This document shows positions 1-64,000 of a stretch of DNA of 64,000 nt, one piece after another. This stretch comes from Octopus sinensis (lineage: Eukaryota). How positions within the stretch are numbered: the stretch's first letter is position 1; every line of letters starts with the position of its first letter. The stretch is taken from NCBI RefSeq assembly GCF_006345805.1, contig NC_043022.1, positions 21,204,001 through 21,268,000 of the forward strand, written 5' to 3'. Below the pieces are notes generated by a model. That model was not told the origin of the DNA. It searched no databases and saw nothing but the letters and a program-made list of their open reading frames with translations. Position numbers and translations under genes: made by a program.

Positions 1-36
1 GTTTATGATTCATGTGTGAGTGTGTGTTCTTGATAC

Positions 37-520
37 TCGTTTAGAACAAGTAGTTTTACACCAATTACACTATTTTTTCTTAGTTTAAAGGCCGTGGACT
101 GAAGATGTGAAATTTCCGAAGCCTCTCCCCCACCCCCCTTTCGCGAGCGCGCATTTTTTTCATGATAGTCGATTAGAGCAAGTTGTTTTACACCTATTAC
201 GCTGTTTTTGTTTTTGTGCCCGGTTCAGACGCTTTCGGAAATTCCCGATATAAATATTCCGAGGCCTCTCCCCCACCCCTCTTTCTCGAGAGCGCATTTT
301 TTTTTTGTCATATTCGTTTAGAGCAAGTTGTTTTACACATATTACACTATTTTTTTTTTTGTTTTGGTGCCCGGGTCAGCTCCTCAGACGCTTTCGGAAC
401 TTCCCGATGTGAATTTTCCGAGGCCTCTCCCCCACCCCCCTTTCGCGTGCGCGAATTTTTTTTTTCATATTCGTTCATAGGAAGTTGTTTTACACCTATT
501 ACACACATTTTTTTTTTGAT
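37..520. repeat. Tandem repeat of ~140-160 bp units (3 full units plus a partial)
   Basis: Recurring tcgtttagagcaagttgttttacac...ttccgaggcctctccccca. Confidence 0.8.
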
Positions 521-554
521 TTTCTGATATTTGTTACGCCCTATATTAACCAAC

Positions 555-919
555 TTGTCACCCATAATTATGACCCTAGTATCGATCTATTGCATTTCAA
601 TTTGTTTTAGGGTTAGGGTTACGGTTAAGGGAAGGGTATCTTTTTTTTCTTCACAAATGTAAATAAACCCAATCTGTTTCTTAAACGAGGGACGTATTCA
701 TACGGCACAGAATTTTACCTCAATAGACGTCAGTGGTCGGTTGAAATTGCAGAAATTGAAGAAAAAGAATAACAAATATCTTACAAACCATAGAATTTTC
801 TCGATAAAGCCAAGAGAAAAAGATGTTTTATAAACGCATTCTACCAGTATACGAAGTTTAAAAGTGTTTAGTTACGTGGAAATTATTTTAAAAAACTGCC
901 GTTCAAACCGAAAAGATCC
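555..919 (+). mobile_element. Partial TTAGGG-containing MITE (one TIR only)
   Basis: Same body as 17876-18294, ends ctgccgttcaaaccgaaaagatcc. Confidence 0.8.
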
Positions 920-1689
920 CAATGTAAAATATAAACTATGTAAACAAACAAAACGAACGGACGAAATATACCTTTTAAAGAAATCAATTATTACTTTTCT
1001 TAATCGTTTTTTACAACGCAATACTACTAAGAAATATTCAACCTTAAATAACAAGATGACCTTTAGGCGGATTCTCACCCGGGTGGTTGATTAAGATAGC
1101 TAGACACAGTTAACTCTCTTTCTCTCTGTATCACACAGTTTAATGACATACCCTCTTACTCTGGTGTATGCATTAGTGTAATGTAATAGTCCTAATAGTT
1201 ATTATTACACAATACTTGCAGGTAACAATCTTATATACTTCTGTTACATAATAATTCCATTAATATCTTGAATGCCTTTCACAGGAATATGGTAACCTTT
1301 CATATTCATTATATCCCTTCCTTCTCTCTACTACTAGGGAATAAACCCCCCTTGATGGCCAAATTGCCCTCGAATTACGGCCACATCGACTTAAGGAAAA
1401 ATATTGCATTAATAAAATGTAATCCTAGATATACCCTAAATAAGACAGGATGGTCATAACTGGAAATGCTTTTGATCATATACAGGCCAGCATGACCAGA
1501 GTTGACCTGGGGCTAAATACTATCACCATCTCCAACAGCAACGACAGTGACCCTTCGATTGCCAGTCCTTAAGTTCAAGAATTCGCAGATGTTTGACCTT
1601 TGTTTTAAAAAAAATTTTTGAGGACAGATAGCAAAAACAACAATAACAACAATAAACAAAGAATAACAAATAAACACCACTTGCCTTCT

Positions 1690-1778
1690 TAATGTGTGTA
1701 CTGCAAGTAGGCGGACACGCTACTTGAAACCAAGATCACACAGTCCGCAGCTGAGTTATGGTGAGAGGATGTGGGAAG
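1690..1778 (+). other. Candidate LSG1 non-coding 5' UTR exon (start approximate)
   Basis: Strong donor AAG|GTAAGC at 1778/1779; matching polypyrimidine acceptor ttcttctcctcgtgtttttgccag at 3159, 42 nt before the ATG. Confidence 0.45.
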
Positions 1779-1882
1779 GTAAGCACATGTGGGGGAGAAG
1801 CACCAAATAATAAGATTTGTCTGCAGAAGCAAATTTTTTCTACCACTACATCAATAGATTATAATTTACGAATTGAAAACGC

Positions 1883-2537
1883 GGATCTTTTCGGTTTGAA
1901 CGGCAGTTTTTTTCTAGCGGTGTCATATGAAATTGTCACCCATAATTATGACCCTAGAATCGATCTATTGCATTTCAATCTGTTTTAGGGTTAGGGTTAG
2001 GGTTAGGGGTGGGGGGAAGGGTATCTTTTTTCTTCACAAATGTAAATAAACCCAATCTGTTTCTTAACCCTTTCGTTACTGAATTTATTTTGAGATCCTC
2101 AGTGTTTCTTCCAATTATGTTAAATATAACAAAGAATTAAGTAAAATAACATCGTTATCATTAAGCTAGAGTTAGGGACATAAATTGTGACTAAGGTTTG
2201 GTGGAAGGTTTTAATTCAGAACTTTTGAAAACCAGACATTTGTACTAAAGAGCCAAAGCCGGTTTCAGCCGGGTTGGTAACAACGAGGGACATATTCATA
2301 CGGCACAGAATGCTTTTTACCTCAATAGACGTCAGTGATTGTTTGAAATTGCAGAAATTGAAGAAAAACAAACAACAAATATCTTACAAACTATAAAATT
2401 TTCTCAATAAAGCCGAGAGAAAAAGATATTTTATAAACACATTCGGCGATCTTTCATTCTACCAGTATACGAAATTTAAAAGTGCTTGGTTACAAAGAAA
2501 TTATTTTTTAAATCTGCCGTTCAAACCGAAAAGATCC
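1883..2537 (+). mobile_element. TTAGGG-containing MITE with both TIRs, interrupted by a piggyBac-like MITE at about 2068-2281
   Basis: TIR GGATCTTTTCGGTTTGAACGGCAG at both ends; (TTAGGG)4 at about 1985-2008. Confidence 0.85.
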
Positions 2538-3201
2538 CAAACCCTAACCCTAACACCCCATATATATATTTCTCTTTTACTTGTTTCAGTCATTTGACTG
2601 CGGCCATGCTGGAGCACCGCCTTTAATCGAGCAACTCGACCGCGGCACTTATTCTTTTGTAAGCCCAGTACTTATTCTATCGGTCTCTTTTGCCGAACCG
2701 CTAAGTAACGGGGACATAAACACACCAGCATCGGTTGTCAAGCAATGCTAGGGGGACAAACACAGACACACAAACACACACACGCATATATATATATACA
2801 TATATACGACGGGCTTCTTTTCAGTTTCCGTCTACCAAATCCACTCACAAGGCTTTGGTCGGCCCGAGGCTATAGTAGAAGATATATATATATATATAAA
2901 AAAGAAACACTTTCTTGAAATATATCCGATACTTCCGAAGTTACGCCGAAATTTGAAATATCTAGCTCCAGGATGGCCGGAGTCCAATGCCCGAAACAAT
3001 TAAGATACCAGATAATTAAAAATAATTAATAAAAAGAAGCTACTTGTTCGTGTGAGGTCCTAGAGTTAGGCTGACTGTAACATAAGGCTTTTACTATAAA
3101 GTATCTGTAGAGTTATCCACTCTTCGTTAATCAATTTCTTCTCCTCGTGTTTTTGCCAGAAGAAAAAAAGGCTTTAATTGATGTGATTTTATTGTTTAAT
3201 A

Positions 3202-3291
3202 ATGGGCAAGAACGACAAGGGCCAAGTTCTTGGTCGTAGTATTATCAAGGAAAGATTCGCTAAGAAGAAACACGGAGGACAGAAATGTTTT
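3202..3291 (+). CDS. LSG1: LSG1 coding exon 1 (MGKNDKGQVLGRSIIKERFAKKKHGGQKCF)
   Basis: ATG at 3202, donor GTGAGT at 3292, phase 0; LGRSIIK resembles the LSG1 N-terminus. Confidence 0.88.
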
Positions 3292-6200
3292 GTGAGTATA
3301 TAATTTAATTTTTTTTTAATAATATTGTGTAATATGTTCCGTTGTTTAAAATTACACCCACAAGCGTTGGCACATATTTCTCCGTCTTAACTTTATTGTT
3401 TACGTGGTCGAAGGTTGGTCGATGAATTAAGTACCAGTTGCGTACTGGGATCAATGTAATCGACTAGTCACCTCCCCCGACCCCACCGATCGCCAAGGAA
3501 CATTGTTTTTCATATTCGTTTAACATGTTGTTCTATACCTATTGCACTATTTTTGGGGGGGTTAATGTTTAGATGTAAACATTAACCTTTCTTTTTTGGG
3601 CGATCCTTCGGTATAGGTACCGTAAGTATCGGAAGTGGCTTTGTTTACGTTTCTGAAGATAACAGAAACCCTTTTCCTCCCACCCCTAACCCTAACCCTT
3701 GATCTTTTTAAATGAAATTTTGGACCTTTTCGGTTTGAACGGCAGTTTTTTAAAAATAATTTCCACGTAACTAAACACTTTTAAACTTCGTATACTGGTA
3801 GAATGTGTTTATAAAACATCTTTTTCTCTTGGCTTTATTGAGAAAATTCTATAGTTTGTAAGATATTTGTTTTTTTTCTTCAATTTCTGCAATTTCAACC
3901 AATCAATGACGTCTATTGAGGTGAAAACATTCTGTGTCGTATGAATATGTCCTTCGTTTAAGAAACAGATTGGGTTTATTTACATTTGTGAAGAAAAAAA
4001 GATACCATTCCCCCCACCCCTAACGATTGAAATGCAATAGATCGATACTAGGGTCATAATTATGGGTGACAATTTCATATGACACCGCTTACAAACTATA
4101 GAATTTTCTGAATAAAGCCAAGAGAAAAAGATGTTTTATAAACACATTCTACCAGTATACGAAGTTTAAAATTGTTTAGTTACATGGAAATTGACCCCAG
4201 CATGCAACAGGTACTTGTTGACCCCGAAATGATGAAAGGCAAAGTTGACCTCGGCGGAATTTGAACTCAGAACGTAAAGACCAAAGAAATACTGCTAAGC
4301 ATTTCGCCCGATGTGCTAATGTTTCTGCCAGCTCACCGCCTTAGAATTTCTCATTTATTATTATAGATGTGTTTACCTTTTTTGTCATTTTCTTCTTCAG
4401 GTACATACAAGTGAACTGAACGATGGCTATGAGTGGGGCCGGCTCAACCTTGCATCTGTTACTGAACAGAGTAACCTGGAAGACTTCCTTGCCACTGCAG
4501 AATTAGCAGGCACAGAGTTTACTGCTGGTAAATACATCTGGACTGTTTTTATTTATTTTGTAGTGTAATTTAGTCTCCAATAGCTGAGATACCAGGACAT
4601 ACATACATGTATGTATACATACATACATGCATGCATGCAAGAGTGGTTGTATTGTTTGCTTTATATGTATCCATTTAATTTTTCTCGATATTTTTATTTA
4701 TTTTTTGTTTTTCTACTTTTTTTTTGGCAGAAAAACTTAATGTAAAATTTATTGACCGCCCAAATGACAGTGGTTTGCCAAGTGCAGATGAACTGAAGCT
4801 TGTGAAAGCAGTCCAAGACAAAAATAAAGAATTGCTACGAATTCCTCGAAGGTTTGTTTCTATTGATTTATTTTATGTCACATTTGGTAAACTATAACAG
4901 TGTTGATTGCAGATTTTCATCATCATCGTTTAATGTCCGCTTTCCATGCTAGCCTTGGTTGGATGGTTCAACTAGGGTCTGGGAAGCCAGGAGGCTGCAC
5001 CAGGCTCCAGTCTGATCTGGCAGTGTTTCTACAGCTGGATGCCTTTACTATTGCCAACCACTCCGTGAGTGTTGTGGGTGCTTTTTACGTGCCACCGGCA
5101 CAGGTGCTAGACGAGGCTGGCAACGGCCATGATCGGTTGGTGCTTTTTACGTGCCACCGGCACAGAGGCCAGTCGAGGCGGCGTTGGCAATGGCCACGTT
5201 CAGATGGTTCTTTTACGTACCATCGGCACAGGTGCCAGGCGAGGCTGGCAACGGCCACAATCGGTTGGTGCTTTTTATATGCCACCGGCACAGAGGCCAG
5301 TCGGGATGGCGCTGGCAACAGCCACGTTCGGTTGGTTCTTTTACGTGCCACCGGCACTGGTATCACAACTACAATTTCCATTGATTTTTGAGCAATTTCT
5401 GTGAATGAAAAGTTTATTGCCTTCCTGGTGATGAGAGAGAAACAAAGGAGTGTTTGCTACACATTGGCAAACAAATATCACGAAGGACTGTTGAAAGAAC
5501 CCCACCTTATGGCTATTCTTGCCAGTGTTTATGTCCTTTGCTGAAATATATACATATGTACACATAGAGCTATACACACACACACACACATATGGGTGTG
5601 TTTTAAGGCGGCGAGCTGGCAGAAACGTTAGCACGCCGGGCGAAGTACGTAGCCGTATTTCGTCTGCCGCTACATTCTGAGTTCAAATTCCGCTGAGGTC
5701 GACTTTGCCTTTCATCTTTTTGGGGTCGATAAATTAAGTACCAGTTATGCACTGGGGTCAATGTAATCGACTTAATCCGTTTGTCCGTCCTTGTTTGTCC
5801 TCTCTGTGTTTAGCCCCTTGTGGGTAGTAAAGAAATAGGTATTTCGTGTGGCTTTACGTTAAGGCGGTGAGCTGGCAGAATCGTTAGTACGCCGGGCGAA
5901 ATGTTTTGTGGTATTTCATCTGCCGCTACATTCTGAGTTCAAATTCCGCCGAAGTCGACTTTGCCTTTCATCCTTTCGGGGTCGAAATTAAGTACCAGTT
6001 ACGCACTGGGGTCGATATAATCGACTTAATCCGTTTGTCTGTCCTTGTTTGTCCCCTCTGTGTTTACCCCTTTGTGAGTAGTAAAGAAATAGGTATTTCG
6101 TCTGGCGCTACGTTCTGAGTTCAAATTCTGCCGTGGTTGACTTTGCCTTTCATCCTTTCGGGGTCGATAAATTAAGTACCAGTTACACACTGGGGTCGAT

Positions 6201-9200
6201 ATAATCGACTTAATCCGTTTGTCCCCTCTGTGTTTAGCCCCTTGTGGGTAGTAAAGAAATAGGTATTTTGTCAGCCGCTACATTCTGAGTTCAAATTCCG
6301 CCGAGGTCGACTTTGCCTTTCATCCTTTCAGGGTCGATAAATTAAGTACCAGTTACGCACTGGGGTCGATGTAATCGACTTAATCCGTTTGTCTGTCCTT
6401 GTTTGTCCCCTCTGTCTTTAGCCCCTTGTGGGTAGTAAAGAAATAATATATGTGTGTGTCTGTGAGAGAGAAAGAGCATGTGTAAATTTATTCATTTAAA
6501 TTTTTTATTTTTTAATCCTCACTTTGTCTTTCTCTGTATTTTTTCTCTGCAGGCCTGACTGGGATTCCAACACAACACCTGAAGAACTTGCTGCCAAGGA
6601 ACGAGAACTCTTTCTTCTGTGGAGGAAGAGTCTGTCTTTGTAAGTATTTATCTGTATTTTATAAATATTGTTGTTATTTCTCTTCACCTTACTTTGTTAA
6701 ACCTTTTGTTATTATATTTCTGTTGGATTAAACTGCTGTTCATTTAGTTACTTTTGAATTTATTGAAGAATTGAGTAAAATAACTTAGGCATTATTAATC
6801 CTTTAACCCTTTCATTACTGTATTTATTTTGAGATGCTCTGTGTTTCTTTCAATTACTTTAAATATAACAAAGAATTTAGTAAAATAACTTAGTTATCAT
6901 TCAGCTAATGTTAGGAACATAAATTGTGACTAAGGTTTGGTGGAAAATTTTAATTCAGAACTTTTGGAAACAAAACATTTGTAGTCAGAGCCAGGGCCAG
7001 TTTCAGCTGGGTTGGTAACGAAAAGGTTAACATTTAAACTTGCCATATCTGGCCAAAATATTCTCTCCGTTTTATGTTCAAACTGGTCAGATGTAGTCTT
7101 TCACATCCAGGGCAGTTGAGTCAGATTCGTGGAGTTGGAGTCTGTAAAACTATACCAACTCCAACATCTTTATTCTTTAATATAAACCAGTTATAACATA
7201 TAGGCCTTCTCAGAGGGCAAGCGTATGCATATGCTGTATGAGATATGTGGACCACAATCACTTAATTACATAAAGAGGAGCTAGAGGTGCCAATAGTTCA
7301 GGAGACTGTGGAATAAATGATAATCAGATGGGGCAATGTCCGGCAAATATGGTGGGTGGGGCATCGTTTGCCATTCAAACTGCTCCAGCCTTTGGAATAT
7401 CATCCTTGCTGTCTGTGGCTGAACATTATCCTGATGGAAGAACACCTTTTGTTTTGAAACCAAAGATGGTTGTTTTTGTTCTAGCGCTGACTTAAGCTGC
7501 TCAGGCTGCTCGCAGTCGACCTCCTGTATTACAGTTTAGTTTGGGTTTATAAGTTCAAAGTGGACTAAATTTCTCATATCTCACCAAACAGATAACAACA
7601 CCTTACATGGGTGAAGACCTTTAGCCTGGGGTGCTGGTGTTTCTCTTTTCCCTACCCACTGTCTTCGGCGCTTGCCATTTTTATACAGAACCCATTTCTC
7701 ATCACAAGTCACTATTCAATCCAAAAAAAGGTACGTTTAGAGACGTGACAGCAAAGAAGAGCACACCTTAAATCTGCACATGATTAAACTTGGAAAGTTT
7801 GTGAGGAACTCATTGACCCAATTTGCTGACTTTTCCGATGACATGCAGGTGTCAATGAATGGTTGAATGACCAAATCCAAGCTTCTCTGCTAGTTCCTCA
7901 ATAGTTATGCTCTATAGATCTTCCAGGACGAGGCTCATCTTCTAAGCTGTAGTTTCTGACTTGGAATTTCTGGAACCATTGTTGACACTGTCTTATGCTT
8001 ATTGTTTGATCCTATATACTGCATTAACATTCTTTGCACTTTCCGTTGTGCTGTTGCCTTTATTGGACCCCTAAAGCAAAATATGCCAAATATGCTCCTT
8101 TGTTACTTCCATTATAGCTGTGAACAAATAACTGTTAAAATCAAACTGCACTCTTCAAAACATGCACTAAGAATAAGTACAAGGTAAAATTACTACCTGC
8201 AATTACTATAGCAAGTTGATGCGGGTAGTTTATCCCGTCCCCCTCCAACTTTTAGTTCATGCAATATGACCCTATATATTTATGTTTCCAAAAGGTTACA
8301 AGCAGAAGACCATGTTACATTGACTCCGTACGAAAAAAATCTGGACTTCTGGAGACAACTTTGGCGTGTTCTTGAACGAAGGTAACTTTTCTATTTATTT
8401 ACAAATTTTTATTGTTACTGATGTTGTTTAGCCTAAGTCAACCCATATTTGACAGGCCTGTAATCAAAGACATTCCCACCATGACCATCCTGCGTGCAGC
8501 AGATCTAGGATCCTTTGATGGTTTTTTACTTCTCAACTGCCACCCTTCATATGCTTCACATGTCAATACCAGTTACGCACTGGGGTCGATGTAATCGACT
8601 TAATCTGTTTGTCCCTTCTGTGTTTAGCCCCTTGTTGGTAGTAAAGAAATAGGTATGAAGCTTGCTTCACAACCACATGGTTCCATGTTCAGTCTCACTG
8701 CGTGGCACCTTGGGCAGCTGTCTTCTAACATAGCCTCAGGCCAACCAAAGCCTTATCAGTGGATTTGGTCGACGGAAACTGAAATGATATGTGTGTGTGT
8801 GTGTGTGTATTTATGTATATATCTATGTGTGCGTGTCTTTGTGTCTGTGTTTGTTCCTTGACAACCGGTGGTGGTGTATTTATACCTGTGTAATTTAACG
8901 GTGTGGCTAAAGAGACTGATAGAATAATTAGTAGGCTTAAAAAAATAAGTCCTGGGATTGATTTGTTAGACTAAAACCTTTCAAGGTGGTGCTCCAGCAT
9001 GGCTGCAGTCAAATGATTGAGACAAGTTAAAAAAAGAATATATGCATATGTGCATACATACATATTCCCAGTGGTAGGTTGTGACTTATATATATATGTG
9101 ATATATCCTAGTAACGCGGCGAGCTGGCAGAATCGTTAGCACGTCGGGCGAAATGCTTAGCGGTATTTCGTCTGCCGCTACGTTCTGAGTTCAAATTCCG

Positions 9201-12200
9201 CTGAGGTTGACTTTGCCTTTCATCCTTTCGGGGTCGATTAAATAAGTACCAGTTACGCACTGGGGTCGATATAATTGGATTAATCCGACTAAACATACAC
9301 ACACACACGCACTCTATCTCTCTCTCTCTCATAAACATAAACTTCCTCACTCTGTAATGTGGTTTTGTCCTTTCCTGATGTGGCTGTTATTTTTAGCCAA
9401 TGATGATTTCCTCTTTCAGTGATGTGATTGTGCAGATTGTAGATGCAAGAAACCCTTTACTGTTTCGCTGCCAAGATGTTGAGAAATACGTCCATGAGAT
9501 AGATTCTACCAAAGTCAATGTTATTCTAATCAACAAAGCTGATTTCTTGACAGAGAAACAGAGGTAAATATCCACATTATTACAATTCTTATGGTGTTGT
9601 TGTCCTATAGGCAGTGAGCTGGCAGAAACGTTAGCACACCGGACGAAATGCCGTTACATTCTGAGTTCAAATTCCACCGAGGTCAACTTTGCCTTAAATA
9701 TTTAAACCACCTGAAGAATGACTGTAACTCGAAATTTTAAGAATTGGACAGCCATGAAACGATCGTAGTGTTATATTAATTATCTTTTTTAATAATTTCG
9801 ATATATATTTAAATAATATAAATTAATTAATCTTATGTATTGGCTTAAGTTTTTCATTGTATGATTTGCCTAATAGTGGTTTTATCTCTAATTTAATATA
9901 ATATATATATATATATATATAATGTATATGTATATATAATGTGTGTATGTGTAATATGTTTCTCTCTTTTTCTCAATGCAGGCAATATTGGGCCAAGTAC
10001 TTCTCTGCTGAAGGAGTCAGGGTTGCTTTTTGGTCAGCCATAGAAGAAACTAAGAAACATCAACAGGTAAGGAAATAATATTTTACTCTAATTTAGCTCG
10101 AGAATATAATTCCATGGAACATTCCAGATCACAGTCAAAAACAATTTTTATTGAAAACCGAAAACAGTGAATTGATGATGATGAACTTACGGGATCTGCT
10201 GCGTTTGTGTGTTTCTCCCCTGTGTTCACTGATTTGTAAACAATGTCTCCCTTGCATGTTTTGCTTATTTACCTGATCAATAGACTGGGAGATTATTTAC
10301 GTCATTCGGAAACAGATCGGAGTTAGCTGAGTCATGCAAGCATGGAGATTTAAAAATAATGATGGTGGTGGTGTTGGTAGTGATGGTGGTGGTGGTGATG
10401 GTGGTGATGATGATGATGATACGCAGCCCCATGTTTTGGTAATCAGATGGACCACACAGATTTTTGGCCCCTTCCCTTACCTTCACAAAAATTACACTTG
10501 AATATCTGTTTTGTTATTTATCTATTTACTTATTCTGTTGTGTCTGGGGAGACTAATTCTCTTTTAGTGCTTTATTATTTAACACACTCACCGGTAAAAT
10601 TTCCACTTATTTCTTATTTTTATTTTCTAAAATTTTCATTGTGTCTTGCAACCGGAAATTTTACCGGTGAGTGTGTTAAATAATAAGGCACTAAAAGGGA
10701 ATGAATCTCCCCAGACACAACAAAACATGCTTCAACACACGAACTCACATAAAGAATCTTGCAAACCAAATCCAAAAACGAAATATTTACTTATTCTTTA
10801 TTATTTTATCTTCCAGATGTCCAAGACACAGGAACAAGAAAGGTCAGATATTCCTGAAGAGTTGAAAAAATTGGCAGAAAGTGTACAAGAAAATGCTGCT
10901 GTTGAAGAAGATGCTGTTGCCAGTCCTAACAATTCTACAGTTAAAGATGATGAGAAAGATGGCAATGATGCTGATAACCATGTGGGTGATTCAGTCAAAG
11001 ATCTTGGCAGTTCCTCAGCAGCTGAACCTGATCAAGCTGTTGTGCCTGAATCCACGACCACTGACATCAAGTCTGTAGAATTGGCCCCGGAGAGTCACAG
11101 TTCATGCCATGAAATGCAGTCAAAGACGAAAAGCGGTGTTGAAGAAATGATGAGTACTTTGTGCCTCTCTCCTCCCGATTCTCAAGAAGGCAGCTCAGTT
11201 GAGAAAGACAGTGTGAATACGGACTGTGAAGGAAAAGAAAATGAAGACGACAAAGATGGTGATGATGAGGATGAGGAAGATAGCCACCAGGTAATAACAG
11301 ATGCACAGGATACAAAGACTACTGCTCCATCACAAACCTGTGCCATAGAGAACTCAGCCGAAGTGCTGGACACACACAAGCTGCTAGAATTTCTGAAATC
11401 CCTTCATGTCGGTCCAACATATCAACCAGGTGTAACAACCTTAGGAATGGTAAGTTTAAGTAAGAGTTCTTTATTGTTTTATCATTGTTGTTGTTTTACG
11501 TCTGTTTCTTGATGTCGGCATTGGTTAGATCAGTTGATCTTTCTCAACCATCCTTTATTATGGCAAGGCACTGGCACATTTTATGTGAAAAGTCAAAAGC
11601 AACTGGTATGCATTGATGGGAAATTGTAGCTGTGTGATTAGTAAACTTTGCAACCTTATGGTTTTAGGTTCAATCCCACTGCATGTCATCTTGTATAACT
11701 TTCTTCTATTCAATCATTGGGTTGACCAATGCCTTGTGAGTGATTTTGTTAGACAGAACTGAGTTCAAATTCCGCCAAGGTCGACTTTGCCTTTCATCCT
11801 TTCGGGGTCGATAAATTAGGTACCAGTTAAACACACACAACGCTCGGTCTGGGAATCGAAACCGCGATCCTCCGACCGCGAGTTCGCTGCCCTAACCACT
11901 GGGCCATTGCGCCTCCACTTCTTGTTGCTGCTGCTTCTATTTCCCCAACATCATCATCATATTTTTATGAGTCTTCATCTTTCTTCAGGTTGGTTTCCCG
12001 AATGTCGGTAAAAGTTCCACCATCAACGCCATACTTCAAACTAAGAAGGTCCCAGTTTCTGCTACTCCAGGACGTACCAAACATTTTCAGGTAAAAGCCA
12101 ATTACATAACTGTCATACATTGCATGGGTCTACGTCCACGTGTGAGTTAGTGTATTGCAGTTTTATACATTTATGTAACTTATATTAATATTAGGTTGTT

Positions 12201-15200
12201 TGGAAAATGTCCGATACCTATCTATCTATCCGCTCAGTCGAAGTTGACTCTCGGTCACTCGTTGGATCAGTGTCCTCCAGTCAGTTCTATCCTGGGCCGC
12301 TTCTTTCAGATTGGCTATGTCCATTCCTGTATCACTCTTGATGGTGTCAAGCCAGCAGGTTCTTGGTCGGCCTCTTCCTCTCTTGCCACTGACCATTCTG
12401 AGCATGATGTCCTTCTCCGGGGATTTTCTCCGCATAATATGACCGAAATATGCCAATCTACGCTTGGTGATCCTAGCTTCTATCGACATTTTCGGCCTGA
12501 TCTGCTTAACCCTTTCGTTACTGTATTTATTTTGAGATGTTCTGTATTTCTTTCAATTACTTTAAATATAACAAAGAATTTAGTAAAATAACTTAGTTAT
12601 CATTAAGCTTGTATCAGGAACATAAATTGTGAATAAGGTTTGGTGGAAGATTTTAATTGAAACCTTAAGAAAACAAGACATTTGTACAACAGAGCCAGAG
12701 CCGGTTTGGTAACAAAAGGGTTAAGAACTTCTCCATTGGTATCACGCAAATGGCACCTTTGCCACTGGCATGTAAAAGCACCCATTACACTCTTGGAGTG
12801 GTTGGCATTAGGAATGGCATTCAGCCATAGAAACCATGTCAAATCAGACTGGAGTCTGGTGTAGCCTTTCAGCTTGTCAGCCCTGGTCAAACCATCGAAC
12901 CCATGCCAGCATGGGCAATGGAGGTTAAATGAAAATGATGAACTGATGAATGTGAGTAAATAAAAATTACATTTGGTAGAATAATCTGCATGCTAAAGGG
13001 ATAAAGTGATTTCTTTTGTACCATAAACTATTTACTATTTCTATGGTGCCCCTGCTTACCCTTGATGCCATAAGCACAAACTATTTTGCTTAATGGTTAA
13101 TTCAGCACTGAGTCAAATGGAAATTGTAGTTATGATACCTGTGCCGGTGGCACGTAAAAGGCACCATCCGAATGTGGCCGATGCCAGCGCTGCCTTGACT
13201 GGCTTCTGTGCTGGTGGCGCATGACCTGTTGTGCTTGAGGAGACCTATTGAGTCAAGTACATCAACATCAAATAAATATCAAATGGAAATTGTAGTTGAG
13301 ATACCTGTGCCGGTGGCACGTAAAAAGCATCATCGGAATGTGGCCGATGCCAGTGCCGCCTTGACTAGCTTCTGTGCTGGTGGCACGTAAAAAGCACCAA
13401 CCGATTGTGACCGATGCCAGCCTCCCCTGGCACGTAAAAAGCACTCACTACACTCTCGGAGTGGTTAGCGTTAGGAAGGGCATCCAGCTGTAGAAACACT
13501 GCCCGATCAGACTGGAGCCTGGTGCAGCCTCCTGGCTTCCCAGACCCCGGTCGAACCATCCAACCCGTGCTAGCCCGGAAAGCGGACGTTAAACGATGAT
13601 GATGATGATGATGAGTCTAACAGTTCAAATTGAATAAAATAGACATTGTGTTTTTTTTGTTTTTTCCTTTCAGACGCTGTTTGTTGATAAAAGTGTGATG
13701 CTGTGTGATTGTCCAGGGCTTGTCTTTCCTTCATTCGTTTCAACTAAAGCTGACTTGATTATCAATGGAATATTACCGATTGATCAGTTGCGAGACCATG
13801 TCCCACCTGTCTCTTTGGTAAGTCTCCATCTAATTCCTGTTCTTCTCTTCCTCTCTCTCTCTCTCTCTCCCTTGTTCGCTTAAATATATTCTCTCTTCCT
13901 TAAGGCAGCGAGCTGGCAGAAACATTAGCACGCCAGGCGAAATGCGTAGCCATATTTCATCTGCCGTTACGTTCTGGGTTCAAATTCCGCCGAGGTCGAC
14001 TTTGCCTTTCATCCTTTTGGGGTCGATAAATCAAGTACCAGTTACGCACTGGGATCAATGTAATCGACTCAATCCATTTGTCTGTCCTTGTTTGTTCCCT
14101 CTGTGTTTAGCCCCTTGTGGGTAGTAAAGAAATAGGTATTTCGTCTGCTGTTATGTTCTGAGTTCAAATTCCGCCGAGGTTGACTTTGCCTTTCATCCTT
14201 TCAGGGTCGATTAAATAAGTACCAGTTACGCACTGGGGTCGATGTAATCAACTTAATCCGTTTGTCCCCTCTGTTTTTAGCCCCTTGTGGGTAGTAAAGA
14301 AATATATATTCACTCTTCCTATATACTTCTCTCTTTCCCCTTCTCTCTCTCTCTCACTATATTCCTCTCTTTCTCACACTTCTTTGCCTTGCAAGTTACT
14401 TGCAAGTGACCCTACTGGTGCCATGTATAAACCATCCAGTCCACACTGTAAAGTGGTTGGCATTTGGAAGAACATCCAGCTGTGAAAACCATGTTAAAAC
14501 TGACCTCACCTGTGCTGGTGGCACATAAGAAGCACTCAGTCCACTCTGCAGAGTGGTTGGTGTTAGGAAAGGCATCCAGAGATAACAAGAACTGTTATCT
14601 GTTGGAGTAAAAGAACTGGCAAAAAAAGGTGGCTTCAAACAGTGCAACACAATGGTCTCTACTTTGAATGCTTGGCTTCATTTCTTGTAACTTGATGAAT
14701 ACAGGAAATAAGGTAGCAAAATATTGCAAAATTTTTGTCTCAACAATGATTTATGAGCAGGAACTTCAAATTCCTGTGGCTGCCAAACTAGTTTACTGGT
14801 ACCTTGTGCAGTTCACTATTATTAATATACTTATATCATTTATACTAATGCGCGTAAAAAGCACCCACTACACTCTCGGAGTGATTGGTGTTAGGAAGGG
14901 CATCCAGCTGTAGAAACTCTGCCAAATCAAGATTGGAGCCTGGTGCAGCCATCTGGTTAACCAGCCCTCAGTCAAAACAGTCCAACCTATACTACGGCAT
15001 GTAAAAAGCATCCACTACACTCTTGGAGTGGTTGATGTTAGGAAGGGCATCCAGCTGTAGAAACTCTGCCAAATCAAGATTGGAGCCTGGTGCAGCCATC
15101 TGGCTTGCTAGCCCTCAGTCAAACCGTCCAACCCATGCTATGGCATGTAAAAGCACCCACTACACTCTCGGAGTGGATGGCATTAGGAAGGGCATCCAGC

Positions 15201-18200
15201 TGTAGAAACTCTGCCAAATCAAGATTGGAGCCTGGTGCAGCCATCTGGTTTGCCAGCTCTCAGTCAAAATCGTCCAACCCATGCTAGCATGGAAATTGGA
15301 CGTTAAACGATGATGATGATATACTGTTATTTCTGTTTTATTTAATCACTCACTCACTCACTTGCTTGATGGGACTGGGGTTATAACAAGAGTAATGGCC
15401 TCAGAGGTGTCCTCATGTGTAGTGCTGACCAGGTCCACCAGTGTTGGCAGTCCTGTGCCAGCCCTTCTACATCCTCCAAGATAATCTTGTTGGCTGGGGG
15501 CATGCAGGGGTCTGTTCTGATATTGGGCAGTCTGCTTTCTTTCGGTTGTTCTAACAAGTCGAGGGTTCTTCTTGACAAGTTGTTGGCTCTCCACGGAATA
15601 GTCAGATGATGGGGCTGCCACCTTGTCTGTTTGTCTACTATCTATCTGTCTGTCTGTCTGTCATCTATCTGTGTACCTATTTCTTTATTACCCACTAGGG
15701 GCTAAACACAGAGGGGACAAACAAGGACAGACATAGGTATTAAGTCGATTACATCGACCCCAGTGCGTAACTGGTACTTAATTTATCGACCCCGAAAGGA
15801 TGAAAGGCAAAGTCGACCTCGGCGGAATTTGAACTTAGAATGTAACGGCAGACGAAAAACCGCTAAGCATTTCACCCGGCATGCTAACATTTCTGCCAGC
15901 TCTATCTGTGTACCTGCCCGCTTACCTGCTTCTTCATATATCCATCTATATATCTGACTGCACGCTTTCCTTTCACTTGCTTTATTTACCCATTCATCCA
16001 TCCATCTACCCACCTTCCCTTCCTCGCTTCTTGTTTACTGATACATGACTCCCCCCACTTTGTCTTTTCTCAGGTCTGCCAGCAAATTCCGAGGACAATT
16101 CTTGAAGACATCTATGGTATTATGATACCTAAACCCGACGAATACGATGACCCAGATCGTCCACCCACAGCCTTAGAACTTCTCAATGCTTATGGCTGTA
16201 AGTATACACCTCACTTCATTCAACAGGTTAACGTAAGGTCTGGTTCTGATGGCACCATTTGATCTCTGTTACTCCTTGTTTGCCTTTTTGTGATGTAATT
16301 GTTGGGAGGAAGGGCAGTATACTTGATCTCCGTAAGACATCCGAGGGCAATGGTGCTGGGTTCAGTCCCACTGCATGCCACCTTGGGCGAGTAACTTCTA
16401 CCATAACCTCGGGCCAACCAAAACTTGTGAATGGATTTGCTACACGGAAATTGAAAGAAGCCTGTCGTGTCTGTATGTATATATACATGTGTGTGTGTGT
16501 GTGTGTGGTTGTATTAGTCTCCCTACAATCGGTGTTGGTGTGTTTATGTCCCTTAGGGTTGATTCGTTCAACTAAAATTAAGGTGGTGCTCCAGCATGGC
16601 CACATGGAAAAGGACCATTTTTCAGTGAATTTCGTTATTTTTCCTCTCTGTCTGCGTGGGTTATTTCGAGTATTTTGTTTTTGTCTGGGAGTCTCTTCTT
16701 ATAGTAGAACAAATAGTTAAGGTTCTTTGGCTGCTATTTCTAAACGTCGGTATGTGGTAAAGCAAATCTTTGCTCAACCCTAATTATAATTATACTCATA
16801 ATTATAAAATATTGTTTAAGTTTACCGAAAAATGGTCCTTTTTCATGCCGAATTCTACTTGGTGGAATTATTAATTACTAGTTAATTAATTAATTTTACC
16901 TTTTATTATTATTGCCGCATCGACTGGCTTCCGTGCCGGTGACACGTAAAATGCACCAATCAGACCGTTGCCAGCCTCGCCTGGCACCTGTGCGGGTGGC
17001 ACGTAAAAAGCACCCACTACACTCACGGAGTGGTTGGCGTTAGGAAGGGCATCCAGCTGTAGAAACATTGCCAGATAAGACTGGAGCCTGGTGCAGCCTT
17101 CTGGCTTCCCCAGTCGAACCGTCCAACCCATGCTAGCATGGAGAACGGACGTTAAACGATGATGATGATGATATATATACACACACACACATACGACAGG
17201 CTCCTTTCAGTTTCCGTCTACCAAATCTACTCAAGGGTTTGGTTGGCCTGAGGCTATAGTAGAAGACACTTGCCCAGGGTGCCATGCAGTGGGACTGAAC
17301 CTGGAACCATGTAGTTCGTAAGCAAGCTACTTACCACACAGCCACTCCTACGCCTCACCCCGAATCTATGCGCTCATCGGGATGCTCTGGTTTTTATAGT
17401 GGCCACCACTGATTTTCTGCAAGACTTCGAGTGACTGAGCGAAGGAACTAGCTGGGCTCCCCGACGTGTGTCATGGTTAAAGGGACATAACTGTATAAGG
17501 GAGATAAATCCGGGCATGGGTCGCTGTTCCGTTCCCCCTGCTCTTCTAAATTATCGCATTTGTTGTATTGTTTCTATCATTTCTGTTTTAATGTTCTTCT
17601 TCTTTCTGTCTTTCAGACATGCGTGGCTTCATGACTCCAAGTAGTGTCCCAGATTGTCCAAGATCTTCTCGTTATATTCTTAAGGATTACGTCAATGTAT
17701 GTATAATGAACAATGTATATACTTTTTCATTTGACGGCCTCTGATTTTGTGTAGTTTTACTTGTTTTCTTTCATTTATTTTTTTTTTATTTTCTTTATTT
17801 TTTTATTCTCTTACTTTTTTCAGTCATTTGAGTGTGGCCATGCTGGATCACCGCATTGACACCAGGACTTATTTTGGATCTTTTCGGTTTGAACGGCAGT
17901 TTTTTCTAGTGGTGTCATATGAAATTGTCACCCATAATTATGACCCTAGTATCAATCTATTGCATTTCAATCTGTTTTAGGGTTAGGGTTGGTTAGGGGT
18001 GGAGGGATGGGCATCTTTTTTTCTTCAGAAATGTAAATAAACCCAACCTGTTTCTTAAACGAGGGACATATTCATATGGCACAGAATGTTTTCACCTCAA
18101 CAGACGTCATTGATTGGTTGAAATTGCAGAAATTGAAGCAAAAAAACAACAAGTATCTTACAAACTATAGAATTTTCTGAATAAAGCCAATAGAAAAAGA

Positions 18201-19452
18201 TGTTTTATAAACATTCTACCAGTATATGAAGTTTAAAAGCGTTTAGTTACGTGGAAATTATTTTAAAAAACTGCCGTTCAAACCGAAAAGATCCCTTATT
18301 TCTTAAGCCTAGTACTTATTCTATAAGTCTCTTTTGCCGAATTGCTAAGTTACATAATCACACCAACATTGGTTGACAAGCAGTGATAGGTGGGGACAAA
18401 CATTTACACAGCGAGCTTCTTTCAGTTTCCATCTACCAAATCCACTCGTAAGACTTTAGTTGGCTCAAGGCTATAGAAGAAGACACTTGCTCGAGTTACC
18501 ACATAGTGGGATTGAATTCTGAACGTTGTGGTTGGGAAGCAAGCTTCTTACCACACAGCCATGCTTGCACATACACACACACACACAGATGCGATGGGCT
18601 TCTTTCAGTTTCCATCTAACAAATCCATTCAAGGCTTTGGACGGCTCAAGGCTGTAGTGGAAGACACTTGCCCAAGGTGCCACGCAGTGAGACTGAACCC
18701 AGAACCATGTGGTTGGGAAGCAAACTTCTTACCACACAGCCACACCTGCACATATATGATTATTTTTTTGTCTTTTGATAACCTGTGTATCCATTAACTT
18801 TTACTTTAAATCTCCCATATTAGACTGCGGCCATGCTGTGGCACCGCCTTGAAAAGTTTTAGTCAAACAAATCACCCCAGAGTCTTTGTTATTTTTTTTC
18901 TAAACCTGGAACCCAGGTGGAGGCTTAACGTTAGATTAGAGGGGCCCAGGTCTGAGAGGGTTAAGGAACCATATAATGGCTTGCTCACTCATTATTTATG
19001 CTGTAGTCGCAGTAGTAGTTGTAGTAGTAGTCGCTGTAGTAGGTGACAGTGTAGTTTTAAGTTTTCTGTAGAAAGCTTTGCTTACTATGTCTCTGTTACT
19101 ATGTCTCTTTGTACTTTTTCCAGTTTTATTATTATTATTATTATCATTATTACTCTTTTACTCTTTTACTTGTTTCAGTCATTTGACTGCGGCCATGCTG
19201 GAGCACCGCCTTTAGTCGAGCAAATCGACCCCAGAACTTATTCTTTGTAAGCCTAGTACTTATTCTATCGGTCTCTTTTGCCGAACTGATAAGTTACGGG
19301 GACATGAACACACCAGCATCGGTTGTCAAGCAATGTTGGGAGGACAAACACACACACACAAACACACATATATATATATATGTACATATATACAACAGGC
19401 TTCTTTCAGTTTCCGTCTACCAAATCCACTCACAAGGCTTTGGTTGGCTCGA

Positions 19453-19494
<42 letters not shown>

Positions 19495-22400
19495 GTTTTT
19501 TTTTTAAATTTCATTAATATACCTTCTGGTATTTGACAGGGAAAGCTGTTGTACTGTCATCCCCCTCCTGGGGTCTTAGCTGAAGATTTCAGCGATGCTC
19601 TGGAGACATATTCCAAAAAAGTGAAGAAGGAAACTTCTGAAAACTCGCAGGTAAGATATGGGTAATTTGTGAAATGTGTTTAATTCAAAATTTTCTGCCA
19701 CCCTGGGTATGGAGGAGAAGGAGGAGATTTGAGGCTGGGAGGGAGATGTTAACGAGAGTTGAGGTTGTGTCATTGAAGATGGTATATAGAGTTTGGGCGG
19801 TGAGCTGGGGGAATCGTTAAGACGCCGGGCGAAATGCTTAGCGGTATTTCGTCTGCCGTTACGATCTGAGTTCAAATTCCGCCAAGGTCGACTTTGCCTT
19901 TCATCCTTTCGGGGTCGATAAATTAAGTACCAGTTACACACTGGGGTTGAAGTAATCAACTTAATCCGTTTGTCTGTCCTTGTTTGTCCTCCCTGTGTTT
20001 AGGTGTTTTTGCTCAATAAACACTCACAACGCCCGGTCTGGGAATCGAAACCGTGATTCTACAACTGCGAGTCTGCTGCCCTAACCACTGGGCCATTGCG
20101 CCTCCACACACACGTATATATATATATATATATATACATACTCTTTACTCTTTTTCTTGTTTCAGTCATTTGACTGCGGCCATGCTGGAGCACCGCTTTT
20201 AATCGAGCAACTCGACCCCAGTACTTATTCTTTGTCAGCCCAGTACGGGGACATAAACACACCAGCATCGGTTGTCAAGCAATGCTAGGGGGACAAACAC
20301 AGACACACAAACATACACGCACACACAAACACACACTTTTTATAGATATATACATATATACGACGGGCTTCTTTCAGTTTCCGTCTACCAAATCCACTCA
20401 CAAGGCTTTGGTCGGCCCGAGGCTATTGTAGAAGACACTTGCCCAAGGTGCCACGCAGTGGGACTGAACCCGGAACCATGTGGTTGGTAAAGAAGCTACT
20501 TACCACACAGCCACTTCTGCGCTTATATATACATATATAGATCAAGGAGCAAATGAAGATATAAACCTTGGAGGGATAAAAATATTTGTGATTAGACTGG
20601 ATATAGTATTAATATTATACAAATCGAGAGAGAAGATGAAGATAAGATTAATAAAAGTTTATTACCCTCCATCTTCCCTCTTGTTTTGTTACACACACAC
20701 ACACATATTTGTCTTAATTATTTTTAACTTTAAATTAATTTTAATTTTTATTTACTTTCAGCTGAGACATTCTCGTCAAAAGATGCTTGATTCCTCTTTT
20801 TTCTCTAATGTAAGTTATTTGACTTTTAAATTTCCATTTCTGTTTTTGTATATGTGTGTGTGTGGTGTGTGCGTGCATGCGTGTGTGTGTGTGTGTGTGC
20901 ATCCATGCATGCATGGTGAGCTATTGGTATGGTTGTTGACATCATTTTTTTGTTTTTTGTGGTTGAACTGTAACCAGTGAAGTTTGCTTGTAGTGGAGGC
21001 ACATGGCCTAGTGGTTAGAGCAGCAGACTCGCGGTCGAGGGATTGCGGGTTCAAATCTCAGACTGGGCGGTGTGTGTGTGTTTATGAGTGAAACACCTAA
21101 GCTCCACACGGCTCCGGCAGAAGGTAATGGCGAACTTCTGCCAACTCTTTTGCCACAACTTTCTCTCACTCTTTCCTCCTGCATCTTGCAGCTCACCTGC
21201 GACGGACCGGCGTTCCGTCCAGGTGGGGAACCTATACGTCAAGGAAATCGGGAAACCGGCCCTTATGATCCAGGCGTGGCTCGAGAAGGAACAAACAACA
21301 AGTGGAGTTTGTTGACCTCTGATAGCATATTGGCCACTAGCTATGAGCTTTTGAGCTCTTCAGGAAAGAAATACTCCTTACTTGAAAAACAGTTAAGTGT
21401 TGGTGACAGGAACTGTATCCCACTGCAAAACTCTTACCTTAAATAATTTATCATCATTGTGCCAGTAGCACATAAAAAGCACCATCCGAACGTGGCCGAT
21501 GCCAGCCCCGCCCCGACTGGCTTCTGTGCCGGTGGCACATAAAAAGCACCATCCGAACGTGGCCGTTGCCAGCGCCGCCTTGGCTGGCTTCCGTGCCGGT
21601 GGCACGTTAAAAGCTCCAACCGATCGTGGCCGATGCCGGACCTCCCTGGCACCTGTGCAGGTGGCACGTAAAAAACACCCACTACACTCGCGGAGTGGTT
21701 GGCATTAGGAAGGGCATCCAGCTTTAGAAACTCTGCCAGATCAGACTGGAGCCTGGTGCAGCCCCTGGCTTCCCTGACCCCAGTCGAAGCATCCAGCCCG
21801 TGCTAGCGCGGAAAACGGACGTTAAACGATGATGATGATGATGATGATTAGCCATTCTAGTATGGAAAAATACGTGTGTTGTGTGTGTGTTTGAAATATG
21901 TGTGTATATGTTTGTGCTTCCTTATCTTGACATTGTATGATAGCTGTAAATGAATGTCACTGTCATACAAGCAGCATCATTCATCATCATTATCCAGTGT
22001 TTTAAATCTGGGCTTTGTCCCCGTTAATGGGGGTAGCTGGATCTACCTCAATATCATAGCAACTGCAGTAGGCAGGTGCAGCCCACCTCAACCTTTGGGC
22101 TGGCTGGTGCCCTTTCTCCTTTGCTATCATGAGGGTTATTTTGGAACTGGATTTTCTACAGGGAGCATGCCTTTGCTTACCCCCAACTTCAGTTTTGATA
22201 CATGAGTGATCCCGAGACCAAGCCTTCCACCACGGCTTTTAAGAAATGTGGTGGAAAACTAGCTCAGGAAGGCAGGGATGCTACTCCCGAGATCCCTTTT
22301 TGAGCACTCCTACTTTCATCTGTGATATTCTGCAAGAACATCTCTGGCCATGGGGTAAAATTACCTATGTTTGGAAACAGGTGAAACTTACAGTTGGGAA

Positions 22401-23239
22401 CAGGAAGGGCATCCAACCATAAAACTAGTTCACAATAAGCTCCATCTGACCCATGCTAAAATGAAAAAATAGATGCTAAATGATGATGATGATGATGAGG
22501 AGGAGGCGGGGAGTATGATTTCACATAAAAAATCTTGCAAACCAAATGCGTAAATGAAATTTTAGCTGTAACCATTGCCATTATCATCCTCTTCATCATC
22601 ATTTAATGACTGTTGCCCATGCTGGCATGGGTTGGATGGTTTGACTAGGGCTGTCAAGCTGAGGGGCTGCACTAGATTCCAGTCTGAATTGGCATGGTTT
22701 CTATGGCTGGATGCCCTTCCTAACATGCCAGACACTTTATAGAGTGTGCTGGGTACACTTTACATGGCACTGCATTGATGCTTTTACACAGCGCCAAAGA
22801 ATAAAAAAATTATCTACTGTCATGGAAAATGTAGCTAGAAATGCAGAACTATCAGAGTAATGGGCATTCAAAAAAGTATGTATGTATATAAATGTATGAA
22901 TGAAGTCTTTAAGGTTTAACATTCAAATCAAGGAAGTGCAATAATAATGAGCTTTAGCACAGATAAACCTTATGTGAAAGACAAGCCTGTGCTCTCTTTT
23001 CCAATATCTCCTGTATTGAATGACACTGACCACATCTGATTTCCCGTTCATTGCAGAATTCTGCAAGCTATGTATATTCAAAGGGCAAGAGAGGAGTCAA
23101 AGGTTATGCACGACTAGATGGACTGAAGCAGGTTGGCTTGTCAGATGGTGACCCAAACAAGAAACCAGGCAAGAAGCACTACAATAAGAACAAGAAAGAG
23201 AAACTGAGGCGGGTGTATCACCACCTGGATGAACACTGA
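3202..23239 (+). CDS. LSG1: Large subunit GTPase 1 homolog (circularly permuted YlqF/YawG-family GTPase, 60S maturation/NMD3 release); 15 coding exons, 2166 nt, 721 aa
   Basis: Exons joined by hand at GT-AG boundaries with consistent phases. The protein contains HTSELNDGYEWGRLNLASVTEQSNLEDFLATAELAGTEF, TPYEKNLDFWRQLWRVLERSD, DARNPLLFRC, G4 NKAD, G1 GFPNVGKS, G2 TPGRT, G3 DCPG and C-terminal KKHYNKNKKEKLRR, all typical of LSG1. Confidence 0.96.
3722..4190 (-). mobile_element. Inverted, rearranged copy of the TTAGGG-containing MITE in LSG1 intron 1
   Basis: Reverse complement of the same body, followed by a re-inverted partial segment at about 4090-4190. Confidence 0.75.
4401..4527 (+). CDS. 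LSG1: LSG1 coding exon 2 (VHTSELNDGYEWGRLNLASVTEQSNLEDFLATAELAGTEFTA)
   Basis: Acceptor tcttcttcag, donor gtaaat; highly conserved LSG1 block. Confidence 0.96.
4731..4851 (+). CDS. LSG1: LSG1 coding exon 3 (EKLNVKFIDRP...LLRIPR)
   Basis: Acceptor ttttggcag, donor gtttgt, phase 1 to 2. Confidence 0.94.
5625..6445 (+). mobile_element. SINE family A array (tRNA-like head ggcggcgagctggcagaa...gttcaaattcc, repeated ~180-bp bodies)
   Basis: A/B-box-like head; more than 20 related copies in the window, e.g. 9117, 13901, 15676(-), 19796, 39305, 40672, 51589, 59741, 63242, 63856. Confidence 0.85.
6553..6639 (+). CDS. LSG1: LSG1 coding exon 4 (RPDWDSNTTPEELAAKERELFLLWRKSLS)
   Basis: Acceptor ctctgcag, donor gtaagt. 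Confidence 0.95.
6807..7026 (+). mobile_element. piggyBac-like MITE with TTAA target site duplication
   Basis: TTAA-CCCTTTCATTAC...GTAACGAAAAGG-TTAA. Confidence 0.8.
7255..8275 (-). mobile_element. Degenerate mariner transposase relic (boundaries approximate)
   Basis: HQDN...HPPYLPDIAPSDYHLF (mariner YSPDLAPSD motif) and a WVPHKL-type motif, with stops and frameshifts. Confidence 0.85.
8295..8381 (+). CDS. LSG1: LSG1 coding exon 5 (LQAEDHVTLTPYEKNLDFWRQLWRVLER)
   Basis: Acceptor ccaaaag, donor gtaact; conserved TPYEKNLDFWRQLWRV. Confidence 0.95.
9420..9563 (+). CDS. LSG1: LSG1 coding exon 6 (SDVIVQIVDARNPLLFRC...INKADFLTEKQ), G4 motif
   Basis: Acceptor ctctttcag, donor gtaaat. Confidence 0.96.
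9704..9773 (+). ncRNA. Minimal type I hammerhead ribozyme motif in LSG1 intron 6 (Penelope-like element remnant)
   Basis: cac-CTGAAGA (9711-9717), stem II atgactgt/acagccat, GAAA, palindromic CGATCG, TA, gtg; GUA cleavage triplet ends at 9767. Confidence 0.7.
9982..10066 (+). CDS. LSG1: LSG1 coding exon 7 (RQYWAKYFSAEGVRVAFWSAIEETKKHQQ), G5 region
   Basis: Acceptor caatgcag, donor gtaagg. Confidence 0.94.
10536..10722. mobile_element. Fold-back element/MITE with ~69-bp inverted arms
   Basis: 10536-10604 is the reverse complement of 10654-10722 with few mismatches. Confidence 0.8.
10817..11449 (+). CDS. LSG1: LSG1 coding exon 8 (211 aa acidic linker ending VTTLGM)
   Basis: Acceptor atcttccag, donor gtaagt, phase 0/0; lies within ORF 10646-11512. 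Confidence 0.93.
11989..12090 (+). CDS. LSG1: LSG1 coding exon 9 (VGFPNVGKSSTINAILQTKKVPVSATPGRTKHFQ), G1 and G2
   Basis: P-loop GxxxxGKS; acceptor ttcttcag, donor gtaaaa. Confidence 0.97.
12226..12745 (-). mobile_element. RTE-clade LINE 3' fragment split by a MITE
   Basis: TNGEVL|KQIRPKMSIEARITKRRLAYFGHIMRR...GKRGRGRPRTCWLD...AAQDRTDWR. Confidence 0.85.
12510..12720 (+). mobile_element. piggyBac-like MITE with TTAA TSD, inserted in an RTE fragment
   Basis: TTAA-CCCTTTCGTTAC...GTAACAAAAGGG-TTAA. Confidence 0.85.
13110..13612 (+). mobile_element. Retroposon family C with ~60-bp internal tandem repeats and (GAT)n tail
   Basis: ggttggcgttaggaagggcatccagctgtagaa...ggacgttaaacgatgatgat; copies at about 4918(-), 14852, 16915, 21460, 27000(-), 48780, 54435, 58232. 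Confidence 0.8.
13674..13817 (+). CDS. LSG1: LSG1 coding exon 10 (TLFVDKSVMLCDCPGLVFPSF...GILPIDQLRDHVPPVSL), G3
   Basis: DCPG motif; acceptor cctttcag, donor gtaagt. Confidence 0.97.
15345..15625 (-). mobile_element. Degenerate RTE-like LINE 3' end with (AGTG)n tail
   Basis: LEDVEGLAQDCQHW-type C-terminus followed by a short tandem tail. Confidence 0.5.
16074..16197 (+). CDS. LSG1: LSG1 coding exon 11 (VCQQIPRTILEDIYGI...PTALELLNAYG)
   Basis: Acceptor ttttctcag, donor gtaagt. Confidence 0.95.
16603..16847. mobile_element. MITE with ~28-bp imperfect TIRs
   Basis: catggaaaaggaccatttttcagtgaattt versus aagtttaccgaaaaatggtcctttttcatg. Confidence 0.6.
17617..17696 (+). CDS. LSG1: LSG1 coding exon 12 (YMRGFMTPSSVPDCPRSSRYILKDYVN)
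   Basis: Acceptor tctttcag, donor gtatgt. Confidence 0.95.
17876..18294 (+). mobile_element. Complete ~420-bp MITE with 29-bp TIRs and internal telomeric repeats, inserted into a SINE
   Basis: GGATCTTTTCGGTTTGAACGGCAGTTTTT...AAAAACTGCCGTTCAAACCGAAAAGATCC; flanks cttatttt and cttatttc (7-8 bp TSD). Confidence 0.88.
19540..19650 (+). CDS. LSG1: LSG1 coding exon 13 (GKLLYCHPPPGV...)
   Basis: Acceptor tttgacag, donor gtaaga; conserved GKLLYCHPPP. Confidence 0.95.
20762..20809 (+). CDS. LSG1: LSG1 coding exon 14 (LRHSRQKMLDSSFFSN)
   Basis: Acceptor actttcag, donor gtaagt, phase 0/0; DxxFF motif. Confidence 0.85.
23057..23239 (+). CDS. LSG1: LSG1 terminal coding exon (...KPGKKHYNKNKKEKLRRVYHHLDEH*)
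   Basis: Acceptor cattgcag, TGA ending at 23239; conserved basic C-terminus. Confidence 0.95.
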   Translation, partial: NSASYVYSKGKRGVKGYARLDGLKQVGLSDGDPNKKPGKKHYNKNKKEKLRRVYHHLDEH

Positions 23240-23294
23240 GGTCTTGCCAAGAGGAAATGTTATTAGTGTGAGAAATAGATGCATTATATGTACA

Positions 23295-23325
<31 letters not shown>

Positions 23326-23486
23326 CTATGTGCATTCTAACATACCCACACACATATATATTATGTATATTCATGCTCCTATGTATTATATAATTATATT
23401 TGTGTGTCTACATATATATATATATATGAATGTGTATCTATATTTATATACATATATAAATATTTTATTTGCTATATTTTTTTGAC

Positions 23487-23492
23487 AATAAA
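23487..23492 (+). promoter_or_regulatory. Candidate LSG1 polyadenylation signal AATAAA
   Basis: AATAAA about 250 nt downstream of the stop codon. Confidence 0.5.
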
Positions 23493-24821
23493 TCATTATT
23501 AAAGGATACAAAAGCAGACTTATTATTATTATTATTATTATGAAATTGCCTTTCAGAGTCAATGAATTAAGTACCAGTCAAGTACTGGGGTCGATGTGAT
23601 CGACTTACCCCCTCCCCCCAAATTTCAGACCTTGTGCCTACAGTAGAAAGGATGATTATTATTATTGTTATTATTATTATTATTATTATTATTGTTATAA
23701 GGTGGTGAGCAGGCAGAATTGTTAGCATGCTGTCTTTACATTCTGAGTTCAAATTCCACTGAAGTCAACTTTGCCTTTCATTCTTTCAGGGTTGATTAAA
23801 TATGTACTAGTGTAACTTTGGGTTCAACGTGATCGACTGGTCCCTTCCTCCCGAATTTCAGGCCTTGTACCTTTAGTAGGAAGGATCATCATCATCATTG
23901 TTTAACATCCACTTTCCATGCTAGCATGAGTTGGACGATTTTGACTGAGGGCTAGTGAACCAGATGGCTGCACCAGGCTCCAGTCTTGATCATTATTATT
24001 AAGCTGGGAGATCTGGTAGAATCGTTAGCATTCTGGGCACAATACTTCGTGATATTTCGTCTGTCACTGTGTTGTGTGTTCAAATCCTGCTGAGGTTGAC
24101 TTTGTCTTTCATCCTTTAGGGGTCGATAAATTAAGTGCTGTAATTGACTATTCTTCTCCCCCAAATTTCAGGCGTTGTGCTTATTGTAGAAAGGGTTATT
24201 ATTATTATTAAGGTGGTGAGCTGGCAGAATTGTTAGCATGCTGGGCAAAATGCTTAGCGGCAAAGAATAAGTCCTTGGGTAGATTTCTTCATCTAAAACA
24301 TTTTAAGGTGGTGCTCCAGTGTGGCCGCAGTAAATTGACTGAAGCATATAAAAGAATACACATATACTGTATATCATTCAACTATGGTAGTAGTTGAATA
24401 ATCGATACCAAATTGTGTTTGACTAGTGATAAGCTACATTTAGACATAAAATACTTAAAATCTGATGCAGTAGAACAAAAGGTAATCGGAAAAAATATAT
24501 AGGCCAAACTGGTTGACTGACGGGTTGTAATGCCCGACATCAACACTGAATCCACACCTCTCTTTTGATTTTGATTAAAAATTATTATATTGATATTAAT
24601 ATGAAAGAGAAAACACAAATAATTGATACAAAGAGTTCTAATATTTATTAAGGCGACATTGGGTAAATGATGTTTTTCACCTTTTTACCATAAGAGAGAA
24701 TTTTTCTCCATGGTAATTGCAGTGAATTTGCTTTGTAGCAGTTGAAATATATCACAAACTTATTTTAACTTAACTAAATTTTGCACACACACACACACAC
24801 ACATATGTTTGACTAAATCCT

Positions 24822-25050
24822 TTAACCCTTTAGCATTTAAACTGGCCATATCCGGCCAAAAATATTCAACCTGTTTTATGTTCAAACTGGCTAGATCTGG
24901 TCTCTCACACCAACCCTACAATATCGTTTTAAAAATTAACAGCTACCTCATCAAAATCTCATAGCTATAAGATAATTCATGATTAGTTCGAAACAATGAG
25001 GATGAAGAAGCATTAATTTTGGCAGAATAATACAAACACTAATGGGTTAA
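24822..25050 (+). mobile_element. Second piggyBac-like MITE family (duplicated at about 25797-26025)
   Basis: TTAA-CCCTTTAGCATTT...AAACACTAATGGG-TTAA. Confidence 0.7.
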
Positions 25051-25204
25051 GGCAGTGCTCCAGCATGACCACAATCTGATGTCTGAGAAACAAGTAAAAG
25101 ATCAAAGAAAGAAATCAATATATAAATAAATTAATTAATCAATAAAAAACCTCGAATAAAGATTTACAAGAATATATGATGCTCATCTCAGATATTTAAT
25201 TTCG

Positions 25205-25246
<42 letters not shown>

Positions 25247-25363
25247 AGTTGGAAGATTAGTTGTTGTAGCTGTTGTGGGAGTAAATGAAAAATGTGTGGG
25301 AAAGAATTTGAGGTGACTAAGTGATTCTGGTAAAATTCGTAGAGAGGTGTATCCTGATGAGGT

Positions 25364-25614
25364 TTAGGTCTCAGACCGTTTCATCTTCTTAGCTTTCTGT
25401 TTCTTGTGTGCGGCTCTGGGACCGATTGACTTGGCTGCTTTCTGTTGCTGCTTCATTTGGGCCCAGTCATAGCCGAAGTTTACCATTGGGTGACTGCTTA
25501 CACTTGGTAGATGATGTATATTGGATGAGTGGGGCGAGAGTTCAATATCCTGTGGAGACGGATCGTGAAACAATCTGTTGGTTTTCTCGCGAATATCCGG
25601 AAGATGTAATTCTT
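25364..25614 (-). CDS. Terminal exon of an unidentified minus-strand gene (EELHLPDIREKTNRLFHDP...FGYDWAQMKQQQKAAKSIGPRAAHKKQKAKKMKRSET*)
   Basis: Open frame in non-repeat sequence after a long pyrimidine tract; first AG gives phase 1, matching the exon at 28306-28477. Confidence 0.6.
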
Positions 25615-26179
25615 CTTGTTGTTGGTGTCGTAGTGTTCGTTTTATTTTCGAATAGGAGTTAATAAAAACAAAAGCGAAAACAGAAAAGAAAAGGATAAAT
25701 ATAAGTATATGAATGAAATATTTTCTTCAAGGTCGTGCGCGTGCGCACGCACACACACACACACACACAACACACACATATGTTTGACTAAATCCTTTAA
25801 CCCTTTAGCATTTAAACTGGCCATATCCGGCCAAAAATATTCAACCTGTTTTATGTTCAAACTGGCTAGATCTGGTCTCTCACACCAACCCTACAATATC
25901 GTTTTAAAAATTAACAGCTACCTCATCAAAATCTCATAGCTATAAGATAATTCATGATTAGTTCGAAACAATGAGGATGAAGAAGCATTAATTTTGGCAG
26001 AATAATACAAACACTAATGGGTTAAGGCAGTGCTCCAGCATGACCACAATCTGATGTCTGAGAAACAAGTAAAAGATCAAAGAAAGAAATCAATATATAA
26101 ATAAATTAATTAATCAATAAAAAACCTCGAATAAAGATTTACAAGAATATATGATGCTCATCTCAGATATTTAATTTCG

Positions 26180-26215
<36 letters not shown>

Positions 26216-26332
26216 AGTTGGAAGATTAGTTGTTGTAGCTGTTGTGGGAGTAAATGAAAAATGTGTGGGGAAGAATTTGAGGTGACTAAGTGATTCTGGT
26301 AAAATTCGTAGAGAGGTGTATCCTGATGAGGT

Positions 26333-26582
26333 TTAGGTCTCAGACCGTTTCATCTTCTTAGCTTTCTGTTTCTTGTGTGCGGCTCTGGGACCGATTGACT
26401 TGGCTGCTTTCTGTTGCTGCTTCATTTGGCCCAGTCATAGCCGAAGTTTACCATTGGGTGACTGCTTACACTTGGTAGATGATGTATATTGGATGAGTGG
26501 GGCGAGAGTTCAATATCCTGTGGAGACGGATCGTGAAACAATCTGTTGGTTTTCTCGCGAATATCCGGAAGATGTAATTCTT
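26333..26582 (-). pseudogene. Duplicate of the terminal exon with a 1-nt deletion (premature stop, ...FGYDWAK*)
   Basis: Near-identical to 25364-25614 but reads catttggcccag instead of catttgggcccag. Confidence 0.5.
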
Positions 26583-26717
26583 CTTGTTGTTGGTGTCGTA
26601 GTGTTCGTTTTATTTTCGAATAGGAGTTAATAAAAACAAAAGCGAAAACAGAAAAGAAAAGGATAAATATAAGTATATGAATGAAATATTTTCTTCAAGG
26701 TCGTGCGCGTGCGCACG

Positions 26718-26748
<31 letters not shown>

Positions 26749-28305
26749 AATCTAAAAAAGGAAAAACGAACAAACACAAGAAAAAAAACAACAACAATGC
26801 GAGGACATGGCACATGTAAAGTATTAGCAGACGCCTAGGGAAGGAAAGAAAAACTGGTTTTGTTTCGAGCAAGGCTCATTGTCGGAAATAGGAGACAGGG
26901 GAAAGTCCAATAGAAAAGGAAGACAGGAAAAAAAACCGCCAACGATTCACATGTGGTTACATTTTGAAATGACCGGATGGGAATCATCATAATCATCCTC
27001 ATCATTGTTTAGCATCCGCTTTCCATGCTAGCATGGGTTGGACGGTTCAACTGGGGACTGGGAAGCCAGAGGGCTGTACCAAACCCAGTCTGATCTGGCA
27101 ATGTTTCTACGGCTTGATGCCCTTCCTAATGCCAACCACTCCATGAGTGTAGTGGGTGCTTTTTACGTGCCACCGGCACAGGTGCCAGGCGAGGCTGGCA
27201 ACGGCCATGATCGGCTGGTGCTTTTTACGTGCCTCTGGCACGGGGGCCAGGTGAGGCTGGTAACGGCCACGAACGGATGGTGCTTTTTACGTGCCACCGG
27301 CACGAGGCCAGTCGGGGCGGCGCTGGCAGGGTGAAGAAAAAGTTCTTTCTAAGACAGGAGAGTGTAGGAGGAAATATGTGTGTGTGGTGTGTATAGTGTT
27401 TGTGTGGTGTTGGCTGTTTATATGTGTATGTGTGAGTGAACTTTGTGTCTCTTAATTTTGTAGGAAGAATTCAGCAGCATAGTAAGAGGAGTGGTGGTCC
27501 TTTATGGAGTTGTGTGTCTCTTGACATGTGTGGAGAGGAATAGTCAGTGTGTGTGTGGAGGTATATATGCGTGCGTGTGAGTGCGAGTGTATGCACGTGT
27601 GTATGTTTGTATGTGTGTGTGTGTGCATGTATGTGTGTCCCACTACATAACACACACACACACATATATATATATTTGAAAATAAAACGAGGTCGGCTTT
27701 GCCTTTCATCCTTTCGGGGTCGATTAAATAAGTATCAGTTACGCACTGGGGTCGATGTAATCCACTTAATCCGTTTGTCCCCTCTGTGTTTAGCCCCTTG
27801 TGGGTAGTAAAGAAATAGGTATATCATCAGTCTTTACGTTCTGAGTTCAAATTCCGCCGAAATTTACTTTGCCTTTCATCCTTTCATATATATATGTGGA
27901 GACGCAACGGCCCAGTGGTTAGGGCAGCGGACTCGCGGTCGTAGGATCGCGGTTTCAATTCCCAGACGAGGCTCCGGCAGGGGCAGGTGGCGATCCCTGC
28001 TGCACTCTTTCGCCACAACTTTCTCTCACTCTTTCTTCTATTGGCCTGCTCGCTTAGCTAAAAGGCTGAAACAATGCAAAGCGCATTGTGACCAGCGATG
28101 TGTAGTAACATCTCATAATCTGGTCAGTCACGGTGATCACAGTGATATATGAGGGGTGGGCGCTTTTATGGAAGTGACACTTTTGGGCCTACTGTATTAG
28201 TCTGTAGAGGATTGTATACCTCTGGGGGCATGAACTACTTTTTCAAGAGCTGCCCCAGGCAACGCACACACAAACAACAACTACTAAAATTATGTTTATA
28301 GTTAC

Positions 28306-28477
28306 CTGAATCTGTTCTGCTGGGAATAATCCTTTCCTCGGTGGAATATTGTTTTATTGGTGGGAAGCAGGTTTTTCGTTGCCTCACTTTCCTCTCTATT
28401 GAAGGACTGCGTGCATCCGGATTATCCGTTGCCTTTGTTTTGCAACGACCATTACTATTTTTGTCCATTGGTGTGTT
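28306..28477 (-). CDS. Penultimate exon of the unidentified minus-strand gene (NTPMDKNSNGRCKTK...CFPPIKQYSTEERIIPSRTDS)
   Basis: Acceptor ttttag, donor CAG|GTAAC, 172 nt open frame, phase 0 to 1. Confidence 0.6.
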
Positions 28478-29380
28478 CTAAAACCACAATTGTAGGGGAA
28501 AGTTTATAGTCTTATACATGACTCACAGCACTCTCAACAGTGATGAATTAGTTAATAAATTTAATCAATCAATCAATCAATCAATGTTGTTATCGTGCAA
28601 TGCCTGTGCAAGAAGATTTTTTTAAAGTGAGGAAAGGCTGTCAATCCCACTCACTAAGCAACAGCAGCCATAATCCGAAAAGAAGAACAAGTCAACATCA
28701 TCGGTAACCACTGAGTCGCAGGTTTTATGTCGGAGTTATCCCAGTTACCTGAGTTGCTTTCTCCTAGAAGGATGCCCTGAAAGGCTAGGGGCCCTTCACT
28801 CCCAATGGTGTAACCGCGCGACCGGGTATTCAGTCCGATTATTTCTATGTCCCCGCACGTGATACAGCCTTAAGCTTGAGAAGATTGATATAAGGGGAAA
28901 AAAACACGATGTATATATATATAAAAAAAACATTGATATACAAAATATACATACATACATACATACATACATGCATACATACACACATACACACACACAG
29001 ACATCATATATATGAACTCTTTTATTCTTTTATACGTTTCAGCTCTAAGGCTGTGGCCATGATGGAGCACTGCTAGCGAAAATTTTAGCAAGAACCTCTA
29101 ACATAAGACCTGGAAAGAATTGAACTTCCTCTGTCTAGGTTCATATCTCCCTTGTCTTTATCCACAAGATTATCAAGACACCATCTCTCTCTCCCCCGCT
29201 CTCTCTATATATGTATGTATATATTTTTTATATATATGTATATGTGTATGTATGTATATATATTTATATATATATGTATATATGTATGTATATATATTTA
29301 TTATTATTATTATTGATAATAATAATAATGATGATTATAATAATAATAATGATAATAATAATAATGATAATAATAATAAT

Positions 29381-30192
29381 AAAGCCCTGACCCATCAATG
29401 GCTAATGGCCTCTGGCTTAAAATCCGAAACAGAGGGATTTATCATAGCAGCTCAAGATCAATGCCTACCAACAAGAAACTACCAGACCAACATATTAAAG
29501 AACGGCAGTAGCCCAACATGTCGTGTATGTCAACAACAAAATGAAACCATTGATCATGTTGTCTCCAAATGCAGTTTTCTAGCGCCTACAGAGTATCTCA
29601 ACAGGCATGATAGAGCTGCACAATATATTCACTGGGTAATTTGCAAAACCCTGGATTTGCCCCATGAAAAAACTGGTGGGAACACAAACCACCTCTAGTG
29701 CTTGAAAATGACCACATCTCACTCCTCTGGAACTTCACCATTCAAACTGACAGAAAGATCGATGCAAATAGGCCAGACATCATATTGAAAGACTTCAGAC
29801 AAAGAACATGCCTCCTCATTGATATGACTGTCCCAATCGATATAAACGTATCTGTCAAGACCTACCAGAAACTGAGGAAATATAAAGATCTGGAAATAGA
29901 AATCATCAAAACGTGGAACCTGTTGTCATAGAAACCCCAAAATGGCAGAAATTCAAAAGATAGTGCTCATAGGAACTGCTCATATCCTACGCAAAATACT
30001 TTCTATGTAATCTCAAGTTTTAAAACAAACATAATTTTTTTTTAGACATTCACTAGTACAACACAAAAAACCCCCCTCCAAATATATGGCATTCTAGGCA
30101 TAACAACAACGTGAACTTCCAACCTGTTGTCTCTTGAGGTCTCTGGGTGAGACTTGGAGCCAACTTGTACAAATATAAAGCAAAAGTCAAAC

Positions 30193-30195
<3 letters not shown>
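29381..30195 (+). mobile_element. Dong/R4-clade non-LTR retrotransposon 3' fragment (CCHC zinc knuckle and restriction-like endonuclease), frameshifted
   Basis: ETEGFIIAAQDQCLPTRNY, CRVC...HVVSKC, RHD, NRPDIILKD...LLIDMTVP, KxxKYxDL; flanked by (TAA)n on both sides. Confidence 0.88.
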
Positions 30196-30255
<60 letters not shown>

Positions 30256-30654
30256 GTGACAACAAAAGAATGAGACCTCGATATTAGGTAAATAGAAGAT
30301 TATTTATATATGTATAGTTGAGGGCAATCAGTAACGGGGGCTGAGCATGTACAAGTCTTGTGTGTAATTCTGTTCATTTGTCATCCTTCTGTGTAATTTC
30401 TGTCTGTTTGCCTGCCTGCCTGTCTCTGTGTGTGTATGTTTGTGTGTCTGTGTTTGTCCCTCCACCATCGCTTGACAACCGATGTTGGTATGTTTACATT
30501 CCCGTAAATTAGCGGTTCGGCAAAAGCGAACGATAAAATAAGTACTAGGCTTACAAAGAATAAGTCCTGTGGGCGATTTGTTCGACTAAAGGCGGTGCTC
30601 CAGCATGGTCGGAGTCAAATGACTGAAACAAATAAAAGAAAAGAATATATATAA

Positions 30655-31215
30655 TTTTTTTTTCTTGTTTCAGCTCAGAGCTGCGGTTATGCTGATGCAC
30701 CGCCGTTTTGTGCTACACTTTTATTACTAAGAGCCTCCTCTAATATGTGGCACTTGGTGAAGAATGGAGTTTGATATAGCTACCCTCATTTGCACCTCTT
30801 GCCGTGAGGTAGGTTCATCTGGGACTCTCGACCGGAAGATGTCCGGCTTTGATTTAAAAACCGCTACATCTATTTTGTGCAAGTTCCTCAGACTCTTTGG
30901 GAGAATATTAAAATGCTGTGGGCCCTTGAAACCCAGGCTGTTGCAGTAGCTGGTCCTGGAGCGTGATGACATTGCTGGGATCTTTGGCACTATGCAGTGT
31001 CGTCCCGTTCTAGCATTGGTGTAGCTTACAATGCCAAAATTTGGCACAATTCCTTCCAGGATCTTCCAGACATATATTACTGCATACCTCTCCCAACTTC
31101 TCTCCAGGGAGTAGAGTCTTAGCTGTTTCAACCTTTCCCAGTAGCTGAGCTGTTGCAAAGAGACGATCTTCTTTGTGAATCTTCTATGGATTGCTTGAAG
31201 GTTCGCTGTTAATTT
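30655..31215 (-). mobile_element. CR1/L2-group LINE 3' fragment with short 3' UTR
   Basis: LSYWERLKQLRLYSLERSWERYAVIYVWKILEGIVPN...FNILPKSLRN, typical ORF2 C-terminus. Confidence 0.8.
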
Positions 31216-31332
31216 TGCACGTGGTTTATAAGTGACAGTTATGTTACTAGTATCGAAAGATCGCCCTTTGAAGTATTGTAGTCGAACATATATATATATA
31301 TATATTATATATATATATTATATATATATATA

Positions 31333-31757
31333 GGGAAGCTTTATGAAAATAAACAAAAGACGAAGGCAGGTGGAATACAAACAAACAATTGTATTAGTAT
31401 AGCGCTCAGGAATATAAATAAAACAAGTCTTTTACGTTTCGAGCCTACGCTCTTCTACAGAAAGATACACAGAAAAGAAACACGGAGAGAAACAAGGAGA
31501 GAAAAAATGCGCGCAGAAGCTAGCGAATCAGCATGGCGATATATATATATATATAATAGGGAGAGTTTACGAAAAAAACAAAAGACGAAGGCAGGTGGTG
31601 TAGAAAACAAAGAGATGTATTAGTATAACGCTCAAGAATAGAAAAAGTCTTTTATGTTTCGAGCCTACGCTCTTCTACAGAAAGGGACACAGAAAAAAAC
31701 AAGGAGAGAAAAAAAGGAAAGAAAAAATGTTTGTAGTGGCTAACGATCTATCATGGC
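31333..31757 (-). mobile_element. Two tandem ~200-bp units, each with a hammerhead-like motif (Penelope-like terminal remnants)
   Basis: Direct repeats at 31333-31540 and 31558-31757 between (TA)n tracts; minus strand reads CTGTAGA-A-GAGC-gtag-GCTC-GAAA-C(G/A)TA. Confidence 0.55.
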
Positions 31758-32461
31758 AATTGACTTCGGACTGAAGGGTCGCACACGAGAGCGAAGTTTG
31801 ATTGTACTCAATGCGCGTCATTCAGGTTTCAGCTCTGATATTAATCGCGTTGAATTCTCACCGTCGCTTGTACACAGAGGTTAACCATATCCGAGGGTGA
31901 GATGTAACGCAATGCAAAGAGCACAAAAACGATAATAAGAGAAAAACAAAACAAAACAAAACAAAACAAAACAAAAAACATGCGCATTGACTTGGTGCTC
32001 TTATATGTTAATTGCTACACACGTTTCGGTGTTCAGCAGCAACACTATTGAGAGAGGCAGTAGAGTGCCAACATGAGGAGCGAGCACATCGTCAGAGAGT
32101 TACAGAGAAAATAGGAGTACGAAGCCAGCAGCAACCGAATTTAAAATCACCGGGGGGCACTGGCCAGATGGGGATGGAGTGATACAGGAGGTAAGGTGGT
32201 TATATTAGTCAGTTTCCTCAACCTACCTCCTCTATCTTTCCCTCCTCCTCTGGCCTGTATCTCTCGTGTGTTTAAATTTTGTTGCTGCTGGTCTCATCCT
32301 TGTGTGTCCTCAGTAACCGTCTGATGATGTGTTTGCTTACCGTGCTGGCCCTATGAGCCGCATCTACTGGTTACATTTATTGTGTGATGTCGTGTTGCCG
32401 AATACTGAAACATATGTAACGATTGAAATATATGAGTATCAAGTCGAAGTATATGGTCTTT

Positions 32462-32462
<1 letters not shown>

Positions 32463-32558
<96 letters not shown>

Positions 32559-32840
32559 CATCCATCCATCCATCCATTTATCTCTCTCTCTATCTATCCA
32601 TCCATCTCTCCATCCATCCACCCATCCATCCATCCATCCATCCATCCATCCATCCATCTCTCCATTCATCCATCCATCCATCCATCCATCTCTCCATCCA
32701 TCCATCCCTCCACCCACCCATCCATCCATCCATCCATCCATCCCTCCACCCACCCATCCATCCATCCATCTCTCCATCCATCCATCCCTCCACCCATCCA
32801 TCCATCCATCCATCCATCCATCCATCCATCCATCCATCTA
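32463..32840. repeat. (TATC)n/(CATC)n compound microsatellite
   Basis: Direct reading. Confidence 0.95.
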
Positions 32841-33509
32841 CATACCAGCTACCTGCCTGCCTGTCCGTCCGACTGTCTCTATATATAGGGCTTTCATACA
32901 GTTTCCCCTCTGTCTAATTCACTCACAAGGTATTGGTTGGCCCGTGGCTTCAGTAAAAGACACTTTCCCCCAAGGTACCACACAATGAGACTGAACCCGA
33001 AACAATGTGGTTGCAAAGCTGCAACCACACACACAGCCATAGCACAAAATGAATTCTTTTTTTGTTTTTCAAATTCAAAATATTGGAACAGAAAGTAAAT
33101 ATTTAAATCGTCCCTTTTTTTTAATGATTTTGCTATCATTTTCCCTCCTTTATTTCTAACTAGACTAGCGTCGCAGTATTTTTCTAAAGCACTTATAAAA
33201 TACAAATAAAACAATTACATCGAGAAAAAGCCACGATAAACCATTAACAAACACAAAAAACCGTTTTCTAGGTTTCATATTTTTTTCCAATAAGTCATTG
33301 ATATTTTTTTTTAAAGCGATATCATCGAGAAAACGGATCCACGAAGGTCTAGCAATGTTGCTGATGATGGAAATAGGATCTTTGCTCTTTCGAACAAACT
33401 GCAAGGGACTTATACGAATATATGAGAAAGAAGTTGGAAATGTACTTTTGTAAAGAGATAAAAACTGAAACACGGTCGTACAGTTGTGTATTTTAACTCA
33501 TTTTTTCCG

Positions 33510-34410
33510 TATATATATATATATGTATATAGATGCATGCATACATACACATTTTCATACAGACATAAATGCATACATACATGCATACATGCATACACAT
33601 ATACATACATACATACATACATGCATATGTACGTTCAAACATATATATATGTATATATATATATATATATATACGAGAATTTATACGTACGTACATCCAT
33701 GTATGTACATTCATACATACATACATACATACATAGATATGCACGCACAACAGGAATACATATATACGTATATGCATACATACATTCATAAATACATATA
33801 TAAGTACATACATCCATATGTACATATTAACATACATACATTTGTACATATATATATATATGCATGAATATATTCAGATATACATATATACACATACATA
33901 TATGCATACATACATACATACATACATACATACATGCATGCATACATAGATACATACATACATACATACATGTATGTATGTACACATACGTACATACATA
34001 CATACATGCATACATACATACATGCATGCATGCATACATACAAACATACATACATACATGCATGTATACATACATACATGCATACATACATACATACATA
34101 CATGCATACATACATATATACATACATGCATACATACATACATACATACATACATGCATACACACATACATACATACATACATGCATACATACATACATA
34201 CATGCATACATACATGCATACATACATACATACATACATACATACATACATAATACATACATACTGCATTCATGCATACATACATGTACACATACGTACA
34301 TACATACATATATAGATTCGTACATACACACACACATACATACATACATTCGTAAACACCTATATACATACATATAAATATATATATACATACAAACACA
34401 CATACACACA
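33510..34410. repeat. (TACA)n degenerate microsatellite
   Basis: Direct reading. Confidence 0.95.
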
Positions 34411-34960
34411 CGATCATGATAAAAGATATACGTCGAAAATTACAACACAAAACAAAACGAAATCACAGATCCAAGTGTATATACGTACATATATACATAT
34501 ATATATATATATATGCGTATATATTTATGTATGTATTTATATATGTGTTGTGTGTGTATTTGTGTGTATATATACATACATAGGTGTATGCACATATGCA
34601 TTCACACGCCAAACAGATCTCATAAATATTGAAAAAAAGTAAATAAAACCGAACAGAAAGGAGAATTGAGAGTTACATACCATTTCCTAAATGATTTAGA
34701 AAAAGTATTATAATAAATGTGTAGTATTGTAGTTGTTGTTGTTGTTGCTGCTGCTTTTGCTGTAGTTATAGTCTCTAATAGCGTCTCTGGCTTCTCGTGC
34801 GTAGCATATCAGCTTTAAAAAGAAGAAAAAACTGACGGCTTTCATGGACAAAAAAAATATATATTGAATAACGAACAAGAATAAGGAATAAGTATAAGGA
34901 ATGAGAATGGATTTGAGAGAATGAGGAGAGAGAGAAGGAAGAGAGAGTTGATTGAATTAG

Positions 34961-35060
34961 NNNNNNNNNNNNNNNNNNNNNNNNNNNNNNNNNNNNNNNN
35001 NNNNNNNNNNNNNNNNNNNNNNNNNNNNNNNNNNNNNNNNNNNNNNNNNNNNNNNNNNNN
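34961..35060. other. Assembly gap (100 N)
   Basis: Run of N; true size unknown. Confidence 1.
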
Positions 35061-35591
35061 TATATCTATCTATATATATATTATCCTCTATCTATTATAT
35101 CTATCTCTATATATATTATATCTATTATATTTTGATGAAATCATGGTGGCTTTATTTGGTACACCATTATTGTTTCTGCTATTGGAATGTTGGTGAAAAG
35201 ACTTGCTACATCTGAGAACTCCTTGATAACCTGATACTGTAATTCACTGGTGTGTATTTTTTGATAATGTTATTTTATTTCTTTGGCAGCTTTATGTGTA
35301 GATGTATTTATTTGAAATATTATGCATCAGATTGGGGTTGTATTGATTCTGCAAATTTACTATACCATATAAAAGTGATGGAATGAATTCTCTTTCAGTG
35401 TGGGGGGGGAAAACCGATAACAAAGATACCAACAGTATGTTTTTACATTCGAGTTTTTGTGGCTACAGTCTTGGATTGACTGCATGGTTTGCTCGCCCAC
35501 AGGAAGGATGCTTTTTATGAGACACCACTCATGTGGATGGCTATTAGCTCACAATTGCGCCTCACATACATACATATATATTATATAGATA

Positions 35592-35622
<31 letters not shown>

Positions 35623-37302
35623 ATCTATATATATATAAATATATGTATAAATGTGTTAAAGGAGAAGCATAACAAGTGGAAATTCTGCAAATACTAATGC
35701 ATAGTAATACCAACCTTTTTCTATCAAGAGATTATATGCCCCATGTAAGACTATTTGCTTTAGCCAATACACAGTGATAGCTTATAAAAATTAAACTTAT
35801 AATTCATCATCATTATTATATTATCACCGTTTAGCATCTGCCTTCCATGCTGGCATGGGTTGGACAGCTTGATAGGACCTGGCCAGGTAGAAACTTGCAC
35901 CAGACTTCTGCATCTGTTTTGGCAGAGTTTTTATTGCTGGATGCCCTTCCTAATGCCAAGCACCTAGCAGTGTGTACTGAATGCCTTTTACGTGGCACAA
36001 GCACAGGCGAGGTCAGTTTGGCATGGGTTTTACTGCTGGATGCCCTTCCAAACACCAACCACTTCACAGTGTGGACAGGATGCTTTTTAAGTGGCACCAG
36101 CATTGCCAGAATCATCAAGAAACTTTCAAGACAAAGTTCCTTTGAGAGGAGAGGGGGCATTGGGATCTTGTGTCAGATGATGAAAGTTTATAGTGGGACA
36201 GAGAGAGAGAAACAGGTGTGCTATTGTAAAGAAGATACATGGTTACCCAACCTGAGGGAAGAGCAGGGGGAGAGGGAGAACAAGAGAGAGCAGGAGATAA
36301 ATGGGGACAAAATGCAGGGCATACTCACAAAGGAAGGGTATCAGGATATAAATGAGTGGTTGAGTAAAAGAAGAGAGTGAGAGATGGTGACATGTGCCAG
36401 AGCATACCCTTGAGGTATGGAGGTCATGATACAGACAGACAGACAGATAGATATATATAAACATATTGGGTTCTTAATCCATTTCTTTTGAATACAAAAG
36501 ACATTTTTTTCCAAACAATTTAATTTCCTTAAGACATCTAAAAAATAAATCACGGAGCACAAACAAAATGATGTTCTGGTTAATCCATCAGCTCTTTATT
36601 CAATTAATTTTATTTGTAATTATGGTGCAATGTTTCATTGGAGAATATCTACTTGTTGACTCACAAAATTTTGAAATAAATAAATTTGTAAAACAAATTT
36701 TCAAAAATACACAAAAATTTTCCCAATCTATTTTATATTTATTTAATTTTATTTTCAGTTGCCTACACATTTCAGTCTTGTAGATATCATCAGTAGAATT
36801 CTGAGTTTAAACATCAGAGATAATTATATTTGCATAGTTATGGAGTAGCATTAACCTCGAAATGATGGTATTTGTAGTCCCAGCAGAGCCATAGAATGTA
36901 GATTATTAATGAAGAAGAAATAAATGTGAAGAATATTATCATTTTGCTTTTGGTTCTTCATCTTCTTTGCAGTAAATCTAAGAGATTGTGTATTTGAACG
37001 TATGTGTACACGCAGACACACCCTCAAACATATACAGATTATATTTGTACATACACAAGCACAAACACACACAAACACACACACACAAAGGAATACTTTT
37101 ATGGTAACATATGCAAAACAATCCAAGTGGAAGAAATTTGTGGAAAATAAAAATAAAAAAAAAAAAAGAGTATCGGGAAGAATTTGCTAAGTTGAATCTG
37201 AGGAAGATGAATGATGTTATGAAGGAAATAACAAAACAGTACAAGAAGTGAGCTCATGCAAGCAAGGCAGAACACGTAAAAATGGGAATTTAATGTACGT
37301 GT

Positions 37303-37341
<39 letters not shown>

Positions 37342-37655
37342 GGCACATACACACACTTATGTATATCTCTTGTGTGTTCTGTTACATGTATGACTGCTAC
37401 AGGTGAATTTAGTGCTTCAAACAGATTACTATCATCCAGTCTACTGCCAGTAAAGAGGTGTGGTCCTATGTATATATATACACATATATACATATAAGAG
37501 ACAGGTGTGGCTGTAAGGTAAGAAGTGTGCTTCCCAACCATGTGGTCTCAAGTTCAATCCTACTGTGTCGCAACAAGGGCAAGTGTCTTCTAATATGGCC
37601 CAGACCAACCAAAGCTGTGTGAGTGGATTTGGTAGGCAGAAACCTAAAGAAGCTT

Positions 37656-38256
37656 AAGGTGGCAAGTTGGCAGAAACGTTAGCACGCAGGGCGAAATGCT
37701 TAGCGGAATTTCATCTGCTGTTACATTCTGAGTTCAAATCTGCCAAGGTCAACTTTGCCCTTCATGCTTTCGGAGTTGACAAATTAAATACCAGTTACGC
37801 ACTGGTGTCGATGTAATCGACTTAATCCCTTTGTCTGTCCTTGTTTGTCCCCTCTGTGTTTAGCCCCTTGTGGATAGTAAAGAAATAGGTATTTCATCTG
37901 CCATTATGTTCTGAGTTCAAATTCTGCCGAGGTCGACTTTGCCTTTCATCCTTTTGGAGTCGATAAATTAAGTACCAGTTACGTACTGGGGGTTGATGTA
38001 ATCGGCTTAATCCCTTTGTCTGTCCTTGTTTGTCCCCTCTGTGTTTAGCCCCTTGTGGGTAGTAAAGAAATAGGTATTTCATCGGCCATTACGTTTTGAG
38101 TTCAAATTCTGCCGAGGTCGACTTTGCCTTTCATGCTTTCGGGGTCGATAAATTAAGTACCAGTTACGCATTGGGGTCGATGTAATCGACTTAATCCCTT
38201 TGTCTGTCCTTGTTTGTCCCCTCTGTGTTTAGCCCCTTGTGAGCAATAAAGAAATA
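37656..38256 (+). mobile_element. SINE A trimer with 18-bp TSD
   Basis: agaaacctaaagaagctt at 37638-37655 and agaaacctacagaagctt at 38257-38274. Confidence 0.85.
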
Positions 38257-39610
38257 AGAAACCTACAGAAGCTTATTGTGCACATGTGTATGCATGTATG
38301 GGCATTCATATATGCACATATAACTCATATACATGCACACATGTATAAATGAGCAAGCATGCATGTATATATGCTATGCATGCGTGTATTACTGCATGAA
38401 ATACTAACACAGACAGAGGAGTAATATGTGAATAAACTTCATCGACACTGCACTGGTAAGTTAAGAGACACACCCTAGCTCCAACCTAACCCTCACTGTA
38501 TGCAGTCTGAGTATTCATCTTGTTTCAGACTTATTTATACTAACATATGACTAACCATAAAGAGTTAAATATTTAAATGTCTGATAGATTAAAATTTTGC
38601 ACACTGTTAATGTGATCTTAAGAGATTAAATATACATAGTCGATTCTTTCCATTTTCAAACATAAATGGCTGGCGCAACAGAGAAAACCTCATAAACACT
38701 AATAAATAAATTAGATTAGAAAAATTCATAAAATGCATATGCATACATACACCCACATATATACATACAACTACAGGCACATACATGCATGTTTACACAC
38801 ATATACAGATTTAAAAGGTATACCAAAGTTCAACTGAATAGCAGATTTAGAACATCACCATAAAATATCATAAAATATACCCCATACCTCTATTAGGTAA
38901 TGAGGGAGTTGTCCTTCAATAGCCAATTGTATTCTCATAAACCATACACTTATTTAAGGAGTGTGAGTACCTACATATGTACACATGCATGTATACACAG
39001 ACACATGCATATATGTATGTTTGCTTCCATTTTTGATTATTTGAAATCTTCTTCATAGGAAGGAGATGGTTTCTAATAAAAGTGCAAATCTCCATCACTG
39101 GAATACTGATGATAAAGACAAATTCATAGTGCAAACTTGAGAAAAGGCTTACAGATTTTTACTGTTCCACTAACAGGTTGTATTTGTAACGTGTGAATTG
39201 GTTAGTTGACTTCTTTTTTGAAAATCTTAACTTATCCAGATTTGTCACATAGGATTTACTCACATAGGCATAAGCATGGCTGTGTGGTAAGAAGCTTGCT
39301 TCCTTAAGGCGGCGAGCTGGCAGAATCGTTAGCACACCAGGCGAAATGGTTAGCGGTATTTCGTCTGCCGTTACGTTCTGAGTTCAAATTCCGCTGAGGT
39401 CGACTTTGCCTTTCATCCTTTCGGGGTCGATAAATTAAGTACTAGTTACACACTGGGGTCAATATAATCGACTTAATCCGTTTGTCTGTCCTTGTTTATC
39501 CTCTTTGTGTTTAGCCCCTTGTGGGCAATACAGAAATAAAGAAGCTTGCTTCCTAACCACATGGTTCCAGGTTCAGTCCCACTGTGTGGCATCTTAGGCA
39601 AGTATCTTCT

Positions 39611-39974
39611 CATCATCATCATTGTTCGACCGTGGTCGAGACAATGGAATTTACCATGCTACGCCAGACTTCACAGTCCATCATAGCATTACAGAGGTCC
39701 TGTTGCTGGATGCCTGTATCCCTGGAGATTACATCAGGGTAGGAGAGTGTGCGCCCTCTGGTATCGCAAGTAGATGGCTTCCAGAGGAGAAGAGCAGAAA
39801 TTGCCTCATTTTCAGCTCTACAACAATATCCAGCAAACTGGACTCTTCTACCTTTCACAAGAGATGACACAGGTGGTAGTTTCCCATATATTTGCATTTT
39901 GGTTGGATGACACTTCCACGAGAGATTTTGAGCTCTCATAAGGAGGCAAGTGTAAGTTCCATCCAACCGCCTCT
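39611..39974 (-). mobile_element. 5'-truncated RTE-like LINE with (GAT)n tail and 12-bp TSD
   Basis: RRVQFAGYCCRA...LLLWKP...AMMDCEVWR; TSD caagtatcttct at 39599-39610 and 39975-39986. Confidence 0.88.
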
Positions 39975-41626
39975 CAAGTATCTTCTACTATAGCCTCAGG
40001 CTGACCAAAGCCTAGTGGGTGAATTTGGTAGATGGAAACTGAAAGAAGCCTGTCATATGGATATAAGTGCATGCATGTGTGTGTGCATGCACATGCACGC
40101 CTGTCTGTATGTCTTTCTCTATCCCTAACCCTAACCTTAACCCTACTTGACAACTGGTGTTGGGCACGCTTATATCTCAGTGACTTAACAGTTCAGCAAA
40201 AGAGACCAACAAAATAAGTACCAAGTTGAACAAAAAAATTAAGTACTGGGGTCGATTTGTTCAACTAAAAATTCTTTAAGGTGGTGCCCCAGCATGGTCA
40301 CAGTCTAATGACTGAAACAAGGAAAAGGTAAAAGAAACCAAATGCATCAATTATTATTGATATCAAAATGTGAATTTATGATCTGGATATAGAAGCTGCT
40401 GGGTCTGAAGCGGTCATCCATAGTTATCCTCTTTCTCTTTAATTTTCCATGTATGTATAATATGTATAATATACATTGTATATCTTGGATATGACTAAAC
40501 TGCATCCAGCAGTGAGGTTCTCATTTGAGGGTTCCAGGATTTTGAATAAAGTGGAACTATCTTTTGGCCAATGTTGTTGCCAGGTTTACTCTAGCCTGGA
40601 AGAGTAGAACTTGGGTTAACTAGCATATGTCATGACAATCCATCTCTATGCAGGGATGCAGAAATACTCTTGGTAGTGAGCTGGCAGAAACGTTAGCAAG
40701 CCGGGCGAAATACTTAGCGGTATTTCGTCTGCCGCTATGTTCTGAGTTCAAATTCCGCCGAGGTCAACTTTACCTTTCATCCTTTCGGGGTCGATAAATT
40801 AATTACCAGTTGCGCACTGGGGTCAATGTAATCGACTTAATCCATTTGTCTGTCCTTATTTGTCCTCTCTGTGTTTAGCTCCTTGTGAGTAGTAAAGAAA
40901 TAGGTATTTCCCCTGTCGCTATGTTCTGAGTTCAAATTTCGCCAAGGTCGACTTTTCCTTTCATCCTTTCAGGGTCAATTAAATAAGTACCAGTTACGCA
41001 CTGGGGTCGATATAATCAACTTAATCCGTTTGTCCCCTCTGTGTGTAGCCCCTTGTGGGCAATAAAGAAATAAGAAATACTCTCGGCTGGTGTCAGGGCA
41101 TACAGTAAAACCACCGGGAGTGAGGGACCCACAGATGTTATCACAGCATCCTTCTAAGAAGGAGACACTTTGATGTAAAAACTGCAGTTTCGTGTGATTA
41201 CTAGTCATCTTGCTTTGGCCTGTCACCAGGAACTAAACACAGAGACTCAGAGAGTGTTACTCAATGTGGTACAAATGTTTAGCAGTATAATCCAATCATG
41301 TACAGATGTCTCTTTATGGTGACCTCATTTATCATTCCAGCTACTGAAAGTCCTCTGGCAATGGAAGAGTGATGTGATGTGTTCAGACCAGTTGGAAGTA
41401 CACAATAAGTAACGACTTTCAGCTGTCACCAAAGCTTCTAACAAAGCAGATCTGCAGCAGGACTGGCTAAGTTATCTGAGAGATCATAGACAGAAAATCA
41501 GAAATGCCACTGTCTTCACAGCAATCATCTGTGAAGACCAAACAATCACCATGCATGCATGTACATATGTCCACATGTATGTGCGTATGTATGCATGCAT
41601 GTACATATGTATGTATGTGAATATGT

Positions 41627-42173
41627 CAGGTCACTTTCGAGTGCTACTGGTAACATGTAACCCAGTACAACCTGTTGCATGATCGGGCCGTCGGTGTCTA
41701 AACCGGCAACCCCACCAAGCTTGCTTGGTGAGGAGGGTGTTTATTGGACACCCTGCGGGATGAAAAACAAAACTCATCAAAGGGCAGAAGAACTTTTGAG
41801 AGTCGACAGCCATCCAATAAATGTCCTAAGGCTGTATCATGCGCGGGGACATAGAAATAATCGGACTGAATACCCGATCGCGCAGTTAAACCATTGGGAG
41901 TGAAGGACTCCTAGCCTTTGTTAGGGCATCCTTCTAGGAGAAGGTAACTCAGGTAACTGGGATAACTCCGACATAAAACCTGCAGCTCAGTGGTTACCGA
42001 TGATGTTGACTTCTTCTTTTCAGATTATGGCTGCTGTTGCTTAGTGAGTGGGATTGATTCAGTGCACAGCCATTCCTCACTTTAAAAAAAATCTCCTTGC
42101 ACAGGCATTGCATGGAAACAACATTGATTAAGCTTCGCATAATGACCATACTCGATAACGAGGGGGCAGCCAC
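41627..42173 (+). mobile_element. ~550-bp non-coding retroposon with RTE 5' UTR-like motif; partial copies at 57887-58231 (+) and about 28585-28875 (-)
   Basis: Three copies in the window; gggcatccttctaggagaaggtaactc motif; direct repeat tatgtgaatatgt at both ends. Confidence 0.7.
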
Positions 42174-42524
42174 TATGTGAATATGTATGTATGCATGTAT
42201 GTATGTATGTATGATTTTTCTTTGAGAGAGTTCAAGCCAGCTGCTAACAAAGCAGCAAGACTTTTTGAATTGAAAGAGCCTCCAATGATTTGAACCACCA
42301 ATACATACACTCAAGGGTGTGCATCTATTCACATAAAAATTTCAGATGGAGGATATTTGGAATTCAGTATGCATGTATGTATGCTTGCATGTATGTATCT
42401 TTTTATTTATTTATTTTTTTTTTTTGGACATTACATCCACTCCTTCATGCTAGTACAACTTAGGCGAAGACTTATTTAAGGCCATATTTTACAGCTAGAT
42501 TGTCTTCCCGCAGCCAATCCATAC

Positions 42525-42619
42525 CTGGTTTTTGATGAATGGGTTTTTATTCCACTTGTCTTCACAGGATGTAGAACTGAAGAACGTATCATTTATAGAC
42601 AACATGAATAAGTTATCAC
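42525..42619 (-). CDS. Possible internal exon (GDNLFMLSINDTFFSSTSCEDKWNKNPFIKNQ)
   Basis: Donor CAG|GTATGG, open frame in unique sequence; acceptor ambiguous. Confidence 0.3.
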
Positions 42620-42676
42620 CTGCTCTAATTGTGTCGTGTGGAGGCACAGAGAATGTAAACAAAAATATACACATAC

Positions 42677-43082
42677 GCAGGAGTGGCTGTGTGGTAAGTA
42701 GCTTGCTTACTAACCACATGGTTCCGGGTTCAGTCCCACTGTGGGGCATCTTGGGCAAGTGTTTTCTGCTATAGCCCCAGGCCGACCAATGCCTTGTGAG
42801 TGGATTTGGTAGACGGAAACTGAAAGAAGCCTGTCGTATGTATGTATATATATATATATGTATGTGCGTGTGTTTGTGTGTCTGTGTTTGTCCCCCTAGC
42901 ATTGCTTGACAACCGATGCTGGTGTGTTTACGTCCCCATCACTTAGCAGTTCGGCAAAACAGACCAATAGAATAAGTATTGGGCTTACAAAGAATAAGTC
43001 CCGGGGTCGAGTTGCTTGACTAAATGCGGTGCTCCAGCATGGCCACAGTCAAATGACTGAAACAAGTAAAAGAGTAAAGAGT
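42677..43082 (+). mobile_element. SINE family B full-length copy (tRNA-like head, internal (TA)/(TG) microsatellite, CR1-like tail)
   Basis: ggagtggctgtgtggtaag...ggttcagtccc...gactgaaacaagtaaaagag; other copies at about 2570(-), 8657, 19152(-), 20140(-), 52130, 55260(-), 58476(-). Confidence 0.85.
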
Positions 43083-43370
43083 ATACATGGAATGTAAACA
43101 AACACACACACACACACGAAATAAGCTGACAAAAGATCCATATAACAAACTTAAAGTTCTGTGGGTGAAAAACACATTTACATATTCAGATGCTTACAGT
43201 CAGCTTGTACTGTAAAACATTGCTATCATCAACTGTTAGCTGGACATCAAGCTAATTTCAGCCTCTTCTGACAGCATCACTCCCACAATCATTGCTGAGC
43301 AACACTGATGCTGGATGCTGGCAGGGGATGTTTGAGTTCTTTTGAACCTCGTTAGAGCATGTTTACCAAC

Positions 43371-43770
43371 AAGTCCCCAAAATCCACCCCCTTCACACCG
43401 TGGTGGGGACGCTGGCAACGGGTAGTGTCAGAGCTATGCCGTCAGGAACTTCAGTTCCTGGTAGGGCCACCCAAGGCAGATCGGTCTGACATCGAGTGGT
43501 ATTAGGGCCACAACCCGGCAGATGGGGCTCTGGTGAAAATCCTCGGAGTGTCTGCTTCGGCAACCGGCGGTTTCTCGGTTGTTCTGTCCCTGCGTCTGCA
43601 GACAATCTGCGGCAAACAGGATGTCTCTACATGCGGGATTGTTGGGGACTGCTTGTGAAATCCACATATTCCCACGAAACTTCTTCCAACTTCTTCGAGA
43701 TGCCTCGAGGGTGGTAGAAGAAGCCGACTCAACCCGCCCAGGGTGAATGTCACCACAAGTACAAGTAAGT
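43371..43770 (+). mobile_element. Short non-autonomous RTE derivative (5' UTR-like part plus caagt tail)
   Basis: gagctatgcc...ggtagggccacccaaggcaga resembles RTE 5' UTRs; TSD atgtttaccaac at 43359-43370 and 43961-43972. Confidence 0.65.
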
Positions 43771-43776
43771 ATGTTT

Positions 43777-43956
43777 CATCATCATCATCATTGTTCGACT
43801 GTGGTCGAGACAATGGAATTTACCATGGTATGCCAGACTTCATGGTCCATCATAGCATTACAGAGGTCCTGTTGCTGGATTCCTGTAACCCTGGAGATTA
43901 CATCAGGGTAGGAGAGTGTGCGCCCTCTGGTATTGCGAGTAGATGGCTTCCAGAGA
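43777..43956 (-). mobile_element. 5'-truncated RTE-like LINE, same family as 39611-39974
   Basis: Sequence nearly identical to 39611-39790; TSD aagtatgttt at 43767-43776 and 43957-43966. Confidence 0.85.
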
Positions 43957-44651
43957 AAGTATGTTTACCAACCCCCTCTCGTATCCATACCATAAACAAA
44001 GCAAGACCAACTGTAGCCACCACTCCAATTATGACATAACTACGTGAGAATTTCTTCTTTTCTCTCTGCTTTGCTCTTTCTCTTATCTTTCTCCGCAATG
44101 TCCATGATGATGAACCAGTCTCTGTTTCCCTTCCATTTCTTAAATTACTTCCCAGCTATCCTCCCTTACTCCAATGCAGTCAGATAGAGGGGATGGGGTG
44201 CATAAAATAATGAAACAGAACGAAAGAGCCTCTTACAGCATGTGTTGGATGTTATCGTGGTCTCATCTCATTAGCAAGCCAACTTGTTGAATGGGTTGGC
44301 ATGGAAACCAATTTCAGTGTTAGATATAGCTGTCTTCTAGGTTCAATTAGCTGATATAAACATGAAATTAATGATGATGGTGATAACTACAACCAACAAC
44401 AACAACAAAATTACATGTGGTTGTGTGACATTTTCTCTATACATTGTGGCAAGCTGACAGAATTGTTAGGACACTGGGCAAAACGCTCAGCAGCATTTTA
44501 TCGGTCTTCACGTTCTGAGTTCAACTGCTGCCAGAGCCATCTTTGCCTTTCATCATCTCAGGGTCAAATAAAATAAAGTAACAGTTGAACACTGGGGTTC
44601 GATTACATCGACTTAACCTCTCCCCAGAAACTGCTGGTCATGCGCTAAAAT

Positions 44652-44663
44652 TTGAAATCATCA

Positions 44664-44714
<51 letters not shown>

Positions 44715-45094
44715 TAGATAGGTTTGGTAATAAATTTGCTTGATCACTGCTGCTTTGGGTTTAGACAGCTCCATCAACAACTACAGTGATTGATACTAAT
44801 TGATCCAGGCTCAACCTGATCTAGTAAACCTATGATTTAAAGTGTTCCAACCATGACCATACTGACTTTTATTCAGAAATCATACTGTGTTTAAGACTGC
44901 TTTATCTTGATGTGTCCCTTGCTTTGTGTGTATATACATATATGTGTGTGTGCATCAGTGAAGGCTTGTAGCTTGGTGGTTAGGGTATTCGACCCCTGAT
45001 CGTAAGGTTATGAGTTCAATTCCCAGCCATGTGTTGTGTCCTCAAGCAAGACACTTTATTATTACATAGGTTGAAATCATCATCATTATTATTA

Positions 45095-45126
<32 letters not shown>

Positions 45127-45480
45127 GATAGGTTTGGTAATAAATTTGCTTGATCACTGCTGCTTTGGGTTTAGACAGCTCCATCAACAACTACAGTGAT
45201 TGATACTAATTGATCCAGGCTCAACCTGATCTAGTAAACCTATGATTTAAAGTGTTCCAACCATGACCATACTGACTTTTATACAGAAATCATACTGTGT
45301 TTAAGACTGCTTTATCTTGATGTGTCCCTTGCTTTGTGTGTATATACATATATGTGTGTGTGCATCAGTGAAGGCTTGTAGCTTGGTGGTTAGGGTATTC
45401 GACCCCTGATCGTAAGGTTATGAGTTCAATTCCCAGCCATGTGTTGTGTCCTCAAGCAAGACACTTTATTATTACATAGG
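44652..45480. repeat. Tandem duplication of ~415 bp bounded by (ATT)n
   Basis: 44652-45070 and 45071-45480 are near-identical. Confidence 0.9.
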
Positions 45481-45492
45481 TTGAAATCATCA

Positions 45493-45538
<46 letters not shown>

Positions 45539-45861
45539 ATAGGTTTATTACACAGTTATTTCACATTGGGGGGGGGGCGGATAAGTCAATTACATCAACC
45601 CCAGTGCTTGACTGGTTCTTATTTTATCGACTCCAAAAAGATGAAAGGCAAAGTTAACCTCAGCAGCATTTGAACTCAGAACATAAAACCAAGGTTGACT
45701 TTGCCTTTCATCCTTTCAGGGTTAATAAAATAAGTAATCAGTTGAGCACTGGGGTCAATCAACTAATCCCTGGCCCCAAAATTGCTGGCTTTGTGTCCAA
45801 ACTTGAAAGCATGATTATTGTTGTTGTTGTTGACTGAAACAAGTAAAAGAGAGAGTAAAGA

Positions 45862-45905
<44 letters not shown>

Positions 45906-46312
45906 TTTACATACCTCATACATATGTATACATTACATACATACACCCTCACACACACACAAGCACACATATATACACACACACACATATATGTATATAC
46001 ATTCATACATATATCTACTCATATATCTATACTATATATGTAGTATATATATATGTAGGTATGTAGGTATGTATGTATACATATATATATATATATATAT
46101 ATAATGTGAAATAGAAAGATGAATAATCTTGTTGTAGATTAATCAAAAGTTAACCGATACCTTAGTAGCAAAAATCACAGCAGTAAACAGCACGGTTGGA
46201 GGTACAACCATCTGGCGTTGCAACCGTGCGTTGGTGCGGATAATTGAAATTAAAACATTATTGGTGAATTGAAGAAATGGAGCTGAACGCAGATTGAACA
46301 GAAATCGTTTTA

Positions 46313-46401
46313 TTTCATTCTACACGTGTTTCGAAAGGCACAAATTACCAAAATCCGATTGAATAATGGGACCATATTGTGTCTTTCTCTTCAGGAAGAA
46401 A
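46313..46401 (-). ncRNA. Type I hammerhead ribozyme motif, left arm of palindrome
   Basis: Reverse complement of the 46695-46783 motif. Confidence 0.75.
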
Positions 46402-46694
46402 AAAGGAAATCCGTTAGAGAAACAAAAACAGAACAGAGCGGAGCAAAAACCAAATCGACCTATGCTCCTAAGAGCCCATGGCGAAACTGTTTATCAGTGT
46501 ATGCTGAGAACCGGTGGCTGAAGAATTCTACAGGTCAGGCATCGGTCAATCCGATGCCTGACCTGTAGAATTCTTCAGCCACCGGTTCTCAGCATACACT
46601 GATAACAGTTTCGCCATGGGCTCTTAGGAGCATAGGTCGATTTGGTTTTTGCTCCGCCTCTGTTCTGTTTTTGTTTCTCTAAAGGATTTCCTTT

Positions 46695-46783
46695 TTTCTT
46701 CCTGAAGAGAAAGACACAATATGGTCCCATTATTCAATCGGATTTTGGTAATTTGTGCCTTTCGAAACACGTGTAGAATGAAA
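46695..46783 (+). ncRNA. Type I hammerhead ribozyme motif, right arm of palindrome
   Basis: ttc-CTGAAGA (46702-46708), stem II gaaagacacaa/ttgtgcctttc, GAAA (46764), CACGTG, TA, gaa. Confidence 0.75.
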
Positions 46784-46841
46784 TAAAACGATTTCTGTTC
46801 AATCTGCGTTCAGCTCCATTTCTTCAATTCACCAATAATGT

Positions 46842-46875
<34 letters not shown>

Positions 46876-47242
46876 CACACACACACACACACGTATGTAT
46901 ATATCATACACACATATATAGAGAGACATATATACATACAGATACATGAGTGTGCATGAGAACATAGAGTTTACACACACACACAAACACACACACACGC
47001 ACACAACAGTAAACATGCACAAATACACTGCAGAAACATACACAGGCAACCATATGCATATACACACAAACACACACACACACACACCCCAGATGAACAT
47101 AAGACAATATATATAGGTGAAACTGGATGTTTCAGGATAATCAGGTAATGAATGAGGGACAGAAAGACAAAAATAGGGTAAAAAACAGAGAGATCTTTTG
47201 TTTGTTGTCAGACAGATATTAGATAGGGTGTCTCTGTCTGTG

Positions 47243-47289
<47 letters not shown>

Positions 47290-49387
47290 TGGTATCTTTA
47301 CCTCTTACTGTTCGTGCCCCCCCCCCCACTGTTGCTTGTACTCCTTGTTCAGTAGTAGCAAGCTGGCTGGTGAATAAGGGGTACATGAAAATAAGATGGA
47401 TGGATGGATGGGTAGGTGGATGGATTTTTAAATAGATAAAGAGATACATAGATAGTAGATACACAAATAGAAACACACATACACACACACACACACACAC
47501 AGAATGAGGTAGATACATAATATGCAGAAATAGACAGACAGACAGATAGATAGAGAGATAAGGAGGGGAAGCACTCCGTCGGTTACGACGATGAGGGTTC
47601 CGGTTGATCCGAATCAACGGAACAGCCTGCTCGTGAAATTAACGTGTAAGTGGCTGAGCATTCCTCAGACATGGGATATTCAGGGGATATTCAGCGTGAC
47701 ACAGAGAGTGACAAGGCCGGCCCCTTGAAATACAGGTACAACAGAAACAGGAAGTAAGAGTGAGAGAAAGTTGTGGTGAAAGAGTACAGCAGGGATCACC
47801 ACCATCCCCTGCCGGAGCCTCATGGACCTTTTAGGTGCTTTCGCTCAATAAACACTCACAACGCCCGGTCTGGGAATCGAAACTGCGATCCTATGACCGC
47901 GATCCTATGACCACGATCCTATGACCGTGAGTCCGCTGCCCTAACCACTGGGCCATTGCGCCTCCACAGATAGAGAGATATAAATTGACAGACTGATATG
48001 GAAAGAGGCAAGAAATTGGAACTAGAGGAGAGTATGGCTAGAAAGAGAGATATCAAACTGAAAGGAATAATGGAAAGAAGAAGGAAGATATTTAAAATCA
48101 GTTCAACCTACACAATTGCGATTGGGTGGAAGGGTAAGAATGCAAGCGGGGTAAAGCGAGCAAAAAAGTAAAAGTGAAAAAAAAAGAAGAAGAAAAGGGT
48201 GACAATTTCCATGAATCGATTATGAAGGCAACTCTCAAAGGAAGAGAGAAGACAGCTTAATGCACAATTGCTATCTGTTGCAACAATCAGTGTGCATCAA
48301 AGCAGTCTTTGCTAAAGGAGATCATTGAGATGCTTCCCCTTTTTTATTTTTTTGCTTTCTTTGTTTTCGTTGGATTTATATATGGAGTAATATTGAATAC
48401 GGTTAGTTGACATTGCGTGACACCTCTCAGTTCTTCATTCTTCAAATTCTGACAAACCAAACATAAACAATGAATTCAAACCACATACATCTACACATAC
48501 ATATATTACAAGCATATATATATATATATATAAAGTTAGAAAATAACCACCTTTTATCAATTCAAAATGAACAATTAAATTACACCATCTAGAAAATTAC
48601 ATATAATAGAAATATTAAAATTAAAATAACAATAAAATATCAATGATTAAGTAAATTGCAAAAAAAATAATAAAAACTTATATAATTGGTAGAATAACGA
48701 CATGTGTTTCCCTCAAATAATCATTATATTCCTTCAAAGCTCGTGAGCAGAAACTAGATAAAATAAAAAAAATAAAATTACATCCAGCCCACTTATGCAT
48801 GCCTTTCCTCCCTTGGACACACGAAGACCTGTTGAGGCAACCAAAGTCGAAATCGAACATTCATCCGACGACAGGCACCCATGCCAACCTCCCTTCATTG
48901 GACACTAAACTCTGCTTGCGAAAACCTGTTGGGGCAAGTGAAATCAAAATTGAACCAATCCTATAACTGGCACCCGGCAGGTGCCAGGACCGCTGGACTG
49001 ACTCCTGTGCAGGTAGCAAGTGAAGAAACACCATTTCGATCCTGTGCTTGAGGAGATCCATTGAGTCAAGTACACCAACATCAAAATCAATGGAAACTGC
49101 AGTTGTGATCCCTGTGCCGGTGGCACGTAAAATGCACCAATCCGACCGTGGCCATTGCCAGCCTCGCCTGGCACCTGTGCTGGTGGCACGTAAGAAGCAC
49201 CCACTACACTCACGGAGTGGTTGGCGTTAGGAAAGGCATCCAGCTGTAGAAACACTGCCAGATCAGACTGGAGCCTGGTTCAGCCTTCTGGCTTCCCAGA
49301 TCCCTGGTCGAACCGTCCAACCCATTCTAGCATGGAGAACGGATGTTAAACGATGATGATGATGATATATATATATATATATATATG

Positions 49388-49433
<46 letters not shown>

Positions 49434-50209
49434 TATTTCACTTAGGCATTGAGAGACTAATGAGTCAGTGTAGAACTCAATACATGTATATTTCAGAATG
49501 AAGTATTAGCCAAGTATAGAGTGAGTGTACAAAGGAGAGATGATACAGGAATAAATGATTATCCTTTGAACTTCATTAGCTTACAGTTGTTTCTGCTATA
49601 AGATGCTGTGGACTCATAGGTGAGTACCTAAGCACTCAACTATGTGGGGGACAAACAAAGACAACCAAAACACACACACACACACACACACATATATCAG
49701 TAATAATTATATAGAGTATGGAGACTCCTCTCTCACTTTCTCTTTTCTCTGCAGCACTGCCTTTAGTTGAGCACATCGGCCCCAGGACTTATTCTTTGTA
49801 AGCCTAGTACTTATTCTATCGGTCTCTTTTGCCGAAACGCTAACTTACAGGGACGTAAACAGACCAGCATCAGTTGTCAAGCAATGCTGGAGGGACAAAC
49901 ACAGACACACAAACAGATACATGCATATACATATATACGACAGGCTTCTTTCACTTTCCGTCTACCAAATCTACTCACAAGTGCTTTGGTTGGCCTGAGG
50001 CTATATAGTAGAAGACACTTGCCCAAGGTGACACCACCTTGAGGAATTTTTAGTCAAATGAATCAACCCGGGTACTTATTTTTTGTTAAGTTGGGTACTT
50101 GTTCAACCAATCACTAAGGTACAGGGAGGAAAACACACCAACACCTGTTGTCAAGCAGTGGTGGGCAACAAACACAGACACAAAGACACACACACACACA
50201 CTCATAGAT

Positions 50210-50265
<56 letters not shown>

Positions 50266-50292
50266 TCATCTATCTGTCTATCTATATGTCTG

Positions 50293-50349
<57 letters not shown>

Positions 50350-50398
50350 TTATCTATCCGTCTGTCTGTCTGTCTATCTATATATCTGTCTGTCTGTA

Positions 50399-50431
<33 letters not shown>

Positions 50432-50610
50432 TTCTATCTATCTATCTATCTATCTATCCATCTATCCGTCTGTCTGTCTGTCTGTCTATCTATCTATATA
50501 TATATCTATCTATCTATCTATCTGCCTGTCTGTCTATCTATATATCTATCTATCTATTTATCTGTCTGTCTATCTATATATCTATCTATCTATCTGTCTG
50601 TCTGTCTCTC
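50210..50610. repeat. (TATC)n/(TGTC)n microsatellite
   Basis: Direct reading. Confidence 0.95.
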
Positions 50611-51009
50611 TATCTGTGTGCGTGTATGTGTATGTGTGTGTGTGTGAGGGTTTTTTTTAGTTACCATCTACCTAATCCACTTACAAGGATTTGGTCAGCC
50701 CAAGGCTTTAGTAGAAGATACTTGCCCAAGACGTCACACAGTGGAACTGAACCCGGAACCATACAGTTATGCTTGCACCCATTTCCTTATTTGGAAATTT
50801 TTATTTTCTTTCATGCTGGATCTCTTTTCCTAATTAAACATTGTAAGAATAAGTCTTTCTCTTATTTTCCAATTTGTGTCCTATATTTTCTTCTCGTTTT
50901 GTGGGGGGTGAAGTTTGGTTGGCAGAGATGGGGGCCTTATGAGGGTCAAGCGCACTTTCGCTTGATATCACTAGTTCTACTCAGTACATCAGATGATTCA
51001 GAATTATTC

Positions 51010-51044
<35 letters not shown>

Positions 51045-51180
51045 TGGTGGTGGTGGTGGTGGTGGTGGTGGTAGTAGTAGCAGTGGCAGTGGTGGTCGTG
51101 GTGCAATAGTAGTAGTAGTAGTAGTAGCAGCAGCAGCGGTGGTCGTCATGGTGCAAGTAGTAGTAGTAGTAGTGGTGGTG

Positions 51181-51213
<33 letters not shown>

Positions 51214-51236
51214 TAGTAGTAGTAGTAGTAGTAGTA
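51010..51236. repeat. (GTA)n/(GTG)n trinucleotide repeat
   Basis: Direct reading. Confidence 0.95.
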
Positions 51237-53119
51237 TGGGGAGGGGGGAAGCAGGGGCAGCAATGGTGGTACTGGTGCTGTGTATATGTTGACACCACTT
51301 ACATCCAGTTTTGTTCTTGATATCCTGTAACACAGCACTTCAACAATTAGGGGTCAATGAGGGTAAGTATAAAATATTAATAGGTACTGAGGGCAATATG
51401 GTCAGCTATTCATGACAAGCACCCTCTATAGTGTAGCTGTGTGGTAAGAGGCTTGCTTCCCAACCACATGGTTCCAGGTTCAGTCCCACTGCATGGATCC
51501 TTTGGCTAGTGTCTTCTTGTATAGCCTCGGGCCAACCAAAGTCTTGTGAGTGGATTTGGTAGGCAGAAACTGGATTTGGTAGACAGAAAAGGCGGCGAGC
51601 TGGCAGAATCGTTAGCACGCTGGACAAAATGCGTAGCCGTATTTCGTCTGCCGTTACGTTCTGAGTTCAAATTCCGCTGTGGTCGACTTTGCTTTTCATC
51701 CTTTTGGGGTCGATAAATTAAGTACCAGTTACACACTAGGGTCGATGTAATTGACTTTGTCTGTCCTTGTTTGTCCCCTCTGTGTTCAGCCCCTTGTGGG
51801 TAATAAAGAAATAAGAAACTGAAAGATGCCCATCATATGTGTGTGTGTGTGTATCATTTGTGTTTGTCTCCAAGCACCACTTAACAGCCGGTGTTGGTGC
51901 ATTTATGTCACCATAACTTAGCAATTGGGCAAAAAGGAGTGACAGAATAAATACCAGCCTTAAAAAACAAATGCACTGAGGTCGATTCATTTGACTAAAA
52001 ATTCTTCGAGGCAGTGCCCCAGCATGTCCGCAGTCTAATGACTGAAATGAATGGACGGACGGACGGACGGACGGACGAACGAACGAACGAACGAACACAT
52101 ACATACATACATACATACATACATACATAGCCGCAGGACTGGCTGTGTGGTAAGCAGCTTGTTTACCAACCACATGGTTCCGGGTTCAGCCCCTCTGCGT
52201 GGCATCTTGGGCCAGTGTCTTCTGCTATAGCCCCGGGCCCACCAATGCCTTGTGAGTGGATTTGGTAGACGGAAACTGAAAGACACCTGTCGTATATATG
52301 TATGTATATATATATATGTGTGTGTGTGTGTTTGTCTCCCTAGCACCGCTTGACAACTGCTGGTGTGTTTACGTCCCCGTCACTTAGCAGTTCGGCAAAA
52401 GAGACCGATAGAATAAGTACTGGGCTTACAAAGAATAAGTCCCGGGGTCAAGTTGCTCGACTAAAGGCGGTGCTGCAGCATGGCCGCAGTCAAATGACTG
52501 AAACAAGTAAAAGAGTAAAAAGAGTAAAAGAGTATACATACATACAGACAGATAGATAGATAGAAACATTATTTATTTCTAAATCTCTCAACAAGAAACA
52601 TACAGTAACAGTACTTTAAAGCAAAGATTATTTGCCATATAAAGGCATGGGAGAAAGAAAATGGAAATTACATTATCATTTCAACCCATCATCTTGCAGG
52701 TGGGATGCTTACATACATCAGTGGGGCATCACAGGTGTAAATGTGTCCCCTCAAGTGATTTATTTACCATTCTGCTTATTTCCATATCAATACATTTTTG
52801 TAGTCGTGACAAATTCATCATCTACATAAGGACGTATGTATAAAGGAGGTTATAATCCAAGTTGTGTCCCCATGAAGCATGTCTGCATTAATCAAAAGTA
52901 TATATATGCTAGCTACTCATCAAGCTGAAGATACCTTAATTATATGAAGGGTACATTGTTGTTAAGAAATCCCAAGTCAACTCATCAAAAATATAATTGG
53001 GTATAACTCCTTAACAACAAGGTAATCTTCATATAATCAAGTTATCCTCAGCCTGATGTTTATACTAGAGAGGAAACATATGTAGCCTGGATTTTACCTG
53101 CTTCACTCACTTAATTTCG

Positions 53120-53153
<34 letters not shown>

Positions 53154-53154
<1 letters not shown>

Positions 53155-53975
53155 TAGCAGTATCGCCCGGCGTTGCTCGGGTTTGTAAGGGAAATAACTA
53201 TATAAGCATTTTCAGAGAGTTATTTCCCTTATAATAACCGAGCAAAAATCATTAAAAGGCGGAAAAATGATGGTGATTTTTTTTTAAATCGTAGACTCAT
53301 TGTAGACGCGTGTTAATACCCAGAAGGACTCGATATGAATGATGACTATAAGATACCCGCTTTTGGTTAAACTGCACTGCAAAATGTGGGAGTAGTTAGG
53401 TATCTAAATCGGAGGAGACAGAGTCTCGCACACACAACTTGAATTTTATATATATATATATACTAGCAGTATCGCCCGGCGTTGCTCGGGTTTGTAAGGG
53501 AAATAACTATATAAGCATTTTTAGAGAGTTACTTCCCTTATAGATGCCAATTCGGGCTTTCTTAGCCATTTCTGTTATGGTGTCTTCAAGCCATGAAGTC
53601 GTTGTTCTAAAAGAACGCTGGTCTCCTTGACAACGCTTTACGACGTTGGTTTCCTTACACTCCCTTCCCCACAGCTTCACGAGGGAGGGAAGAAGAGGGA
53701 GAAGCAAACAGGTGCAGGTGTGACCATGGACGCCAACTCCGCCGCCATCGACACACGAAAAATTATGCATTAAAATAGAATAAAAAATGATGTTAAATTA
53801 TTTTTTAAATCGTAGACTCATCGTAGACGCGTGCTAATACTCAGACGGGCTCGATATGAATCACGACTATAAGATACCCGAATTTGGTTAAACTGCACCG
53901 CAAAATGTGGGAGTAGTTAGGAATCTAAATCGAAGGGGACAGACACTCACACAACTACAGTTTTATATATATAGA
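53154..53975 (-). mobile_element. Two tandem non-autonomous Helitrons (53154-53460 and 53463-53975)
   Basis: Minus strand starts TCTATATATATAAAA and ends with hairpin CCCGAGCAACGCCGGG then CTAG; inserted in (TA)n with no TSD. Confidence 0.8.
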
Positions 53976-55681
53976 TATATATATATATATATTACAGAGA
54001 TGTACTTGCATAGCAAGTGACCTGATCTGAGATCGTGTGCTGGAACGAAAACAATTGCAGCATGGGAGGAGTTTATAAGCTATTTAAGAAACACACAAAA
54101 ACTGTTAGATTCACTTCAACATTTAAATTTAATATCACTGAACAGGTCGCAGTCTCAAAGTGACGAAAATATTTTGTCAAATTAAATTTAAATGTTGAAG
54201 TGGATCTAACAGCTTTTGTGTGTTTCTTATAAATACAAATGGCGCAGGAGTGGCTGTGTGGTAAGTAGCTTGCTTACCAACCACATGGTTCTGGGTTCAG
54301 TCCCACTGCGTGGCACCTTGGGCAAGTGTCTTCTACTATAGCCTCGGGCCAACCAAAGCCTTGTGAGTGGATTTGGTAGACGGAAACTGAAACAAGCCCG
54401 TCGTGTGTGTGTGCTTGTCCCCCCAACATCACTTGGCACGTAAAAAGCACCCACTATACTCTCGGAGTGGTTGGCATTAGGAAGGGCATCCAGCTGTAGA
54501 AACTCTGCCAGATCAGATTGGAGCCTGGTGCAGCCATGTGGTTCGCCAGTCCTTGGTCAAATCGTCCAACCCATGCTAGCATGGAAAGCAGATGTGAAAC
54601 GATGCTGCTGCTGCTGCTGATGATGATGGTGATGATGGTGATGATGATGATGATGATGATGATGTATATATGTATGTATGTTTATCAGAAATGCAGAGGC
54701 GTAGTGACTCCTCCATTGGAAACCTATAACAACATTGTCGGGCAAGAAAATACACGATATACATTAATAAAAAAAATACATTAGTTATTTTATATATCTA
54801 CGTAATAGCTGGATGGCTTTGATGATGGTCTAAATTTAGAAAAGATTTAATATCTGACAAAAACAACTATAAAATAACAAACATAAAAAACTGGAACAAC
54901 TAATGGCAATTTACATATCTGGTTCTTAATTCTTCAAAATATCACTGCAAATATCAGTTACGGTACTGGATAGCGAATCCAATTTTACTCTTGAAAATGA
55001 TATTAGTAGCATTTCGAGAACATGATACCTTTCCGCTTATTCTCCATAGCTATTATCACAAGTACTACATGTGTGTGTGTATCCCCCACTGTAGTTTTAA
55101 TGTCTACTTTTCCATACTTACATAATTCAGACAAGATTTCACAAGGTTTTTTTTTGATGTCTTGTGCCCATACATGCATGTATATATACATATATATGTA
55201 GGTAGGTACATATATGTATGTATATATGCATATATTTGTATATTATATATATATATATATTTTACTTGTTTCAGTCATTTGACTGTGGCCATGCTGGAGC
55301 ACCGCCTTTAATCGAGCAACTCAACCCCGGGACTTATTCTTTTGTAAGCCCAGTACTTATTCTATCGGTCGCTTTTGCCGAACCGTTAAGTAACAGGGAC
55401 ATAAATACACCAGCATCGGTTGTCAAGCAATGCTAGGGGGACAAACTCAGACACACAAACATACACACACACATATATATATATATATACGACGGGCTTC
55501 TTTCAGTTTCCGTCTACCAAATCCACTCACAAGGCTTTGGTCGGCTCTAGGCTATAGTAGAAGACACTTGCCCAAGGTGCCACGCAGTGGGACTGAACCC
55601 GGAACCATGTGGTTGGTACACAAGCTATTTACCACACAGCCACTCCTGCGCCTTTATATATATATATATATATGTTATATG

Positions 55682-55989
55682 TGGAGGTGCAATGGCCTAG
55701 TGGTTAGGGCAGCGGACTCGCGGTTGTAGGATCGCGGTTTCGATTCTCAGACCGGGCGTTGTGAGTGTTTATTGAGCGAAAACACCTAAAAGCTCCACGA
55801 GGCTCCGGCAGGGGTGGTGATCCCAGCTGTACTCTTTCACCACTCTTTCTCTCACACTTTCTTCTGTTGGCCTGCTTGCTTAGCCAGCGCGGGGTGGCAT
55901 CATTCGAAGGCTAAAACAATGCGAACACATTGTGACCAGCGATGTGTAACACATCTGATGGACTGGTCGGTCACGTGATGGTGATGGTG

Positions 55990-55990
<1 letters not shown>
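55682..55990 (+). mobile_element. SINE family D (tRNA-like head tggaggcgcaatggcccagtggttagggcagc...ggtttcgattc)
   Basis: Related copies at about 11830(-), 20002(-), 20993, 27897 and 47700(-). Confidence 0.8.
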
Positions 55991-56054
<64 letters not shown>

Positions 56055-56258
56055 ATTTAAAAAAGGAGATGTGGAACAGGAGTTGTGATATATAAAAAAA
56101 GGAAATGAAGAAAATCTATCAGAAAGGAACTCTATCTCTCCTAAAAATATTATTTTGATAAGCATAACAAATGCGCAACCGGTAAAAAGAACTTTCATCT
56201 AATTAAATACACTCTCCCTTACTTAAATTATTTTGTCAGCATTTTCTTCATTTCCTTT

Positions 56259-56304
<46 letters not shown>

Positions 56305-56590
56305 CACACACACACACACACACAAACACATCTTTTTGCTTGCAAAAATAAAAGATGCAGTTAATGGTCAGTTTATTGTACGAGCATGTGCACAAAAGTA
56401 ATTCTGCACAAAAATGCCTTGTTTCAAACATAAACACATAGAGGGTTTCTTTTCATTCGATTAATGTTTATTTCTTAAAGTTTTATCTTCCATTTTTTTT
56501 TATAAACCACTATAAAAGAAAACTCGAAACATAAACACCATACAAGTATATCATGCATACAAAACATCACAGCACATACATCATACAAAG

Positions 56591-56630
<40 letters not shown>

Positions 56631-56669
56631 CATCATGTTTTAACGTCCCCCTTCCATGCTGGCATTTGT

Positions 56670-57060
<391 letters not shown>

Positions 57061-57166
57061 AACACATGATTACTACCAACAGACTTGAATGTTGTGAATG
57101 CTGCATCCCTTCTCCGACTCTCTAACATCCCCCACCCCATGCATATCTCTCACCCTCACTTTCTCT

Positions 57167-57206
<40 letters not shown>

Positions 57207-60200
57207 CACGCGCACGCACGCACACGTGCACTAACTTACATTTCTTTATGTTTTATTCCGCAATCTGCATTTCCACCCCACAACGGTTTTCCTCAATTCT
57301 TCTTTCATCACTTTTTAAAGTTTCGTTTTCTTTTTTTTCATTTCCTGTCAACATCTGAATTTATCTGAGTTTACATTTCCATCTTTCTGTATGTTTAGCG
57401 CTGACATTTTTTACTGTTTCCTCATTCTTACTTTCTCATAAGCTTTTGTGAATTGTCACTTTTCATAAATACCAGGAAGTTTCTTTATCATGCTAATAAA
57501 ATAAGCAATAGTATTCTTCAGTTTTCAGGGTTCCAAAGCCCAGAAGTATACTGGAAGTCATTTTAGATACAAGGACTTGTATCTAAAATTATACAAGTCC
57601 ATTTTAGATACAAGGTCTTAAATGCACAACGCTTAAAACATTTTTGTGATGTGTATGTATGTTTGTATGTATGTATGTATGTATGTATGTATGTATGATG
57701 TATTTAGGTATGTATGTATGTATGATGTATGTATGTATGTATGTATGTATGTATGTATGTATGTATGCACGTATGCATGTATGTATGTATGTATGTATTA
57801 TGTATGTATGTATGTATTTCACAAAATCTCATACAGATAAACAGATTCTGAACATGCATGCATGTATGTATGTATGTTTGTTTATGTCAGGTCACTTTTG
57901 AGTGCTACTGGTAACATGTAACCCAGTACAACCTGTTGCATGGTTGGGTCGTCGGCGACTAAACTGGTAACCCCACCAAGCTTGCTTGGTGAGGAGCGTG
58001 TTTATTGGACACCCAGCAGGATGGAAAACAAAACCTGTCAAAGGATGGAGGAAGTCTTGAGAGTCAACGGCCATCCAATAAATGTCTTAAAGCTGTATCA
58101 TGCGCGGGGACATAGAAATACCCGATCGCGTGGTTAAACCATTGGGAGTGAAGGACTCCTAGCCTTTGTTAGGGCATCCTTCTAGGAGAAGGTAACTCAG
58201 GTAACTGGGATAACTCTGACATAAAACCTGTGGCACGTAAAAAGCACCCACTACACTCACGGAGTGGTTGGCGTTAGGAAGGGCATCCAGCTGTAGAAAC
58301 ACTGCCAGATCAGGCTGGAGCCTGGTGCAGCCTCCTGGCTTCCCAGACCCCAGTCAAACCGTCCAACCCATGCTAGCACGGAAAACGGACGTTAAACGAT
58401 GATGATGATGATGCTATATATATATATTGTTGGAAAAGCTTCTTACCACATAGCCACACCTGCACTAGTATATATCTTTTTACTCTTTTACTCTTTTTAT
58501 TGTTTCAGTCATTTGACTGCGGCCATGCTGGAGCACCGCCCTTAGTCGAGAAAATCGACCCCGGGACTTATTCTTTGTAAGCCCAGTACTTATTCTATCG
58601 GTCTCTTTTGCCAAACCGCTAAGTGACGTAAACACACCAGCATCGGTTGTCAAGCAATGCTAGGGGGACAAACACAGACACACAAACACACACACACATA
58701 CATACATATATATATATACATATATACGACAGGCTTCTTTCAGTTTCCGTCTACCAAATCCACTCACAAGGCATTGGTCAGCCCGGGGCTATAGCAGAAG
58801 ACACCTGCCCAAGATGCCACGCAGTGGGACTGAACCCGGAAAACATGAGGCTGGTTAGCAAGCTACTTACCACACAGCCACTCCTGCGCCTATATATTGT
58901 TGGAAAATTTAAAATTTCCAAATGCCAAAACTAACGTTTACTATTTCATGTCTGTGCTAATAAAGCTTAAACATGGGCATGGAGTTACCTATTATATTCC
59001 GGGTAAAAGCAAAATTCATTTATCAGCTGAAGTGTCAGACCAGAAGCCATAGTTCCTATACCATTATTGCTGCTGCTATAGCTGCTGCCGCCACCATCAT
59101 CACCACCAACACCACCACCACCACCACCACTACCACTACCACTACTACTACTACTACTACAACTGCTACTGCTGTTGTTGCTACACATTGTAGATCTATC
59201 AATTTCTGGCGAATATACTTGTATTCGCATGCGAGTATGTGTTTATATATATACATATATATCTGCATGTATATATATGTATGTATATATATGCACATAC
59301 ACACAGACACACATAATTATAAGGATACACCTACCAATTTCAATAAAACGGTTTTAGTTGTATAGTTACTTTAGTGAGTTGCAAGAAGCCAAATTATTGT
59401 AATCACTTTGACAAACTAACCATTTATATCTGTATCTATATAAATTGGTGTATGAGTGTGAGTGTGAGGGAGAGAGAGAGAGGAAGTTTACATACACGCA
59501 TTGCTACTGTGGACAAGCACAAATAAAAGTACTCAATCGCAGAGCATGGTGCATATAACCAGAGAATGCAGCAGCTTCACTCCATCTACACAAAACCCAA
59601 AATTTTCACATGGGGTACTTAAACACAAGTGAATCCACTGAAGGTAGGAAAGGAAGAAGTAGTGGTGTAGCAAGATATAAAGATAACTAAAGGGCAGAGA
59701 CCAATACCACAAGGTATCAAGGCCAACCACAAGGTATCAAGGCAGCGAGCTGGCAGAAACGTTAGCACGCCAGGCGAAATGCTTTGCGGTATTTTGTCTA
59801 CCGTTACGTTCTGAGTTCAAAAAATTCCACCAAGGTCGACTTTGTCTTTCATCCTTTCGGGGTCGATTAAATAAGTACCCGTTACACACTGGGGTCGATA
59901 TAATTGACTTAATCCGTTTGTCTGTCCTTGTTTGTCCTCTCTGTATTTAGCCCCTTGTGGGTAGTAAAGAAATAGAAATAGGTATTTCGTCTACCGTTAC
60001 ATTCTGAGTTCAAATTCCGCCGAGGTCGACTTTGCCTTTCATCCTTTCGGGGTCGATTAAATAAGTACCAGTTACACACTGGAGTCAATATAATTGACTT
60101 AATCCGTTTGTCCTTGTTTGTCCTCTCTGTGTTTAGCCTATTGTGGGTAGTAAAGAAATAGGTATCAAGGCCAATGCACGAACAAGCTTATCAATTCACT

Positions 60201-61254
60201 TCTTTGGAGTGGTACTTCAGTTTATCCTCCGTCTACCAAATCCACTCACAAGGCTTTGGTCGGGCCGAGGCTATAATAGAAGGCACTTGCCCAAGGTGTC
60301 ATGCAGTGGGACTGAACCCGGAACCATGTGGTTGGTAAGCAAGCTACTTACCACACAGCCACTCCTATGCCTAATTCACATTGTCTTGAATTAATCATGC
60401 ATTATCTCAAAGCTTCAATATTTCAATGATGTGGTTGCATATTTTTAGAATGACACAGTAAGGTAGTGTAAGAAATCAGATCTAGCTTATTTCAGCACAT
60501 AACATTGAGTATTTTAGCCTGGTATGGCCGGTTTAAATGCTAAACAGATAAACATAAATAAGAACAGATATACTTTCAGTTTTAATAGTACATAAACTTA
60601 CAGAGAAGAACCATTTCTTTCTATTTATCTCATTGATACTACATTGGCCTCTGAACTAGTAAGTTGTTTACTACATCCACCCTTAAATGCACTTCAAACA
60701 CATTAGTTTCATCTTTCTGCCACTCATATTAAGCCTTTTCATCACCCAAAGCTTACAAATTAATCCACAGAACATCAGTCCTCTCAAATTCCTTTCTCAC
60801 TCAAGATCCTTTGCCAGACACCAGCTTACATATCAACCATATTAATCTCACATACCTTGGAAGGTCTACAAAAACTATAGACCTTACCCCTTCCACCTGA
60901 TAAGGTCATAAAAAGCAGAGGGAAATATTACATGCTGCTATAGCAATGTAACAATCTGCTAAAAATAGCAACCAAATCAGATCTTACCATCTCAGAATAA
61001 AAGGACATATTTGATAATGTAATCCTAGATACCTAATTACTAAAAAAAGATTTTGGAAGGGCTGCAGATGGAACAAACTCAATGATTAATGTAATCCAAG
61101 ATATTTTATGCCTGAAAAATTGTTGGAATTTTCATAAGTAGAATGTCTTTGATCATGGATCTGCTTGAACAAGGTTGACTGAGGGATCAACAAGAGGTAG
61201 ACTTCCAGATATGCTAAATTCCATTCTATAACAACAAGCAAGCCTGAACCTTAC

Positions 61255-61393
61255 CACGAGCATTGTTCAACAAACATCCGCTTATAGCGTTTATTACATC
61301 AATGTTATTGAACCAGTGAGCAAATACTTGCCATGGGTTGCTTGGGTGATTGAAGGTTTGTATGTCAGTCAAACTGTTTGTTTTTGTTTGTAT
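61255..61393 (-). CDS. Possible internal exon (IQTKTNSLTDIQTFNHPSNPWQVFAHWFNNIDVINAISGCLLNNAR)
   Basis: Pyrimidine tract plus cag acceptor, donor GTG|GTAAGG, only one frame open. Confidence 0.35.
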
Positions 61394-61504
61394 CTGTACT
61401 AGTAAGAGAGAGGGGGAGCAGGAGGGATATGAGGCTGTGTGTGTGTGTGTGTGTGCACACGAATGGCCTTGATAGATATTATTATTAATGGTGTCAAGGA
61501 AACA

Positions 61505-62110
61505 AAGGCGGCGAGCTGGCAGAATCGTTAGCACACCGGGCAAAATGCTTAGCAGTATTTCGTCTGCCGCTACGTTTTGAGTTCAAATTCCGCCGAGGTC
61601 GACTTTGCCTTTCATCCTTTCAGGGTCGATTAAATAAGTACCAGTTACGCACTGGGGTCGATATAATCGACTTAATCCATTTGTCTGTCCTTGTTTGTCC
61701 TCTCTGTGTTTAGCCCCTTGTGGGTAGTAAAGAAATAGGTATTTCGTCTGTCGCTATGTTCTGAGTTCAAATTCCGCCAAGGTCGACTTTGCCTTTCATC
61801 CTTTCAGGGTCGATTAAATAAGTACCAGTTACGCACTGGGGTCGATATAATTGACTTAATCCATTGTCTGTCCTTGTTTGTCCTCTCTGTGTTTAGCCCC
61901 TTGTGGGTAGTAAAGAAATAGGTATTTCGTCTGTCGCTATGTTCTGAGTTCAAATTCCGCCAAGGTCGACTTTGCCTTTCATCCTTTCAGGGTCGATTAA
62001 ATAAGTACCAGTTACGCACTGGGGTCGATATAATCGACTTAATCCGTTTGTCTATCCTTCTTTGTCCACCCTGTGTTTGGCCCCTTGTGGGTAGTAGAGA
62101 AGTGGAAGTG
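61505..62110 (+). mobile_element. SINE A trimer with 15-bp TSD
   Basis: ggtgtcaaggaaaca at 61490-61504 and 62111-62125. Confidence 0.85.
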
Positions 62111-63095
62111 GGTGTCAAGGAAACAGCTATGTTGCAGAGAAGGGGTGATAACCAACGAAAGGTTGATAGACACCTTGGATGGTAAACACTCGGGGTAAAC
62201 TTTTGGTGAATGATAATGGTAGGGGTGAAGTAAACCTAATCAATCACTTCTTTAACCCCTTTGTTATCATATTTTTGTTATCATATGCTACCTTTGTTTC
62301 AAGCAATTTTGAAAATAATAAGGAATTTGTCATTATCAAGCTGGTGCTTCGGAATTTAAATTAACATTAATTGTAGATGGATAGCTTTAATTTGGATTGC
62401 TTTAAATAGGAGGTTTATAGTACAGAGCCAGGGTTGATGTCAGGCAGGTTAATAATATTAATAATATTATGAATGAAATTTCTTAGAAGGAAACTGTTGA
62501 AGCCATTGTGTTGTGGTGGGGCGCATGCACACAGACCAGAGGAAGACAATGGTCAGAGTGACATTCCTTGGTGCCAATGCAGGTTAGTAAACAGGCTCAG
62601 TATCTTTTAGGCTTTTTCTTTTACCTGTTTCAGTCAATGAGGTCATGCTGGAGCACTGCCTTGAAGCATCTTTAATAAAATGTATCAATCCCTGCACTTA
62701 CTTTTTTAAAGTTTGGTATTTATTCTATGGGTCTCTTTTGCTGAACTGCTAAGTAACAGCAACATAAACAACACACCACACCATCCAACCTTTTGCCAGC
62801 ATGGAGAGCAGACAATAAAAGATGATGAGGATGATGATCCTTAGCATCATGAAACACTTTTTGAAACATTTCAGCAGTTATCTCCTGCACTGCTAACTGA
62901 ATGTGTTTTTTTAAGTTCACTTAAACTATTGTTCCATCCCAGGGAAAACGGAAGAGAAAACGATTGCAGCCAAACTGAAAAAAAAAAGATGTCGTTGGAC
63001 AGATAAACAGGATCCAACAGAAATGAAAACAAAATTATAAAAGGAAGTAATAAAGATTATAAAACTATAAATAAAATTTTAAATTTATACACTTT

Positions 63096-64000
63096 TATCA
63101 TATGATAAACATAAATAAAAGTGAGTTTTTAAAAAGATTGTCTGATTTCACTGAAATAGATAGTTGATTCTGGGACACCTATATATCTAGTACAGAAGAG
63201 TGTATATTTCCTACCTAACATATAATACACAGGTATGTATAAAGGCGGCGAGCTGGCAGAAACGTTAGCACGCCGGGCAAAATGCTTAGCGGTATTTCGT
63301 CTGCGTTACGTTGTGAGTTCGAATTCCGCCGAGGTCGACTTTACCTTTCATCCTTTCGGGGTTGATAAATAAAGTACCAGTTACGCACTGGGGTCGATGT
63401 AATCAACTTAATACCTATGTCAGTCCTTGTTTGTCCCCTCTGTGTTTAGCCCCTTGTGGGTAATAAAGAAATAGGTATGTATATTTCATATATAACATAT
63501 CAAGTTTATTGTAGTAAATATTCAGTATATAGCAGTATATATCTATCTACACTACATGGTATATCTGGAATTACCAAATGGGTCTGCTTTTTACAAGACA
63601 GGAAGGTGTGAGTGAGTTGAGGTGGATTTAGTTGCTATTTCTAGCAGTTCAAATGTCCATATAAATATTACCTTCCCTTCCTTTGACTCACTTATCATAT
63701 GATAAACATAAATAAAAGTGAGTTTTTAAAAAGATTGTCTGATTTCACTGAAATAGATAGTTGATTCTGGGACACCTATATATCTAGTACAGAAGAGTGT
63801 ATATTTCCTACCTAACATATAATACACAGGTATGTATATACACAGGTATGTATAAAGGCGGCGAGCTGGCAGAAACGTTAGCACGCCGGGCAAAATGCTT
63901 AGCGGTATTTCGTCTGCGTTACGTTGTGAGTTCGAATTCCGCCGAGGTCGACTTTACCTTTCATCCTTTCGGGGTTGATAAATAAAGTACCAGTTACGCA
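63096..64000. repeat. Direct duplication, about 63096-63390 repeated from 63693 to the window end
   Basis: Unique flank and SINE A copy both repeated with shared variant bases. Confidence 0.85.

Follow-up and report, generated by a model that had tools for sequence, protein, structure and literature searches.

This locus raises the question of how a palindrome with a hammerhead ribozyme motif on each strand came to lie in a (TA)n tract of Octopus sinensis, and whether it is an element of its own. The window is the whole stretch of DNA analysed, 64,000 nt of contig NC_043022.1, and positions refer to it unless a reference copy is named. A first-pass annotation, made from the letters of the window, described a 589-bp palindrome with a 5-nt spacer and proposed that it may be a non-autonomous ribozyme element. 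The arms are as described: 46254-46545 and 46551-46842 are reverse complements of each other with three differences (two 1-nt indels and one substitution), none of which falls inside the ribozyme. The limits had to be moved, as the left copy continues for another 150 nt to 46104. The full insertion measures 739 bp (46104-46842) and has (TA)n on either side, at 46081-46103 on the left and at 46843-46868 on the right. Five nucleotides do lie between the arms, but they are element sequence of the left copy and not a separate spacer; the inversion junction (46546-46551) comprises these 5 nt and a 1-nt overlap at 46551.

Both arms derive from the 3' end of a larger element and are truncated on their 5' side; the unit of this element measures about 3.66 kb, and its natural copy L055:1465-5123 serves as reference. 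The long-end arm (46104-46551, minus strand) equals reference positions 3211-3659, and the inverted short-end arm (46551-46842, plus strand) corresponds to 3217 to about 3508. The two 3' ends that are fixed in the family bound a tail of about 150 nt, which is present in one arm only (46104-46253, minus strand). The insertion is young, because its long-end arm is 99.3% identical to L045 and 99.0% identical to L053. Within an insertion of this family, the two arms resemble each other more than they resemble other copies: here they differ at 1 of 274 positions, and none of 98 comparisons with other arms was equally close. Beyond the arms, the flanks are no inverted copies of each other. On its own, the locus is unremarkable transposon debris, genuine but of a kind commonly left by this known class of element.

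The surroundings contain one recognised host gene, a circularly permuted GTPase gene on the plus strand (10631-23260; exons at about 10.8, 12.0, 13.7, 16.1, 17.6, 19.5 and 23.2 kb), which we take to be LSG1-like from its motifs. An insertion inside this upstream gene was ruled out, since the last exon ends near 23.2 kb. The earlier observation that no RT or GIY-YIG ORF of the element is present nearby is correct: the 71 ORFs scanned beyond 23.3 kb gave a single Pfam match, which is unrelated. This match, zf-RVT, falls in a fragment at 29.1 kb (29102-29928, plus strand); this fragment and another one at 30727-31317 (minus strand) stem from two unrelated retrotransposons of the LINE type. A SINE-like repeat of 170-185 bp forms short tandem arrays at 5603-6445, 37708-38256 and 61555-62101. 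A 410-bp direct tandem duplication (44675-45546; 98% identical, (ATT)n-bounded) lies 600 nt to the left of the insertion.

One arm was searched against the 2.72-Gb genome for copy number and linkage to Penelope ORFs, as the first-pass annotation had proposed, and both were found: there are many copies, and the longer ones lead upstream into a single ORF. The search gave 1,379 first-look candidates, and all 42 matches listed are 98-100% identical. A 27-mer over the 3' half of the ribozyme has 3,187 exact matches genome-wide, against 0 for the control. Among ORF-matched loci, the complete 895-aa frame is present in 3 of 30, and two more frames are unbroken but cut at the 5' end. The suspected Penelope-like origin is hence borne out, the arm being the 3' end of a Penelope-like family with RT and a putative endonuclease. 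The idea of a separate non-autonomous element does not hold, as the inversion point varies per copy and the arms derive from the 3' terminus of a family that is autonomous and has intact frames elsewhere in the genome. L055 and L057 show the same insertion architecture on two small contigs, with the frame intact in one and broken in the other; assembly errors may account for some of the family's frameshifts. Older subfamilies are represented by 20 loci picked by ORF similarity (66-91% DNA identity), 17 of which have the hammerhead. A literature search outside subscription papers, Repbase and Dfam returned no description of this family, of its long/short rule or of a Penelope cap G, and the family may already be in some repeat library. 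For an octopus, 31 Penelope-like families with recent activity are reported in the available part of PMC13282606.

The single ORF encodes a telomerase-like RT with YRDD at residue 353. The model of the protein (P0001) has a pLDDT of 80, and telomerase RT accounts for nine of its top ten fold matches; Pfam gave nothing for P0001 at E<0.01, and a PDB sequence search likewise nothing useful. At the C-terminus, P0001 displays GIY-YIG-type motifs (NAVY...YVG...R...CNLC..E...N), with a strand-strand-helix at 776-811 in the model, and one of 12 homologs aligned with this domain matches Pfam GIY-YIG (E 0.003). CNLC (855) and CPH (883) surround E (861) and N (874), a CxxC and CxH arrangement with no CCHH. 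DKT instead of DKG is found at residue 122, as in the Hydra clade, and an N-terminal RWL at 37 aligns to RWK/RWR of homologs. The CxCX5C linker zinc finger is missing: one Cys (742) is left, and the linker is replaced by a disordered S/N-rich stretch. The motif is also absent in all 11 older-subfamily frames printed, whereas elsewhere it occurs in 67 of 75 endonuclease-bearing rows of A3 (regex). Because of this loss, the element is labelled Hydra-like and not a strict Hydra member. Two disordered insertions in P0001 (488-556 and 632-763, the second S/N-rich) recall the Asn-rich inserts of rotifer Penelope elements described in the available part of PMC3846280. The family further shows the traits of endonuclease-bearing Penelope elements, namely pseudo-LTRs with a hammerhead inside, partial tandems, inverted 5'-truncated copies and a tail on one end. 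The Naiad clade was ruled out on account of the canonical hammerhead and the position of the putative endonuclease at the C-terminus.

Each arm holds the full type I hammerhead motif that had been annotated: CUGAAGA, stem II, GAAA, the palindromic ACACGUGU, GUA and a UUC/GAA stem I. The plus-strand motif spans 46699-46778 (CUGAAGA at 46702-46708) with a predicted cut after 46775, based on motif, covariation and folding. An identical copy on the minus strand, assigned by motif and folding, spans 46318-46397 (CUGAAGA from 46394) with a predicted cut after 46321. Stem II has 11 bp with one mismatch and a 33-nt loop, and its pair probabilities are 0.88-0.99. The proposed search with a hammerhead type I model failed to recover the motif above threshold: Rfam RF00163 (Hammerhead_1) gave 14.8 bits against a gathering value of 34 (E 0.65), and a scan of 5 kb (44-49 kb) yielded no hammerhead and only sub-threshold microRNA hairpin matches. 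The 45-nt model cannot accommodate the long stem II. Given the low score, the ribozyme call rests on motif, covariation and family context. Across 17 distinct sequences, selected from loci chosen by ORF with a pattern that needs the core (core invariance is thus partly by choice), 90.3% of the cells of the named structure are paired, versus 28-49% when the structure is slid. Double changes in hammerhead pairs number 13 versus 5.7 in shuffles; pairs changed on both sides (5 versus 4.2) and further pair types do not exceed the shuffles.

Stem III is self-complementary throughout, with CG, UA or UG at its centre. In the folded monomer, stems I and III are populated only at 0.01-0.03 (stem III about 0.01), and the 8-mer self-duplex has a predicted -10.3 kcal/mol. 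These modelled figures would fit a dimer and agree with the earlier expectation, and with the available part of PMC4209133, that the palindromic stem III likely needs one. It had also been expected that any transcript contains one ribozyme plus its antisense. This is valid for read-through RNA, for which a -576 kcal/mol hairpin is predicted with a near-perfect 290-bp duplex that buries the ribozyme. It does not extend to the element's own transcripts, whose likely starts (46607 on plus, 46488 on minus) face outward; RNA from these starts would carry one ribozyme and no antisense arm.

To describe the family-wide pattern, 70 insertions on contig C1, located behind the first 100 listed 27-mer matches, were mapped on the reference; sampling by an exact 27-mer slightly favours two-armed insertions. 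Inverted repeats had been named as a Penelope feature, and 56 of the 70 insertions are indeed head-to-head inversions. Their 3' ends are long plus short in 52 of 56, short plus short in two, and with one other end in two, while long plus long does not occur (binomial p 8e-14 on 52/54). The long end maps to reference 3655-3659 and the short end to 3497-3511, about 150 nt apart. The 14 non-inverted copies comprise nine long-ended and five short-ended ones. In the older subfamilies, 11 of 23 hammerheads have their end 53-60 nt past the cut and eight 210-219 nt past it; one ends 81 nt past the cut, and three are without an assigned end. Outer 3' ends abut (TA)n in 118 of 125 cases. A full hammerhead on both strands is found in 25 of the 70 insertions (within 700 nt in 16), which extrapolates to about 800 double-hammerhead inversions among about 2,200 insertions genome-wide.

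Inversion junctions are spread over reference 219-3616, and none of the 70 insertions shares the junction of the locus. Of 47 simple inversions, 21 have a short-end arm that extends 5' beyond the long-end arm by more than 10 nt, and in 15 it is the long-end arm that extends further by that margin. The remaining 11 are near-symmetric (within 10 nt), compared with 2.9 by permutation, and their offsets are negative in five and zero in six, with none at +1 to +10; the locus has an offset of -6. In eight of the 47, the long arm stops inside the tail and has zero overlap with the other arm. A second hotspot of cDNA 5' ends, likely an RT stall, lies at L055 reference 3564-3575, at the 3' foot of a predicted tail hairpin (L033, L036, L096, L125, L128, L133, L134, L140, L171 and L181). 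At L033:4579-5664, a whole inverted insertion is tandemly duplicated with its (TA)n flank. About 900 nt separate another inverted insertion (L004:2700-3293, minus strand) from a frame with tandem C2H2 zinc fingers.

The 5' ends of copies pile up at a single A, which corresponds to 46607 in the right arm (CAGT) and to 46488 in the left arm. This A is accompanied by a conserved ATGGGCTC block (46606-46625 on plus; the reverse complement at 46470-46489 on minus) that is kept in older subfamilies and presumably resembles the initiator consensus. Given the 5' ends of other copies and the extra G described below, the A is likely the transcription start of the element. The first 100 of 229 listed matches that have non-element sequence upstream of this A were counted by hand for the nucleotide immediately preceding it: 52 have the templated C, and of the 48 non-templated cases 38 have G, 9 have A and 1 has T. 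Some of the Gs also have a template in the partner arm. Copying a cap leaves an extra G. The 38 G-arms are divided into 19 short-ended, 18 long-ended and one other, and seven of the short ones have a partner confined to the tail. At the locus, both arms reach about 60 nt upstream of the start site, which makes the downstream pseudo-LTR of a long transcript their likely template. Older subfamilies (L151-L158) have three box-like motifs 60-125 nt upstream of the hammerhead, which we assume to be TGACGTCA-, CCAAT- and TATAAA-like and which are degenerate in the young family.

Ends exactly at the ribozyme cut site are rare: eight were counted by hand among the first 100 of 166 listed matches, which scales to about 13 of about 3,200 copies, compared with about 105 of 1,562 at the start site. 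With one true boundary per 100 at a control site, there may be a small excess. Cleaved RNA as main template was ruled out, given the few cDNA 5' ends at the cut and the many at the start site; these counts inform on templates only and not on self-cleavage. A single contig, from a run that is presumably RNA, spans the element 3' end through the cut site and is uninformative on expression.

Taken as a whole, the locus holds two 5'-truncated copies of a young Hydra-like Penelope element, inserted head to head in a (TA)n microsatellite, probably by priming at two sites on one capped RNA. Cleavage of both target strands would leave two ends, each priming reverse transcription on the element's capped RNA at one of two fixed sites that lie about 150 nt apart. 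The two cDNAs would then be joined by microhomology. The combination of one long and one short end in nearly every inversion suggests two separate priming events on one capped RNA. A single RNA, or a single source gene, may have been the template for both arms; their similarity could alternatively stem from gene conversion or assembly polishing. The extra G would be a copy of the cap. Since short and long arms both carry it, a capped sense RNA on which two cDNAs were target-primed fits better than self-priming on an antisense template. The hammerhead may be a passenger of the pseudo-LTR, kept by selection in the source lineage. Its cleavage is predicted to require dimerisation or assistance by a protein, and the motif is likely dispensable for making insertions; the palindrome itself is likely a by-product without a function of its own. 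We give about even credence to the fuller picture, in which a two-ended RT-endonuclease complex would use two fixed sites on one capped sense RNA with both cDNAs able to run off the cap, would target (TA)n without a linker zinc finger and would have left several hundred ribozyme-bearing hairpins in the genome. According to the available part of PMC11167929, both target strands are cut and extended in vitro, two RT start sites bound the tail and the ribozyme is dispensable. PMC3846280, in the part available, proposes that inverted copies arise by self-priming on an antisense template. Judged from sequence patterns, two-site priming would agree with the former, on Anolis, and disagree with the latter as a general route.

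The main competitor, which we consider unlikely yet worth retaining, is a fold-back: the cDNA snaps back or the RNA primes itself, the short end results from endonuclease resolution, and asymmetry is due to later central deletions. The near-symmetric junctions speak for it and against two-site priming, as their offsets are zero or favour the long arm and never the short arm, as snap-back predicts. The Gs that have a template in the partner arm likewise count against two-site priming. The locus belongs to this class, with a 5-nt loop from the long arm and nearly identical arms, and the near-symmetric excess holds outside the start-site hotspot (7 of 32 versus 1.2). Several patterns are difficult to reconcile with a fold-back. 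The arms do not overlap in eight of 47 inversions, and the short-end arm is the longer one in 21; the extra G, the mark of a capped template of sense polarity, is equally frequent on both types of arm. The short end also terminates five of the 14 non-inverted copies, and L073 combines a 3.4-kb short-end arm with a long-end arm that begins at the start site. Perfect palindromes are a known artefact of long-read assembly, and the junction of the locus was found in none of the short-read contigs among the matches listed. An assembly fold-back is nevertheless highly improbable here: the arms stop at the two biological ends of the family, the flanks beyond them differ, and head-to-head joints of the family are present in short-read contigs of three runs (at least 15 among those listed).

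Equally improbable is the idea that the host has co-opted the palindrome for regulation, either as dsRNA or through self-cleavage. Read-through RNA would give the near-perfect duplex mentioned above, and some 800 double-hammerhead inversions are extrapolated for the genome, but the copy is very young (99% identical to other copies) and the one host gene recognised in the window ends some 23 kb upstream. A self-standing palindromic ribozyme element, retrozyme- or MITE-like and copied as a unit, is scarcely more credible and is largely refuted. No ORF is nearby, the likely promoter block in both arms could allow transcription of short copies and their mobilisation in trans, and the available part of a preprint describes animal retrozymes as Penelope derivatives (bioRxiv 10.64898/2026.07.22.740005). 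The scatter of junctions, with that of the locus in none of the sampled insertions, contradicts copying as a unit, and there is no head-to-tail array, unlike in retrozymes. Two-site priming on a capped RNA is accordingly the reading that we prefer.

The value of these observations is mechanistic and lies with the family rather than with the locus. The available part of PMC8557442 treats the origin of Penelope tandem and inverted repeats and the targeting of microsatellites as an open question. Thousands of young copies allow a count-based test of how Penelope inverted repeats form. The CxCX5C linker zinc finger was proposed to direct (TA)n targeting, and this family inserts in (TA)n without it. 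The lost linker and the 150-nt tail set this family apart; opposite-strand hammerhead pairs were already known. Moreover, the family supplies natural intact frames and exact start, priming and cut coordinates, which make the model directly testable.

The closest known relatives are the elements of the Hydra clade, including Hydra-1_Obim, as described in the available part of PMC8557442. Shared features are a single ORF with RT followed by an endonuclease (putative in the octopus family), the DKT, FDI and MG-YRDD motifs, CxxC and CxH around a conserved E and N, a canonical hammerhead near the 3' end, the (TA)n target and inverted 5'-truncated copies. The octopus family differs from the clade by RWL instead of RWK, the loss of the CxCX5C linker, a tail of about 150 nt instead of 30-40 bp, and an 11-bp stem II with a 33-nt loop. 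Identity with Hydra-1_Obim was ruled out by length (709 aa and 2.5 kb versus 895 aa and about 3.66 kb), protein and hammerhead sequence, as compared by eye. The Anolis Poseidon element PAc (PMC11167929, available part) resembles the family in its two RT start sites bounding the tail, its AT-rich target cut on both strands, and its hammerhead in a pseudo-LTR, and its main template is uncleaved RNA. It belongs to another clade, and its start sites lie inside the ORF, whereas the ends of the octopus family lie upstream of the ATG. With the animal Penelope hammerheads of PMC4209133, as far as its available text goes, the octopus motif shares the type I core, long stem II, palindromic stem III and a predicted dimer requirement; its stem II is longer, its loop is longer with an inner helix, and it remains below the Rfam threshold. 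The same source reported opposite-strand hammerhead pairs 100-700 bp apart in Schistosoma in 2014.

Non-LTR retrozymes are likewise non-coding and Penelope-related with a type I hammerhead, but they are head-to-tail arrays of a fixed unit, whereas the octopus locus is a head-to-head truncation product of a family with variable junctions; no head-to-tail series of units, each with a hammerhead, was found. In LINE-1 twin priming, two target ends prime cDNA on one RNA, which results in a 5' inversion. The second primer of LINE-1 lands internally at positions that vary, and LINE-1 arms do not overlap, whereas in the octopus family both sites would be fixed and the arms often overlap fully.
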